From IMG/VR virus record IMGVR_UViG_3300028603_000034, positions 1-64,000 of that record: a stretch of DNA of 64,000 bases, one strand, 5' to 3'. Position numbers and translations under genes: made by a program. The notes beneath the pieces were generated by a model. It did no database searches and had not been told where the DNA came from. It was given only the letters and a program-made list of their open reading frames with translations. Of the stretch, positions 1 to 64,000 are shown piece after piece. This stretch comes from a virus. Lineage: Duplodnaviria; Caudoviricetes. How positions within the stretch are numbered: the stretch's first letter is position 1; each line of letters begins with the position of its first letter.

Positions 1-155
1 ATAAAATACTAATAGTCCTTACTTAGTCCTTATAAAATACTAATAGTCCTTACTTAGTCCTTATAAAATACTAATAGTCCTTACTTAGTCCTTATAAAAT
101 ACTAATAGTCCTTACTTAGTCCTTATAAAATACTAATAGTCCTTACTTAGTCCTT
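1..155. repeat. Perfect tandem array of a 31-bp unit (5 copies, possibly truncated by the window edge)
   Basis: ATAAAATACTAATAGTCCTTACTTAGTCCTT at 1, 32, 63, 94 and 125; no spacers; unit length not a multiple of 3. Confidence 0.97.
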
Positions 156-1218
156 ATATTGATTGTTATGCACTGCTACTTATAATATGATTCCTTATTG
201 GGATACATTTTAAGGTTACTGATTTTATCATCATTCCATTATACGAATAAGTGTTAGGTTTTTCATATTGATTGTGGTGAGTCATCCATATATATGGTTA
301 TTTGTGGATGTGCATTTGTTTATGTTTTTCATATTATTTTCCTATTGTTTATATAGAGAGAGGGTCACAGGTTGTTGTATTATTTAATATTAAAATTAGT
401 TCTATTAATTTTGTAATAAGATTTATATTTATCAATTGGTTATGTATTTTTAATTTTGTTTATTATGTTATCCTTTTCATTAATTCTAATATGAATCTTT
501 TTGAATATATGGATATTAGTAGCTGATTTAACCTCATCCATTATAGATGAATTAATATATGGATGTTATGATATATTTTAACATTGATTAGAGATTTGTA
601 TATTGATAAAGTTTTAATAATTTTATCTTCCGCCTTGTTATTCATTTTTTTAATCTTTCTTTTTCGATTATGGTTAGGTTATATATCGTTGATCTGATAT
701 TATCCCAGACGATATTATGAATAGGGAATATCAGTGGATTATATGATTGTTTTTTATGGATGGTTATTTAGTTTTATGTTATTCATAATCAATCATTTAT
801 TAGAATATGTTGGGTGTTCAATAACATTATCAATAATATCTTTGTTTGGAATAATCAATACTTCTTTGGTATTCATATCAAGAAATTTCATACAAAGATC
901 ATTTCTAATATTAATAAATCCAGTGAATGCATATTTTGTCTTATTCTTTTTAGACAACAAATTAATAATGGTTGGTAATACTTCATTTGTTGATTGCATA
1001 ACAAATCCTTGTTATCTATTTACGATTGCATTTTTTCCGACGAGTCAATAATTTCTATTACCGAAAATGGGCCCGTTTGTTTAATAATATCATCCCTTAA
1101 ACACCTAAAAATTAAATCATTATTATAGGATGAACTAAATATAGAATCATCTATTGGAATAGAAATCAAATTATCTATCACATCAAACACCGGTTTGAAA
1201 TTTATTATGGTTGAATAA

Positions 1219-1623
1219 TTACCCATCGTTAATTTTCTTTAATTTCATAATAGTTGGGTCAATATCATCAAGTTTTATCAAACATTCATCCCCTTCATAT
1301 ATTTTAAGAAGACCGAGGAGACCAAGATATTTTGATATTACTGCTTCTCTAAAATCATATTTTTTATCAAACATTTTAAACATCATAGAATCTGGATCAA
1401 TTGCAGATAAAAAATCCAATAGAAATTTTCCAACATCTTTTACGTCCATTAGACTACAAACAGCATCATTTAACAAATTAATAATATGTGAAGTGTTTAC
1501 ATATTCCTCGGATATACCCGATCTATGAGCAACTATTTTCTTTAGATCAGATATGGTGTCCGTAGTCTCAAACCATCCTTTAGAATAATAAACCAATTGA
1601 GAATATGATCCTGCAATTTTCAT
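1219..1623 (-). CDS. Hypothetical phage protein
   Basis: 134-aa ORF with AAGGAG RBS, directly downstream of the promoter at 1656-1684. Confidence 0.7.
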   Translation of the reverse strand: MKIAGSYSQLVYYSKGWFETTDTISDLKKIVAHRSGISEEYVNTSHIINLLNDAVCSLMDVKDVGKFLLDFLSAIDPDSMMFKMFDKKYDFREAVISKYLGLLGLLKIYEGDECLIKLDDIDPTIMKLKKINDG

Positions 1624-1655
1624 TTGAACTCCTTATTCAAAATATCAACAATTAT

Positions 1656-1684
1656 AATATAGATTATGCAAATAATGAAGTCAA
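1656..1684 (-). promoter_or_regulatory. Sigma70-like early promoter TTGACT-N17-TATATT
   Basis: Exact hexamers and 17-nt spacer; one of 8 copies with identical hexamers, each just upstream of a minus-strand ORF. Confidence 0.8.
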
Positions 1685-1842
1685 GTCTTTTTTAAATTAA
1701 TCTTCCGAACATAAAACCAATCAAGATCATCGTAATATTGAATTTTAATATTATTTAAACAAACATCATATTTGGATAATAATTCATTCTCGATGATGTT
1801 TGTTTTTCTATAATAGTAATTGGATTTTTTCTAAAAGGAAGT

Positions 1843-2188
1843 TCATTTTATATCAACATCCACGTTTATTTCATACTCCATTTTTCTTTTGTTCTCGGTA
1901 TCATATACAGAATGAATCTCCCAACCAGAACCATCAGGATAACGATACCAATCTATAATATATTTTCTTAGAGAATCTATTGAGTCAAATCCTTTTGCAT
2001 CCCATTCATTCTCATAGATAGTAGTTACAATCTCCTCATTTTCTTAAATCAATTATATATTTATATTCGGATGGAATGTATTTCCTATTGTTTATTTTTT
2101 TATTATTATTATTATTTGATTCAGGAATTTCTTCTTGTGATTTTTGTGAACTATGACTTTTTTTAGGTTTTCTGCCATATTGAATCAT
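1843..2188 (-). pseudogene. Frameshifted hypothetical ORF (MIQYGRKPK...EINVDVDIK)
   Basis: Two abutting frames join if one base is removed from the T run at 2039-2042. Confidence 0.55.
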
Positions 2189-2434
2189 AATTGAACTCCT
2201 TACTGAATTGATAGGGTTTTTAACATAGGAACTAGATTTGTAAATCTATTCTCTGATTTTATATTACCATATAAAATAAGAAGAGGCATTGTATATCTCT
2301 TCATTCAATTTGATTTCGATCTTCTTATCTAAGTCAGACTTCATCACAATATTGTCTAATGTCTTAGTAATATTCATAGTTACAATAAAAATTCCCCTCT
2401 TTAATTTGTTCAATAAATTCTTTTGAATCTTGAA

Positions 2435-2785
2435 TTAGTTTCCAATATGTTTCCATATTTGTTCTCCCTCTTCCTTATGTAGTTCTTTTAAATATTCTAA
2501 TCTTTCCTTTTGTTCCCAAATTGGTAAGTTTTTAACATTTTTAATTTCCAATTCAAACAAATCTATAATTAATGTTTTAATAGAATTAACATTTTTTGAT
2601 ACTGAACAAATCGATATCCAACAATCATATTCCCAAAATAGGAATTTCTTTTTCTTTTTTCTTTGTAACACATAATGCAAAAAATCAAAATAACTATCGT
2701 ATTCTGCATCATAATAATCGTATTTTGCAATAATTCTAGTATTATCACTTAGTAGAATCACTAAATCCTCCATCCATAATATCAT
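2435..2785 (-). CDS. Hypothetical protein
   Basis: 116-aa ORF on the coding strand with normal composition. Confidence 0.6.
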   Translation of the reverse strand: MILWMEDLVILLSDNTRIIAKYDYYDAEYDSYFDFLHYVLQRKKKKKFLFWEYDCWISICSVSKNVNSIKTLIIDLFELEIKNVKNLPIWEQKERLEYLKELHKEEGEQIWKHIGN

Positions 2786-3063
2786 TTATTTTTTGAATCT
2801 TGTTTCTTATCCAAGACCAACCACCAATACTTTACAGAATATTTTTTTAGGAGGAGGTGGCGGTGGAGGTGGCGGTGGTTGTACCTGAGCAGGAGGATTT
2901 AAGCCTCTTGTCGAGTTTACACCATCATTGTGGTTACGATTAACATCTTCATTTAATGGTTGTTTCGGTGCATTGGTTGACATCTTGAGCCTCCTTGGTT
3001 GCATTGTTATACAAATCATAAATAGGTTTATTATTGTCATTAATTATATGCAAGACATATTGT

Positions 3064-3263
3064 TTATAGAACTCTAATGTTTGCTTCAACATAATCAAAC
3101 TCCTCACCTTTTTTGATATAAAGTTCTATCTCTATTAAAGTCTTATTTGTTTCTGTTCTTAAATAATAAATCTTTATACTTTTCCTTTTTTAAATACAAG
3201 ATAGTATTATAAAGAATCTGTAATATCAATCATATCTTTATGTTCTGGTGTTATTACTCTCAT
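3064..3263 (-). pseudogene. Disrupted small ORF (MRVITPEHKD...)
   Basis: ATGA-coupled start, in-frame TAA at 3207-3209 (codon 19), and a later frameshift. Confidence 0.5.
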
Positions 3264-3505
3264 AATTTACCCTCACAACATTTTTTGAATTTTTTATTTG
3301 ATCCACACATACAAGGATCGTTTCTACCTATTTTATCAAGAAACACTTCTTTTAACTTACCATTGATTGTTTCAAAGACTCTTGTGTTTGAAACAATCGC
3401 AGGAGTTCTTTTATGAACAACATCTAATATTTGTTCTGCAAATTCTTTATCGATCTCTTCTATTGGAATTGGTTTACTCATACTTATACCTACAATCTCC
3501 ACCAA
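3260..3505 (-). CDS. SEC-C motif (zinc-binding) protein
   Basis: C-terminal KIGRNDPCMCGSNKKFKKCC. Confidence 0.85.
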   Translation of the reverse strand: MVEIVGISMSKPIPIEEIDKEFAEQILDVVHKRTPAIVSNTRVFETINGKLKEVFLDKIGRNDPCMCGSNKKFKKCCEGKL

Positions 3506-3517
3506 AATTACAACGAT

Positions 3518-3764
3518 TCAATTTTTACATCCTTTGTTTGGTGAAAATATACTAATCACTAATTTTAATACGAATGCAATAACACCAACACACACGATTG
3601 CAATAGAAACAAATCCATATTTAATAATTAATTTTAGAATCTTATTAATACGTAATTCAATTCTATTAGCAATTTCGTTCAAAAAAGAAATTGAATTAAT
3701 TATTTGATCTAATGATTTTTCAAATTCATTAGCTGGTTTGGTATGAAAAGCCTCACCTTTCATA
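3518..3764 (-). CDS. Small membrane protein (likely start MKGEAF at 3764)
   Basis: C-terminal hydrophobic segment FVSIAIVCVGVIAFVLKLVISIF. Confidence 0.55.
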
Positions 3765-4280
3765 TTATATATTCTCCCATGCAAGTGGTAAATGTTTAAT
3801 AAGTGGATTGTCCACCTCGGTATACAAAGCAATTGCAGTCACATGATCATTTAAATCCGGTCCATTAAATTTTGAAATTTTGTACCCTTGTCCCTGAAGT
3901 TTGTAATACAAACTCACCAACGCTTTAAGATTCCGTGCTTTCAGAAAAATCAAATATTTATTCTTCCATTCTAACAAGTCAAGTGAAACCCAATCATCCC
4001 ACTCCCCGGTGTTGTCGTGCCTGCTTCGCATTTGAAATATGTTTGTGTTTGCACTGTGATAGCCCAAAGCTAATTGAAAATTTCTTGGGAAGTCTCCAGC
4101 ACTCATGGAACCGGGGAAATTTACATCGGGATTATCTATTAATAATTGAGCTAAAGCGTGAGCCCCTTGTACCATTCGATACTCTGTTGATAAATCCCCT
4201 CTTACTATCACATACATTCGTTTAGGTGAAGACTTTTTCTTAAAAGGTTTTGAAAACAAAAACATATTAGACTCCTTCAT
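3765..4280 (-). CDS. Peptidyl-tRNA hydrolase II-like phage protein with an in-frame ~51-aa insertion
   Basis: MYVIVRGDL...VQGAHALAQ, WKNKYLIFL and PDL...TAIAL match the phage PTH2-like pattern; extra GC-richer segment at ~3972-4124. Confidence 0.65.
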   Translation of the reverse strand: MKESNMFLFSKPFKKKSSPKRMYVIVRGDLSTEYRMVQGAHALAQLLIDNPDVNFPGSMSAGDFPRNFQLALGYHSANTNIFQMRSRHDNTGEWDDWVSLDLLEWKNKYLIFLKARNLKALVSLYYKLQGQGYKISKFNGPDLNDHVTAIALYTEVDNPLIKHLPLAWENI

Positions 4281-4325
4281 TTTTATTAATTTTTTTCTGT
4301 AAATGTATTCGAGAAAAAGATGATC

Positions 4326-4511
4326 TCATTTCCAACGGGTAATATATTTTAGGTGTTCTTGTGCATTATAATTACGAAAAAATTCATAAAGATGATCTTG
4401 TTTATTAATTATATCGATTAAATGATAGACGTCTGCATTTGTATTATCGAATATTTTTTCAAGGATAGAACCAAAAACAAAATTATATAAACAATCATTT
4501 AAATTTTTCAC
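4326..4511 (-). CDS. Hypothetical protein
   Basis: 61-aa ORF translationally coupled to 4508..4816. Confidence 0.5.
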   Translation of the reverse strand: MKNLNDCLYNFVFGSILEKIFDNTNADVYHLIDIINKQDHLYEFFRNYNAQEHLKYITRWK

Positions 4512-4816
4512 TCGTGCAACCTTTCATATAAATATAACAAATCGTGTATTTTATTATTACCATAATTGATATTAGCATATACTATTGATTCTATGTTATT
4601 AGAACTTTCATAGAAAATTTCACGATAAATAGAATCGGATAAATTATCTAGTGACTGTATATTTTTTCGACCATATTCAAAAATTCTCTCTTTACAATCT
4701 TTACATCTGGTAATTAAGTCTTTATAATAATCAATATACGATACATCTGGCATTAGATATGGTGATTTGTGGTTCATATTTCGAGATATCATCTCTTGTG
4801 CTAATTCGTTGTGCAA
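4508..4816 (-). CDS. Hypothetical protein
   Basis: 102-aa ORF on the coding strand. Confidence 0.55.
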   Translation of the reverse strand: MHNELAQEMISRNMNHKSPYLMPDVSYIDYYKDLITRCKDCKERIFEYGRKNIQSLDNLSDSIYREIFYESSNNIESIVYANINYGNNKIHDLLYLYERLHE

Positions 4817-4955
4817 ATTTGCACAACAAGAAAAAATCTTCCTAATACAGAATATTTTTTAACAAAAACGTGATGGTGTTTGTGAATTTCACCGTGTTCT
4901 CCAATTAGATGTTTATTACAAAGACATAAAAGATTTACCATCCACATTCTCATAA

Positions 4956-5615
4956 TTAATAATTCTTATTTTTACAGTCATCACATTTCTTAACCAGCGA
5001 CAAGCCATAATTTATGATTTTTGTATAAGTCGCCACATAAGCCTCATCCGTCGCACGAGACGCACTAGCCACATCAGCCGCCGCATCAGCCGCCGCACAA
5101 GCTGCATCATAAGCCGCATCAGTCGCCGCACGAGCCGCCGCATCCGCCGCACGAACCGCCGCATCACGAGCCGCATAAGCCGCACGAGCCGACGCATAAG
5201 CAGCCTCAGCACGAGCCACACAAGCTGCTGCATGAGCAGCATGAGCATCATCCGCACAAGCATCATCCGCCACACGAGTTGCATAAACCAACTCATGAGC
5301 CACCGCAACATCTTTATTAGATAAATATTCTCGTGCTGTCTCGATTGCGTTCCGAGGCCGATTGTCATTTGGGTACTCTTTTTCAAAAATGTCAAGCACT
5401 AATTCAGCTGCAAAAATAGCGTAGCGAATTTTATCGTCGAGCGGCAAGACACGACTTAATAACCAGTTTGACCATCCAAACTTCTTATGCTCATCTGATG
5501 ATAGTAATTTTTCAATGGTTTCTTCAACTGAGTCAGGTTCTCCGTTCGAAGTGTACCACAGCATACCTTTATTGCAAGCTCCGTAATTCTCTAAAACCTG
5601 TTTTGTTAAAAACAT
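4956..5615 (-). CDS. Imm5-like domain protein with Ala-rich variable core, paralogue 1
   Basis: RYAIFAAELVLDIFEKEYPNDNRPRNAIETAREYL resembles the Imm5-like helical motif; flanks conserved with three neighbours. Confidence 0.7.
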   Translation of the reverse strand: MFLTKQVLENYGACNKGMLWYTSNGEPDSVEETIEKLLSSDEHKKFGWSNWLLSRVLPLDDKIRYAIFAAELVLDIFEKEYPNDNRPRNAIETAREYLSNKDVAVAHELVYATRVADDACADDAHAAHAAACVARAEAAYASARAAYAARDAAVRAADAAARAATDAAYDAACAAADAAADVASASRATDEAYVATYTKIINYGLSLVKKCDDCKNKNY

Positions 5616-5647
5616 TATTCCCCCTTGTTATGTTTTTGACTTCAATT

Positions 5648-6358
5648 TTAATCTTGTGGTTTGCAACAACAGTCATCACATTTCTTAACCAGTGACAAGC
5701 CGTAATTTATGATTTTTGTATAAGTCGACACATAAGCCTCATCAGCCGCACGAGCCACCTCACCCGCCACATTATCAGCATCATCAGCACGATCCTCATA
5801 AACTGCATAAACCGCATCAACCACTGCATAATACGCATAATCCGCCGCATTATCAGCATCATCAGCACAAGCAGCACGAGCCGCACGAGTTGCCTCACAA
5901 GCCGCACGATCCGCATAAGTCGCTGCATCAGCATAAGTCTCACGATCCGCATAAGCAGCCGCACGCTCTGCATAATCTGCATAACCCGCAGCAGTACCAT
6001 CTTTATTAGATAAATATTCTCGTGCTGACTTGATTGCGTTCCGTGGACGTTTATCTTCTGGAAACTCTTTTTCAAAAATGTCAAGCGCTAATTCCGCGGC
6101 AAAAATAGCGTATCGAATTTTATCGTCGAGCGGCAAGACACGACTTAGTAACCAGTTCGACCAGTCATGACTGGTCGAACTGCAGTTCGACCAGTCAAAC
6201 CTCTTCTCATGCCCGTTTAAGGCCAAAAGTTTAGCTTTTGGTGCCAAAAGTTTTTCAATAGTTTCTTCAACTGAGGCAGGTTCTCCGTTCGAAGTGTACC
6301 ACAGCATACCCCTATCGCAAGCTCTGTGATTCTCTAAAATCTGTTTTGTTAAAAGCAT
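5648..6358 (-). CDS. Imm5-like domain protein, paralogue 2
   Basis: Same N-terminus (MLLTKQILEN..C..GM.WY) and C-terminus (YTKIINYGLSL..KCD); different core. Confidence 0.7.
   Translation of the reverse strand: MLLTKQILENHRACDRGMLWYTSNGEPASVEETIEKLLAPKAKLLALNGHEKRFDWSNCSSTSHDWSNWLLSRVLPLDDKIRYAIFAAELALDIFEKEFPEDKRPRNAIKSAREYLSNKDGTAAGYADYAERAAAYADRETYADAATYADRAACEATRAARAACADDADNAADYAYYAVVDAVYAVYEDRADDADNVAGEVARAADEAYVSTYTKIINYGLSLVKKCDDCCCKPQD
6153..6197. repeat. Tandem inversion triplication (unit / reverse complement / unit) of a 15-bp sequence
   Basis: CAGTTCGACCAGTCA-TGACTGGTCGAACTG-CAGTTCGACCAGTCA; paralogue 4 has a single unit near 7741. Confidence 0.92.
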
Positions 6359-6420
6359 TATTTCTCCTTTTTAGGTTTGGGTTTATTGTTTGTAAAATCA
6401 GAACCATTAACTACATTATT

Positions 6421-6449
6421 AATATAATAAAACTTTGTGACATGTGCAA
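6421..6449 (-). promoter_or_regulatory. Promoter TTGCAC-N17-TATATT upstream of paralogue 2
   Basis: Same -10 and spacing as the early promoter family; duplicated at 7179-7207. Confidence 0.65.
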
Positions 6450-6474
6450 GAAAAAAATTACTTTGACTTCAATT

Positions 6475-7122
6475 TTAATCTTGTGTTTTGCAACAATGGA
6501 CATCACATTTCCCAATCAATGACAAACCATAATTTATGATTTTTGTATAAGCCACCGCATAATCCTCATCCGCCTCATCCGCCACACGAACCGCATCAGC
6601 CGCATAATCCGCCGCACAAGCTGCCGCATCAGCCGCCACATAATCCACATAATGCGCACAAGTCGTATAAGTCGCATCAGCCGCCGCACGAGCCACATAA
6701 GCAGCCGCATCACGAGCCGCATAAGCAGCCACATCAGCCGCATCACGAGCCGCTTCATAAGCCGCCTCATCAGCCGCACCAGCTGCATCATAAGCAGCAC
6801 CAGCAGCCGCCGCATCTTTATGCGATAAATAGACTCGCGTTGCCTCGATTGCGTTTCGCGGACGTTTGTCTTCTGGAAACTCTTTTTCAAAAATGTCAAG
6901 TACTAATTCAGCAGCAAAAATAGCGTACCTAATTTTATCATCTACCGGCAAGACACGACTTAGTAACCAGTTTGACCACTCAAACTTTTCACACTCATCT
7001 GAGTCCAAAAGTTTTTCAATGGTTTCTTCAACTGAGGCAGGTTCTCCGTTCGAAGTGTACCACAGCATACCTTCATAGCAAGCTCCGTAATTCTCTAAAA
7101 CCTGTTTTGTTAATTCCATCAT
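6475..7122 (-). CDS. Imm5-like domain protein, paralogue 3
   Basis: Conserved flanks; Ala/Asp/Tyr-rich variable core. Confidence 0.7.
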   Translation of the reverse strand: MMELTKQVLENYGACYEGMLWYTSNGEPASVEETIEKLLDSDECEKFEWSNWLLSRVLPVDDKIRYAIFAAELVLDIFEKEFPEDKRPRNAIEATRVYLSHKDAAAAGAAYDAAGAADEAAYEAARDAADVAAYAARDAAAYVARAAADATYTTCAHYVDYVAADAAACAADYAADAVRVADEADEDYAVAYTKIINYGLSLIGKCDVHCCKTQD

Positions 7123-7178
7123 TCCCTCTTTTTAGGTTTGGGTTTATTGTTTGTAAAATCATAACGCTAACAATACTA

Positions 7179-7207
7179 AATATAACACTTTTTTGTGACA
7201 TGTGCAA
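7179..7207 (-). promoter_or_regulatory. Promoter TTGCAC-N17-TATATT upstream of paralogue 3
   Basis: Copy of the intergenic unit at 6421-6449. Confidence 0.65.
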
Positions 7208-7232
7208 GAAAAAAATTACTTTGACTTTAATT

Positions 7233-7931
7233 TTAATCTTGTGTTTCGCAACAACGGTCATCACATTTCTCAATCAATGACAAGCCGTAATTTATGATTT
7301 TTGTATAAGTCACAACATAAGCCTCATCCGTCTCACGAGACGCACGAGCCGCATCACGAGCCGCAGCATAAACCGCATTCACCACCGCACAAGTCACCGC
7401 ATAATCCTCATCCGTCACACAAGCCGCACGAGCCGCATCACAAGCCGCACGAGCAGCATCACGAGCCGCACAAGCTGCCGCGCAAGCCGACGCATGACCC
7501 ACACGACCCACCACACGAGCCACCGTCACACAAACCGCACGAGCCGCACGATCCGCCGCCTCATTCACCTCATCCGCCACCACATCATCTTTATTCGATA
7601 AATATTCTCGTGCTGCCTCGATTGCGTTTCGCGGACGTTTGTCTTCTGGAAACTCTTTTTCAAAAATGTCAAGTACTAATTCAGCAGCAAAAATAGCGTA
7701 CCTAATTTTATCATCTACCGGTAAGACGTGACTTAGTAACCAGTTCGACCAGTCAAACCTCTTTGACCAGACAAATTTCTCATGCTCGTTTAAGGCCAAA
7801 AGTTTAGCTTTTGGTGCCAAAAGTTTTTCAATAGTTTCTTCAACAGATGCTGGTTCGTCGTTTGAGATGTACCAATACATACCCTCACCACAAGCTCCAT
7901 GATTCTCTAAAATCTGTTTTGTTAAAAGCAT
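7233..7931 (-). CDS. Imm5-like domain protein, paralogue 4 (likely start MLLTKQ at 7931)
   Basis: Conserved flanks; the ATG at 7931 aligns with the starts of the other paralogues. Confidence 0.7.
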   Translation of the reverse strand: MLLTKQILENHGACGEGMYWYISNDEPASVEETIEKLLAPKAKLLALNEHEKFVWSKRFDWSNWLLSHVLPVDDKIRYAIFAAELVLDIFEKEFPEDKRPRNAIEAAREYLSNKDDVVADEVNEAADRAARAVCVTVARVVGRVGHASACAAACAARDAARAACDAARAACVTDEDYAVTCAVVNAVYAAARDAARASRETDEAYVVTYTKIINYGLSLIEKCDDRCCETQD

Positions 7932-7987
7932 TTTTTTCCCACTCTTTTTTAAAGTTATACCCTCAATATAATTAATTATACTTAACC

Positions 7988-8647
7988 TCAAGATTCTGCA
8001 ATCAATCGGTTTTCATCAAATCCAGACATAAGAGAATGCGCCTCTTTGCAAGTCTTTGCTTCCCTTGGAGCAGACATATTATATGTTCTCTTAGTCGATC
8101 CATCTGAACCAATCAACCATTTCTGACCATTAGTATCTTCTACCAAAATCCTAGTAGCAGAACCATTAAGAGACAGAAAATCCATATCAAGAATTTTTGC
8201 ACCAGTATCAACAAGGTATTTAGATAGTCCATATCGTTCAATCATTATACGAGATACTTCAGCATATCCTTCCTGTTGTATCATATCAGTAGTAATTTTC
8301 TCAGGAGTCATTACAATTAATTTAGATACAATATGACCATCAATAGCATAAATCTCAAATCCATCTCTGTATCTAATAGCAGGTCCATCTTCACAATGAA
8401 CTTCACCATTATCATTCAAACTTATTTTTTCTGGTCTATCACAAATAACCGCAAACGTATCATATACATAATGGAATCCCGAATTGTCACAAAGTCTTTT
8501 CATAATATCAAGACCCTTACGTGCTTTGTCATCAATCTCCAATTTAAGAATATCGATATAATATTGATAAGTATAAATCCAAGTGACCAAAGGTGATAGG
8601 GTCACCAGAAAAAGCATAACACGCAACCATTTTAATTCTCCTAACAA
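7988..8647 (-). CDS. DUF6745-like phage protein
   Basis: CDRPEKI...HCEDGPAIRYRDGFEIYAIDG and DGST...Y...AP pattern typical of this phage family. Confidence 0.6.
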   Translation of the reverse strand: MLGELKWLRVMLFLVTLSPLVTWIYTYQYYIDILKLEIDDKARKGLDIMKRLCDNSGFHYVYDTFAVICDRPEKISLNDNGEVHCEDGPAIRYRDGFEIYAIDGHIVSKLIVMTPEKITTDMIQQEGYAEVSRIMIERYGLSKYLVDTGAKILDMDFLSLNGSATRILVEDTNGQKWLIGSDGSTKRTYNMSAPREAKTCKEAHSLMSGFDENRLIAES

Positions 8648-9942
8648 GATTTTAAGTTAATTACTGGAACAATTCTATTCAATATCTTTGCTGTTGGTTT
8701 AATTGCCTCTTCAATGATTGAAGAATCCTTATACGCATCCGGAGCTTCATCCAAAGTAGAAACACATACCGACGTTGAATATACATTCTTCATCTGTTCC
8801 TTAAAGGTTTCAAGATCGATGTTCTTCTTTGCCTTTGACCTGCTCATTATTCGTCCAGCACCGTGAGGAGCAGAATTGTTCCACTCTTCATTGGAATAAC
8901 CTTCACAAATCAATATACCATCCCTCATATTAAAAGGAAGAACAAATCTCTCACCAACATAAGACCGGATTGCTCCCTTACGAATAGTCATATCCTTAAA
9001 ATCAACGAAATTATGTTTTGTCTCAATCCAATCAATAGCATCAACATTTAGAATATCCAATATTATTTTTGCCATAACTCCTCGGTTGACATCAGCATAC
9101 TTCTGTGCAAATATCATATCAAAGAAATATCCTGAAGCCTCAGTACCTTCCAAATACTCCAATCCATTAATGTCAATTTTATAATTGTATTTTTCTTTGA
9201 TCTCCTTTATTTTGTTGTATAATTCCTTCCCCGAATAGGTAGACTTTGCTTCCTCGATCTCATTCAATTTATTATCTGAATGATTATTTTTAAACTTCTT
9301 AGTTGCAATGTTCTGCCAATATTCACATATACACTTACCAAAATTTCGAGAACCAGAATGAATAGTAATCCAATAATCTCCATTTAAGTCCTTCCCAATC
9401 TCAATGAAATGGTTTCCACCACCCAATGTACCAATACTTGTTATTGCTCGGTTTAATGATATGCCTATCTCTTTACACTTATTCTCAAACCAATACATTG
9501 AATAAGTAGGTGGAGAAATTTCTTTATTAAATTTCTCATTATATGCCATCATAAAATTATGAGCAGATGCTTTAACTTCTTTCCAAGGGAAATTGTTCTT
9601 TACATCAAATACTGATTTCTTATGGTAATTCATCCCCATTGGTATTTTAGAACGAATCTTTCTTTCCAAGTCCTCTTTTGACATTGGAAGTTCTTTACCA
9701 ATATTAAAAGATAATACTCCACAATTAATATCAACCCCAATAGTATTAGGAATTATCTTGTCTCCCATTGGCATTGATAGTCCTATTACCGCTCCCTTTC
9801 CTACATGACAATCTGGCATTATTGCAATGGGATTAGTGAAAGCAGGATGATTTATAAATGTAGTAATCTGCTTAATACACTCGGATTCTACATTATCGAT
9901 CATTATCTTTGCAGTAGTATATTTACCATTTAATTCTATCAT
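8641..9942 (-). CDS. rtcB: RtcB-family RNA 3'-5' ligase
   Basis: MPDCHVG, GVDINCG, GTLGGGNHFIE, IHSGSR, KHN, HGAGR and DEAPDAYK motifs. Confidence 0.95.
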   Translation of the reverse strand: MIELNGKYTTAKIMIDNVESECIKQITTFINHPAFTNPIAIMPDCHVGKGAVIGLSMPMGDKIIPNTIGVDINCGVLSFNIGKELPMSKEDLERKIRSKIPMGMNYHKKSVFDVKNNFPWKEVKASAHNFMMAYNEKFNKEISPPTYSMYWFENKCKEIGISLNRAITSIGTLGGGNHFIEIGKDLNGDYWITIHSGSRNFGKCICEYWQNIATKKFKNNHSDNKLNEIEEAKSTYSGKELYNKIKEIKEKYNYKIDINGLEYLEGTEASGYFFDMIFAQKYADVNRGVMAKIILDILNVDAIDWIETKHNFVDFKDMTIRKGAIRSYVGERFVLPFNMRDGILICEGYSNEEWNNSAPHGAGRIMSRSKAKKNIDLETFKEQMKNVYSTSVCVSTLDEAPDAYKDSSIIEEAIKPTAKILNRIVPVINLKSC

Positions 9943-9956
9943 TTTAATATTCTTTA

Positions 9957-10178
9957 TCAGTTTTCACACATTGTTATTACATTAGTAAGTAATATAGACT
10001 TTGGAATGTAACAATGATTTCCATTAATATTTCTCAACTCAATACAGATACAATTTGGAGTATCCATTACCGAATCAATCAATTTTTTGACTTCATCGAT
10101 TTTTTGTTTTGTTTCATACACCTCGGAAATAAATACAACATTCTGACCATTTCTAATTTGAACCTGTAACATAATCAA
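9957..10178 (-). CDS. Hypothetical protein
   Basis: 73-aa ORF with AAGGAG RBS, between a promoter and rtcB. Confidence 0.65.
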   Translation of the reverse strand: MIMLQVQIRNGQNVVFISEVYETKQKIDEVKKLIDSVMDTPNCICIELRNINGNHCYIPKSILLTNVITMCEN

Positions 10179-10204
10179 ACTCCTTTTAAAATCATTATAT
10201 CTTT

Positions 10205-10233
10205 AATATAGATAATGGAAACAACGAAGTCAA
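10205..10233 (-). promoter_or_regulatory. Early promoter TTGACT-N17-TATATT
   Basis: Exact consensus copy. Confidence 0.8.
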
Positions 10234-10251
10234 GCATTTATTTAAAAAATT

Positions 10252-11403
10252 CTAAATTGTTGATTTTAAATAATTTAGAAAATCTACATTTTCACACATG
10301 CCCTTACCAAGATCATTACTTAGTTTTGCAACAGGATTACCATTACATTCTACCATTTTCATTACATTTTGTAGTGGTGGAATCCCACAATCATTAGTGA
10401 AATTTGTTCCTACTCCAAAACTTACATTAATTTTATTGTAGAAATGTTTATGCAATTCAATTACCTTTGGTATATCTAACCCATCAGAAAATACTAAGTG
10501 TTTTGTTTTAGGGTTAATATTCATTCTTTTATAATGATCTATCATTGTTTCACCCCATTCAAAAGGACAGCCAGAGTCGTGACGTAATCCATCAAATAGT
10601 TTAGAAAAATATAAATCAAAGTCTTTCAAGAATTTATTTGTTCCCAATGTATCACTTAAAGCAATTCCTAAATCTCCTCTGTATTCTTGCACCCAAGATT
10701 CAAAAGCATAACTCTGACTGTCTTTCAATTGACATTTATTCAGTCCTTGAAATGCCATTACAAATTCATGTGCAAAAGTTCCAATCGGTTTTATCTTAAA
10801 TTCCATTGCAAAATGAACATCACTTGTTCCAATTACAACATTATTAGATATTAAATGATTAAGAATGAATCTATGAATATTATAACTGATACGTCTTCTT
10901 GCACCAAAATCGACAATAGTTGGATATTGTCCTGGATGTTCTTTTTCATACATTTCCAATAAATCAATTTTAGTATTTAATCTATTACTGATTTCTTCCA
11001 AATCAATTTTTTGATGTCGGAAATATACCTCTTGTACAATTGATAATACAAATATCTCAAAGAATATGGTATGTATCCAGGGACCTTCTACGGTAATATC
11101 CAATTTACCATCTTTATTTGTGATCTTAATAAAATCACGATTCAATTGGAATAACCTAAGAAATTCTACAAAATCCCTTTTAATAAACCTAATACCAGAT
11201 AAATATTTTAATTCTTTCTCAACAAATCTCAATGTACATAAATGATCAATCTCTTTTTCAATTTCTTCCTTGTATGGAAGCAGATCAATATCATTCCTAC
11301 ATTTAAACCTATACTTAACCCAAGTATCTGGAAATTGATGCAATACAACCTGTAACATAGTCAGTTTATATAAATCCTGATCTAATAACGATCTAATTAT
11401 CAT
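10252..11403 (-). CDS. pncB: Nicotinate phosphoribosyltransferase
   Basis: DLYKLTM, DFGARRR, GTFAHE, DTLGT, RHDSG, FSDGLD, FGVGT and KLSNDLGK motifs. Confidence 0.93.
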   Translation of the reverse strand: MIIRSLLDQDLYKLTMLQVVLHQFPDTWVKYRFKCRNDIDLLPYKEEIEKEIDHLCTLRFVEKELKYLSGIRFIKRDFVEFLRLFQLNRDFIKITNKDGKLDITVEGPWIHTIFFEIFVLSIVQEVYFRHQKIDLEEISNRLNTKIDLLEMYEKEHPGQYPTIVDFGARRRISYNIHRFILNHLISNNVVIGTSDVHFAMEFKIKPIGTFAHEFVMAFQGLNKCQLKDSQSYAFESWVQEYRGDLGIALSDTLGTNKFLKDFDLYFSKLFDGLRHDSGCPFEWGETMIDHYKRMNINPKTKHLVFSDGLDIPKVIELHKHFYNKINVSFGVGTNFTNDCGIPPLQNVMKMVECNGNPVAKLSNDLGKGMCENVDFLNYLKSTI

Positions 11404-11542
11404 ATCATAAACTCCTCATCTGCATTCATATTAATCCTCTTTTTTGATTAATTGTTTAAGTGTTCCCACATATCATCAATTTGTTTGCAAATATCATTGC
11501 TTTCTTAATTAATGCGTTCATTATCAAATCCTTTAAAATTAA

Positions 11543-12097
11543 TTATACTAAGAATCTTACGAATCGAACTCCTGCCCTTTTCATTTCATCAATAGCATTT
11601 TCTGTAGTAGTATCTTCAACACCCATTATGCCATCAGTAAAAACATAAGTATCAATGCCTAATTTCCTAAGACCTATTGCGTGTGCCTTTACACAATAAT
11701 CCGTTGCTACACCAGCAAGATAGACTTCTGTAATTCTGTTTTCTTTCAACCATCTAACAATATCTCGATTACCCAATGTAGGATCAAACACGTCATAACA
11801 TTTCTTATGAAATACCATTTCGTTTTCTTCGGGGAGTGCTTCTTTAATATTTTTTTGACCATCAGTATTCATCATACAATGGAATGGAAAAGGACCACCA
11901 TTTTTAATAAATTCAGGCTCACTTCCATCGTGATTATCTTGAGTAAAGTATACCGTTGTGTTACGTTCTCTACCAAATTTAATAATGTTATTAATCACAT
12001 TTTTAATCTTATCTGCACCAGGGACGTGCAATTTACCACCAACATTCATAAAATCATTTTGTGTATCAATAATTCCAATTACCGTTCTCATAATCAA
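11543..12097 (-). CDS. pncA: Nicotinamidase (isochorismatase family)
   Basis: IDTQNDF, TQDNH, FPFHC, catalytic K (FHKK) and GVATDYCV. Confidence 0.9.
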   Translation of the reverse strand: MIMRTVIGIIDTQNDFMNVGGKLHVPGADKIKNVINNIIKFGRERNTTVYFTQDNHDGSEPEFIKNGGPFPFHCMMNTDGQKNIKEALPEENEMVFHKKCYDVFDPTLGNRDIVRWLKENRITEVYLAGVATDYCVKAHAIGLRKLGIDTYVFTDGIMGVEDTTTENAIDEMKRAGVRFVRFLV

Positions 12098-12209
12098 TTC
12101 TCCTTTTCTTTTTTAACTTCTCTCATATCAACTATTCTTGCCGTATCACCAATCCTATAACCATAGTCATTAGGTAATTCTTTATAATCCTCCAAATGGT
12201 TACGATATA

Positions 12210-12238
12210 AATATAATTAATGGAACATGTGAAGTCAA
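12210..12238 (-). promoter_or_regulatory. Early promoter TTGACT-N17-TATATT upstream of pncA-pncB
   Basis: Exact consensus copy. Confidence 0.8.
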
Positions 12239-12281
12239 ATGTTTTTTGAGAAAAATACTTTAATATATAAATCAAGGAGTT

Positions 12282-12569
12282 ATGATGTTTAAATGTGAGT
12301 TTCCTAATTGTGGGTTTCAATCAGAAGATAGATTTTTATATGAATCCCATCATATTATTCCCGTTTCAATGAATGGTGAAAATAGTCAAAGAAATCGAAT
12401 ACTTGTATGTAGGACTTGTCACGCAAAAATTTTTGTTCCTGGTATTGAGAAAGGTATTCATTCTACTAATAGTCCCGAAAAAATAATCATATTAGGTTGG
12501 AGATTAGGAACAGGGAAACAAAAAATTCTCCACTATAAAAATTATAATGGAGAAGAATGTTTTTATTGA
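12282..12569 (+). CDS. Small HNH endonuclease-like protein
   Basis: CxxxxC...ESHHIIP...N..N.I.VCRTCH; AAGGAG RBS; opposite strand to neighbours. Confidence 0.75.
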   Translation: MMFKCEFPNCGFQSEDRFLYESHHIIPVSMNGENSQRNRILVCRTCHAKIFVPGIEKGIHSTNSPEKIIILGWRLGTGKQKILHYKNYNGEECFY

Positions 12570-12817
12570 TTAGTAGTTCTTTCAATTGTTTCTCTATCAA
12601 TATTAATTTTTAATGCTTCTCTAAAAGATCGATCTAGTGTTATTGGTTCTGAATTAGGATCATCGGTGTCCATAATATAAATAGGAGTAGGATTATCTAA
12701 ATATCCTTGGACTTCAGTATCATCAAATGTGAATTTTCTTGATCTTCTTGGTTGTGTTGTTTCTGCGCCCAGTATAATCATAAACGATAATATTAATATT
12801 GATAAAACAAAACCCAT
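12563..12817 (-). CDS. Small exported protein resembling GltF/CglF-type envelope proteins
   Basis: Signal-peptide-like N-terminus then FTFDDTEVQGYLDNP..IYI...DRSFRE; similarity recalled, not searched. Confidence 0.45.
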   Translation of the reverse strand: MGFVLSILILSFMIILGAETTQPRRSRKFTFDDTEVQGYLDNPTPIYIMDTDDPNSEPITLDRSFREALKINIDRETIERTTNQ

Positions 12818-12843
12818 TCCTAACGGATATATAAGGAATGGGT
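12812..12843 (-). promoter_or_regulatory. 10-bp hairpin sequestering the RBS and start codon of 12563..12817
   Basis: mRNA reads ACCCAUUCCU-12 nt-AGGAAUGGGU; the 3' arm contains AGGA and the AUG. Confidence 0.6.
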
Positions 12844-12856
12844 AAAATAAAATAAT

Positions 12857-13636
12857 TTAATTAAAATTATCTTTTAAGATTTTTTTTGCTTTTGTATAGA
12901 GTTCTTCTCTATGGGGAAGTCCGTTAAATCCCCCATTAATAACTCTTGTTTGTCCTCTTAGGTCGTCTTGGTCTGCAAATCTGTTGAGGTTGTGTTTGTT
13001 CCAAAACCATATCGTAGCGTCTATTATTCCTTTATAGGTTTCTAAATATGGGATAACTTCATCTATCGATTTACCTATACTTTTTGCAAATTCTTCATAG
13101 TTTGCTCTTCCAGTTAGTTGGATTGCTGATCTGCCTCTAAACTTCCAACCATCACCAGAATGTTCGTCACCATTACCCATTCTGTTCGCATATGCACGAT
13201 TAGCTATCCTTTCGGGGTTTCTTGCATAATGATCTACAATATCTACAGTAAAATGTCTTGGAAAGACTCTAAGTAAAGCTTCTCTACTATAATTAAGATT
13301 TTCAGTAAAGACAGTATACATAGCACTTTCGTGACCTGTTTGAGCAAGAAAAGACGATACTCTTTCTAGCGTATCAATTTTGTTTTTTCTTAAAGTCTTA
13401 TTTAATATATCAACAAAAGAAATATCTGCTATTGGAAATAATTTCTTAAATTGTTCTTCTGTTATTAAAACTTTCTTTTCTTCAATATTACTTTCCTCTG
13501 GTTTTTCTTCAATATTACTTTCCTCTGGTTTTTCTTCATCTACCATTACAATATCTTCAATAGGTGGATTTGGAATAACATTAGTATATCGCAATAATTT
13601 TTTAATAATTTTCATTATCAATTTAAGTATTTCCAT
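12857..13636 (-). CDS. Glycoside hydrolase family 19 endolysin
   Basis: FLAQTGHES, ENLNYS, YANRMGNGD, DGWKFRGR..IQLTG..NY and INGG.NGL..R; N-terminal 27-bp tandem duplication (EEKPEESNI x2). Confidence 0.92.
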   Translation of the reverse strand: MEILKLIMKIIKKLLRYTNVIPNPPIEDIVMVDEEKPEESNIEEKPEESNIEEKKVLITEEQFKKLFPIADISFVDILNKTLRKNKIDTLERVSSFLAQTGHESAMYTVFTENLNYSREALLRVFPRHFTVDIVDHYARNPERIANRAYANRMGNGDEHSGDGWKFRGRSAIQLTGRANYEEFAKSIGKSIDEVIPYLETYKGIIDATIWFWNKHNLNRFADQDDLRGQTRVINGGFNGLPHREELYTKAKKILKDNFN

Positions 13637-13668
13637 TATTATCTCCTTTGTATGGTTTATGCATACAA

Positions 13669-14283
13669 TTATTCTACTGTGATTAATTGTTTTGCAAACG
13701 GTAAAGATTTAATCCAACAACATAAAGTCCTAAACTCTGGTTGTCTGTGGAATCTTCTATCAAAGAAAATATGACGGAGTGCCTGATAATTTAAATTCAA
13801 TGTTCTTTCTTGTAGGAATCCCTCTGGTAAATTATCTTTAATCTCCATCAATACTTCATTACAAGGATTATATCTATACATCTCAATCTTTTTATTTATA
13901 AGATCAATAGTTGATTGTTCTGTATATTTCGCAAAGTCAGTTTTTTCTAAAATTTTTTTATTAATAGTGTGCATTGTAGAATCTGAAAACATTTCTATAT
14001 CAGATGGGTCAATATCAATTCTACCAAGTTTATAAGTATCAAAATCAACCCAAAATCTCCTTGGTGCTTTCAAATCTAACCAAACCCATACCATCCTCAT
14101 TATCTTTGCGTGTGAATCACCATTCTTAATAAGACCAGATAATAACTTAAAATCTTTTTCCCCAAAAGTATAATTAGTATAATCACCAAAACTATCGGAT
14201 TTATCTTGAGAATTAAAAGAACGTCTAACAGCGTCTATTACTCTATGATATCCAAAACATTCGACATTTTTAATTTCTATCAT
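13669..14283 (-). CDS. thyX: Flavin-dependent thymidylate synthase-like (phage ThyX-like) protein
   Basis: GDSHAK.MR, APR.FW..FDTYK, STMHT, LPEGFLQ.R and NY..LR.I...RR.H motifs. Confidence 0.7.
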   Translation of the reverse strand: MIEIKNVECFGYHRVIDAVRRSFNSQDKSDSFGDYTNYTFGEKDFKLLSGLIKNGDSHAKIMRMVWVWLDLKAPRRFWVDFDTYKLGRIDIDPSDIEMFSDSTMHTINKKILEKTDFAKYTEQSTIDLINKKIEMYRYNPCNEVLMEIKDNLPEGFLQERTLNLNYQALRHIFFDRRFHRQPEFRTLCCWIKSLPFAKQLITVE

Positions 14284-14370
14284 CGATTTCCCCCTCCTCA
14301 ATTACTAAATGTTTAATTAGATCATCAATCTTTTTCATGTGATCCTTTTTTATCTTTTCCTCTTTCCATT

Positions 14371-15189
14371 TTAACTCCTAATCAACAATTTAAGTGCAGA
14401 AAATAATCTATCCAATCTCAAGAAAGTATCTTTTATTTCTTCCCAATTTGAAACATACTTACGCTCTTGATTATTAAATCTAATATATTCTTTTACTTTT
14501 GAAAAAGAAAGATTATAAATAATTTTATTATTTGCTTTTTCTATTTTTACTTTATAATTTATACCCGAAACACGGGTATTGAATCCTAATAAAGTCTTTC
14601 TAATTTCATAAGTATCTCCCATTTTTCTAATAGGATAAATATTAATATTAGGAATAGACATTTTATAATCTTGTAAATGATTTTGCAAAGGAATTTTATT
14701 TAACGATGATAACATAACGGGATAAGAAATATTATTGTCCACATATGATGTTTTCTGAAAACAAGTATCAACTTCTAAAATAAATAGATTAATAGGAATA
14801 GATACAATATATCTATGATTGTTATTAAATACATTTGAATAAAGTTCTAATACATCTTTACATTCTATCCAATACGAATAACCTTCTAACCACAATCTAC
14901 CATTAGGACTAATAGGAGATAGTTGATTAATTAATTTATATATTTTATCATAATTATCAGGACTATTATTTAATATATCAATCAAACAATAATGTTTAAT
15001 AACAACAGAACTTGGAGCAATTATTCTTCCAATTCTAATCTTAATATTATTACTCATATCTTTAGATAATTGTTTATCTTTCTGTATTTGTTCATCTGAA
15101 ACAAATTCATTGTATTCATATCTTTTTTTTAATTTGGTGATTAAATTATCGTGAAACTGTAATAGTTTAGTTTTATATAATAAATTCAT
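14371..15189 (-). CDS. Hypothetical protein
   Basis: 272-aa ORF; WLEGYSYW weakly recalls heparinase/lyase-type helical domains. Confidence 0.6.
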   Translation of the reverse strand: MNLLYKTKLLQFHDNLITKLKKRYEYNEFVSDEQIQKDKQLSKDMSNNIKIRIGRIIAPSSVVIKHYCLIDILNNSPDNYDKIYKLINQLSPISPNGRLWLEGYSYWIECKDVLELYSNVFNNNHRYIVSIPINLFILEVDTCFQKTSYVDNNISYPVMLSSLNKIPLQNHLQDYKMSIPNINIYPIRKMGDTYEIRKTLLGFNTRVSGINYKVKIEKANNKIIYNLSFSKVKEYIRFNNQERKYVSNWEEIKDTFLRLDRLFSALKLLIRS

Positions 15190-15341
15190 TACATTATTCT
15201 CCTAACATATTAATCATTTTAGAATAAAACTCAACACTATCTGCTAATTTCCTATAATCAATCATCTAGTACCATCCTTAAAAACTAATTTTGTAAGATC
15301 ACTCATTTTCTTTAAATCTTCCATTGTTAAACCGTAAGTTA

Positions 15342-15401
15342 TAGCAACGCCTATTCAAACGCCCGAAGCGGTATTTCCGTTTTGGGCTTTGATTGTTGTG
15401 T
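15342..15401. repeat. 60-bp imperfect GC-rich palindrome with attC-like features
   Basis: CAAC...GTTG ends, TCAAA(C)GCCC/GGGCTTTGA stem with one bulged base, 6 nt after the stop of ORF 15408..15569. Confidence 0.5.
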
Positions 15402-15407
15402 GATGTA

Positions 15408-15569
15408 CTAATTTAAACCTTTGATAAGGCTCATAACTTCTTTAGCACACCAAAAAATAGGTTCCTCTTCTCGAATTTCATCATCCGTCATATCCTCTTC
15501 AATCCACGGTTCTGTATCGCCCAAAACACCTTCAAGTGTGTCAAAAATAACTTTTAACTTGTCTTTCAT
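15408..15569 (-). CDS. 53-aa acidic protein not in the ORF track (MKDKLKVIFD...LIKGLN)
   Basis: AGGAGG RBS, ATG at 15569, TAG at 15408-15410. Confidence 0.65.
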   Translation of the reverse strand: MKDKLKVIFDTLEGVLGDTEPWIEEDMTDDEIREEEPIFWCAKEVMSLIKGLN

Positions 15570-15729
15570 CGTAACCTCCTTAAAATTAGTATTTCACACA
15601 ACTTCCTCAAGAGCACCATATATCTGATAATTCAACAATTTCTAATATTTTACAACCTTGTTTCTTAGCATCATTATATTCAGATATTTCCTCTGAAATA
15701 TGCGTTTTATGATATCCCAAGTGTTCCTC

Positions 15730-16179
15730 CTACCCAATTCTTTCTTTTAATAATTTAGACAACACACTTTTATTTAAGATTCTACTATCAGTTTCAGTAA
15801 TTTCTTTAATTATTTTGCCCATTAATTTCATAGAGACTTCTTCTCCATTCCTCTCGATGTATTCATCTAACCAATTAGATAAATCAGATTCAGGAATTTC
15901 TTTTGGTGAAACAATGTCAATTAACTTCAATTGATGTTCCAATTCTAACAATTTATCAGTTTGTTTATTTGATTGTCTAACATATCCCATTTCTTCATTG
16001 ATTTTCTTTTTTTCTTTTTGAAAAATAGAAATTACAATTTCATCAGTAGGCGACTCAATTCTCTGTTCCATCACTACATTTTGAATCTGAGCATCTATAT
16101 ATCTAAAAAATGATACGGTTGATTTTTCACCACTTTTCATTGCGTTATTAATTGCAGTTTTAATAACAGTATATAACAT
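15730..16179 (-). CDS. GatB/YqeY domain protein
   Basis: AMKSGEK..., LE.QL.LI....PK...E..L and MK.MGKIIK pattern. Confidence 0.7.
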   Translation of the reverse strand: MLYTVIKTAINNAMKSGEKSTVSFFRYIDAQIQNVVMEQRIESPTDEIVISIFQKEKKKINEEMGYVRQSNKQTDKLLELEHQLKLIDIVSPKEIPESDLSNWLDEYIERNGEEVSMKLMGKIIKEITETDSRILNKSVLSKLLKERIG

Positions 16180-16227
16180 ATATCTCTCCTTTAAATATGT
16201 TTTTCAATATAACTTCTGTACGAAGGG

Positions 16228-16548
16228 CTATTCGCCCGAGTCAGGTTGATTAGCTTGTTCGGTGTTTTTGGCACCTTCGATAATTTCAAGCCCAAGTCTT
16301 TTATAAAACGAAACCAACTTTTCCAAATCGATGCTGTTCTCCCTTGGGGTGGCTTCGATTTCAATTCTGCCTTGATAGCCAGTTTTCCTGATTTCGTTTA
16401 TTACGAATTGTAAATGCTTTCTCGCATGACCTTGTCCCCGGTATTCCGGCTCAATATACAAATTGAATATCACGGGGTTTTTACCCGGCTCGATAGAATA
16501 ATAGCAATAACCATATTTATCGTGAAAAAAGTTTTCGCATTCTTCCAT
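16228..16548 (-). CDS. GNAT-family N-acetyltransferase, probably a captured integron gene cassette
   Basis: NLYIEPEYRGQGHA and LVSFYKRLG motifs; more GC-rich than flanks; GTTGGAT core 11 nt before the ATG; attC left arm at the 3' end. Confidence 0.8.
   Translation of the reverse strand: MEECENFFHDKYGYCYYSIEPGKNPVIFNLYIEPEYRGQGHARKHLQFVINEIRKTGYQGRIEIEATPRENSIDLEKLVSFYKRLGLEIIEGAKNTEQANQPDSGE
16240..16263 (-). other. Left arm of an integron attC site
   Basis: ACCGAAC-AAGCT-AATCAACC-TGAC has canonical R''/5-nt spacer/L'' geometry; right arm not recognisable. Confidence 0.55.
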
Positions 16549-16604
16549 TCCAAACTCCTATCCAACTGACGTTTCGTTAATAAACCACTTATGTTAGTAT
16601 GATT

Positions 16605-16633
16605 AATATAATTAATGTCACAAATAAAATCAA
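16605..16633 (-). promoter_or_regulatory. Early promoter variant TTGATT-N17-TATATT
   Basis: One mismatch to the consensus; upstream of the GNAT gene. Confidence 0.65.
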
Positions 16634-17033
16634 GTTCATAATGAACATATAACAACATTCTCGGATAGTATGTCTTTTATTTTGTTTCCAACTTCCTCCC
16701 AAGATAATTCCCCTGCACCACATCCTGGTTTACATATTTTTTCAATAAATATTTAAATCTTTATAATACATTCCTTTAGGAATTACGGAAACATCTTTCA
16801 TTACCAGTCCTCAACATTTGAGCTTGACAATGGTATATTTCAACATTAGTTAAGTTTAACTCTTCACCACACCCACATTTAACTTTAACAATACTTTGCC
16901 CTCTGTTCACAATCCAATTTAAATTCCATTATAGTTCCTTTAATTTTTAATTTTCTCATATACGTGGCAGACTTTTCCAGAATCATCATAAATAGGATAA
17001 TTAACATTATTTCCAAAATTAATATTCATGCTA

Positions 17034-17681
17034 TTACCTATTCTTATAGGTTTGTACTAATTTAGCAACTTCGTTCCTAAGACCTCTTTGTGGATGTGAA
17101 TATAGATTATATCGAAATACATCATATTCACCAAGAATATAATAATTTTGATCTACAAATCCAAATTTAAAAACCATTCTTGGAATTTCATTTAATACCG
17201 TATTAGTCCATTCTTCTGGTGTTTGATCATTTACCCTCGCTAAAATTTCTAATGCTTCGGGATTCTCTTCACAATATAATCTCATAGCATAAAATCCAGC
17301 AATAGATTGAAAAGTTTGTAACATTACAGCAGAAAATATTTGAGAATGTTCATATAATAATTCATCTCTATTTTGGTGAAACATTTGTTGATTTGCATAA
17401 ACATTAATAGCTTTTAAATATAAATTAATTTCAATTAACGTATCATTAACAACCCCATCCATAATAAAACCTTGATATGAATTATGAAGTCTGCCTCTTT
17501 GAACAAGATTGACTATTCGTTTAATAAAATCAAGTCCACCCATTTCTGTATTCATATATCGTTCTGTACCAGCAACATATATGTGAGAAGTTACATTTTC
17601 TCTTTGAGATATCTCTAACTGTTGAGAAAATGATTGTGTAAATAACACTAATGACATAATAAGAACCAAAATAAACTTCAT
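17034..17681 (-). CDS. Exported protein with signal peptide (likely start MKFILVL)
   Basis: Basic-hydrophobic N-terminus followed by a soluble domain; function unknown. Confidence 0.7.
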   Translation of the reverse strand: MKFILVLIMSLVLFTQSFSQQLEISQRENVTSHIYVAGTERYMNTEMGGLDFIKRIVNLVQRGRLHNSYQGFIMDGVVNDTLIEINLYLKAINVYANQQMFHQNRDELLYEHSQIFSAVMLQTFQSIAGFYAMRLYCEENPEALEILARVNDQTPEEWTNTVLNEIPRMVFKFGFVDQNYYILGEYDVFRYNLYSHPQRGLRNEVAKLVQTYKNR

Positions 17682-17746
17682 ACAAACAACCCCTTTCAAT
17701 TAATGAATAAATTAATTATCTCTTTTACCATAATGAATAACTTTTA
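17650..17746. repeat. 97-bp direct repeat, copy A (second copy of the ligase 3' end, intergenic region and signal-peptide start)
   Basis: Aligns without gaps to 20299-20395 with 6 mismatches by manual count. Confidence 0.92.
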
Positions 17747-17749
17747 TTA

Positions 17750-17958
17750 GTGAACTACCGATAAGCTAAAGACTTGTCGGCTTCCTAGTCAATATTCCTA
17801 ACGGAACAAGTTTACCTAGGCTATCTTCGTAGTACCTACGATTCTATTTCTCAAACCTTCGTTGAGTATGTTTATTGCAACATTTATAATCATCTCCTTT
17901 CTAAATTACACATTCATCCACTAGGCTGAAGACCTAGTGGATTTCTACTAGTGCACAT
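17750..17958 (-). mobile_element. Miniature non-autonomous IS200/IS605-family (tnpB) element
   Basis: Left-end 10-bp hairpin (17916-17942), RBS+ATG, deletion joining to the TnpB C-terminus AINILNEGLRNRIVGTTKIA*, then an omega-RNA-like right end ending GTAGTTCAC; TTTAA precedes the left end; left boundary approximate. Confidence 0.8.
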
Positions 17959-18027
17959 TTAAAAACTTTAATATTTCATTTTGTCCCCATTTCTTCAAAA
18001 TTATATATTTCCTACTTATTCATTACT

Positions 18028-18056
18028 AATATAATATATGGAAATATTGAAGTCAA
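18028..18056 (-). promoter_or_regulatory. Early promoter TTGACT-N17-TATATT
   Basis: Exact consensus; near-identical to 22629-22657. Confidence 0.8.
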
Positions 18057-18215
18057 TCATTATTTTTAATAGTTACATCGATTTATCTATTACTTTAAGC
18101 TATAAAATTTTAATTTCATAAAAATCTCTATCATTTAATGGCCATTATGTGCATCTATTAGATGATTTTCAATTTGTAGATTATGGACTGGGTTATTACA
18201 AGTTGTTTGTCTTTT

Positions 18216-19214
18216 TCATTTTTCATTTTTATTCTCCAAAAATATATGTGCCAATTGACCACAACATAAGCCCGCTTCTTCACATTTAGCAATAGCATCT
18301 ATTACTGTTGGAACTCCAATTTTATTAAAGTCGTTTCCTATTTTTTCTAATTCTTCATAATTAGTATAGTTTGCTAAAGTTTCTAAGTGTTTTGTTTGAG
18401 ATTTAATTGTATTATTAAGAGGAATTAATTTAACTTTAAATTTATCACCAGTTAGTCCCATTTTAGCAAGCTTATTAATATCTATTTCAATTCCTTTCAT
18501 AACAATAAAATTTAATGTTATTGTTCTGTTTGAAACATCTTTTTTGTTAATATACGAAACTATTTCTTCAATGGATAAAACATCAGCACCACCAAATAGT
18601 TGTTTTCTCATTATTTCATCTGTAGAATTACAAGAAATTTGAAAATGAAGAAATCCATCAAAAAAGTTTTCTTTAACGTCTATAATTTTGTCAATAATAT
18701 CAAATCCATTATTTCCTTCAATCTTTCTTGGAAGTATACTATTAAAGCATGGCAACCATTTAAAATCTCGATTCATTTCTTTAGATATATTTTTTAGATT
18801 TTTCATGGCACCAATAACATTTTTAATATTATGAGCTGGTTCTCCCATTCTAGCAAAACCGATTTTAACTTTATTTGACTTTGTAACATAAGGAGTATAT
18901 TGTAAAATTCTTTTGACTTGCGTTTCTATTTCATCTTGTGTTAAATTACCTTTAAATTTTAATTGAGTAACATCACAAAAATGACATTGATGGGCACATC
19001 CTTTTTGAGTAGAAACTGTAATTAGCCATTTATCTTCATATGGTTTTAAATGATTCCAAATAACATGAGGGTCTTGCGAATTACGAACGTCATAATGATT
19101 ATCGCCTTTTACATTCACATCTCTCATTTCAGTGCATTCTATTGGAAAACCATCTTCAGTTTCCAATAGAAACACACGACCACTTGGTAAATAAAAAGAA
19201 TTTTTAAATATCAT
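18216..19214 (-). CDS. RlmN/Cfr-like radical SAM RNA methyltransferase
   Basis: VSTQKGCAHQCHFC (CX3CX2C), GNLT..EI..QV, MGEP, VKLIPLN and C-terminal CCGQL. Confidence 0.8.
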   Translation of the reverse strand: MIFKNSFYLPSGRVFLLETEDGFPIECTEMRDVNVKGDNHYDVRNSQDPHVIWNHLKPYEDKWLITVSTQKGCAHQCHFCDVTQLKFKGNLTQDEIETQVKRILQYTPYVTKSNKVKIGFARMGEPAHNIKNVIGAMKNLKNISKEMNRDFKWLPCFNSILPRKIEGNNGFDIIDKIIDVKENFFDGFLHFQISCNSTDEIMRKQLFGGADVLSIEEIVSYINKKDVSNRTITLNFIVMKGIEIDINKLAKMGLTGDKFKVKLIPLNNTIKSQTKHLETLANYTNYEELEKIGNDFNKIGVPTVIDAIAKCEEAGLCCGQLAHIFLENKNEK

Positions 19215-19504
19215 TTGATCCACTCGCTTCTTTTAATTTAGTAAAAATTTCAGTACTAAACCAATCAGAATATTCATCTAAATTATCAGCATTAATAGTT
19301 TTAACTTCAATAATTTCACCACCATGGGTTGAAGTTTGATAAAAACATTTTCATTATAAAAAATTTTGTGTTTTGTTGTTCCATCTGTATGGCTTGACCA
19401 AGACCCAATAAATGTATTTCCAATGGCAGTTTTATACAAATCATTAACATTAACATCTTCATTTAATGAGTATATGGTTTTTTTAAATATTTTTGAAATG
19501 ACAT
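19211..19504 (-). pseudogene. Doubly frameshifted ORF (MSFQKYLKKTIYSLNE...EWIK)
   Basis: Continuous frame restored by +1 base in the T runs at 19478-19484 and 19348-19351; ATGA-coupled to the RlmN-like gene. Confidence 0.6.
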
Positions 19505-19506
19505 AA

Positions 19507-20130
19507 TTAGTCCTCCTTTGTTAAAAAATGGTTCCAAACTTCATTATTTGGCATATAGTAATAATTATAATCTTTTTGTTCAATATAATAATATTTTGAT
19601 TGTTTAATATAGTTTTCCAATTCTATAATTTCAGTAGTTTTATTTCCTAATAACTCTCTAAAGCTTAATTCATATTTATTATTAACTAATTTATTAATAT
19701 GAATGATTTTTTCTTTATTAAGATTCGTAGTAATAACAAAAACCAATCTTATAGGATTGGTTATTTTTTCAATTTCATTAAAACAAGCAATAAATTTATC
19801 ATAATTTAAATGTAACACAAGTTTATTAAAATATTTATATTTGTCCCAATTTGTATTGTCTAAAATTTTTGATGTGTGAATATCTATTTTTCCATTGTAA
19901 ATTTCAAATAATTTTTCAAACCACTTCCAATTTTTTTCTATTTCAAAAAAAGGATCGCCGCCGCCAGAAATACTAATTTTTTCATAATAAGAAACTAATT
20001 TTTTTAAATTCTTCCAATTGCAGTTTTCATAAGATGTAATTATATCTTTTAACGAATGGGGTTTCCATACACAATATTCACAACCCGTATCACAACCAAA
20101 ATTTGTTATAACGGAAAACCCTTTAACCAT
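19507..20130 (-). CDS. Small radical SAM protein
   Basis: NFGCDTGCEYC (CX3CX2C) and ISGGGDP. Confidence 0.85.
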   Translation of the reverse strand: MVKGFSVITNFGCDTGCEYCVWKPHSLKDIITSYENCNWKNLKKLVSYYEKISISGGGDPFFEIEKNWKWFEKLFEIYNGKIDIHTSKILDNTNWDKYKYFNKLVLHLNYDKFIACFNEIEKITNPIRLVFVITTNLNKEKIIHINKLVNNKYELSFRELLGNKTTEIIELENYIKQSKYYYIEQKDYNYYYMPNNEVWNHFLTKED

Positions 20131-20298
20131 TTATCTAACTCTTTCTTTGAAATATATATATACATAATTATTACGATATTCTTTTATTTCTTTTTTGGTT
20201 GTTTTTCCTCACTTAGTCCCCCAAGAAATATCCCACGAACGTTATTTATTAATTAAGGCCTTACTACGTCATCTCCCAAAGAATATGAGCACAGAACC

Positions 20299-20395
20299 AA
20301 TGACGTGATAAGAACCAAAATAAACTTCATACAAACAACCCCTTTCGATTAATGAATAAATTAATTATCTCTCTTACCCAAATGAATAACTTTTA
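20299..20395. repeat. 97-bp direct repeat, copy B (true ligase 3' end; the signal-peptide ORF here stops after 25 aa)
   Basis: See copy A. Confidence 0.92.
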
Positions 20396-21689
20396 CCGTT
20401 GGAAACCTTAATGATTTTTTTCCATTCTTGTCTTCAGTCTCCTCAAAATATTGAACCGTAATTTCATTACCTATAATTTCATTTGGATTTTCATAAAATC
20501 TTTTTCTTTCATCTAGTGAGAATCCAGAACCAATAGACAATCTGTTACCCTTATATTCTACAACAACATTAGTCATTGTTTCTATTTCACACTCTTTACC
20601 ATCTTCTACTACACGATACGGACCAACCTCAATATTCTGCACAACAAATTCCATATCGTTAAATTTCTTAACCTTTAAAAGATTTTTAGTTCTCTTACCC
20701 TCATATGGTGCTTCCAAATTCCTTAACATCAATCCTTCCCATTTTTTATCACTTGCAATTTTTACCCAATTCTCAAAATCTTCTTTAGAAGAAATTACGT
20801 TTTGTGTAACAAGATCAAAATTCTTAGGATTCTTTTCTGCTAATATTTTCAAAAATCCAAAACGAGTCATCCTTTTCATAATAGGAATACAAGAATGTTG
20901 CATATTAAATTCATCAATAAACAAACAATCAAATATTTTATATCTTGGATTAGGAATTGTAAAGTCTTTTCTCTTATATAACTTACTTATTTCTTTAAAA
21001 TCTTCATTACCATTTTCATCTACAATACAAAGTTCTCCATCCAAAACATAATTCACAATTCCTAATTTCTCTATTTTTTCTTTAAGAACTCCAAGTGTAG
21101 TAATCTCCCTACCTTTTCGGGTATAAAATGTTACCTCTCCACCAGAACCTATAACAGTAATACACCTCAACCCGTCAATTTTCTGAGTAACTCCCCATTT
21201 ACCATTGAAGAAATCCATACCTTTTTTATCTTTATAATCATCAAAGTTGTTTGCCAGAGCAACCTTAAATTCTGGAATTAATCCAGTATATACTTTATTA
21301 ACAAGAGAAGAATTAATTCCACACTTCAAATCCTTATCAATTATACGAAAAATAACATCTTCATATTCAGCATTCTTACTAATAAAACTATTTACTGCCC
21401 CAATAGCATCGTGACCTGTAACAATCCTACTTGACAACATATTAAGTAATTCAAAAAAATCATCTGTCAATGGATTGGTTAGATTTGAATTTTTCTTACA
21501 ATTGTCAGATGTTACATTATACCTAACTATATCAGTCAACGCTGCCCGTAACAAATCTTTATTTGTGTCACATTTATGACAATAGAATAAAATTATATCT
21601 TTTTTTTCATTTGTCTTAGATGTATTTTCCAATGCATCTAACATCATTTTAAATTCTTTAAACATGTGAACTCCTTTGATTATAATCAA
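20361..21689 (-). CDS. ATP-dependent DNA ligase
   Basis: QKIDGLRC (KxDG), LDGEL, EGLMLR, LLKVK, IGSGFS and SLRFP. Confidence 0.93.
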   Translation of the reverse strand: MIIIKGVHMFKEFKMMLDALENTSKTNEKKDIILFYCHKCDTNKDLLRAALTDIVRYNVTSDNCKKNSNLTNPLTDDFFELLNMLSSRIVTGHDAIGAVNSFISKNAEYEDVIFRIIDKDLKCGINSSLVNKVYTGLIPEFKVALANNFDDYKDKKGMDFFNGKWGVTQKIDGLRCITVIGSGGEVTFYTRKGREITTLGVLKEKIEKLGIVNYVLDGELCIVDENGNEDFKEISKLYKRKDFTIPNPRYKIFDCLFIDEFNMQHSCIPIMKRMTRFGFLKILAEKNPKNFDLVTQNVISSKEDFENWVKIASDKKWEGLMLRNLEAPYEGKRTKNLLKVKKFNDMEFVVQNIEVGPYRVVEDGKECEIETMTNVVVEYKGNRLSIGSGFSLDERKRFYENPNEIIGNEITVQYFEETEDKNGKKSLRFPTVKVIHLGKRDN

Positions 21690-22581
21690 GAAAGAGGGGT
21701 TTAAATCCCACCATTATATTCTTTTTAACCCAATTATATGCTTTTACCTTTTTACCAGCATCTGGACCAAACAATCCATTATAATCATCTGATTTTTCAG
21801 TATGATCAAGATATTCATAATATCCATTAATGATATCAAGTGCGGATTCACCACTATTACCGTTACCATTAGTAATGAGATATTCTACTTTATCTCTTTC
21901 ATTCACAGATTTCTTACTAACACATTCGATTAAAAAATCTTCAATCTGTTGTGCTGTTATTCTAACATTTGAAAGTTTCCTTACATTCTCAACATATTTG
22001 GCATACACATCTTCAAATATTGTCATATTTTTTATAATTTCATTGAATCTACCATTAGCAGCAAGTGTATGTCTAATGTTGAATGAATTTTCCTTATCAG
22101 GAACTAACCCAACCATACCATTAGTACATATAAGTCTAACAATGTTAAGGGTAGCAGACAATCCAATTTTACCATTATGACCATTTCTAATAACAATTTC
22201 CTTTGCTATATCTTCCTCTTTTTTATTAATTTTGAGAGAAGTATTAACACCAGCAGTCATAATATATTCTTCACCATCATTCACAATATTAATAGATTTG
22301 GGTTTAAGTTTCAATTCAGAAAGTATTGTTTCAAACAAAGAAAATACGATATCATTCTGAACAATACCGTATTTGGGGGTAGTTATACCATAGTGTTTTC
22401 CATTATTGGAATTATACACAGCACAAGCATTTGGGATATCCATACTAGTACTATTATTACTGATGAAGCTTTTCTCAACAACACAATTCAGAGGACTTGA
22501 TACAAAGACGTCCTTTATAGATTTTTCATTAGAAATATCAATTTTTTCTACTTTTTTGAATCTACTGGTTGAATAAGACAT
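21658..22581 (-). CDS. DUF932 family protein
   Basis: YGIVQN...F, RNGHNG and RLICTNG motifs. Confidence 0.8.
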   Translation of the reverse strand: MSYSTSRFKKVEKIDISNEKSIKDVFVSSPLNCVVEKSFISNNSTSMDIPNACAVYNSNNGKHYGITTPKYGIVQNDIVFSLFETILSELKLKPKSINIVNDGEEYIMTAGVNTSLKINKKEEDIAKEIVIRNGHNGKIGLSATLNIVRLICTNGMVGLVPDKENSFNIRHTLAANGRFNEIIKNMTIFEDVYAKYVENVRKLSNVRITAQQIEDFLIECVSKKSVNERDKVEYLITNGNGNSGESALDIINGYYEYLDHTEKSDDYNGLFGPDAGKKVKAYNWVKKNIMVGFKPLFLDYNQRSSHV

Positions 22582-22628
22582 TTTAAAACTCCTATGATTA
22601 GGGATTGTTGAATTATTTTGATATTACT

Positions 22629-22657
22629 AATATAATATATGGAAATATCGAAGTCAA
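22629..22657 (-). promoter_or_regulatory. Early promoter TTGACT-N17-TATATT
   Basis: Exact consensus copy. Confidence 0.8.
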
Positions 22658-22683
22658 GCATTATTTTTAATTTTTATTTTTCC

Positions 22684-22846
22684 TCATAAAGTATCTAAGA
22701 AAAAACAAGAATATCCATTTTCATAATCCTCTTCACCTAAACAATCAACAAAAGTCCGATTTGCAGTAAGGACATACTACACCATAGCAACAATATACTA
22801 TTTGAATTTGAATTTCTACATTGCAAATCGGACATTCTAATTCCAT
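22684..22846 (-). pseudogene. Frameshifted zinc-ribbon ORF (MELECPIC...CPYCKSDF)
   Basis: Frame continues to a plausible end if one base is removed from the A run at 22750-22753. Confidence 0.5.
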
Positions 22847-22858
22847 TATATTCCCCAA

Positions 22859-23857
22859 TCAAAAAATTTTATCAATAACAGATATTAAATATGTTGATGT
22901 AAATTCTTCTTGTGATATATTAGATTTTCTAATATTATTGATCAATTGAGAAAAATATACCGTATCAACCCCAATCAATTGATCTTCTAAAACATCAATA
23001 TCCATCAAATTTAGTTCCGATACCTGTAAACAGATTTTCAATATCTGACCAGCATTTATTCTCCAACCCCGTGATATGAATTTTCTAAGTCTAAACAAAG
23101 AACAAACAGGATATTTACTTCCTGTATAAATTAAAGTCTTATTAATAACACATTCATATACATCCTTTGGAATTTACAATTGATTTTTACCAACATCATA
23201 ATATGCTTTAGTATGTACAAAATCATAAGTATCGTGAATCTCTGATGGACTTCCATAAAATCTAACAATAATTTGTATATCATCACTTAATGTAATAGCA
23301 TTTGATGATATAAACACAGGTGAATATTTCTGTTCTCCATCATTAGTAATAATCGTTTCAACATCAGACGATGATATTTTATCTAGTGAAGATATTATTT
23401 CATTAAAATCCAATTTAGTTGTTTCTTCGGCAGAAATGATACCATCAGAGGGAATAACCAATTTGACTCTATTAGGACTTGTCTTTCTTACAATTCCTGC
23501 CTGATGGTCATATAATTGTTCTTTTGTTGTTACACCATAATATTCTAACAACTCTTTCGATGGATTATCACCATCAAATACAAAAACTTTACTAGGAACA
23601 CCTCTTCCATTCATTTGATCTTTATGTAAATTATTCCAAACATTAGCATAATATTGTGCTACTTTTATAACAGTTTCTTTTGTTCTAAAATAGCAATCAT
23701 AATCATTTACTTTTTCGTTTAGTATCATTGAAGTAAAACAACCACCTGTAACAATCAAATCTTTTTTGATTGCTTGTACTACTTCATTATCGGTTATAGT
23801 ATTCAACCAGTCTTTAACTTTCCTATCAATTGATTCTTTCATATTTTTTTCTAACAT
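22859..23857 (-). pseudogene. Nucleotidyltransferase-like jumbo-phage protein interrupted by one in-frame TAA
   Basis: GGCFTS...DYDCYF and YDFVHTK...then TAA (23174-23176) then IPKDVYE...GSKYPVCSLFRLRKFISRGW in the same frame; the two tracked ORFs are one gene. Confidence 0.8.
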
Positions 23858-23905
23858 TCTATTCTCCTAATTTATGTGTTAATGGTTCTACCTTCTATTA
23901 TATAA

Positions 23906-24271
23906 TCATCGATTCTCGTTATGGTAATATCTTTTCTTCTTTGCTCTTTTCTTTGCTAATCTCTGATGTAATGGTAAAAGATGAGAGGGACAACAAATTT
24001 CACATATATGATTATTATACCAATTATCTTCAATTCGTGAATCGTGAATATATGCGTGTCGATCAGTAATAGGTAGTATAATAATAGGAAATGTTATTTT
24101 TTTATTTTTCAATAGATAATTAAGATTCTCTACATTAAAATTAACAATTCTATATTCCTTGTCCTTTGCATGGAGAGAAAAACAATTTCCACGTTTAGAA
24201 GGATATGATTCAATAGTATAACCAACTAAGGTCTGTCTACCAATACTAGTAGCTCTCTTTAATGTATACAT
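23906..24271 (-). CDS. Hypothetical protein
   Basis: 121-aa ORF with AAGGAG RBS. Confidence 0.6.
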   Translation of the reverse strand: MYTLKRATSIGRQTLVGYTIESYPSKRGNCFSLHAKDKEYRIVNFNVENLNYLLKNKKITFPIIILPITDRHAYIHDSRIEDNWYNNHICEICCPSHLLPLHQRLAKKRAKKKRYYHNENR

Positions 24272-24390
24272 ATAATCTCCTTTAATTATTTACTATTAAT
24301 AATACTTTGTATGTTTCTATAAGTTTCAATATTTCTATTACTCAATTCTTTAAGATCACCAGGTTCTTCAATTCGATTTAACCATTCTGA

Positions 24391-24993
24391 TTATTCGAAA
24401 CAATGTTTTAAAACTAATTTTTTATATAATCTTGGAGTTTTTGAATAGTCATTTAACCAATAATTTGGCATAATATCTATTATTTCATCAACGGTATATG
24501 GAGCTTTATCATACCATTGTCTTTTTTCTTTAAGGATATTATAGAAAAGAACATATGAATTTGCACATTTTATGTAGTGTTCAGTGTCAATATTTAATTT
24601 AAATTTTTTAATCATTTCAACGGATCGTTTCTCACAATCCAATTCTAAAGTTATTAGGGATGCAATACCCTTATTAACTTTTCGTGTGTTTACTGTATTG
24701 TCAGATAACCAATGATCAAAAAATACATCATCACAATTTAACCATTCTTTAGATTGTTCTTTCCATTGTAAAAAATGATTGTATTCGTGTATAAAAATAG
24801 GAAACCATTCTTTTTGTGGTTTTCCTACAGCAACAGCAAATTCTTTAGGATTATCACAAAAAAATCCACTTGAATAATCATTACTATTTTCAGAAAACAA
24901 TACAGTTTTTGTATTGGATAATTTGATGCTTACATTAGATGATATTAATTCAATCAAACAATCAGAAATAAAGTCTTTTGTTTTTTTATCCAT
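24391..24993 (-). CDS. HExxH metallopeptidase-like protein
   Basis: IFIHEYNHFLQW and LELDCEKR; RBS; promoter directly upstream. Confidence 0.65.
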   Translation of the reverse strand: MDKKTKDFISDCLIELISSNVSIKLSNTKTVLFSENSNDYSSGFFCDNPKEFAVAVGKPQKEWFPIFIHEYNHFLQWKEQSKEWLNCDDVFFDHWLSDNTVNTRKVNKGIASLITLELDCEKRSVEMIKKFKLNIDTEHYIKCANSYVLFYNILKEKRQWYDKAPYTVDEIIDIMPNYWLNDYSKTPRLYKKLVLKHCFE

Positions 24994-25024
24994 ATAATCC
25001 CCTCATAATTCCAAATATATCACT

Positions 25025-25053
25025 AATATAATTAATGGAAATAGTAGAGTCAA
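25025..25053 (-). promoter_or_regulatory. Early promoter TTGACT-N17-TATATT
   Basis: Exact consensus; a TTGATT variant lies at 25121-25149. Confidence 0.8.
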
Positions 25054-25266
25054 ACATTATTTTATTTTTTTTAAAATTCTATAAATGAAGTAAGTTCGTT
25101 CTTTTTAAGAGATCATTTATAATATAGTAAATTCTAATAACAAAATCAATATTTTTAAGAATTATATAAATAATAATATTGTTGAGGACAACACCGGCCA
25201 GTGCTTCTATGCTATTCCATAGATTACTCAACAATATTCAATCTTAACTCGAATAGGAGTCATATA

Positions 25267-25797
25267 ATGAAATCCCACAAAACAGAACAATTTATAAAAA
25301 AAGCAAATAAAATACATAATAACAAATATGATTATTCTTTAGTAGATTATATTGATTGTAAAACCAAAGTAAAAATTATTTGTCCTATTCACGGAGTATT
25401 TGAACAAAATCCATACACCCATTATAAACGTAAATGTGGTTGTCCTAACTGTCGATCGTCCAAAGGTGAATTAAAAGTTCAAAAATACTTAAAGAAAAAT
25501 AAAATTTCTTTTATTCGTGAAAAAACCTTTGATGATTGTAGACATCTTCTTCCATTACCTTTTGATTTTTATTTACCAGATCATAATATCTGTATTGAAT
25601 ATGATGGTGAACAACATTTTAAAGAAATAAAAAGTTGGGGAGGTAATGAGTATCTTGAAAAAATTAAAAAGAGAGATAAAATAAAAACTAAATTTTGTAA
25701 AGATAATAATATCCCATTAATCCGAATTTCATACAAAGAACAAAATGATATCATAAAAATTTTAAATGAAAAATTAAAAGTCAATAAAAGAATCTAA
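25267..25797 (+). CDS. Free-standing homing endonuclease-like protein (DUF723-like N-terminus, PD-(D/E)xK/Vsr-like C-terminus)
   Basis: HNNKYDYSLVDY...KVKIICPIHG.F.Q...H...GCPNC..SKGE; LPFDFYLP...IEYDGEQH; opposite strand to neighbours. Confidence 0.8.
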   Translation: MKSHKTEQFIKKANKIHNNKYDYSLVDYIDCKTKVKIICPIHGVFEQNPYTHYKRKCGCPNCRSSKGELKVQKYLKKNKISFIREKTFDDCRHLLPLPFDFYLPDHNICIEYDGEQHFKEIKSWGGNEYLEKIKKRDKIKTKFCKDNNIPLIRISYKEQNDIIKILNEKLKVNKRI

Positions 25798-26910
25798 TTC
25801 ATTTTTCTTAACCAGACTATCAATATCTAATGGTATTTTGTCTGTTTTCTGCCATATCCATACTGGTTCACAAAATGTTCCATCCCCGTCAGACTTAGAT
25901 AATGGTCTCTTTGCCATTTTATATCCTAAACAACCAACATATTTAGCATTAGATAACCCAGAAATATAATCATTCATCGGGTCACAAATAATTTTCACAC
26001 CAGCATTGTATACATCAGAAATATTAATTGCTACAATTCCACCATTTTTAACATTATCCCAAAAATTACCTATTGATCTATGTAAAAAATTTTTATTCCA
26101 ATCTTCCAATTTTTTATATCTAACCCAAGATTGTGTATCATCATACGAATATTTTTCTGTAGAAAAATATGGAGGGGAAGTCATAACAAAATCATATTGT
26201 CTGTTACCGTGATCAAAATCTTCAGCACAAGAAACATTGATATCTAATCTTTTATTATAAACATTAAAATTATCTATTATCTTTTGATACCCTTTATGAG
26301 TTTCTGTATTTGGATCGATTCCTGTATATGATTTTAAATTTGGAGTCGCAAGAGCACCTACAAGTCTATCACCCCATCCCATACTAAAATCCAATACATC
26401 TTCAACTTCAAAAAGTTCATATAGACATTTTGCAATAGCAGGTTTAAATTGAGAAGCAACCATTTTTCTCATTGTAATACAAGTCTTTAATGTTTTATCC
26501 GATACTTCTGTTAATTTTAAAGAAAATAAAGCACCCAACGCAGATCGAATAAATTTATCCGAATTCCAAGTTTTCATAGGACCTGGACCTACCCGACCAT
26601 CACATAACATTCTAGCATCGTGTGTAAAATGACCCGAGGCTTTTAATCCATCATTTACAGTTTCGATATATAAATCTACTTTGGGATATCGATATTCATA
26701 TCGAGAAAACCATTCACCATTAATGACATTATCAATATAAGTACGAGATTTTAGAATATTAAAATCTACATTTGCATCATCCATTGTTGGAGAAAATATT
26801 GGAAGAGGAGCATTAAGACTTCTAAGTTTTTGAGTAATAATAGTCTTAATCTCTTCTTTGGAATATTTTCTTTTCAATTCAAAAAATTCTTCTTCATTAA
26901 AATAAACCAT
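25774..26910 (-). CDS. Amino-DNA methyltransferase (N6-adenine/N4-cytosine type)
   Basis: SAM motif LDFSMGWGDRL, GIDPN, catalytic TSPPYF. Confidence 0.85.
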   Translation of the reverse strand: MVYFNEEEFFELKRKYSKEEIKTIITQKLRSLNAPLPIFSPTMDDANVDFNILKSRTYIDNVINGEWFSRYEYRYPKVDLYIETVNDGLKASGHFTHDARMLCDGRVGPGPMKTWNSDKFIRSALGALFSLKLTEVSDKTLKTCITMRKMVASQFKPAIAKCLYELFEVEDVLDFSMGWGDRLVGALATPNLKSYTGIDPNTETHKGYQKIIDNFNVYNKRLDINVSCAEDFDHGNRQYDFVMTSPPYFSTEKYSYDDTQSWVRYKKLEDWNKNFLHRSIGNFWDNVKNGGIVAINISDVYNAGVKIICDPMNDYISGLSNAKYVGCLGYKMAKRPLSKSDGDGTFCEPVWIWQKTDKIPLDIDSLVKKNELDSFIDF

Positions 26911-27024
26911 TATATAAACATCTCCAAATTTTCACAATGTTCAAAAATATCTTTAATTTTTTTAGGTTTTATTTTTAAATATGATATTACAACAACTAAA
27001 CAAACAACAAGTAGTGAAACAATT

Positions 27025-27264
27025 TTAATTGCTTTCATTTTCAATCTCCTGAATTTCTGAATTGAATTTTTCGTTAAATTTTCTTTCTGCAATAGTAATT
27101 TTTTCTTTTTGTTTTAGATATTTATTCCTTCTTGGATTTCTGCACATATAACAAGAACATCTTTTTGGATTATTAACCAAATCAGATTCATTCCGTGGAT
27201 GGTTTTTTCTTTTCTTTAAAATCCTATCCTTCTGAGCAAGTCTATAAGCACGTCCTCTAACCAT
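27025..27264 (-). CDS. Small basic protein with CSCYMC motif
   Basis: KRCSCYMCRNPRR pattern. Confidence 0.55.
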   Translation of the reverse strand: MVRGRAYRLAQKDRILKKRKNHPRNESDLVNNPKRCSCYMCRNPRRNKYLKQKEKITIAERKFNEKFNSEIQEIENESN

Positions 27265-27455
27265 AATTATGTCCTTTTCTTAAAGATCGCCTTACCTTCA
27301 TTAATATGAAGATACGTCGTTAATATCATAATAGGGCCTAAAATAGCAGCAACAAGCAATAAAAACAATTCATCTATCATCAAATCGTATTTTTTGTCCA
27401 AAAATAAACAAAACCAACATACCAAATAATGCCCATAAAATACCAACTAACCAAG

Positions 27456-27659
27456 TCACAACAATCCACCCCCTCTTAAACATTCTCTAATTATCATTTT
27501 ATCCCGTTTATCTTGTTCTTTAAAAGACTCATATTCTTTTATCTTATTAAATAAATAATCATTCAATTCCAATTGTTTTTTATTATACATTATTTGGAAT
27601 ACACAAAATATAATTAATAGCATATTTACAAACAACAAAACAATCAATAATATCAACAT
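27456..27659 (-). CDS. Small membrane protein
   Basis: N-terminal hydrophobic helix. Confidence 0.55.
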   Translation of the reverse strand: MLILLIVLLFVNMLLIIFCVFQIMYNKKQLELNDYLFNKIKEYESFKEQDKRDKMIIRECLRGGGLL

Positions 27660-27670
27660 ACAACCTCATA

Positions 27671-27934
27671 TTAATCAAATTTTTTAGGAGTTAAAGTAAA
27701 AAAAGTATTATTCTTTACTGTTATAGTGTTTCCTATTTTAGTTTGTTTTTCTAATTCTTCTTGTTCTTTTTTCTTTTTATCTGATATATATTCATAAAAA
27801 TCTATTTTTGAATTTGTATTACCCATAACTTCATTACAACTTAAACAAGTAACACATCCACTTTTACTATCAATAGACACATTAAAAGATTTACATTTAG
27901 AACATATTAAAACATCCATTATTCGGCCTCCCAT
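27671..27934 (-). CDS. Zinc-ribbon protein
   Basis: CSKC...CLSC. Confidence 0.55.
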   Translation of the reverse strand: MGGRIMDVLICSKCKSFNVSIDSKSGCVTCLSCNEVMGNTNSKIDFYEYISDKKKKEQEELEKQTKIGNTITVKNNTFFTLTPKKFD

Positions 27935-28155
27935 AGTTCAAACACAGAAAAGAACGATTGATCTTCATCTTGATATTCGATGTCAATTCTGTATATTATC
28001 TTTTTTTTGATATTTCCAACCATTTCAAGAACAGATACTTTCGTCGAAACAACTGGTTTTTCTTCATTATATTGCATCTTAGGTAATCGTAATACTTTTG
28101 AAAATACTTCATCCCAATGTTTATGATTCATAGGATCAATTATTCTTCTTATCAT
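27919..28155 (-). CDS. Hypothetical protein
   Basis: 78-aa ORF directly after a promoter. Confidence 0.55.
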   Translation of the reverse strand: MIRRIIDPMNHKHWDEVFSKVLRLPKMQYNEEKPVVSTKVSVLEMVGNIKKKIIYRIDIEYQDEDQSFFSVFELWEAE

Positions 28156-28184
28156 AATATAAAATACTCAATTTTAAAAGTCAA
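28156..28184 (-). promoter_or_regulatory. Early promoter TTGACT-N17-TATATT
   Basis: Exact consensus copy. Confidence 0.75.
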
Positions 28185-28189
28185 ACAAA

Positions 28190-28432
28190 TTATTCAAATG
28201 GTGTTAATTTTCCTTTTTTTATCTTCTTATCCTTATTTTTAACTGCTTCCATTTTACCCATCCTTAACCATTTCAATCCTTCTTCTATTGAAGTACAATA
28301 GAATGGACATTCCTTACTATTAGGTTTTAATTTTGGTATCATTGGAGGAACATAATCAGAACACACACCACTTCTACCTTTTTTCTCATAACATAAACAA
28401 TCTTTTATATTACATTTAATATCATCCATCAA
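28190..28432 (-). CDS. Cys-rich small protein
   Basis: 80-aa ORF in a coupled gene run. Confidence 0.55.
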   Translation of the reverse strand: MMDDIKCNIKDCLCYEKKGRSGVCSDYVPPMIPKLKPNSKECPFYCTSIEEGLKWLRMGKMEAVKNKDKKIKKGKLTPFE

Positions 28433-28676
28433 AATTATCCCCTAACATATTATCAATATTATCAGACTCATTATCTTCTTCTACTAATTGTTCTTCAATA
28501 GAAGTCAAAAAATCAATCAATTCAATTTTTGCTTTCTCTGTTGTTCCAATTAATAAATATAATAATTGAATCAAATCTGGATCATCAGCAATAGATTCAT
28601 AATCTATCTTCAACATCATTTGATTTTGATTATTTACTGCAATACTTACTATCGATTTCATTCCATAATCATTCAT
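28422..28676 (-). CDS. Acidic hypothetical protein
   Basis: 84-aa ORF with RBS. Confidence 0.55.
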   Translation of the reverse strand: MNDYGMKSIVSIAVNNQNQMMLKIDYESIADDPDLIQLLYLLIGTTEKAKIELIDFLTSIEEQLVEEDNESDNIDNMLGDNFDG

Positions 28677-28706
28677 ATTTTCTCTCCTAATTAAATCTCA
28701 TAGTAT

Positions 28707-29196
28707 TCACAGATCATTATATCTCTTAATGTATTTAGATAAATGTTCGGAAACCAGATTAAAAATTTTAACACTTTCCCTCTTATTTTTACCTGCATTC
28801 CCTGCAATGTTTAAGATTTTAATGTCATTATTTTTAAACCAATCAAGAACATCAAATATGAATATTTCTCGTATATCATTAAGGTCAATATCAATATATG
28901 GTTTTTTATATTGTTTGATTGCATTTAAAGTACAAATTTCTCCTGGTGATTCAAAATTAAAACAGAATCTCATTGTCCCATCTGAATTTTTAACATTGTC
29001 ATACGTTCTTGTGGAATATCCATTTCTTTTACATTCTACTAAGCCAAGCTTTGCTAATTGAGGTCTTTTACCATATATGGTCATATAATCCTTTGGAGCC
29101 ATTCCACCTGTCTCAATATTAAGACTTCTACCAACATTTAGTCCTGCTAGATCAGCACCGTCAATACTGACCACCAGAAATTATTCTGAGGATCAT
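28707..29196 (-). pseudogene. SLOG-superfamily putative molybdenum-carrier-like protein with a frameshift in its SGGQTGAD motif
   Basis: ATG at 29196 gives MILRIISGGQY*; the other frame resumes at GADLAGL...TGG.APK, RTYDNV..SDGT and LNIAGN. Confidence 0.7.
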
Positions 29197-29250
29197 TTTA
29201 TAACCACCCCCTTCCTGTAATAGAATTTCTATATTGTCAAAATCCCAATA

Positions 29251-29631
29251 CTATTTTTTACCATTTCTTTTCTGTGTAAAAAATTCTCTTTTCCATTCAT
29301 TCCTATGATCTTCACAATATTTCGGATATATATACTGATTCGGTATAATTCGTATTTTATATGAATTATTACATCCCTCAAGAGAACATTCTTTAATTAC
29401 ATCTTGAGATTCTAAAAATTTATGTTTAATTTTTTGGTTTGCATCACCAAGTGATTTTCTTTTCTTTGGTTGATAGAGGATTTTCTTATATTCTTGTTTT
29501 CTATGTTCATCACAATACTTTGTTTTTCCTCTACCCATAAATGAAGTTGTACAACCGGGGAACTGACATTTTTTCTTTTTTAATTGTTGATTGGCACTTC
29601 TATTAGTGTCTTTAGATAACGATACTGGCAT
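29251..29631 (-). CDS. Protein with two Cys/His zinc-finger-like repeats
   Basis: CxxxxC...YCDEH and CxxxxC...YCEDH. Confidence 0.6.
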   Translation of the reverse strand: MPVSLSKDTNRSANQQLKKKKCQFPGCTTSFMGRGKTKYCDEHRKQEYKKILYQPKKRKSLGDANQKIKHKFLESQDVIKECSLEGCNNSYKIRIIPNQYIYPKYCEDHRNEWKREFFTQKRNGKK

Positions 29632-29702
29632 TTAACTCTCCTTATTGAAAATATAATAAACATAATTTAATAAATTCCACAACCCAATACAATAAGTTTT
29701 TA

Positions 29703-30620
29703 TTATATAATATTAATTTTTAGTTTTGGTGCTTTCGACATAGCAATACCCAATACTCTATACTGATCAAGATATTCAATTTTATCTAATTTATCTATTT
29801 GTTTAGAACATTCCATATCCCAATATCTAAATTTAATATTTGGTATCTTGTTTGTTAAGTATTGCATTCTACGTATTTGATCTGATCTACTTTGAACTCT
29901 TGCAAAACCACCCCCCAAAGGATTAGAATAATCTAACAATTGTCCAACATTTGTTCTTTTTCGTTGTCTATCAAAAGTATTTTTTCGTTCATAATATAAA
30001 CTACCAATAGCATCAATTAATATAGTATTATCATTCTGATACCATCCCGAAACTTCAGCAGTTATTTTTGCTTCATCAAGAGGAAAATTATAATAACCAA
30101 TTCCACCATCACCCCAACATTTCATTCTAATATAATCTACATATTGACCAAAATATATAGGAGCAGCAAAACTTCTTGCTATTACATCTGCTAATCTCTC
30201 TTCTCCATCATCTTTATGCCAAGACTTAAAAAACCTATTCGTATTAGATACATAATCAACGGACAAGATCATTAAATTTGTCTTAACATCTTTCATTTTA
30301 AAATCTAATCCAATTAGTTTATCCCAAATGGTATAAAAATTTTCTCTGTTATAAATCGGAAGTTTTCTTGGGTCATACCATTTTTTCTTCGTAAAAACAA
30401 ATTTTGCCATCTCGGGCCAATAGTTATCTAATTCATTCATACTAACAAGTCCAGTTGCAATAATAGATGAATTAATAGAACCAACAGAATTAGAACATAT
30501 TAACTTATATTGTTTGTATAATGGACCATCTTCTAATTCTCTTAGTTTTAATACTTGAACTTGAGAATATCCCTTAACACCACCACCAGATAACACAAGT
30601 ATATTTGTATGTGTACCCAT
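29703..30620 (-). CDS. Patatin-like phospholipase
   Basis: LSGGGVKG, nucleophile SNSVG (variant of GxSxG), SFAAP.YF and DGG. Confidence 0.8.
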   Translation of the reverse strand: MGTHTNILVLSGGGVKGYSQVQVLKLRELEDGPLYKQYKLICSNSVGSINSSIIATGLVSMNELDNYWPEMAKFVFTKKKWYDPRKLPIYNRENFYTIWDKLIGLDFKMKDVKTNLMILSVDYVSNTNRFFKSWHKDDGEERLADVIARSFAAPIYFGQYVDYIRMKCWGDGGIGYYNFPLDEAKITAEVSGWYQNDNTILIDAIGSLYYERKNTFDRQRKRTNVGQLLDYSNPLGGGFARVQSRSDQIRRMQYLTNKIPNIKFRYWDMECSKQIDKLDKIEYLDQYRVLGIAMSKAPKLKINII

Positions 30621-30857
30621 TTAATCTTCTCCACTTTCTAAATAAGAAGAACATTCTTCCTTAACATAATATCCACATTCATTATTATGAATGCAATATC
30701 TACAACAAGATTTATTCCAAGAATCTCTAAATATTTTTGCCTGTTCTGTTATCCATTTAAGAATATATTCTTCTCCTGGATCACAACTGGTATTAACACC
30801 TTCAATCCATTTATCGATTTCTATTTTCTTGATTTGTGATACTATAAAATTATCCAC
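30621..30857 (-). CDS. Hypothetical Cys-rich protein
   Basis: 78-aa ORF. Confidence 0.55.
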   Translation of the reverse strand: MDNFIVSQIKKIEIDKWIEGVNTSCDPGEEYILKWITEQAKIFRDSWNKSCCRYCIHNNECGYYVKEECSSYLESGED

Positions 30858-30908
30858 TTTATACTCCTTGATAAAAGGTGGATAAACTTAATTCATTTCA
30901 TCGAAATA

Positions 30909-31085
30909 TTAATCTATTAAAAATGAATTTTTCTTTTCCATTTCTTCAAACTCATCAAAGGTATCTTCATCTATTTGGTGTATATTCTTTAACAGAACCC
31001 TTTCTTTCTGTCTACTCTTTTTCCTAGTACTATTCTTGTTACTTTTCACCTTATTAAACGAAACACTTTTGAAACTCTTACCCAA
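30909..31085 (-). CDS. 58-aa basic-then-acidic protein not in the ORF track
   Basis: AGGAG RBS, TTG start, TATAAATA at 31120-31127 upstream. Confidence 0.5.
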   Translation of the reverse strand: MGKSFKSVSFNKVKSNKNSTRKKSRQKERVLLKNIHQIDEDTFDEFEEMEKKNSFLID

Positions 31086-31211
31086 AATTAAAACTCCTTG
31101 TTGATTAATGACTATATGTTATTTATATTATTAATAGTTACAAAAACGTATCTACGAAGTTGTCTGAATCGTAACATGTATTAAAAGATTTAAAACATCT
31201 TACGAAAGCAT

Positions 31212-32180
31212 CTACATGTGTCTCTTCATTTTTTCCCCTTTCATCAATCGTTTTAATTCCTGTAATTCCTTCATTACATCTGAAGCAGAAACATATTCAG
31301 TTGATTGTCTTTTAAGATCACTCTCACTACCATACCATTCCTCTACACAATCAAACAATAAATTATGTAATTGTTCTGTCTGGGGATGATTAGGAACAGC
31401 AACCGTATTATCCAATACCCATTTCTCCAATCCTCTTAATTTGTTAAATACGAAATTTTCAAATTCAGAAAAATCTTTGGTCCATTCCCCTCGTCTCATT
31501 GCTTTACACTCTTCTTTGTTCTTCATTAAATCTAAATCCCCGGTTTTTACTAATTGTTCACATAAGTCCAAAAGTCTTAACGGGTGATAATTCATTTTTA
31601 CATCCATACCATACTTCTCATATAATTCAACTCTATTATTATTCTCACAAGTACCTGTTTCTTCCCACCTCTTCTGAGCATTTTTCGACCTATTAACTTG
31701 TGCATAACAATAACCTTTCAGTGCGTGAAATGTTCTCATTGATAGAAATAATTTTCTGTTATCCCTCAGTACCCAAGTAACAGGAGTAGCAAAAGTAACT
31801 AAATTTCTTCTAACAAACAAAGTCTCTACCAATGATGGAGAGCCTTTAACTCCTGCAAGGTAAAAGAAATTAGTTAAAGCATTCCATTCACCCTCGACAT
31901 CTTTTCCATTAGGAAGAACTAATCTTAATTTTTCACCCTTACATTCTTTTGATTTAAATGAGGGCAATTGATCGAATCCCAAAACATAACCATAAGCTTG
32001 AGGAAATAAATGTTCGTGTTTAGGCATAACCAATCCAACTACGTCATAGTCAGAATCTTCGGTATTTGTACCGTATGCCTGAGAACCCATAACAACTTCC
32101 ATTAACAAATTATCTCTAATCCATTGTTCTTGTTCGTTAAATCTATGTTGTTTAAATAAATCTGTATATACCATTATCAA
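31212..32180 (-). CDS. DNA polymerase beta-superfamily nucleotidyltransferase (RlaP/YcgL-like)
   Basis: MGSQAYGTNTEDSDYD, P...E.LF and Y..K..YH..RL motifs. Confidence 0.8.
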   Translation of the reverse strand: MIMVYTDLFKQHRFNEQEQWIRDNLLMEVVMGSQAYGTNTEDSDYDVVGLVMPKHEHLFPQAYGYVLGFDQLPSFKSKECKGEKLRLVLPNGKDVEGEWNALTNFFYLAGVKGSPSLVETLFVRRNLVTFATPVTWVLRDNRKLFLSMRTFHALKGYCYAQVNRSKNAQKRWEETGTCENNNRVELYEKYGMDVKMNYHPLRLLDLCEQLVKTGDLDLMKNKEECKAMRRGEWTKDFSEFENFVFNKLRGLEKWVLDNTVAVPNHPQTEQLHNLLFDCVEEWYGSESDLKRQSTEYVSASDVMKELQELKRLMKGEKMKRHM

Positions 32181-32310
32181 TATCCTTCAAGGAAAATTTA
32201 ATCCTAATTTTTTATTAACATTTCTTATCCGTTCATCACCACAAACACAATAAATAAATGTTGATTGTTTTGTTTTTTTCAATTATAGTTACAAAAACTA
32301 TTTGATCATT

Positions 32311-32339
32311 AATATATATTATGGAAATATGAGAGTCAA
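32311..32339 (-). promoter_or_regulatory. Early promoter TTGACT-N17-TATATT
   Basis: Exact consensus copy. Confidence 0.8.
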
Positions 32340-32362
32340 GTCATATTTCCATTAAATAAGGA

Positions 32363-33166
32363 TTATTCTTTAATTTCAAATATATTCTGTAATATTAAAG
32401 TATTAATTGAATTTTGAAATTCTACTTTTAATTGTGCTTCACCTCTAACACATATATTAATGTATTCATCTCTAGCATTCTTATATATATCTAATACTTT
32501 TTCTTCCATATATGTTCGGTTTATTATAAAATCTACTATTTCAGAGGCCAAAGGATTAATATATAGTGTGTTGTTATATATCGGTAGATTTGTACTTATG
32601 TGTTTATTCAAGTTTTGTAACAATATATCTACTTTCTTTTTTACAAAAGTATTTAGTTCAATATCACCATACAAATGAAACCCATTTTTTTTAAACGATC
32701 TCTCAAATTCTTTTAATATTTTTGTATAAAAAGCATTTTTTAATACTTCTTTAAACAATAAAAATTCTTTCAATGGATCACCATATGAATAAATTTCTTT
32801 ATCTACATCTAGTTTTTTTTCTTGTATCTTCTTATAAGAGTCACAAATTTCATCAATTATTTGATCACATATTTGTTCATAATATTCTTTCTGTTTATCT
32901 AATACTGCCTCTTTTAATTCGGTAAGAGATTCCCTATAATTTGCGTGGATATCGAATAAGTAAATTAATATCTTTGAATTTACAGATATAATATCACCCA
33001 TTAATATTTTTTTACTAACATCTTCTTTTTTATTCTTATTAAACAATAACATAATAATATCTAATCTATATATTAATACAGTTCCTATTATTAATATTAA
33101 TACAATGATTCCAATAATAGGACCAGTAGATGATACTAATTGCATAATCTGTTCTAAAAAACTCAT
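32363..33166 (-). CDS. Membrane-anchored helical protein
   Basis: N-terminal transmembrane segment IIGIIVLILIIGTVLIY. Confidence 0.65.
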   Translation of the reverse strand: MSFLEQIMQLVSSTGPIIGIIVLILIIGTVLIYRLDIIMLLFNKNKKEDVSKKILMGDIISVNSKILIYLFDIHANYRESLTELKEAVLDKQKEYYEQICDQIIDEICDSYKKIQEKKLDVDKEIYSYGDPLKEFLLFKEVLKNAFYTKILKEFERSFKKNGFHLYGDIELNTFVKKKVDILLQNLNKHISTNLPIYNNTLYINPLASEIVDFIINRTYMEEKVLDIYKNARDEYINICVRGEAQLKVEFQNSINTLILQNIFEIKE

Positions 33167-33169
33167 TCT

Positions 33170-33865
33170 CTAATACCCCTTTGATAGCCTAATCTGAATA
33201 ATGTTTCTTAATAGTTCGAATGGTTTATATTTACTCTTTTTTTCCACTTCTTTTAATTGGTTGTTATGTTCTAGTGTTAATATTTTACATTGAGAAAAAA
33301 TCTGAAACAATGCAACTTCCAATATTTTATTTTCTTTACATACCTCTTTATGTATATTTTTATCTTCTTTATTCAATGACAAATAATTATACTTTAAACA
33401 TTGATTTCCATATTTGTGACACACATAATCTTCTACTGAATTTTTCACCATAGATATAAAGTTATCAAATTCTTTATTTTCAATATATAAGTAATATCCT
33501 CTTTCTAATTCATTTTTTATAATAGTATGTAATGCTTTATTAAATATCTCTTTTAACAACATATTATGTAATTGTAAATACAATGGAATCGTATTACTCA
33601 ACAATTCACAGTTGTTATTATTATTTATACAATGTGATTTTGTATTAATAAAACATTCTGAAAATATTCGATAATGTATATGTCTTGCATTTTTTAATAT
33701 ACTAGAAGATATTCTCATTTGTTTGGTACGTAAATCACACTTATATTCTTCTACTAATAATAAAAATAAAGTCTTACTCAAATTCCTATTATTATACATC
33801 GTTATTAGTGTAATTATGGTAATGACACCTAAAAATAAAAAACTACTAAACAATTCCACAATCAT
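33170..33865 (-). CDS. Membrane-anchored helical protein
   Basis: N-terminal transmembrane segment. Confidence 0.6.
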   Translation of the reverse strand: MIVELFSSFLFLGVITIITLITMYNNRNLSKTLFLLLVEEYKCDLRTKQMRISSSILKNARHIHYRIFSECFINTKSHCINNNNNCELLSNTIPLYLQLHNMLLKEIFNKALHTIIKNELERGYYLYIENKEFDNFISMVKNSVEDYVCHKYGNQCLKYNYLSLNKEDKNIHKEVCKENKILEVALFQIFSQCKILTLEHNNQLKEVEKKSKYKPFELLRNIIQIRLSKGY

Positions 33866-33896
33866 TAACTCCTTATTATCAAAATATTGATTATTA

Positions 33897-34211
33897 TTAA
33901 TAAGTCATATCTAATTCCTTATTCTTCTTTATTGTATCTGTTATTATTCTAATCACATCATCCCAAAATTTAATCAAGACTCTTGTGTCTATATGATCCA
34001 TTTTTTTAGATGGTGTATTAGCATCATTCCTTAATTTATCTAATATCCTAAGTATTTTCTCCAAATCTGCATTCGGAGATATAACAAAAGAAAAAATGGA
34101 AGATAATTTCTTTTTCAATTCATTATCTTCCATCTTATTCAACTTTTTTCTTAGAGAAATTATCATCTCTCTTACATTTATTTCTTTTTGTTTCTTTACT
34201 GATATGTCCAT
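33897..34211 (-). CDS. Hypothetical protein
   Basis: 104-aa ORF. Confidence 0.6.
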   Translation of the reverse strand: MDISVKKQKEINVREMIISLRKKLNKMEDNELKKKLSSIFSFVISPNADLEKILRILDKLRNDANTPSKKMDHIDTRVLIKFWDDVIRIITDTIKKNKELDMTY

Positions 34212-34212
34212 T

Positions 34213-34644
34213 TTATTTTATATATTTATCAAATATATCCTCTGGTATATCATTTACTGCTTTCTTTAAATTTTGAACTAAATACTTTTTAAATTCTTCA
34301 TCAGAAGAATCAGACATATCTTCTAATGGATATCTTTTATCATATACATTATCACCATCATTAATATAAAATGCTATTGGTAAATGCATTCCCTCCCAAT
34401 AAGGAGTCGATCTAATATAGGTATCATCTTCATCACTATAAATTTCTACAAATTCTCCAGCCTGGACTTCATCTACAATATCTACATTCCAAGTCTTACC
34501 TCTTGCAGAAAAATTAGGAACTTTTCTTAATACCTCAAGACTTCTCTCATAATGTGAATATGTATTTTCATCATCCTCCTCTTCATAAAGATATCTTTCT
34601 GCCTCCGATATTACTTTTCCTTTTTCCATTATCCAATCCTCCAA
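34213..34644 (-). CDS. Acidic hypothetical protein
   Basis: 143-aa ORF. Confidence 0.6.
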   Translation of the reverse strand: MEDWIMEKGKVISEAERYLYEEEDDENTYSHYERSLEVLRKVPNFSARGKTWNVDIVDEVQAGEFVEIYSDEDDTYIRSTPYWEGMHLPIAFYINDGDNVYDKRYPLEDMSDSSDEEFKKYLVQNLKKAVNDIPEDIFDKYIK

Positions 34645-34720
34645 ATATTAAACGTTAAAATGTTCTTTTACTTTAAGATAAAAAATAACAACGTCATCAT
34701 CCATAAATTTTTCTGATTCA

Positions 34721-35269
34721 TTAATTATATTCATTTTCTAAATCCTGCCTTCTTAGTTTGAAGTCATAATCGGTATCTTCGATAGTATTAAAAATTTCTT
34801 TTAATTCTTCTAAATAAGAATCAATAGCAGAAGTAACATTTAATCCGTTTTTGATCTTCTCTAAGTATGTTTGAATTTGATTAGCATTAATAGATACCAT
34901 ATTCATCAATTCTTTTTTCTTTTCTTTCCATTCAGATTCTGCTTTTTCTAATTCTTCGTGGGTATCTTCTACTATATTTTTTTCTTTTGATTCTGTTAAT
35001 GGAGATAGTTGATAACCACATGCCCAATGTTTTTTTGTTTTGTTAAAAAAATCTTTCACCTCAATATCAACGGTATATGTATCATCTTCTAATTTAGACC
35101 AAGGCAATTCTTGATATGTTTCATCCCAATCTTTACCTTTACCTATTCCGGTTACTTTTGCTTTCTGCGGTTCATCCATTCCCCAAGAACCTCTCCACAT
35201 TACAATATCACCGACTTTTAGTTTATCTCCAACCAAATCTTCTAATTCATTAAGAATTGTTCTACTCAT
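34721..35269 (-). CDS. Hypothetical protein (possible SH3-like barrel plus coiled coil)
   Basis: LKVGDIV.W pattern; helical C-terminus. Confidence 0.6.
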   Translation of the reverse strand: MSRTILNELEDLVGDKLKVGDIVMWRGSWGMDEPQKAKVTGIGKGKDWDETYQELPWSKLEDDTYTVDIEVKDFFNKTKKHWACGYQLSPLTESKEKNIVEDTHEELEKAESEWKEKKKELMNMVSINANQIQTYLEKIKNGLNVTSAIDSYLEELKEIFNTIEDTDYDFKLRRQDLENEYN

Positions 35270-35577
35270 TTAATCAACCCCCTCGAAATTTTTGCCTTGA
35301 TTTTTCCAGCTTCATTTTTGATTTTTATATTGTAATTAGAACCACCATCATAAATAATTTCTTCCTCTCCAATAATACCTTTACCAAATTTCTTATCCAA
35401 AACTTTTGATATTTTCTTCAAATCGCCTTTTCCTTCAAAAAAAATAGTGGTCACACATAAATTATCATTCAATTTCATTCCACCAGATTTCATATACTTA
35501 ACAACATCTTCAACTAATGTTTTTGGATTTACACCCTCTTTTTTCTCTTTCTCGGTAATATATTCTTTAAGTCCCAT
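35266..35577 (-). CDS. Putative internal head protein
   Basis: N-terminus MGLKEYITE resembles the T4 capsid-targeting sequence. Confidence 0.5.
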   Translation of the reverse strand: MGLKEYITEKEKKEGVNPKTLVEDVVKYMKSGGMKLNDNLCVTTIFFEGKGDLKKISKVLDKKFGKGIIGEEEIIYDGGSNYNIKIKNEAGKIKAKISRGLIK

Positions 35578-35620
35578 TTTACATCTCCTATATTAAAAAT
35601 TCGATGTCATTATATATTTA

Positions 35621-35820
35621 TTAAATTTCTCCTCTACTTAATTTCAAAGCTTTTAATATTCCATATTCATCTATTAAATCAGTAGCCTTATCTTCTAATT
35701 CTTTTCTTCTTCCTGATAAATTTAAAGCCACATCCATTAGATTTATTTTGTCATACCAGAATCTCTTTCGTACCATCCTTGATTTTTTAAACGTCCCTTT
35801 AATTCATTTAATACACTCAT
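35621..35820 (-). pseudogene. Frameshifted small ORF (MSVLNELKGRL...SRGEI)
   Basis: Frames join with a 1-base change, e.g. in the T run at 35783-35788. Confidence 0.45.
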
Positions 35821-35850
35821 TTCTTTCCTCCCAATTCTAAAATTTTATCT

Positions 35851-36171
35851 TTAATTTTTTTCCTTTTTAATTTTGAACTCTCTATGTTTTAAATCCAATT
35901 TATTTTTTGTTCTATCTAATAATTCATCAAAAGACGTCCCATCTATATAATCAACTGTAAATGTAGCTTTTGTTTGTTTTGAATCCGTGAATTGTAATAT
36001 CTCATTTGGAAACATTTTTTCCATTCCACTTCTATCCCACAAACCCTGAAAATCAAGACCTAATATATTACCAATTTCTATACCCCAAATAACAAGAGGA
36101 TGATCATTCTCTTTTATTAATTTTACTTTGGATATATATTCTTCTTGTAAGTAATATCTTTTAAAATTCAT
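35851..36171 (-). CDS. Putative internal head protein
   Basis: MNFKRYYLQEE N-terminus. Confidence 0.55.
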   Translation of the reverse strand: MNFKRYYLQEEYISKVKLIKENDHPLVIWGIEIGNILGLDFQGLWDRSGMEKMFPNEILQFTDSKQTKATFTVDYIDGTSFDELLDRTKNKLDLKHREFKIKKEKN

Positions 36172-36184
36172 ATATCATCCAATG

Positions 36185-37690
36185 TTAAAAATCATCAAGA
36201 TACAATGTAGGATTATTGTCTACTACTTCGTATAATTCCATTCCTAAAATTGATAATAAAGCATTATATCCTCTTTCTGATATTCTTATTATAAAGTCCA
36301 TCGCTTTTCTATAAAATTCAATAAGAAAATTCTTTATTATATCAAACCAATCTTTAGCTTTTTCCACTACTGTTTTTAACATAGATTTACCAATATCAAG
36401 TAAATCATCAAACACACCCTCAATAATCATATCCATATTAATATTATTTTCTCTCATCGCTCCTCTAAGTGCTGTTGCTACTTTACTACCTGAACTTTTA
36501 TACGTAACATTATATTTTACTTTAGAAGCATATTTTTCAATTATAGTTCTATCGATTTTTTTAGTCTTTAAATTTCCTTCGGTATCAAATACTAATATAT
36601 AGTTAGCAGAACCTATACTTTCAGTACCAAATTTAATATTACCAGTCATTGCTTCTTTTGTAAATTCATATTTCAATTCTTTATCCTTTTGAAGAATCTC
36701 TTGTAATATTTGATCTAATTGTGAGTTTAGTATCATTCCCGATATAATTTGAGATATTACAGGATGCTTTGATTGTTCAGATATAAATTCATTCAATCCT
36801 CTTACTATTTTATCATTATCTCGTTTATCCTTACGTTTTCTCATTTCTTTTGATATTTCATCGGGTATTAATTTTTTAACAGAAGTCACATCAATAGGAT
36901 ATTCTCCTGTATTAACATCTGTCCAAATTGTTTTGTCTCTTATTTTTTCTAATTTTTCTTTTAATTCAGGATCTGTTTTATTCCCAATATTCTTTAAAGC
37001 AGCAGCAAAAGTTGCATTTGACTCACCATAAGTTGCTGATAGTAATTGACTACCACCTGATTTTTTTATACTTATTTTATAGTCTCCACCAGCAACATCA
37101 GTTTTAGGAGTAGTATCAACACCTCCATTTTCTAACCAAAAATCAGTCAATTCTACCGATGCTCTACCAGTCTGTGAAATTAACCCCTTGATCTCTTTAG
37201 AGGTTGCATTTGCATATTTTTTTCCTAATTCAACAAATTGTTCATCCATAACAAATTTCTCATACAATTTATCATACTTAGAATCTGACAACCCAGATAA
37301 ATCTCTTAACTGTTCTTCCGTCATATCAGGAGTATTAATTTTATTATGCCACAATACTATTAAATTTTCATATTTAGCAGCATCAAATTTTTCCAAACTC
37401 TCCTCATCTATTAATACATTTTTAGAAATTCCTTCAAATTTATATATACTTCCATCTTCACCTTTAAAATAAGCATCCATAACTGATTTAGCACCACCCC
37501 TAACAATAAAATCAACATCTTCGGTAGGTTCTATTCTTATTAATTTTTTATTTTTTTCTAATAAATCTGTTAATATTTTCTTAGTGTCTTCTGGACTTGC
37601 TAATATTTTTTGCACATAAAAAGTTCTACCTACATAATCATCTTTCCAATAACTTTTTTCTGTTAAGTAATAAAAATCATTAAATCTCAT
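36185..37690 (-). CDS. Putative internal head protein with PD-(D/E)xK nuclease-like motif
   Basis: MRFNDFYYLTE N-terminus; TTPKTDV...ISIKKSGGSQL. Confidence 0.55.
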   Translation of the reverse strand: MRFNDFYYLTEKSYWKDDYVGRTFYVQKILASPEDTKKILTDLLEKNKKLIRIEPTEDVDFIVRGGAKSVMDAYFKGEDGSIYKFEGISKNVLIDEESLEKFDAAKYENLIVLWHNKINTPDMTEEQLRDLSGLSDSKYDKLYEKFVMDEQFVELGKKYANATSKEIKGLISQTGRASVELTDFWLENGGVDTTPKTDVAGGDYKISIKKSGGSQLLSATYGESNATFAAALKNIGNKTDPELKEKLEKIRDKTIWTDVNTGEYPIDVTSVKKLIPDEISKEMRKRKDKRDNDKIVRGLNEFISEQSKHPVISQIISGMILNSQLDQILQEILQKDKELKYEFTKEAMTGNIKFGTESIGSANYILVFDTEGNLKTKKIDRTIIEKYASKVKYNVTYKSSGSKVATALRGAMRENNINMDMIIEGVFDDLLDIGKSMLKTVVEKAKDWFDIIKNFLIEFYRKAMDFIIRISERGYNALLSILGMELYEVVDNNPTLYLDDF

Positions 37691-38257
37691 TTATACCTCC
37701 TGATCATCCTCTATATCTAATTTAACATCTATTCTTTCAACATATGGAAATAAATCTAATAGAAATATATTATTATCTTCAAATTTAATAAAATCATATT
37801 TTTGTCTAGATGTCAATTCATCATCAAATTCTTTCCATTCATCATTACCTTCTTCATCAACAACTCTATATTTTACTACTGCATCCAATGGTACAGATTT
37901 TAATTTAACTGGTAAATAATCTTCATCAAATACTTCGTGTACTATAGATGAATCATCAGTTGCTAATACTAACTTATTTTCTTCAAATCGTCCCAATTCA
38001 TCTCGATCTTTTATTGCCATCCAAAACTCTAACAAATATTGTATATCCTCAATAGGGACTATTTTTTCATAATCCTTTTTTGTTACTTTTTTATCTGCAC
38101 CTGTTCTTTTGTAACGATTAGGATTATACTTCCATTGTTTTTCTGCTGGTAAACTGCCAACCTTAGCACGGGATAATCTTCCTGTAGGGGTTCTATGAAG
38201 GACAATTTTGTCCCTCCAAGAATCCCCATAGTATTCTAAAAATCTCATTTTAGACAT
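37691..38257 (-). CDS. Putative internal head protein
   Basis: MSKMRFLEYY N-terminus. Confidence 0.5.
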   Translation of the reverse strand: MSKMRFLEYYGDSWRDKIVLHRTPTGRLSRAKVGSLPAEKQWKYNPNRYKRTGADKKVTKKDYEKIVPIEDIQYLLEFWMAIKDRDELGRFEENKLVLATDDSSIVHEVFDEDYLPVKLKSVPLDAVVKYRVVDEEGNDEWKEFDDELTSRQKYDFIKFEDNNIFLLDLFPYVERIDVKLDIEDDQEV

Positions 38258-38267
38258 TTTATTCCTC

Positions 38268-39425
38268 TTAGTGAATAAGTAATAATGTACCTAATACATC
38301 TCTTCTAGCACCAGAATCATCTCCGTGACCTTTCCAAACAAGAACGTGCCATTTTGGAATTGTTGTTGCAGGCATTCTTACTAATTCATCATAACTGATA
38401 ATATTTTCTCTTGGTATATTATATTCATCAGATACTCTATCTTTTAATTTCTCTAATGACATAGATGTAAATGCTTCTGGACCTTGTTTTCCTCTAATAA
38501 TAAGGTCTTTAAATAAATCAGCAGATACTACTCTTGCGTGTTTATCTTTATCTACATCGATTGTTTCATCTTCAGTTCCACCAAAAGAAAAGTTAAAAGT
38601 AAAATTATTTGGTTGAACTTCTTGCAGTTTTCTAACTAAAGGAATATTCTTAGTATAAGCGTAATGTTCTACTTCAGGTGTCGCTCTAGCAATATCATAT
38701 GCAAGTTGTAAATATTTCTCTGATAAGAAATCACCACTATCGTGCCAACGTAATACTAACTGTATTCCTTTTTTCTTTAATCCACCTGATGCCGATTGTA
38801 ATTCACTAATCATTTGATTTTTGAATCCTTCTTCATCATTCATTAAATAATTAACTACCCTAGAAGCACTCAAACTTGAAGCAGGAAACATTACATATCC
38901 ACCCTTAGCAGCATAACAAAATTTAGAACATTCTCCAGCATACGGACAAGTTCTTACTACTTTAAATGATCCTGTTTTTTCATCAACATACAATCCTTGA
39001 TATGCTGGTAAAGTCATATCATAGAATCTTTGATTTGTCATCTTTCCTGATGTTTTTAGTTTAGTATTAGCATCTATTAACTTATCAGGTCTTTTAGTAA
39101 TTAATGCTCTAAGTTTATCATTGTCGATTAAATTACCTTTTTCGTCAACAATATTAGATTTGTGTAACATTCGTTCTGGTCTTTTTGCTAATTCTGCATC
39201 TCTAGTAGGAGCACCTAATCTACGTGTTTTTAATTCATCTACATCAATATCTCGTATATCGGCATCATCGATATCTTCCTCTAATTCTTCTGGATCTTTA
39301 ACTTCAACATCTATCAATTTTCCATCTTCTTCCTCGGATGCAACAAAATCTTCAATTGATTCTATATCATCAGCTTCAAATCCTGAAGGCAATCCTTCAC
39401 AAAAATAGTATTTGCTAAATTTCAT
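38268..39425 (-). CDS. GP88-like protein with capsid-targeting-like N-terminus
   Basis: TCPYAGECSKFCYA.KG.Y, RWHDSGDF, HYAYTK and NF.FNFS motifs; MKFSKYYFCE. Confidence 0.7.
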   Translation of the reverse strand: MKFSKYYFCEGLPSGFEADDIESIEDFVASEEEDGKLIDVEVKDPEELEEDIDDADIRDIDVDELKTRRLGAPTRDAELAKRPERMLHKSNIVDEKGNLIDNDKLRALITKRPDKLIDANTKLKTSGKMTNQRFYDMTLPAYQGLYVDEKTGSFKVVRTCPYAGECSKFCYAAKGGYVMFPASSLSASRVVNYLMNDEEGFKNQMISELQSASGGLKKKGIQLVLRWHDSGDFLSEKYLQLAYDIARATPEVEHYAYTKNIPLVRKLQEVQPNNFTFNFSFGGTEDETIDVDKDKHARVVSADLFKDLIIRGKQGPEAFTSMSLEKLKDRVSDEYNIPRENIISYDELVRMPATTIPKWHVLVWKGHGDDSGARRDVLGTLLLIH

Positions 39426-39475
39426 TTTAACTCTCCTTAATAATATTACAAATTAGTTATTTTATTAATATGAAG

Positions 39476-39483
39476 TATTTATA
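39476..39483 (-). promoter_or_regulatory. T4-type late promoter TATAAATA
   Basis: The same octamer sits shortly upstream of genes at 31120, 46023, 47589, 51875, 55054 and 62471; AT-rich background lowers certainty for any single copy. Confidence 0.65.
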
Positions 39484-39498
39484 TATTTCCAATGTATA

Positions 39499-40023
39499 TT
39501 AAAATTTATACACCCTCATTAATCTTTTACATCTAGTATTAAAAATTCGTTCCTCTAAAAAAGGAGTATTTAACGTCCATTTATCTATTTTTTCTTTTGT
39601 TATATTTTTATGTATTTTATCTGACGACTTCCATAAATACGGAAATGTTAAAATAGCAAATTTAGATACTCGTTTTAGTTCTTCAAAAGCAATATATGGA
39701 TCATCTAAATGTTCCCATACTTGTGTTGCAATAGATAAATCATAATATTTATCTCTTATAGGCCAACCTTTTTTAGATATATCATATAAGTATGTAGGAT
39801 AATTTATATCTTTTATAGGGGTTCCCTCCCAAGTTTTACTAATATCAATAGTATCACTACTTTTTATTAAAGACATTCCAGCACAACCAATCTCTAAAAA
39901 ATTAGTCATTTTGTTTTCTTCTATTATTTTTTTAGCAGAAATAGAAACATTACTAAGATAATCATTCCATCTTTTTCTAAAATATTTAGCAGAAAATTCT
40001 TCTTCTTTCGTAAATAAAACCAT
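39499..40023 (-). CDS. Class I SAM-dependent methyltransferase
   Basis: FLEIGC; YDLSIATQVWEHLDDP...F.EL.RV. Confidence 0.75.
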   Translation of the reverse strand: MVLFTKEEEFSAKYFRKRWNDYLSNVSISAKKIIEENKMTNFLEIGCAGMSLIKSSDTIDISKTWEGTPIKDINYPTYLYDISKKGWPIRDKYYDLSIATQVWEHLDDPYIAFEELKRVSKFAILTFPYLWKSSDKIHKNITKEKIDKWTLNTPFLEERIFNTRCKRLMRVYKF

Positions 40024-40035
40024 ATAATCTCCAAT

Positions 40036-40707
40036 CTATTTTTGTTCAATTTCTGTTATTTTTGGTATTATAGGTATAGACCAATCAGTATTATTATTAA
40101 TCCAATCTCTATAAGTTTTTCTCAATTCAGATTTCATTCCTGTATTTTTACTTTTTGTTAAATTATTATTATGTCTTCTTCTATACATAGAAAGCTTTTC
40201 ATTATTAACAACAACAAATTCAATATTATTTTTTTTTACTCTTTTTCTAAATTCTTGATCTGCATTACAAACCCAAGATTGAAAACCCCCAATAGAATCA
40301 AATAACTTTTTAGATATCCAAAAACAACCACAAGCACAAATTTTTTTCATATAATTAAATCTAACATAATCGTGTTTATCCAATGACATTATATCTTTTA
40401 TTACATTATCGTATAATACATCATCAGAATCGAAAAATAACAAATACTTTCCATTACTCTTTTGAACTAAAGAGTTCCTCAAGATATATGTTCCTACATT
40501 TTTAGAAGAGTTATATATTTGTAAATTATATATTTTACTTTTTATTTTTTGTATATGATTTAATAATTCTTTATCACCATCAATACCCAATAAAATTTCA
40601 TAATCTTTATTATCAACAAAATATGTTTGATTTTGAATAGACAGTAAACATTCCTCAATGTAATCTTGAGTCTTATATGCGGTTATTATTATTGATATTT
40701 TTTTCAT
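40036..40707 (-). CDS. GT2/GT-A glycosyltransferase
   Basis: ISIIITAY, EILLGID, G.Y..RN and FFDSDD. Confidence 0.85.
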   Translation of the reverse strand: MKKISIIITAYKTQDYIEECLLSIQNQTYFVDNKDYEILLGIDGDKELLNHIQKIKSKIYNLQIYNSSKNVGTYILRNSLVQKSNGKYLLFFDSDDVLYDNVIKDIMSLDKHDYVRFNYMKKICACGCFWISKKLFDSIGGFQSWVCNADQEFRKRVKKNNIEFVVVNNEKLSMYRRRHNNNLTKSKNTGMKSELRKTYRDWINNNTDWSIPIIPKITEIEQK

Positions 40708-41399
40708 TTTTTTATTTCTTTTAATAATTCATTCCATTTTTCTATATAATATTTACAATTTTTAGGAATCTCGACAACCTTACCATTATATCTAGAACTA
40801 CTTTTTTTAGAACTAAATATTGAAAGGTCATGAACTACATATATTCTAACCAAATCATCTAATGTTATAACCGGCCCTAATTGTTTCATATTAGTATGAG
40901 GTTTTTTATAACAATATACAGGATTAATTGTAGATTCAATCAAACTAAGAAATTGTGAAGGTCTTGATGAAGTATATTCCATAAATTTATTTACTCTTGA
41001 TTCATATGTATATCCCGATGGGTCTATTATTATTTTATCTTTTTCTTGAAAATTTTTCTGTATTATATCAATACAATTTGGTAATAATACATCATCTGAA
41101 TCTAATCTTGTTGTTATGATATATTCATAATTTTCACTAAGTTCTTTTAATTTTTTATTCCTATTTGTACTATCCATTTTCCATTTTCCATGATTATTTC
41201 CATCACCAACAATAAAAATATCTAATTCGGAATTAAAAGTTAAATCTAAATTAGAGCAAATCAAAACAGAAAAATTTTTATTTGTTTGTCTTTCTAATGA
41301 ATGTAAACAAATCTCTTCCAGATACCTTTTTCTAATATCTAAATTAGCTTCGTTTTTTGGGTAATTAAATCTAATTAGTATAATATGTTTAAAATTCAT
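40704..41399 (-). CDS. Putative rhamnosyltransferase-like GT-A protein
   Basis: SLERQTNKNF and ITTRLDSDD. Confidence 0.7.
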   Translation of the reverse strand: MNFKHIILIRFNYPKNEANLDIRKRYLEEICLHSLERQTNKNFSVLICSNLDLTFNSELDIFIVGDGNNHGKWKMDSTNRNKKLKELSENYEYIITTRLDSDDVLLPNCIDIIQKNFQEKDKIIIDPSGYTYESRVNKFMEYTSSRPSQFLSLIESTINPVYCYKKPHTNMKQLGPVITLDDLVRIYVVHDLSIFSSKKSSSRYNGKVVEIPKNCKYYIEKWNELLKEIKK

Positions 41400-41411
41400 C
41401 TAAAGCTCCAA

Positions 41412-43124
41412 TCAAGTTTTATTTTCTAGGTCAATAACAATAGGAATAATAGGAATACTCCAAGTTTTATTATTTTTCATCCATAAATGATAACTATTTC
41501 GTAATAAAGATTTATTTCCGGTTACCGAAGTAGTATTATTAGAACTTAAATTATTACTATGTACTCGTCTATACATAGAATACTTCTGATTTATAACACT
41601 ATATGGAATTTTATTATGTCTACTACGAATCATAAATTCTCTATCTGCACTACAAAACCAAGATTGAAATCCCCCAATTTTATTAAAGATTTCTCTTGAT
41701 ACCCAAAAAGCACCAGCAGCAACAGAATAATATTTCTGTATTTTAACATATCCATCATCTATATCTATATAATCAGAAAATCGAAATCTAACATAATCGT
41801 GTTTATCCAATGACATTATATTTTTAATAGTATCATCACATAAAATATCATCTGAGTCAAAAAATAACAAATACTTTCCATTACTCTTTTGAACTAAAGA
41901 GTTCCTCAAGATATATGTTCCTACATTTTTAGAAGAATTATATATCTTCAATCTATTAATTTTCGACCTCAATTTCATCAATTTTTTCAATGTTTTTTCA
42001 TCATTATCAACCGCAACTAGAATTTCATAATTATCGTGATTCTTAAAATAGGTTTGATTTTGAATCGATAATAGACATTCCTCAATATAATCTTGAGTCT
42101 TATATGCAGTTATTATTATCGATATTCGGTCTGGTCTTATATCATTAAATATTTCACTTGTAGGATTTAATTGTATTATTTCTTTATCATCGGATGATGT
42201 AACATTAAATCTTGGGACTTTTCCATTTATTAAATTTCTATCCCTACTTCCTTCTACATCAGAAAAAATAAAGTCATCTGCATAATTAGAATATAAAAAT
42301 TCTCTTCCTGATCTACACCCAACAATTATTTTATCGTATGGGGTAGAACTTATATGGGAATATACATATTCTAACCATTTTTTCTCATATTCTTCTTCTC
42401 CCAACCAGGGCCCTACTAATAAGACTTTTTCTTTATATTCTTTCATGTGATCTCGAAAAGATAATATCAAATTCTTTTCTTTAAAACTAAACATAGAATA
42501 ATTATCAAATTTCAATTTCCAAGAACAATAATTCCAAGAAAGTTGATCTCTTTTTGATTTATGTAAAATTTCATTCCATAATAATTCTTGAAATTTGATT
42601 ACATCCGATTCATTATGCTTTCTAATTTGAAACCCTGTCTCAACCATTCCATATTTTTTGGGCATTCCCTCTAATCGATATCCATTAATTTGTTTATTCA
42701 TAACAGATACATCATCTTTTTTAAAAAAGATACAAGCCTTTAATTCATCATATATACAATTTCTCGATGGATGTTTTTCGATATATAAATTAACATTTAA
42801 TTTATTAAATCTATCAATCAAATTCTCTAATCTTTTCATAGATAATCTAGAACAAGATGAATCAATCCAAACTGAAATGTTATAATCGGGGAAAAATTTA
42901 TGCGGGTTCGTTTTATAATATCGTGAGGATTTTGTATTATCATTAGGAACTGGAAGTTTATCTACATAAACCACATCCCACGTATATGACTTTAAATGTT
43001 TTAAATTTGTAAAACAAACAAATTGAAATTTTTTTCTATCATAGTCATCCAATTCTATCAATTTAGAATCATATGCTCCAAAAAGAGCAGTATAAATTAT
43101 AATTTTATTCAAATCAACCTCCAT
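41412..43124 (-). CDS. Fusion of a DUF616/TOD1-like glycosyltransferase domain and a GT2 domain
   Basis: IYTALFG.YD, SVWID, KHPSRNCIYDE and RDQLS; C-terminal GT2 shares a 77-bp identical block with 40036..40707. Confidence 0.8.
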   Translation of the reverse strand: MEVDLNKIIIYTALFGAYDSKLIELDDYDRKKFQFVCFTNLKHLKSYTWDVVYVDKLPVPNDNTKSSRYYKTNPHKFFPDYNISVWIDSSCSRLSMKRLENLIDRFNKLNVNLYIEKHPSRNCIYDELKACIFFKKDDVSVMNKQINGYRLEGMPKKYGMVETGFQIRKHNESDVIKFQELLWNEILHKSKRDQLSWNYCSWKLKFDNYSMFSFKEKNLILSFRDHMKEYKEKVLLVGPWLGEEEYEKKWLEYVYSHISSTPYDKIIVGCRSGREFLYSNYADDFIFSDVEGSRDRNLINGKVPRFNVTSSDDKEIIQLNPTSEIFNDIRPDRISIIITAYKTQDYIEECLLSIQNQTYFKNHDNYEILVAVDNDEKTLKKLMKLRSKINRLKIYNSSKNVGTYILRNSLVQKSNGKYLLFFDSDDILCDDTIKNIMSLDKHDYVRFRFSDYIDIDDGYVKIQKYYSVAAGAFWVSREIFNKIGGFQSWFCSADREFMIRSRHNKIPYSVINQKYSMYRRVHSNNLSSNNTTSVTGNKSLLRNSYHLWMKNNKTWSIPIIPIVIDLENKT

Positions 43125-43144
43125 TCAATAAATGTACTATATAT

Positions 43145-43210
43145 GTGAACTACCCCGAAACTAAAGACTTCGTGGCTTCTTAGTCAATATCGCCATTGCG
43201 GCAAGTTTAC
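43145..43210 (-). mobile_element. Orphan IS200/IS605 tnpB right end (omega-RNA-like), homologous to 17750-17815
   Basis: GTAAACTTG...ATATTGACTA.GAAGCC...AAGTCTTTAG.TT..GGTAGTTCAC shared with the mini-element. Confidence 0.75.
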
Positions 43211-43313
43211 GCTTTTCAATGTGTGCCTCGACCTTCTGACGGAATTCCGGGTCTTCCTGTTCCCATTTCTTTACATCGTCGAAAAATGAACCGCCTGTGT
43301 GTTTGTTCTTCAT
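43161..43313 (-). pseudogene. 50-aa fragment resembling an XRE/HigA-type antitoxin N-terminus, fused into the tnpB right end
   Basis: MKNKHTGGSFFDDVKKWEQEDPEFRQKVEAHIEKRKLA...; GC-richer than flanks; no HTH present. Confidence 0.5.
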
Positions 43314-43368
43314 CTCAAAACCTCATTTAAAGAAATTAGTCTCGCTATTAGAAAGAATCCATTTTCCA

Positions 43369-44493
43369 TTAGTTATCTTTGTAAAAGTCTCTTATTCTTT
43401 GGTCTAAATAAGCATCATCATATTTTACATCTGGGTGATATTTTATAAATTCATTATATATAGCAATTTTTATTTTTAAATCTTCTTTAATTATACCAGA
43501 TTCATCTTTATCACCTTTAATTATTTTTGATTCATCTCCCCACAAATACGAAGAAAATCTAGTTAAAATATTATCTATAATATCATTATCTAATTCTTTC
43601 ATTAATTCCAAAACACCTCGAAATGACTTCATTTTATTTATTTCATTTTCATTTGGTAATTTTTGAAATAATACTGAATAAATATTCCTTAGATTAGTGT
43701 CTAAATCAGTTTCAGGTCTATTTGTAGTTCTAAATGATTTTTTACCATCTGCAATCTTTATATTACCATTCAAATCTAAATTTGGATAAAATCTTGTTCT
43801 AATTCCATCTTTAACCGAAAAACCTAAAATCTTTGGATTATCTAACTGTTTTGATGCCGATACCTTACCTGTTGGGGTTATTATTGATATGTCCTCTAAT
43901 GTCTCACTTCCTATTAATGATTGCAATAAATACTCATAATACTCTTCTTGAATATCTCCAGGAACATCGGAATCCCATTTAACATCCTTAGCATATATAG
44001 TAGAAGGAACTGGTCTATTATCTTGCCAAAAAGTAGGTTCAAATACAATCGTTACATTCTCTATTAAATTTCCAAATTTAACAGAGGTAGATAATATGAT
44101 ACTAATATCATCTTTAGAAAAAGATAATATTTTCATCTGACCTAAAGATTTGCCCTTATTTTTTTGTAAAAAATCAATAAGTTTTTCTGTCAAATCTTCT
44201 GGAAATTGAATGTTTATATCTGTTGTTTCTATGTCGGTTAATGTATTTAATGCATTATTAAATATTTGATACGCGTGAGATGAAAACAAATCATATTCTT
44301 TTTTCTTTTGTTTAATATCTTCCCACAAATGAATATTGTACTCTGAATAGAAAGCTTTATCTAATTCATCTAAAGCATCTACTATTTCAGTCTTGAATAT
44401 TTTAAATTCATTTTCTGAAAATTCATCAAAAGGGATATTCCTTCTTGGAATATCCCCGTGTGATTCAGCAAAATAATACTTGAAAAATTTCAT
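43369..44493 (-). CDS. Putative internal head protein
   Basis: MKFFKYYFAE N-terminus; FSVKDGIR motif recalls T4-like phage proteins. Confidence 0.6.
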   Translation of the reverse strand: MKFFKYYFAESHGDIPRRNIPFDEFSENEFKIFKTEIVDALDELDKAFYSEYNIHLWEDIKQKKKEYDLFSSHAYQIFNNALNTLTDIETTDINIQFPEDLTEKLIDFLQKNKGKSLGQMKILSFSKDDISIILSTSVKFGNLIENVTIVFEPTFWQDNRPVPSTIYAKDVKWDSDVPGDIQEEYYEYLLQSLIGSETLEDISIITPTGKVSASKQLDNPKILGFSVKDGIRTRFYPNLDLNGNIKIADGKKSFRTTNRPETDLDTNLRNIYSVLFQKLPNENEINKMKSFRGVLELMKELDNDIIDNILTRFSSYLWGDESKIIKGDKDESGIIKEDLKIKIAIYNEFIKYHPDVKYDDAYLDQRIRDFYKDN

Positions 44494-44496
44494 ATC

Positions 44497-45423
44497 TTAT
44501 TCTTCTTCGATTTCTTCATCGTCAATTTCATCTTCTACTTCATCCTCAACTTCTACTTCATCCTCAACTTCTACTTCATCCTCAACTTCTACTTCATCCT
44601 CAACTTCTACTTCATCCTCAACTTCTACTTCATCCTCAACTTCTTCGGTTTCTTTATCATCTATTAGTGTATCTAATTTAGAATCGATATCATCTAGTTT
44701 AGATTCAATATCAGACCATTTTAATTTTTCATCATCTTCTTGTTCTAAAACATCTTCATCTTCTTTAAGATTTTTTTTATCTACATATTCAGTAATATTT
44801 AAATCTTTTGTTACTCTTTCTAAAACCCAATCCATAGGATCACCTGTTCTTGCTTTAGCAATACCGTAAGGAATTTCACCTAAATCCATATAGTAATTAA
44901 ACAATTTATCATATAATTTATATGGTAAATTGCCCTTAGATATTTTCTTTTTATCTTCATCAGTAACAATATCATCTAATGTTTCCACATGAGAAGCTTC
45001 ATCTACTTTCTTGTAGTCACATTCTAATTTCTTTTTTGGTCTTCCTCTTTTTTTCTTAACAGTAGTAGATTCTTCTACGTCAATAAATGGGGTTGGTTCT
45101 AAAAGATTTGTAGAAGTTCCTTGATTACTAGTTCTAGAACCAGGTTCATAATTATTAATTATAATTTTTATTTCCCCTTCTGTTAATGAATCTATTTTAT
45201 TTAATATCTCTTTTTTGTTATTTTTTAAAAAGTCTTTATCAATATTTTTCAAATCGACAATATCATTTTCAATTACTAATTTTGCTTCTTCCTTTGAAAC
45301 AAAATCACCATAAAAGGCCTCTTTGATAATAGAATCCATCTTTTCTTTTTTCGTTTCTAATACATTTTTAATATCCGAAACATCTTCTTTTTCATATTTA
45401 CTCAAATAATTAAGAAATTTCAT
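44497..45423 (-). CDS. Acidic protein with EVEDEV tail, putative head/scaffold-associated
   Basis: MKFLNYL N-terminus; PYGIAKARTGDP motif; C-terminal acidic repeats. Confidence 0.65.
   Translation of the reverse strand: MKFLNYLSKYEKEDVSDIKNVLETKKEKMDSIIKEAFYGDFVSKEEAKLVIENDIVDLKNIDKDFLKNNKKEILNKIDSLTEGEIKIIINNYEPGSRTSNQGTSTNLLEPTPFIDVEESTTVKKKRGRPKKKLECDYKKVDEASHVETLDDIVTDEDKKKISKGNLPYKLYDKLFNYYMDLGEIPYGIAKARTGDPMDWVLERVTKDLNITEYVDKKNLKEDEDVLEQEDDEKLKWSDIESKLDDIDSKLDTLIDDKETEEVEDEVEVEDEVEVEDEVEVEDEVEVEDEVEVEDEVEDEIDDEEIEEE
44533..44640. repeat. Six exact copies of the 18-bp unit TTCTACTTCATCCTCAAC (encodes VEDEVE)
   Basis: Direct inspection. Confidence 0.95.
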
Positions 45424-45572
45424 AGTTCACTCCTATGTTTAATTTAATACATTAATCATCAAAATTTAATTCTAGTGACTCTTCTTCTTCATCACAATCA
45501 AAACCATAATGACGTTCAAAATCTAAAAAATCCTCAAAGTCATTTTCATCTATATTTTCAAAATAAATATTA

Positions 45573-45983
45573 TCAGTCATTTTCTGTCCCTTCATTATTT
45601 ATATTATTCATAAAATATAGATTTATTTTGTGTGATATCCTCCAATCTTTTTTCTGTGAATGAGGTAATACAAACACAAATATATTATGAGGATCGATAT
45701 TATCATCTTCAACATCTATAAGACCCCAATTCTTTAAACAAAAAATAACAGCATTTCTTCTTTTAATATCTTCATCTGAAATGTTGTTATATCCATTGTC
45801 TCTAGTTAAAAGAAATAGTTCTTTAAAATGAACTATATAATATTCTCCATCCATTTTATATAAATAACAACTAGGATATAGTATTCTTTTTTTCTTATTT
45901 GCTATTCCACATCTGTTACACGTTTCTCTAATTACTTTTTCATCCGCAAGTAATTTAACTTTAATCAAATTCAATCCATCCAT
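45573..45983 (-). CDS. regA: RegA translational repressor
   Basis: IRET..R.GIAN.K...LY.SC......YYIVHFKELF, RRN.....L..WGL. Confidence 0.92.
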   Translation of the reverse strand: MDGLNLIKVKLLADEKVIRETCNRCGIANKKKRILYPSCYLYKMDGEYYIVHFKELFLLTRDNGYNNISDEDIKRRNAVIFCLKNWGLIDVEDDNIDPHNIFVFVLPHSQKKDWRISHKINLYFMNNINNEGTEND

Positions 45984-46033
45984 AAATACTCCTGTTAGTA
46001 AAAATAAATTAAATCGTATAATTATTTATAATT

Positions 46034-46414
46034 TTATTTTAAACAATCACTCTTATATTCTTGTACTCCCTTTTTATCAGGACAAGAAGACTCGTAATTT
46101 TTAACACCCTTTTTACAAATACATTTTGGTTCCATACCTAATGCAATAAATTCTATTATTTGTGTTTGTGTATTTATAATAACATCCTCACCTTTAGTAA
46201 AAAATACACAAGGAGTAGACCAATCCGATCTATTTCCATATAATAAATCTATTTTTTTAACTCTCCAATAATAAGTCTTTCCATATTCCAAATCTCCTGT
46301 TTTAAAATAATATTCATTAAAATTTTCATTTGGATATGGATAATTTACTAATTCACTTACTACTAAATCACTAAAATCAATATTGTTACTTACTTGTATT
46401 TTATATATATCCAT
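46034..46414 (-). CDS. Virion protein with fibronectin-III-like motif
   Basis: LEYGKTYYWRVK...SDWS..F. Confidence 0.55.
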   Translation of the reverse strand: MDIYKIQVSNNIDFSDLVVSELVNYPYPNENFNEYYFKTGDLEYGKTYYWRVKKIDLLYGNRSDWSTPCVFFTKGEDVIINTQTQIIEFIALGMEPKCICKKGVKNYESSCPDKKGVQEYKSDCLK

Positions 46415-46423
46415 TATAATTTC

Positions 46424-47041
46424 CTATTGATTCCAGGTTGCTGAAGTATCTAATGGTAACGGTCCATCATCACAAGGAGAATGTAGATTAGGAATATCTA
46501 ATGTTTCTCCGCCTGTCATTGGGTCTTTTTGTGTATATGTTATTTCTTCATATGAAAAATTACAAGTAAATGTTACTTCATCTGAAGTTCCAAAGGTTAA
46601 TGGCATAGAAGATAAAGTCAATAAAAAAGCATTAGTAAATTTTATTATAGCTGTAGTTCTTTTTTGATTATCTAATAAATGTAAATGCATTGCTTTTATA
46701 TTATAATCTCTTATTTTTCCTTGATAATTTCCATTATCTAATTGACCATACTTTAATTCTAACATCCACTTAAATAAATAAAGATAATTTTGCATATCTT
46801 CTGATAGTTTAAATTCAACTTGTAATTGAGATAAATCTCTATTAATTAACATACCTGCTTGCGGATGTCTTATATCAAAACCAAATTCTCCATTTGAGAT
46901 TATTTGACCCATATTATAATCGGGTAAAGTTAATGATTTAATATAATTGTCAAATAATCTTAGATCGTGTCTATCTTTTACTGTTGGAATATTACTAAAT
47001 GTTAATATCCATTTATCGTTACGAAAATTATTAGGATACAT
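46424..47041 (-). CDS. T4 gp3-like tail completion / tube-fold protein
   Basis: SLTLPD, L.VEF..SEDMQNY..LFKWM, F.NAF...LS and V.F...F.Y. Confidence 0.7.
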   Translation of the reverse strand: MYPNNFRNDKWILTFSNIPTVKDRHDLRLFDNYIKSLTLPDYNMGQIISNGEFGFDIRHPQAGMLINRDLSQLQVEFKLSEDMQNYLYLFKWMLELKYGQLDNGNYQGKIRDYNIKAMHLHLLDNQKRTTAIIKFTNAFLLTLSSMPLTFGTSDEVTFTCNFSYEEITYTQKDPMTGGETLDIPNLHSPCDDGPLPLDTSATWNQ

Positions 47042-47547
47042 TATTTTACCTTATCCTCTTCTTTATCTGGCATTATTATCATCTTGTTTAATGTTTTTAA
47101 TTCAGATATAGAAATATTATCAGGAACATATTTAAAAGGAACAGTCTCAATATCTACATCAATTTCAGTTTCAAGTAACTCATAATACTCTTCTAAATTA
47201 TTATTTCTCTCGTCTATAGCTTCTTTATAATTTACATCTAGTTCCTTCAACTTTAAAAGACATTCATCAATATCATTTTTTCTAATTTTAATCGAATCAT
47301 TTAAAGTAATTATTTTCCCTAAATCATCCCTCTCACCATATGTATTCAATATATCAGTTCTTTTCTCATTATATTCTAAATACTCTTTTTTTGGTTTAGA
47401 TATATCAATAATCGCTTTTGCTTTATCTTTCAATTGTTTCTGATTCACCATTACTACATACGAAAACCATTTATTAACTTTAATATTCGAATCCATTTCT
47501 GATAAACAAACAAACATATCAACCAACTCTTTTCTTGTCATTATCAT
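47041..47547 (-). CDS. Hypothetical coiled-coil protein
   Basis: 168-aa ORF. Confidence 0.6.
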   Translation of the reverse strand: MIMTRKELVDMFVCLSEMDSNIKVNKWFSYVVMVNQKQLKDKAKAIIDISKPKKEYLEYNEKRTDILNTYGERDDLGKIITLNDSIKIRKNDIDECLLKLKELDVNYKEAIDERNNNLEEYYELLETEIDVDIETVPFKYVPDNISISELKTLNKMIIMPDKEEDKVK

Positions 47548-47591
47548 CTTTCAACCCCCTATAAAATAAAAAATTCAATCATTTACAATAT

Positions 47592-50291
47592 TTATATTTT
47601 TCTAGTATATATTTCCCAATTCATAGAACCTCTTATCGTTCTATTAGAACCATCTGAATATTGAACATTACTCTGATATACTATTGGTCTATAAGAACTA
47701 ACAGATGAACCATCCAACCTACGCATATTAATAGTTCCAAAATTAGTACTGTCAAATTGTGACCTTCCAAAATCATTCCTATTCACAACCAACCCACCAT
47801 CCCTATTACGGTAAGATACAATTGATCCATTACTATGTTCTTTATGTTCAAAAATTATATCATTTGATGTAGTTACACCTCGTAAAACAGAAATTAAATC
47901 ATCATTTTGATCTACACCAATTTCTAACAATTTTGCAATTATAAAATAATTAAATCCTCTCAACGAATATATCAAACTTCCTGATCTATTCTGTTTACTT
48001 TTACTTCTAGCAATCCATCTAATATTATTAATAACAATTTTATCTACTATAGTTCTTTTTTGTACAATAGTTTCTTTATTATTCACGAGAATATAATAAT
48101 CTATTTCAAATCCTGTACCATCTAAACACCAATTCGATAATCCTATTCCTTTTTTTTGATCTGAGTTTAAATCATCCATATTGTAAGCACCATCCAAATA
48201 TACATTAATTGTTTCATTTTCTATCAATGATCCAATATCAATAAAGTCAGTAGGTATATTTGTAAAATCAACTCCAAAAAAATCATTTCTTGAATTTTGA
48301 AATCTTTTTAATATAGATGATTGATCAGAATCACTTCTATGAAAACATACCAAACTATCATATCTAGTTGTTTCCGGACCCGATAAATGTAATCCACCAT
48401 CCCTAATATATAATTTTTTTACATATATAATTTCATCATCTTCGGTAGGTGGTAATTGTATACCTATATTATGTATTCTATTTTCTTGTTCTAATATTGC
48501 ATCTAAATTTCTTGTTACTATTTGAAATTTTTCATCAAATAATTCTTCTTTATTAACATTAGTAACAGTTTCTTGAGTAGGAACAAAAAATAAATCATCA
48601 TTATCTTCATTTACTATAATATTAGAACTCCAATCAAATTCATCGACAATATTAATAGCCTGTATATTTGTTGGTGTTATTTGCAATTTTTTATGTTTTC
48701 CACCTGTAATATATTTAATATTTTCAATTGGAATCTCTACTTGTATTCCTGTAGAAATTAACTCATTATTAATATCTATTGTTGTAGTATACACAATATA
48801 AGAATTTTCCATTATTTTATATAAAATAAAAATGTCCCACAAATTATTATCATTAATAGCAAAAACGTATGAATCTACCTTATTAAAAAATGATAATTTA
48901 CTAATAGTACCTTCACCTAATTGCATATCAATTGTCTTGATATTATCACTATCAATATTATTTGTGTATACAAAATTCCATCTATTAAATATATCACCAA
49001 GATTATCCACATTAATAGGAATTAACGAATTGTGAATATTTATAGGTCTATTCACAATATTTCTAAGTGATCGTACATATAGTTCATTTATACCTTGATT
49101 TGATTGTCCTAAATCAATATTAGTTCTCATTGGGATTAAACTATTTTGAACTTTAATTTCATCAGTTGATTTAATTTGAATATCTTCTATTGAGGATATT
49201 CTTATTTTCTTATTACTATCAATAGATAAATCTAAATCTGTATAATTTTTTAAATTTCCAAAGATATTACTATTCACATATACATCTATATTATCTAATG
49301 TAAATATTTTATCTTGTCCATCAAATTTAATATTATTACCTTCATTGTCATCCATATCAAATACATTATCTAATAGGTATAGATGATTCCATCTATTATT
49401 ATTTTTACCTATTCCATATTCATCATCGTATTTTGGATATATAGTATTATTTGTTTCTAAATAATAATTATCCAATTCTGTAACTATTCTAAAATCAGTT
49501 CTTTGTTTTTCATAATCTTCATCTAAGAATCCTAATGATATTAAATTATACGAATCATCAGTAGATGACGATAGTAACTTAGTAAAACTATCTTTCTTAC
49601 TGTCACCTTGATATATATATTTTCTTCTATCATTTATAGAAGTAGTTTTTGATATGTATACAGAACCATCAAATGATATTATTTTATCTCCTCCCAAAGT
49701 CCAATAACTTCCTTCATCTGTATATGGTAAAGGATCATAGTTAATAGAATCGGTATTATTATCAATAACAAAATCTAATAATAAAGAATCATTACCACTA
49801 TCTATTTGAATAGGTTCATTATAAATACAATATCCAAACAAAAAAGGTTCGGATGGAATTGTCTCATTTGAAATTGCATCTGGTTTACTTCCTAATAAAA
49901 CACCATATAGTGCTATTTTATTTACTTTTATACTACCATACGTATCTATGATATCTTGATTTAATGTAATACTCGTATCAATAGTATAAACACTTTTATT
50001 TTTATTATTCTCGGTTAATGTTTGATATCCAATACCTAAAAACAAATTTTTATTTCGTGGGTATTTCATATTTGTAGGTTGTTCTCTCCAGTAAATAATA
50101 TCATCATTACCGTCACCAATTGATACATCTTTACTTTCCAAATCAACAACATCTGAAATATCAGTATCTTTTTCTATTCTAGAATCAAACATTGGAAGAT
50201 AATACATTAAACGTATTTTTATTCCAAATTCATGTGATTCATTAATTTTATTTACACCATTAGTAACTATTATAGCATTTGTTGGTTGCAT
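47592..50291 (-). CDS. Tail fibre / baseplate-attached protein
   Basis: AIIVTNG.NKI N-terminus and RWNHLYL repeats shared with 50329..51843; lies in the tail module. Confidence 0.6.
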   Translation of the reverse strand: MQPTNAIIVTNGVNKINESHEFGIKIRLMYYLPMFDSRIEKDTDISDVVDLESKDVSIGDGNDDIIYWREQPTNMKYPRNKNLFLGIGYQTLTENNKNKSVYTIDTSITLNQDIIDTYGSIKVNKIALYGVLLGSKPDAISNETIPSEPFLFGYCIYNEPIQIDSGNDSLLLDFVIDNNTDSINYDPLPYTDEGSYWTLGGDKIISFDGSVYISKTTSINDRRKYIYQGDSKKDSFTKLLSSSTDDSYNLISLGFLDEDYEKQRTDFRIVTELDNYYLETNNTIYPKYDDEYGIGKNNNRWNHLYLLDNVFDMDDNEGNNIKFDGQDKIFTLDNIDVYVNSNIFGNLKNYTDLDLSIDSNKKIRISSIEDIQIKSTDEIKVQNSLIPMRTNIDLGQSNQGINELYVRSLRNIVNRPINIHNSLIPINVDNLGDIFNRWNFVYTNNIDSDNIKTIDMQLGEGTISKLSFFNKVDSYVFAINDNNLWDIFILYKIMENSYIVYTTTIDINNELISTGIQVEIPIENIKYITGGKHKKLQITPTNIQAINIVDEFDWSSNIIVNEDNDDLFFVPTQETVTNVNKEELFDEKFQIVTRNLDAILEQENRIHNIGIQLPPTEDDEIIYVKKLYIRDGGLHLSGPETTRYDSLVCFHRSDSDQSSILKRFQNSRNDFFGVDFTNIPTDFIDIGSLIENETINVYLDGAYNMDDLNSDQKKGIGLSNWCLDGTGFEIDYYILVNNKETIVQKRTIVDKIVINNIRWIARSKSKQNRSGSLIYSLRGFNYFIIAKLLEIGVDQNDDLISVLRGVTTSNDIIFEHKEHSNGSIVSYRNRDGGLVVNRNDFGRSQFDSTNFGTINMRRLDGSSVSSYRPIVYQSNVQYSDGSNRTIRGSMNWEIYTRKI

Positions 50292-50328
50292 TATTAATAT
50301 CCTATTATAAAATATTCAATTGTTATAA

Positions 50329-51843
50329 TTATACTATCTGTATATCTTCTACATAAAAATTCTGTACGGGATTATCAATAGTACCAATAGTTAGGTTATT
50401 ACCCCATATATTTTCAGCATCTAAAGTTAATTCATTATCCCCATCAGTTATTAACATTCTAACCGATACATCTATATTATCTCCAACTAAATTACCACAT
50501 ATAATTGAAATACTATCGATGTTTGTTACATATAATTGTTGCCATCTATTATTGGACGTACCTAAATTAATATTTCCAGCTGGAATCAAATTATTATAGA
50601 CAAATAAATTATTATCATCTCTATTACTTATTATATTATCTACAAATATACTAAACCAACTATTATCAATAGAACCAAAACTAATATTAGTCCTTGTTGG
50701 AATAATATTATTATCTACTCTAATATTTCTATTATTCCCTGCTCTTATTTCAACATCCTCTCCAGACTTAATTATCATCCCATTATCACTTTCTATTAAT
50801 AAATCTTGATCAGGATAATTATGTAAATTTCCGTGAAAATATTTATTACTAAAAATATCTACATTATGAAAAATTGCTTTCTGTTCTACTAAATCAAATT
50901 TAATAAATGAATTATCATTAACATCTATCGGAGCATATTTACCCTCATTCAATTCCACATTAATATTTTCATTATATATTTCAAATACATCAGATAAATA
51001 TAAATGATTCCATCTTCTATTAGACAATCCCAAACCAGGAGTCAATCCATTTTGTTTTGGAATTAACGAATAATTCGATTCATTACAAGCACCATAAAAA
51101 TCTAATTCACAATTTCCCTCTGATGTTGTTCTAAATGTTGTTCTTATTCTTCTACCATCTTGATGTACAAATTGTAAACAAAGTTGTGGCATGTCTCTTT
51201 CTCTACTTGGATTCTCACCATTAATTGTATGTTTTGTTGAAACAAACAATTTAGAAATTCCCACATCATCAGAATCAAATTGATTGTTTATATGTACTTC
51301 ACCATCATATAGAATACCAAATTTATCATCGTGTTCATTTATAATACGAACCCAAAAATCTTCCGATGATGAATAGAAAATTTCTCTAAAATCTACTGAT
51401 AAATTAGATTCTAATTGAAAATCTATTGTTACATCTCCACCATACTGAGAAGCTCCACTAGTCTCTAATGTAATAGTTTGAGGAATCATTAATTGAGCAA
51501 ATAAAGTTTCATCTTCGGTATATAATGCTACTTTGTTAAATGTAATATTATAATCCGGTCTAACAGTTACTTTAAAATTACCCCTCGATTGATCAACATC
51601 ATCAACTATTGGTGAATATGAAATTCCCTCATAAAAACCAGAACTTGTTGTTGGTTCTTTCCATAATATCGTTCCTTCTGGTTCCGTTGAAGCAGAACTA
51701 ACATAATCAAGTATATCAACAGCCGTAGTGGGTATACTATCATCATAAACAGGAACATAATATTTAATTTTTATAAATTCACCTGTTGTATGGTCGGATA
51801 TCTTATTAATTCCAGCACTTGTTATAATGGCATATTGAGCCAT
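50329..51843 (-). CDS. Tail fibre / baseplate-attached protein (paralogue of 47592..50291)
   Basis: AIITSAGINKI...KIKYY.P.YD; repeated G....RW..LY motifs. Confidence 0.6.
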   Translation of the reverse strand: MAQYAIITSAGINKISDHTTGEFIKIKYYVPVYDDSIPTTAVDILDYVSSASTEPEGTILWKEPTTSSGFYEGISYSPIVDDVDQSRGNFKVTVRPDYNITFNKVALYTEDETLFAQLMIPQTITLETSGASQYGGDVTIDFQLESNLSVDFREIFYSSSEDFWVRIINEHDDKFGILYDGEVHINNQFDSDDVGISKLFVSTKHTINGENPSRERDMPQLCLQFVHQDGRRIRTTFRTTSEGNCELDFYGACNESNYSLIPKQNGLTPGLGLSNRRWNHLYLSDVFEIYNENINVELNEGKYAPIDVNDNSFIKFDLVEQKAIFHNVDIFSNKYFHGNLHNYPDQDLLIESDNGMIIKSGEDVEIRAGNNRNIRVDNNIIPTRTNISFGSIDNSWFSIFVDNIISNRDDNNLFVYNNLIPAGNINLGTSNNRWQQLYVTNIDSISIICGNLVGDNIDVSVRMLITDGDNELTLDAENIWGNNLTIGTIDNPVQNFYVEDIQIV

Positions 51844-51885
51844 AATCTATCTCCTCGTTCAAACAATTCATATATATTTATATTA

Positions 51886-53109
51886 TTATTCGTTTCTCAA
51901 AACAATATGTCTTTTCACATTAATAAAAGGAAAAACATATTTTTTTGTTTCTTTTCTAGTATAACCAGCAATACCATCAAATACAGTATTTATTGGTTTT
52001 ATAGACAGTACTGCATTTTTTATATTTGTCTGTCTATCCTTTTCTGATAGTAAACCTACACTATCATCTATCGAATACCATAATTTAAAATGTGGAGTCG
52101 AAACATATGGATTATCACCTGCATCAACATTACGAATATTAGAAATATCTTCTGTTGTTGTTTTCGATCCTAAATTTCTTGGCAATGTTAATATCCAATT
52201 TTCAAAATTAATACCCGTTAAATTAACATTTTGATCTGGTATAGTTCCATTCTCCAATAATAAACCAAATGAAATTATACATATTTGTTTATATAATTCT
52301 TTAAATGTAATATCAGATGACAATATATCATCATTCTCTATACCCCTAATAACATCCAACATAGAATCATCTATTGTTGGGTCTTTATAATCAGTAGTAT
52401 AATAATAAACAAAATCTCCAATTAAACCAAAACTAAATAACATCATTTGAACTGCATTTCTAGTAGTCTTTATTTTATACCATTCGGGTAAATTTCTAAT
52501 AATAAATCTCAAATACTTATCTCTATTTGCATTAGATTCAAATTGTTGTTTTAGTAATTGTTCTGCTGATGTTTCATACGATTGTATATCAGCAGAAGTT
52601 AAAAAATATTGACCTATATCTTCTCTACTCAATCCAACAGAATATCCCAAGTTATTAGCATAATGTTGAATTAATTCTATTGGTATTAAGTCTGGATCGA
52701 TCAAATCAGAAAGTCTATGAATCTTTTCTAATATTGAAATTCTTCCAGATTGAGGAACACATTGATTAGTAAATTCAATTGATGCAACTTCTTCTGTAAA
52801 TGTATCATGTGTAGAACTATCAATACGATATGTCCCAATCACAGGACTCAATGCACACGAAGATGTTTCAATATCACAAGCAGTAACATCTATTGGATTT
52901 TCTTCTAATAATAATCCACATTCCCCTTCATACATCTCATTTAAATATTCATTAAAAACTTCAAATAATTGTTGCACTTGACTATCTTGCAAATATTCAG
53001 GCAAATATTGTACTATATCTATAAATCTACATTTACCAAATCTAATAGGTTGTTGTGGACCAAATAGTCGAATCCAATTCTCTTTTAATCTTTGTGCTAC
53101 TTTATTCAT
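51886..53109 (-). CDS. Baseplate wedge protein (tail protein I/gp7-like)
   Basis: LIDPDLIP..LI..YA.NLG and Y..K.T...V motifs. Confidence 0.6.
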   Translation of the reverse strand: MNKVAQRLKENWIRLFGPQQPIRFGKCRFIDIVQYLPEYLQDSQVQQLFEVFNEYLNEMYEGECGLLLEENPIDVTACDIETSSCALSPVIGTYRIDSSTHDTFTEEVASIEFTNQCVPQSGRISILEKIHRLSDLIDPDLIPIELIQHYANNLGYSVGLSREDIGQYFLTSADIQSYETSAEQLLKQQFESNANRDKYLRFIIRNLPEWYKIKTTRNAVQMMLFSFGLIGDFVYYYTTDYKDPTIDDSMLDVIRGIENDDILSSDITFKELYKQICIISFGLLLENGTIPDQNVNLTGINFENWILTLPRNLGSKTTTEDISNIRNVDAGDNPYVSTPHFKLWYSIDDSVGLLSEKDRQTNIKNAVLSIKPINTVFDGIAGYTRKETKKYVFPFINVKRHIVLRNE

Positions 53110-53114
53110 ATATT

Positions 53115-54455
53115 TTATTCCTTTGGTACATAAATTACTTGTAATCTAACATCAAAAGATTCTCCATGATGTCCACAATAAATATGTTGAATTGTATCAT
53201 TTGGATTCTCAATATCACCATATTCTCTTACTGCTGATATTTGAGGATTGTTACCATAATCAAAAAACCATATAAATTCAGAAACATCACACGCACTCAA
53301 ACACGCAACATTAGGAATGTAATCTTTTGCTTGGAAATTAACTACCAATGGAGAAGTACCAAATCTAACATCAGAATCAAAATTAGCCCATACACAAATA
53401 ACACCCCTCGTATCAACCTCTAATACCTCAAGCTCTAATGTAGGAATATCTAATATGTCATTAGATACAGAAACTCCTATATCCATAACTTCAATTTCTA
53501 ATATAGGAACTTCTATATCAATTTCTATATTTTCATAATCTGGACCAAAATAAAAAGAACCTATGTGACCTCGATTCTCTTCATCGGATTCTTTGAAAAA
53601 ATTAAAAGCACCTCTTCCTATTCTTTGATTTTCATAGAAACCAATATCAATCCCATCGTCTAACCAAATAGAGCTTCTGTCATCAGTAGTAGTAACTGTA
53701 ACACCATAATCATCATATATGATATTATCAGCAGATATTGAATCAATATTTGGAAGTGTTTCTAGTGGAACCCAATCATAATCATTTTCAAATAAAATAA
53801 CATCAGATGCTGATAATTCTGATTCAATATCTTGTTGTGAATCTGTAAATGTATTATATTGAAAATTAAATGCTGCTGTATCAACTCCAAGATCAGAAAC
53901 CATCGAATCTATAAATACACAGTCATAAAAATTAAAAGTAGAAGCATATGCTGAAACAGGATATTCAATCATATCAAATGGATTAACGTCATTAAAAGTA
54001 CATCCATTAAAATCTATAGTAATATTTTCACTATTTAATTGATTATATATAATACAATTTTTCATTTTAATCGTATTAATTTTATTAGTAGTAGATGGAT
54101 CATCAAAATAAATACTATCAAAAATTCCATTTTGTATAGTAATTTCTGAATTATTCATATTATAAATAATATTCAAGTAAGGATTTGAATCTATCTTAAA
54201 AAAATATGGTTCGTTATCTTCCCAAGATGTTATTGTTATATTTGTATATGTTGTTGCTATAAATGGTAACGAAGATGCGTCTGTTCTTGTTCCTTTTAAT
54301 CTTAAAACATCCCCATCTTGTAGTTGAACTCCATCAAGTGTTCCACCTGATATTAATTGCATAAACATACCCCAATCACCAGGATTATTAATAGTTAAAT
54401 ATGGTGGTGGTCCTAATATAAAATTATTATCTATATTAAAATAATATGTTGACAT
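53115..54455 (-). CDS. Virion protein with beta-helix-like region and C-terminal PKD-like domain
   Basis: G.SPLVVNF...WFFDYG...H.Y. Confidence 0.55.
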   Translation of the reverse strand: MSTYYFNIDNNFILGPPPYLTINNPGDWGMFMQLISGGTLDGVQLQDGDVLRLKGTRTDASSLPFIATTYTNITITSWEDNEPYFFKIDSNPYLNIIYNMNNSEITIQNGIFDSIYFDDPSTTNKINTIKMKNCIIYNQLNSENITIDFNGCTFNDVNPFDMIEYPVSAYASTFNFYDCVFIDSMVSDLGVDTAAFNFQYNTFTDSQQDIESELSASDVILFENDYDWVPLETLPNIDSISADNIIYDDYGVTVTTTDDRSSIWLDDGIDIGFYENQRIGRGAFNFFKESDEENRGHIGSFYFGPDYENIEIDIEVPILEIEVMDIGVSVSNDILDIPTLELEVLEVDTRGVICVWANFDSDVRFGTSPLVVNFQAKDYIPNVACLSACDVSEFIWFFDYGNNPQISAVREYGDIENPNDTIQHIYCGHHGESFDVRLQVIYVPKE

Positions 54456-54459
54456 TTAT

Positions 54460-55023
54460 TTATCCTTTGTGTTTATATTTTTTAACATCTATAAATTTAC
54501 AATCATATTTAGATATAAGTTTTCTACTATTAAGAATCCGTAAAATCCAACTATGAGGTATATTAGGATAATCTTTAATATTAAGAATACAATATTTTAA
54601 CGCATCCCCGAAAAATTTTTTATCACCATACATCAAATAACAATCATATTTCTTACCAAAATTAGACAAATAAACAATACCTTTTTCAAAAATAAGATCA
54701 TCTAATAAAGTAATATCACAATCCAAATACAACACGTCATCGTTTTTTGATAAATAGTCTAATCTTATTATATCAGATTTATAACAATATCCTTTGGTTG
54801 TATTTTGTATTTTTTTCCAAACAAAATCGATATCACTATTCTGTTTTATTTCTTTAATATAATCATTACTGTTAATCCAAGTAATATTCTTATCTTTTAA
54901 AAAATTAGTATTAGATATTAAAATATATTCATCATTATCACTTACTCTATCCAAAACAGATTTCATACAATCCAATATATATTTATTTGGTTTTTTTCCT
55001 AACCATATCTGCAAATATTTCAA
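54460..55023 (-). CDS. GT32-like DxD glycosyltransferase
   Basis: Q.WLG, KSDIIRL..L and LYLDCD. Confidence 0.7.
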   Translation of the reverse strand: MKYLQIWLGKKPNKYILDCMKSVLDRVSDNDEYILISNTNFLKDKNITWINSNDYIKEIKQNSDIDFVWKKIQNTTKGYCYKSDIIRLDYLSKNDDVLYLDCDITLLDDLIFEKGIVYLSNFGKKYDCYLMYGDKKFFGDALKYCILNIKDYPNIPHSWILRILNSRKLISKYDCKFIDVKKYKHKG

Positions 55024-55056
55024 AACAAATCTCCAATATTTTAAGTTTATATGTAT

Positions 55057-56025
55057 TTATATAAATCCATCATATTTATTCATACAGTTGATACTACAAT
55101 ATTTGGTGCAATTAGTTATAATATTTTCATTTTTTTTATCATACCAAAAATCTTTTAATTCATCAAATGTATTAATTTTTTTCTTAATAATATTATGTGA
55201 ACACAAACTAATAGATATCTCACCCTCGTTATTTAATTGAATCAACTTATAATCACAATTATTAGGAAAAACATATCCACGTCTACGTTCTTTTGGTGAT
55301 AAAAAAGTTTGATTAGAAATATTAAAATATTCAAGTATATGATTTATTTTATCATTACACAAATAAGATTGATATCTATTTTTATAGGTATTTAATACTT
55401 CATTTAATTTATCAACATCTTTAATAAACAAATCAGAAAATTTAAATCTATTTATATCCGAATATTTAAAATTTGGTTCAATAACAGAAAATCTTGGAAA
55501 TATACCTAACTCATCACAAAAATCACAATAATCTATGAAATGATCCAAATTCTTAGATGACAATGATAAGTTAGTATGCACTTTGATATTTTCATCTAAT
55601 AAATGATTTATACTTTTAATTGCTAATGAATATGAATTTTTATTACCTCTTAATTTATTATGAACTTCTTCAATATGTGAATCTAATGATATGATAACAC
55701 ATTCAACCTTACCCTTTAATGATTTAGAAATTTCTTTATTTATCAATGTTCCATTACTAAACAATAAGAATTTTAATTTTTTCTCGAATACATAGTTAAT
55801 AATATTCATATAATTATTATTTAATAACGGTTCCCCACCGTGAAATAATACATAACCATCAGGATTCAATTTACTAAACCAATCAACTACTTTAAATATT
55901 TTATCATTAGACAATAATAATTTTTCATTTAATGTATGAATATCACAGTGTTTACATTTTAAATTACATTGATGTCCTATTGGAATCCACAAAATTTTAG
56001 GAGTATTCATATCAAATCCAATCAA
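55057..56025 (-). CDS. Radical SAM protein
   Basis: CNLKCKHC, GGEPLL, SNGTLI, ISLD and H..LRG; C-terminal Cys cluster. Confidence 0.88.
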   Translation of the reverse strand: MIGFDMNTPKILWIPIGHQCNLKCKHCDIHTLNEKLLLSNDKIFKVVDWFSKLNPDGYVLFHGGEPLLNNNYMNIINYVFEKKLKFLLFSNGTLINKEISKSLKGKVECVIISLDSHIEEVHNKLRGNKNSYSLAIKSINHLLDENIKVHTNLSLSSKNLDHFIDYCDFCDELGIFPRFSVIEPNFKYSDINRFKFSDLFIKDVDKLNEVLNTYKNRYQSYLCNDKINHILEYFNISNQTFLSPKERRRGYVFPNNCDYKLIQLNNEGEISISLCSHNIIKKKINTFDELKDFWYDKKNENIITNCTKYCSINCMNKYDGFI

Positions 56026-57221
56026 TAAATTATATTATTATTACTTATACTAACGTATGTTTTCATTACTTTTTTAAAGTCTTGCATTGCTTTATTACAA
56101 TTACATTTATTATAAGAATCTATTATTTTCTTATAAGTATTTCTAGCAAAAAATAATTGTAAATATTTCTTACTTTCGGAGGTATTCAAATAATCAAATT
56201 TAATTTTGTTAGAATTTACCAATAAATCGTATATAGTACTACCTTTAACAATATTTATATTATTTGTATCGAAATATGACATATACAAACCATTTTGCAT
56301 AGAACATAATGAAGTATCTAGTAGTACATCTGTTTGAATTATAGTATCGGAATAAGTATTATCAAATTCTATTAATTTTTTCAATTTGTGTGATAATGCA
56401 TCAAAAATTCTTTTATTCTTTCTTGATCTAATACGTACTCTTGTTTTATGATATTTATGTTCAACAAAACTTTTATTAGAACAAGAAAATATATATCCAT
56501 TAGTCACAAACAATAATAACCCAATAAAATTATCCTCATACCCCCAAGTACCATCAAATCTACTGTTAAAAATTTGATCTTCTTTCGTTGTAGATATTCT
56601 ATTATTAATATTAATACACAAATCTATTGCTTTTTTATTCATAGATAAATTACAAGAATGTGTTGCAACAAAATCTTTATGATATATTAATGAATGTAAT
56701 AACTTTCCATTTCTATTACTAAATATAACATCTCTAGTATCTTTTTCATTCATTAAATTATTATAATCAGTATCCCTTCTATCTCCAACATCTATACCAT
56801 TTTTATCGTATGCTTTTCTTCTACCACAAGAAACCGATGGAGCATCTATTCGATTCAAATTTTCTATATGTTCACTTATTACATATCTATTAGGAATACA
56901 ATCACCATCCATAAATAAAACTTTATCAGGAATACCATATCGACTTTTATAAACAGAAAAACCAAAATTTCGTGTATTTCCAGCAGAAAAATTTTTACCA
57001 GTTTTTTTCTCAACATAATCAATAGGAATAGATGATTTGATTGATTTTATAATATCTAAAGAATTATCGGTACATCTATCCAATATAAAAAAAATCATAG
57101 AGGGTTTTATAATCTGAGATTCAAACCCCTCTACAATATCCAAAATATAAGATGATTGATTGTGTGTAGGTATTAAACAAATCATATTATAACACATCAC
57201 AAATTGTTCCAGTATTTTCAC
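56022..57221 (-). CDS. GT2 glycosyltransferase
   Basis: IPTHNQ, DRCTD, AG.TRN.G, FMDGDC.P and WGYED. Confidence 0.85.
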   Translation of the reverse strand: MKILEQFVMCYNMICLIPTHNQSSYILDIVEGFESQIIKPSMIFFILDRCTDNSLDIIKSIKSSIPIDYVEKKTGKNFSAGNTRNFGFSVYKSRYGIPDKVLFMDGDCIPNRYVISEHIENLNRIDAPSVSCGRRKAYDKNGIDVGDRRDTDYNNLMNEKDTRDVIFSNRNGKLLHSLIYHKDFVATHSCNLSMNKKAIDLCININNRISTTKEDQIFNSRFDGTWGYEDNFIGLLLFVTNGYIFSCSNKSFVEHKYHKTRVRIRSRKNKRIFDALSHKLKKLIEFDNTYSDTIIQTDVLLDTSLCSMQNGLYMSYFDTNNINIVKGSTIYDLLVNSNKIKFDYLNTSESKKYLQLFFARNTYKKIIDSYNKCNCNKAMQDFKKVMKTYVSISNNNIIY

Positions 57222-57783
57222 CTGTAGAATCTAATATAAACCATTTTTTATTAGAGTTCTCATCCTTAGAACACATTAACGAAACAAAACCATAACTAGA
57301 TAAATCCATTATAAGATTATTTGTAGTATTACTTGTTGTGTCTACGTTTGGATATATAAACAATTCTGATGGGGCTACATTATCCGATAATTCTATTCCA
57401 ATTACAAATCTATCTTCTCCACCTTTCTCAGGATCTCCAGTTAATACTATCTTTAATTCATAACCAAAATCAAAATTATTTGCCGATGGTAATGAAAGAA
57501 AGTAATAAACGGGGCTATTATCAAATTCACTTTGAAAATTATCTGGATCGACTAATACCAAATCATAAAACTCATTTTCAACATCAACAAAATCATATCT
57601 AAAATGATAGATTGAATTTGATGAACAATCTAGAAATGTAGGACCAACAAAACTATTAGCATCTAATTCTAATACATTTCTTCTTTTTATTTTATAACTT
57701 TGAAAATTTGTTGATATCTCAAAATAATCATCATTATTTTTTATTTTTTTCTCATTTAATTGACTTATTTTAATACCATGCAT
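57187..57783 (-). CDS. Virion structural protein
   Basis: IKISQL N-terminus typical of tail-associated proteins. Confidence 0.5.
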   Translation of the reverse strand: MHGIKISQLNEKKIKNNDDYFEISTNFQSYKIKRRNVLELDANSFVGPTFLDCSSNSIYHFRYDFVDVENEFYDLVLVDPDNFQSEFDNSPVYYFLSLPSANNFDFGYELKIVLTGDPEKGGEDRFVIGIELSDNVAPSELFIYPNVDTTSNTTNNLIMDLSSYGFVSLMCSKDENSNKKWFILDSTGENTGTICDVL

Positions 57784-57801
57784 ACGTTACATCTCCTTTA
57801 A

Positions 57802-58659
57802 TTAATCATCCTCTATGATCCTAATAGTATCATCTTCGATAACTCTTCTAACTTCATCTTCTGTTATTCTAGAATTTAAAAACATACCACATTCATTAAG
57901 ATAATCTATTCTTGGATATCCAAATAAACCAGTCTCATAATCTTTATATTCAGGAAACCCATATCCAGGATTAGCAGGACAGAATATATTGTCGAATGGT
58001 TCTAAGTCTTTTCTATTTTTAATAACATAAACAATATCTTGATTATAAAAATCATTTGTTCTCCAGAAAGGAAAGTCACTATCCTCCATTATATCATCCG
58101 GTCCCCAATCAAATTGATTTCTATAATGATCGTTTTCAACTTCATAAGACTTATTATATCTACTATTTACTGTATCTGCATCATCTATAAAAACAGTGCC
58201 TATAAAATTAATATCTGGTATGTTTGTGATGTTAGGAACATCATAAAAAGTATCAACGATTGTTGCATAGACTTCTGGTGAATTTTTATCTATTCCTACA
58301 TTCTCATAATTAATACCAGTGCCAAAACATCTTGAGTTATCTAATACTCTATAATTACTTATATTATCAATATCAAGAGATGAATTATGAAATATTCGTA
58401 TCAATGGATCGATATCAACAACATTATAATAACTGTTATCAAAATCATCCAACACATAAAGACCACCAGTTATAATTACAAAATTAGTACCAAAATTATA
58501 TATCCAATTATAATCAATAATACCAGCATCCATAGTGATAATCAAAGCATATCCACCAGGGTTATTTGAATTATTATAAATGATATTATTAGATATCTCA
58601 ATAAAAGATTCATTTGATTGTGAACTTACAATTATTGCTGAATTATCTGACATAATCAT
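57802..58659 (-). CDS. Virion structural protein
   Basis: Asn/Asp/Ile-rich, in the tail module. Confidence 0.55.
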   Translation of the reverse strand: MIMSDNSAIIVSSQSNESFIEISNNIIYNNSNNPGGYALIITMDAGIIDYNWIYNFGTNFVIITGGLYVLDDFDNSYYNVVDIDPLIRIFHNSSLDIDNISNYRVLDNSRCFGTGINYENVGIDKNSPEVYATIVDTFYDVPNITNIPDINFIGTVFIDDADTVNSRYNKSYEVENDHYRNQFDWGPDDIMEDSDFPFWRTNDFYNQDIVYVIKNRKDLEPFDNIFCPANPGYGFPEYKDYETGLFGYPRIDYLNECGMFLNSRITEDEVRRVIEDDTIRIIEDD

Positions 58660-58675
58660 TTCCTATTTAAAATTC

Positions 58676-59482
58676 TTATACATTCCCATCTCGTATTAAT
58701 GTATTATTTTTAATCTTAATATTTCCACCATTATCAACATCCATCTTTATACCGAAACAATCATTATAAGAAGAATACCTAATTACATTTCTATAAATAT
58801 TAACATTTCTATATTCACCTACAAAATGTATTCCATTAAGTAAATCACCAAATTGTATATTAGGATGATATATCAAATTATCATATATATTAATTCCAAA
58901 ATTATTATCATTAGATTCACAATATATACCTATTACTTCATCACATGGTGTTATTACATTATTATATATATCAACTTTATCCGAATCAATTATTTGAATA
59001 TTACCCGAAGATATATTACAATCTCCAATAGTTGCAAAATTAGATTCTTCAATACGAATATAATCATTTGCATTACATCTTCTAATTACAATATTATCTA
59101 CACCAGAAGCATATATTATAGGATTATCACCAATATTAGAACTCTTAGAAAAAGTAAGGTTTCTTACCGAAACATTATCACTTTCAATATTAAATCCTAC
59201 ATCTGAATTTATTACATTAACTGTAACATTTTCATCTACTACCTTATCAAACCCACCAGCAATAATTCTAATACATTCTATTCTAACCGATCTATTTATA
59301 TTAATAGTATCCATAGTATCATCTACGATAGTAGATGGAGATGTTTTCACTACCCTAATAACATCATTGTTTTGTAATACTATATTATTTAATAATGTAT
59401 TAAAATTAGGAGACCCATTACGATTATTTCTATATTGAATTATCCCTGTTTTATTGTTTGGATTTATATAATATGTTGACAT
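58676..59482 (-). CDS. Right-handed beta-helix (pectin-lyase-like) protein
   Basis: Repeated I..N.I / V.IY.N.I strands. Confidence 0.65.
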   Translation of the reverse strand: MSTYYINPNNKTGIIQYRNNRNGSPNFNTLLNNIVLQNNDVIRVVKTSPSTIVDDTMDTININRSVRIECIRIIAGGFDKVVDENVTVNVINSDVGFNIESDNVSVRNLTFSKSSNIGDNPIIYASGVDNIVIRRCNANDYIRIEESNFATIGDCNISSGNIQIIDSDKVDIYNNVITPCDEVIGIYCESNDNNFGINIYDNLIYHPNIQFGDLLNGIHFVGEYRNVNIYRNVIRYSSYNDCFGIKMDVDNGGNIKIKNNTLIRDGNV

Positions 59483-62460
59483 TAAAAACCCCTAATAGTA
59501 TTTCTTGTTTTAATAGTTGACCCTACTATTTCTCTATAATCATATTCTCTATTTATCCATTTAGAAGGTATTACTCTAATATGATCTCTTCTACCCTGCC
59601 ACACAATAAACATATTATATGCAAATGATAGATATAAATTATTTGTCGATCTCAAATTAAAACTACTATCGTCTAAATTGTAAATAATACCATTTGATAT
59701 TCTAGTTCCTATAAATCTAGTACTTTGAAAAAAGTCGTCACCGATCAATCCTCTACTCATATTAAATATTATCAACATCCAAGGACCTAAGTTTCTATAC
59801 TGTTCAGGATTCAAATTATCATACCACGATGTTATTTCAAAAAATTTATCGGAATTTGATCTTAACCTATCAATCACTCGATAATTTTTACATCTATATA
59901 CATCATTAAATCCACCTATATTTACATTATTAATATCATTACTACTTGATTCTATTCTTCTTCTAAATGTTTGATAACTAAATGGATTTTCTGGTGTACC
60001 AAATTCATAAGGCAAACCAATATTTGATTGTAAATTTATATAATTGAAACCAACCGTACTTGATGATTTAGTACTTATACTAATAATCTCACTTAATATA
60101 ATCCAATCTTCATCTTCAGTTACTACATATATCCAATTGTTTTCATCAAATGAGTATTGAATTACGAAATTATTATTTTGATTTTCTATTCTAAAATGTA
60201 ATTCTCTTAAAGAATTAGGACATCTTAAATCTTTAACAAATCCACTTGGAATCTTATAATGAACGTCTTTTATTACTACCGAACCTGTAGCACCTGATCT
60301 ATAAACAACTCTTATATTATCCTCATTATAATCCCATAGAATTTTAATTAAATTATTAGGAAATCCTGCGGGTCTATAAATATTAAATTCAGGAATATCA
60401 AATCTCTCATTTCTATAAAATGAAAATTCAGAAGCGAAACCATTTCTACCAACATTATACATTAAAACTCTTTCTCGAAACGAAGAATCGACTGCTATTG
60501 CATTCCCAAACATATCAACCACATCATAATTATCTACAAACGTATTGTTCCAATTTTCATCTATACCATCCGTAAAATCATCATTAATAAAGAAATTGCC
60601 TGATATTTCTCCATCCAAAGACAAATCAACATAATATTCTTTTTTAATATGTGGATGTATTATTAATGTTCTTTTTTCAGTAACAGTTCTACCATCTATC
60701 TGTATAGCAGATACATATATATCATATACTCCTGCAATTAAATATCTCATTTCTGATATGAAGCTTCCACCGGAATTTAAAAAATCACTGAATCCAGATG
60801 TTATATAATTCATATTGGTTGTATTTTTTTCAGAAAAATCTACATTAACTCTACTAAATATTTGAATACCCACATCAACAGATGTATTATTAGTAGCACT
60901 TAATGCAATTAAATCTAATGTTGATGCTGATGTTGTTATTTCATCATCGTATATTTTTTCTCCCATTATTTGTTTAACTCTAAACAATTTAATATCGATA
61001 CTTCCCAATACATCTAATTGAACATTTTGTTCAAGTTCAGATGAAATTACATACCATTCATTATGTGAAACTATATCACAATGAACAGTAAATATTCTAC
61101 TAACGGTATATGTATGAGTTACCGTTGTATCTGTAGTTGTTAATGTATTATTATCTCCAAAATCCCAAATAAAAGAACTTGGTTGAAATTGTGATTCATA
61201 TTGTTGTGCCGTTTTTATTTGTTCATCAACAAAATCCCAATAATTTATTGTCAGGTTACTTTCTTCATTTAAGATAGATGGTGTAGGGTCTATTAAAATA
61301 TTAAAATCCAACATCTCTGGGAAAATCAATGGACCAATACCATCCCTTCTACCAAAAGAATTATTAACATTAAATGTATTATCTGTATAACCTTTTACCG
61401 ATATATTATCCCCATACCAATCATCATCCAAATAATAAAAATCAGTTTCATCTAATGTTGTTAAATCATCATCTAATATTGAAGGAATAACAAAATTAAA
61501 TTGAGAATTATCATCTATTTGACTATTACTACGATTAAATAAATTTTCATAAGGAGAAGCAACATACACACTTGCTCCTGGTATATTCCAAAAACCTATT
61601 CGATCAATAGAATAAATCTTACTTTCTGATTCAGAAAACAAACAAGATTCTGTTCTAAAAATCGTGTCAGTTAAAGCAGATGAAGTCCAAAAAGAACTAA
61701 ACCCTGTAAATATAGAATTAATAAAATTTATATTAAAATTAGATTGTATATAAAATAATCCAGCACTATCATCATCTAAATAGAAAAATCCTCCATCTCT
61801 ATCTTTATTATGAAATAATGAATTTATAACATCTACAACATCCCATCCTGCAAGATCAACGGCTCTATCAAAAAAATCAGGAGTATCAAATTGTTTAGAA
61901 ACAAAAACTTTCATATTATTAAATAGTAATTTTTTATTATCAACAGTATCTGTAGTTGTTATACATTGAAATCTACGATTGTCTATTATTTCTATTTCAC
62001 CATTTAAAAGTTCTAATTTATTAGATACGGCAAAATCATCGTTCCAAATTATTCTCCAAGGTGATTGAACATTAAATGTATTAGTTGTTACTTGTTCAAA
62101 TTCCCAATTGGTTATAGTTACCTTACTCTGTCTATTTGAAAATAGACAAAATCCACCAAGACCAATGGTTTGTAATACTAATGGAATATCTTTAAATGAA
62201 GCATCTCTAATATCTCTACTACCCTTCAAATGAAAAACTTGTTCACGATCTGATTGTGACAATATATGAGATTGTAACAAATAATTTCTAAATTCATTAA
62301 AAGTTAATGGTTCATCCTCGGAACCAATAAAATTATTTTCATCACAATTTATTACTAAATTTTGATTGTCTAAATAAAATTGACTAGGAAATCTGTTATT
62401 CGTAGCAGATGTTTCTGTTTCCAATTCTAAATCTACATATATGTGGGTTTTTTGTGACAT
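59482..62460 (-). CDS. Large virion protein with PKD domain
   Basis: 992-aa ORF; WDFGD......T..HTY. Confidence 0.7.
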   Translation of the reverse strand: MSQKTHIYVDLELETETSATNNRFPSQFYLDNQNLVINCDENNFIGSEDEPLTFNEFRNYLLQSHILSQSDREQVFHLKGSRDIRDASFKDIPLVLQTIGLGGFCLFSNRQSKVTITNWEFEQVTTNTFNVQSPWRIIWNDDFAVSNKLELLNGEIEIIDNRRFQCITTTDTVDNKKLLFNNMKVFVSKQFDTPDFFDRAVDLAGWDVVDVINSLFHNKDRDGGFFYLDDDSAGLFYIQSNFNINFINSIFTGFSSFWTSSALTDTIFRTESCLFSESESKIYSIDRIGFWNIPGASVYVASPYENLFNRSNSQIDDNSQFNFVIPSILDDDLTTLDETDFYYLDDDWYGDNISVKGYTDNTFNVNNSFGRRDGIGPLIFPEMLDFNILIDPTPSILNEESNLTINYWDFVDEQIKTAQQYESQFQPSSFIWDFGDNNTLTTTDTTVTHTYTVSRIFTVHCDIVSHNEWYVISSELEQNVQLDVLGSIDIKLFRVKQIMGEKIYDDEITTSASTLDLIALSATNNTSVDVGIQIFSRVNVDFSEKNTTNMNYITSGFSDFLNSGGSFISEMRYLIAGVYDIYVSAIQIDGRTVTEKRTLIIHPHIKKEYYVDLSLDGEISGNFFINDDFTDGIDENWNNTFVDNYDVVDMFGNAIAVDSSFRERVLMYNVGRNGFASEFSFYRNERFDIPEFNIYRPAGFPNNLIKILWDYNEDNIRVVYRSGATGSVVIKDVHYKIPSGFVKDLRCPNSLRELHFRIENQNNNFVIQYSFDENNWIYVVTEDEDWIILSEIISISTKSSSTVGFNYINLQSNIGLPYEFGTPENPFSYQTFRRRIESSSNDINNVNIGGFNDVYRCKNYRVIDRLRSNSDKFFEITSWYDNLNPEQYRNLGPWMLIIFNMSRGLIGDDFFQSTRFIGTRISNGIIYNLDDSSFNLRSTNNLYLSFAYNMFIVWQGRRDHIRVIPSKWINREYDYREIVGSTIKTRNTIRGF

Positions 62461-62469
62461 TTAGTATTC

Positions 62470-64000
62470 CTATTTATATAATACATTTACATTACTAAAA
62501 TCTATTTTCACAATTTCAGAACCTAGTGAATATCCTCCTCTTATCAATGTACCATTTTCAAATTCAGGTTCTATGTTTCCATGTGAATCTAACATATTAG
62601 ATTTAATAACAAAACTCAAATCTTTATATATTCTATCTATTAAAATTGTAAAATCTCTATTTATAAAAAATACATCTTCTTCGTTTGAAATACCAATAAA
62701 TTCCTCTAATGATTGTTTAACATTAGAAGGAACCGTTGATAAATTTATTTCTCTAATTATTCTATTATAAAAATCAGTAACAAAATTATCATAAAAGTTA
62801 CGAACTGTTATTCCTGTTGTTAATTGATATGTCAACAGCCTCGTTGCAGGACTATGACCATATACAAATTTTCTGTCGTCATAAGCAATATACCCATTAT
62901 CTACTGAATATCTATTAAAATATTGAACCAATGAATTAGTTAATAGAACATCTAATCTATTAGTATATTTAGTTAATATACTATCAGTAGAACCTATAAA
63001 ATATCTATTGACATATATATTTCCATCAATATCCCTACCTCTAATAGTCCCCCCATCATCTATCCATCTACCTCTAGTAATATCAGTAGGAACAATTCTA
63101 ATATTAGCATTATTAACACTTGGAAAATTTTCAATAATATCAACAATATTAGATTTATGAATAGGAACATTAAAATCAGCATTTAAGTCTAACCATTCAT
63201 ATATAGCATTTCCTATTTCTCTTTTTTCTTCATCTCTATCATATAATGATCTTAGATATATATTTCCCTCAATATTAAAATTATGTATAGTTGGAGACAC
63301 ATATACATTCCTAACTACCATTTGTGATCTTGAATCTAAGTCCTCAATTACCTGTATTATCTTATTACTAATTACTTTATCTTCTACTGTAATTGATAAA
63401 ATCTCACTACACCCCTCTATTAATCTAACAGAATTAAACAATGCAGATGTTTGTCTAGTCGTACCATCGATTCTTCTAGATGATAATATAGAAGTTAATT
63501 TACAAGGAGAATCTTTATCAAATATTATTTCAATTCTTTTTTGATTTTCATTCCATCTAACTTCATCCACCAAAAATGCAGGTTGACCCAAATTTTCATT
63601 ATCTAAAGAACTTCCTCTAGTATCAATAACATCATTTAATGTATCTTTAATAAATTCAAATAATCCTGTCTTAGTATCGATTGTCCAATCTAAGTCATCT
63701 ATTAATTTAATTTCTGTAATATTATTTGAAAATTTATCATCATCAGAAGTATATTCTATTATAAGAGATAAATCAGTATTCGGCAATTGATTAAATAATT
63801 CATCATAATCTAAATCTGAACCATCAAAAAAATCATCTATCTCGTCAAAATTTCTTCCATAAAAAACATTAAATGTTTCTTTTATTTGATATAATTTTAA
63901 TTGTTGAGCTATTCTTTGTCTTGAATATACATTAAAATATGATTGATCATTTATACTATCTTCTTGAAAATCAATATCCAATAATGCAGAATCTAAATCT
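62470..64000 (-). CDS. Baseplate wedge protein (gp6/baseplate J-like), 5'-truncated by the window
   Basis: Frame open to the window end; I...L....DFN..I.KS.I..II...PSV pattern. Confidence 0.6.
   Translation of the reverse strand, partial: DLDSALLDIDFQEDSINDQSYFNVYSRQRIAQQLKLYQIKETFNVFYGRNFDEIDDFFDGSDLDYDELFNQLPNTDLSLIIEYTSDDDKFSNNITEIKLIDDLDWTIDTKTGLFEFIKDTLNDVIDTRGSSLDNENLGQPAFLVDEVRWNENQKRIEIIFDKDSPCKLTSILSSRRIDGTTRQTSALFNSVRLIEGCSEILSITVEDKVISNKIIQVIEDLDSRSQMVVRNVYVSPTIHNFNIEGNIYLRSLYDRDEEKREIGNAIYEWLDLNADFNVPIHKSNIVDIIENFPSVNNANIRIVPTDITRGRWIDDGGTIRGRDIDGNIYVNRYFIGSTDSILTKYTNRLDVLLTNSLVQYFNRYSVDNGYIAYDDRKFVYGHSPATRLLTYQLTTGITVRNFYDNFVTDFYNRIIREINLSTVPSNVKQSLEEFIGISNEEDVFFINRDFTILIDRIYKDLSFVIKSNMLDSHGNIEPEFENGTLIRGGYSLGSEIVKIDFSNVNVLYK

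Follow-up and report, generated by a model that had tools for sequence, protein, structure and literature searches.

The virus DNA analysed here carries, at positions 18216–19214 on the minus strand, a gene for a radical SAM protein that is a homologue of RlmN and Cfr by both sequence and fold. Judged by its sequence it is neither RlmN nor Cfr, and its place is in a sister clade of the two that is large and uncharacterised. The residue at the position of the resolving cysteine (Cys118 in E. coli RlmN) is a threonine, and the last step of the reaction is probably achieved by a new route.

The gene lies in an IMG/VR virus record, IMGVR_UViG_3300028603_000034, of which positions 1 to 64,000 were analysed; this whole stretch of 64,000 nucleotides is referred to below as the window. 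An endolysin, a ligase and other phage genes are present, which bears out the original prediction that the gene is phage-encoded. Counted from the first ATG (19214) the protein has 332 residues, which is the form found in public collections. A GTG start at 19223 gives a minus-strand open reading frame of 335 residues (18216–19223), and the residue numbers used here are counted from the GTG. The translation contains ITVSTQKG-C76AHQC80HFC83, ARMGEP (126–129), KLIPLN (265–270) and AGLC320C321GQL, and the CX3CX2C, MGEP and C-terminal CGQL motifs reported earlier are thus all present. The protein matches PHROG 24834 (E 1e-28). An Rfam search over 17000–20600 gave a single sub-threshold match, and the PADLOC defence-system models gave nothing meaningful.

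Membership of the radical SAM superfamily is settled by the motif, the high-confidence structural model and 90 matches to radical SAM proteins in the PDB at E ≤ 0.001; the PF04055 score is 26.0, slightly below the cut-off of 29.5. In a phmmer search of the PDB, residues 61–142 align with residues 110–194 of E. coli RlmN (E about 2e-7), with Thr69 (ITVSTQ) lying under Cys118 (LCVSSQ). The same pairing is found in an alignment made by addition with MAFFT, where the E. coli RlmN equivalents are C118 for T69, C125/129/132 for C76/80/83, E105 for E29, M178–P181 for M126–P129, N312 for N270, A354 for C320 and C355 for C321. The residue seven positions before the first cluster cysteine, which is the resolving cysteine in RlmN (C118) and Cfr (C105), is therefore Thr69, and the methyl-carrier cysteine of the CGQ tail (RlmN C355, Cfr C338) is represented by Cys321 in LCCGQL. 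The RlmN model TIGR00048 matches residues 36–324 with E=1.8e-19. The match begins at position 76 of the 355 in the model, and in both the HMM match and the alignment nothing in the phage protein corresponds to the N-terminal helical (HhH2-like) domain of RlmN, which exceeds 55 residues. The scores do not reach the family cut-offs, being 69.9 bits against 290 for TIGR00048, 52.4 against 633 for NF008396 (RlmN), and 42–44 against 468–550 for the Cfr models TIGR04432 and NF000424.

The structural model of the protein generated by AF2 has a pLDDT of 94.6. Its best Foldseek matches in the PDB are 6FZ6 and E. coli RlmN (3RFA), with E values of 1e-14 to 2e-13 and a TM score of about 0.65; the RlmN entry 5HR7 is also among the matches, and Cfr comes next in the ranking (E 7e-8). 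The structural alignment with RlmN has only 16–18% identity. The phage protein therefore combines CX3CX2C, MGEP and a fold nearest to that of RlmN, and the homology originally claimed for it stands. The label attached to it, RlmN/Cfr-like RNA methyltransferase, is too specific, because the cut-offs are failed, the N-terminal domain is missing and the protein falls outside the RlmN+Cfr clade. Some sources automatically annotate members of the family as 23S rRNA (adenine2503-C2)-methyltransferase, which is a mis-annotation.

The placement comes from a quick IQ-TREE search on 98 rows. All 18 rows bearing Cys118, including RlmN and three Cfr sequences, form one clade (SH-aLRT 99), and the Cfr sequences are nested within RlmN, distant from the phage family. 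The phage protein is found in a separate clade of 37 rows (SH-aLRT 99), none of which has a cysteine at position 118. HMM and phylogenetic placement, which had been suggested as a check, thus make it an RlmN homologue in a sister clade outside RlmN+Cfr. Among its closer relatives the substitution is almost constant. In the 121 that were scanned, mostly viral and 61–81% identical to the phage protein, the Cys118 position is Thr in 119 and Asn in one, the cluster motif not being found in the remaining one, while LCCGQ[LI] is present in every one. Both the threonine and the extra cysteine beside the carrier (CCGQL), noted earlier from a single sequence, are thus real features of the family.

The altered cysteine set is, however, larger than the loss of C118 and the CC doublet, which are confirmed. 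The earlier description missed Cys159, on β-strand 3 at the position of RlmN Thr209, and Cys314, at the position of RlmN Arg347; together with C320 and C321 these are invariant in a 58-sequence family alignment. Many further relatives without Cys118 also have a cysteine equivalent to C159, which no RlmN or Cfr row has. Given that the resolving cysteine is conservedly absent, another way of completing the reaction is needed, and on this point the original suggestion of a different resolution chemistry is upheld. The invariance of C159, C314 and C320 suggests them as replacements for Cys118. In RlmN the two catalytic cysteines flank the adenine from opposite faces, and Cys118 probably works as a base (PMC9692996). 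With this geometry a residue of the barrel is a better substitute than the vicinal Cys320, so that the extra cysteine of the doublet, one candidate among several, is probably not the best of them. On the basis of its strand position, Cys159, predicted to point into the barrel, is the first candidate.

A second radical SAM gene is located at 19507–20130, also on the minus strand. It encodes a minimal enzyme of 207 residues, recognised by its motifs (C13-x3-C17-x2-C20, SISGGGDP, HT and DYNxYY) and by a match to PHROG 17662 (E 7e-27); neither PHROG 24834 nor PHROG 17662 has an assigned function, and such matches therefore give membership and not mechanism. Single-protein scans of viral contigs with the RlmN-like protein (P0001), P0132 and P0141 gave nothing useful; the scan that worked was alignment-based. 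Of 63 viral loci carrying the RlmN-like gene, 58 have a member of the partner family next to it in the same orientation, in either order and frequently with overlap. The CC doublet and the partner occur together across an identity range of 43–81%; one intact CC-type locus, L128, has no partner within 5 kb. No partner-family gene is found within 4 kb of 80 split-type loci, in which the phage RlmN-like enzyme is encoded in two pieces, and the pairing is therefore specific to the CC-type family. The model of the partner (pLDDT 95.9) has a generic radical SAM core fold. Its neighbours include the cores of peptide-modifying enzymes (SuiB, EpeE and anSME) as well as nucleotide-using ones (viperin-like, MoaA and QueE), and the top TM score of 0.71 is to a viperin-like enzyme. 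NCBIfam gave no match for the partner, a profile search of the PDB gave a weak MoaA match only (E 0.008), and Foldseek and Atlas searches returned generic radical SAM cores only; a canonical QueE, NrdG or PflA was considered, and there is no sign of one in any of these searches.

Between the two genes, at 19215–19506 on the minus strand, there is a small-gene remnant, detected using tblastn and three-frame translation. It is homologous to an intact 95-residue open reading frame of a close relative (L027:7714–8001), to which its pieces are 57% and 41% identical. They lie in three frames, and the two frame changes may reflect gene decay or homopolymers that were wrongly assembled. In the group of loci at about 43% identity, the reading frame lying between has 142 residues. 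A motif reading of it as a HAD phosphatase found no confirmation, with no match in Pfam and nothing meaningful in the PDB; its PHROG match, 1238, is labelled 'phosphoheptose isomerase'. Both radical SAM genes are contained in a block of 2.65 kb flanked by a direct repeat of 100 nt with sharp borders, the copies being 93% identical. Copy A (17647–17746) covers the 3' end of the ligase gene, the spacer after it and the initial codons of the gene that follows, and copy B is at 20296–20395. This bracketing points to the accessory nature of the module. A search for insert-free relatives of the phage, using the ligase as query, found only distant loci of 31–33% identity.

On the basis of the homology, fold, motif conservation, clade placement and gene pairing shown above we hypothesise, with somewhat less than even confidence, that the two genes form a self-contained phage accessory module of two enzymes, in which a purine-like nucleotide or nucleobase undergoes one-carbon chemistry of the RlmN type and another cysteine takes the place of Cys118. 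The RlmN-like enzyme has kept the cluster site, the SAM-binding MGEP, the equivalents of Glu105 and LIPxN, and the flexible tail with its Cys355 equivalent; the N-terminal helical domain is gone, as is Cys118. As in RlmN, the tail Cys321 would take a methyl group from one SAM, and a second SAM would be cleaved to give the 5'-deoxyadenosyl radical; the Cys-bound methylene radical would then add to an sp2 carbon of the purine-like ring. Release of the covalent intermediate would be the task of another invariant thiol and not of a β-1 cysteine, with Cys159 (β-3) as the first candidate and the tail residues Cys314 and Cys320 as the alternatives. The substrate would be a small molecule of nucleotide, nucleoside or nucleobase type, or else a base reached in a manner unlike that of RlmN, which we consider likelier than 23S A2503 or tRNA A37. 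The partner would act after or alongside it on that substrate, in a further step, or would act on the tail. Two conserved cysteines are the defining feature of class A radical SAM methylases, and the known enzymes need both. For this subfamily of a phage-dominated sister clade without the second of these, it is possible, though we hold this more loosely, that class-A one-carbon radical chemistry proceeds with a new releasing residue or a partner-modified tail, to give a new modified purine nucleotide or nucleic-acid base used in infection, for example against host defences.

A substrate unlike that of RlmN is the more likely, considering the missing N-terminal domain, the pI, the partner fold, and the fusions and neighbours of small-molecule type. 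The median pI of the family is 6.45, against 7.9–9.6 in four RlmN representatives, pI being a weak indicator of substrate type. In the nearest cellular relatives, fusions to parts of ECF-S/QueT-like transporters and to MTA/SAH nucleosidase are seen; further relatives are fused to isochorismatase, or have TrxR-like reductases fused or adjacent. One nested relative (41% identical) has an aminotransferase on one side and a glycosyltransferase-like gene on the other, and in one jumbo phage a QueD/PTPS-type gene follows the radical SAM pair. These relatives are only 28–41% identical, and what they are associated with need not hold for the CC family, in which fusions of this kind are absent. The QueT-like fusions led to consideration of QueL (queuine lyase), a lead that was dropped with no link shown: C. 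difficile QueL (Q186P0) belongs to IPR006638, a generic Elp3/MiaB/NifB-type signature, and not to the RlmN family. Against a small-molecule substrate, RNA-repair genes are often found in phages that carry the module, which fits an RNA target, and the 60–80% identity between unrelated phages would likewise be consistent with an RNA site that is universal.

The strongest of the other explanations, a serious rival though a less probable one, is that the enzyme is a C-methylase of RNA (or DNA) bases. Using chemistry of the RlmN type and a substitute thiol, it would methylate adenine at a carbon, in tRNA, rRNA or DNA of the host or the phage. It would dispense with the N-terminal domain, perhaps helped by the partner, and its role would be to shield RNA from anticodon nucleases or re-tune translation. 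To our knowledge RlmN and Cfr are the sole characterised homologues, and both act on RNA; the equivalents of their active-site residues are retained, and the extreme conservation of the family fits an invariant macromolecular target. The window contains RtcB (8641–9942) and RlaP (31212–32180). In other phages with the module RtcB lies 2 kb away (L005) or RlaP is present (L007), and Rnl1 and PTH2 are found beside a related gene in L013. Distant solo homologues occur in phages rich in tRNAs, among them Pectobacterium phage Arno18. However, linkage of the RNA-repair genes to the module is loose, and there are no tRNA genes in the window. The loss of the helical domain of RlmN/Cfr, a family pI that is near neutral or acidic, the position outside the RlmN+Cfr clade and the small-molecule-type fusions of relatives also count against it. 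The host rRNA or tRNA proposed originally as the target is not borne out: nothing shows such a target, and several lines point away from RNA binding in the mode of RlmN and towards substrates of nucleotide-like or small-molecule type in this clade.

It is unlikely that the protein is not a methyl synthase at all, with C159, C314, C320 and C321 binding an auxiliary Fe-S cluster, or with the tail modified post-translationally by the partner, and the reaction being a different radical one (for example a lyase reaction, sulfur insertion or H-atom chemistry). Such a role would account for four invariant cysteines besides CX3CX2C, with the tail contributing three of the four as CX5CC, and for a near-constant partner whose fold is close to that of peptide-modifying enzymes and also to that of nucleotide enzymes. 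It would also fit the joint occurrence of doublet and partner noted above, and the lack of a partner in split relatives that have the single cysteine of AACGQL. A four-cysteine cluster is, however, not ancestral, because most of the wider Cys118-less clade has only the single Cys355 equivalent. Furthermore, the CGQ context of the carrier cysteine is exactly that of RlmN and Cfr, and in L128 the CC-type gene is intact and the partner absent.

The original prediction also raised a covalent RNA trap. This is possible but not favoured, and we consider it improbable. The Cys321-methylene adduct would here be the end state of a stoichiometric, single-turnover enzyme, for example blocking or tagging host RNA. 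It is indeed found that C118 variants of RlmN stay crosslinked to RNA (PMC9692996; PDB 5HR7). Cysteine never occurs at position 118 anywhere in the sister clade, and the tail carrying the cysteine is a separate peptide of about 40 residues in 69 of the 80 split-type loci, so that a detachable adduct carrier is conceivable, with the tail peptide as the trapping part. Three more invariant cysteines near or on the tail (C159, C314 and C320) would rather be expected if thiol chemistry completes the reaction. The TrxR-like reductases in the sister group suggest redox recycling, and hence turnover. MTA/SAH nucleosidase degrades SAH and 5'-deoxyadenosine, both of them by-products of a two-SAM methylase, and its fusions suggest by-product removal for repeated turnover. 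Finally, an ordinary RlmN or Cfr orthologue, making m2A or m8A at 23S A2503 or tRNA A37 with a different cysteine in the role of Cys118, is very improbable: the top HMM and structure matches are indeed RlmN, and automatic annotations say the same, but the bit scores (70 against 290 for TIGR00048, 42–44 against 468–550 for Cfr), the strongly supported position outside the RlmN+Cfr clade, the missing N-terminal domain and a near-constant partner gene without known parallel for RlmN/Cfr all speak against it.

Removing Cys118 from RlmN serves in the laboratory to trap the enzyme on its RNA substrate. The family described here, which is large, strongly conserved and mostly viral, lacks Cys118 in nature and has kept the methyl-carrier tail. 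If the enzymes turn over, release has been solved in a second way, and class-A chemistry probably extends to a new class of substrate. The near-constant pairing with a minimal radical SAM enzyme makes it a compact two-gene module, and it recurs in accessory regions together with genes for NAD salvage, RNA repair and anti-restriction, which suggests that it has a part in phage–host conflict. Our literature search found no paper on phage RlmN-like enzymes without Cys118.

The closest characterised system is RlmN, the C2-methyl synthase of 23S rRNA A2503 and tRNA A37 (PDB 3RFA, 4PL1 and 5HR7; the RlmN-like 6FZ6). The phage protein shares with it the radical SAM barrel with extra β-strands, the CX3CX2C motif following an xVSxQxG strand, the MGEP motif for SAM, the Glu105 and LIPxN equivalents and the mobile C-terminal tail with its CGQ cysteine (Cys355). 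It differs in having Thr69 for Cys118, no N-terminal helical domain, a 20-residue insertion ahead of β-1, RMGEP where RlmN has GMGEP, three additional invariant cysteines (Cys159, Cys314 and Cys320), and a second radical SAM gene as neighbour; we know of no obligate partner gene for RlmN or Cfr. Cfr, the C8-methyltransferase of 23S rRNA A2503 (TIGR04432/NF000424; PDB 9P0P), has the same class A architecture, with a tail motif of AACGQL. It retains the resolving cysteine (FCISSQ), which the phage protein does not have, and the match to Cfr is weaker than that to RlmN; nothing suggests a role for the phage protein in antibiotic resistance. The split phage enzymes consist of a core of about 265 residues and a separate peptide of about 40 residues ending in AACGQL. 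Like the phage protein they are phage-borne, belong among the Cys118-less relatives (with Gly in place of the cysteine) and have a tail of the same pattern, ...AIATKAEIENGAACGQLA in the split enzymes and ...AIAKCEEAGLCCGQLA in the phage protein. Unlike them, the phage protein has its tail fused to the core, a CC doublet together with Cys314, and a partner gene alongside.

The RlmN-like open reading frame is intact and lies on the minus strand, at 18216–19223 with a GTG start (the residue numbering used here) or at 18216–19214 with an ATG start; the ATG form, of 332 residues, is the version deposited in public collections. The window covers the greater part of a 75-kb IMG/VR virus record of about 32% completeness (CheckV), is AT-rich (about 27% G+C), and has almost all of its genes on the minus strand. 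The proposal that the gene is phage-encoded is sound, since the window encodes an endolysin and an ATP-dependent DNA ligase, along with further phage accessory functions such as RtcB, RlaP and PncA/PncB. The only G+C-richer stretch (39–43%) is occupied by four tandem paralogous reading frames (4956–7991, minus strand; 219, 236, 215 and 252 residues) with weak matches to Imm5-like immunity proteins, adjoined by genes for DUF6745 (7988–8647) and RtcB (8641–9942). A patatin-like phospholipase gene is found at 29703–30620 (minus strand).

Every motif named in the original prediction (CX3CX2C, MGEP and CGQL) is present, as ITVSTQKG-C76xxxC80xxC83, RMGEP (126–129) and LC320C321GQL. A phmmer search against the PDB aligns residues 61–142 with E. 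coli RlmN 110–194 and places Thr69 under Cys118. The same assignment was obtained when E. coli RlmN (from NC_000913) was added to a 133-sequence family alignment, in which E29 corresponds to E105, T69 to C118, C76/80/83 to C125/129/132, M126–P129 to M178–P181, N270 to N312, C320 to A354 and C321 to C355. The replacement of Cys118 by threonine, and the extra cysteine beside the methyl-carrying one, are thus both confirmed. A search of 5.8 billion proteins, with the window's own record excluded, gave 121 relatives that are 61–81% identical; threonine occupies the Cys118 position in 119 and LCCGQ[LI] is found in all 121. The family is widespread in phages; in an Atlas look-up its clusters are 63–91% viral. 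In the 58-sequence close family Cys320 and Cys321 are invariant, as are two cysteines absent from the earlier description: Cys159 (WLPCFN, on β3, aligned with RlmN Thr209) and Cys314 (AKCEEAG, six residues N-terminal of the doublet). A cysteine at the 159 position recurs in many other relatives lacking Cys118, but no RlmN/Cfr row has one.

The RlmN model TIGR00048 matches the protein with E=1.8e-19, so the resemblance is not due to chance. The score of 70 is however far under the curated cut-off of 290, as are the Cfr scores (42–44, against cut-offs of 468–550), and the match begins only at model position 76, leaving the N-terminal helical domain of RlmN without a counterpart in the alignment. 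The AlphaFold2 model (pLDDT 94.6) is closest to the RlmN-type structures 6FZ6, 3RFA and 5HR7 (E 1e-14 to 2e-13, TM about 0.65), followed by Cfr and then generic radical SAM folds. A 98-row tree (quick IQ-TREE search, with SH-aLRT as the only support measure) was built from the phage family, 150 representatives from an exhaustive search of 1.8 billion proteins, filtered for sufficient length around the cluster motif and with fusions trimmed to the radical SAM domain, and references comprising E. coli and Parabacteroides RlmN, Cfr, Cfr(C), Cfr(D) and a Variovorax 'RNA methyltransferase'. All rows with a Cys118 equivalent form one clade (SH-aLRT 99). The phage protein belongs to another clade, of 37 rows (SH-aLRT 99), to which a clade of 35 rows is sister. 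None of the rows in these two clades has cysteine at the 118 position, which is Thr, Ile, Asn, Asp, Val, Ala, Gly or Ser, and most retain the Cys355 equivalent; the loss of Cys118 is therefore old and clade-wide, not a quirk of this phage. The protein is a homologue, and not a member, of RlmN/Cfr.

The original prediction overlooked the next gene upstream (19507–20130, minus strand), which encodes a 207-residue minimal radical SAM protein (PHROG 17662) with CX3CX2C at residues 13–20, SISGGGDP, HT and DYNxYY. It is predicted to be a bare radical SAM core (pLDDT 95.9), closest to viperin-like structures (TM 0.71), SuiB, EpeE, anSME, MoaA and QueE; curated-family and structure searches matched it to no curated family. 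A gene of this partner family adjoins the RlmN-like gene in all long contigs examined. In the wider set of 63 viral loci collected with the family profile, it is on the same strand in 58, separated by −87 to +387 nt. The remaining five comprise two loci interrupted by the end of the contig, two whose RlmN-like gene is truncated, and one intact locus (L128). The independent observations number fewer than 63, given the many near-duplicates among the 42 loci at about 43% identity. The pairing covers two sequence groups, one with 50–70% and the other with about 43% identity to the query, and the cysteine doublet is found in each. In the more distant group (TAISTQYG...LCCGNL, L130–L171) a 142-residue reading frame (about 4553–4984) lies between the two genes; it belongs to PHROG 1238, labelled phosphoheptose isomerase, and has a DxDxT-like FDFDNT motif. 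Elsewhere in the window (55057–57221, minus strand) there is a third radical SAM gene, unrelated to the pair, whose 322-residue product matches PF04055 (62.5 bits) and PHROG 1802; it overlaps a gene for a family-2 glycosyltransferase of 399 residues.

Both genes of the pair lie in a 2.65-kb block bracketed by two copies of a 100-nt direct repeat (17647–17746 and 20296–20395; 93% identical, with sharp borders). What is duplicated is the 3′ end of the ligase gene together with the spacer and the opening codons of the signal-peptide gene that lies downstream. The block thus resembles an accessory cassette that has been inserted, and recombination could remove it. Between the pair, at 19215–19506 (minus strand), is the frameshifted remnant of a 95-residue reading frame, intact in an 80%-identical relative (L027, 7714–8001), where it has no family match. 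The remnant is readable only across three frames, which reflects either decay or homopolymer assembly errors.

A second set of phage relatives (80 loci, L029–L108) is split: the core has glycine at the Cys118 position, and a separate CGQ-bearing reading frame lies just downstream in 69. In the examples inspected this tail peptide has about 40 residues and ends in ...AACGQLA, closely resembling the fused tail of the phage protein. No partner gene was found within 4 kb of the core in any of the 80 loci. A literature search found no publications on phage RlmN-like enzymes lacking Cys118, paired or split.

Class A enzymes rely on a pair of conserved cysteines: Cys355 bears the methyl group and makes the crosslink, and Cys118, indispensable for release, is most likely the base on the adenine face opposite Cys355 (PMC9692996). 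It is very likely that release here differs from that in RlmN, as originally proposed. Cys320, on the same loop as Cys321, would be ill-placed for the role of Cys118. Cys159 projects from a barrel strand, like Cys118, and recurs in relatives lacking Cys118, which would make it the better candidate; Cys314 may be an alternative. The partner enzyme could instead modify the tail, an alternative favoured by the co-occurrence of doublet and partner, and by the absence of the partner from the split, single-cysteine relatives. Alternatively, Cys159, Cys314, Cys320 and Cys321 might together bind a second cluster, although most of the clade has a single cysteine, which speaks against such a cluster being ancestral.

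RNA is the target of the characterised homologues RlmN and Cfr, and the RNA-repair genes RtcB, RlaP and Rnl1 are often found in the same phages, though without close linkage to the module. The missing N-terminal domain, and a family median pI of 6.45 compared to 7.9–9.6 in four RlmN representatives, argue against an RlmN-like RNA target, as do the fusions and neighbours of relatives from genome and metagenome assemblies. Some of the nearest cellular relatives join the radical SAM domain to both an ECF-S/QueT-like transporter part and an MTA/SAH nucleosidase (P0146, P0152, P0153 and P0193, the last at L019 6001–8445); others are fused to isochorismatase domains (P0148, P0169) or to TrxR-like flavoproteins (P0170, P0204, L020/L021), which also occur as adjacent genes. 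Nested in the phage clade is a 41%-identical relative flanked by an aminotransferase gene on one side and a glycosyltransferase-like gene on the other, and in a 289-kb phage the pair is followed by a QueD/PTPS-type gene. MTA/SAH nucleosidase breaks down SAH and 5′-deoxyadenosine, the very two by-products that a class A two-SAM methylase generates, so its fusion fits retained methyl-synthase chemistry on an imported small molecule. By analogy, these clues, from relatives 28–41% identical, may carry over to the phage family with the doublet. In our view a nucleotide-like substrate is more probable than the RNA target originally proposed, and the further suggestion that the protein, lacking Cys118, serves as a covalent trap only is unlikely.

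Other genes of RNA and nucleotide metabolism were noted. The minus strand of the window encodes RtcB ligase (8641–9942), an RlaP-type nucleotidyltransferase (31212–32180) and a GatB/YqeY-like small protein (15730–16179); no tRNA genes were found in the window. At 10252–12097 (minus strand) PncB (NAPRTase) lies beside a PncA-like isochorismatase-family gene, forming a deamidating NAD salvage pair, and at L013 a related radical SAM gene adjoins NAPRTase, NUDIX, NAD kinase and PRPP synthetase genes. A 199-kb phage with the module encodes, a few genes downstream (L003/L004, 13710–16434), both a DAHP synthase-chorismate mutase fusion and a U32-peptidase-like protein, a pair reminiscent of the enzymes of prephenate-dependent RNA hydroxylation.

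The system should interest both radical SAM enzymologists and phage biologists. Compared to E. coli RlmN, the phage protein keeps the equivalents of E105, the cluster cysteines, M178–P181, N312 and C355, but lacks both Cys118 and the N-terminal helical domain; its fold matches Cfr (E 7e-8) less well than RlmN-type structures.
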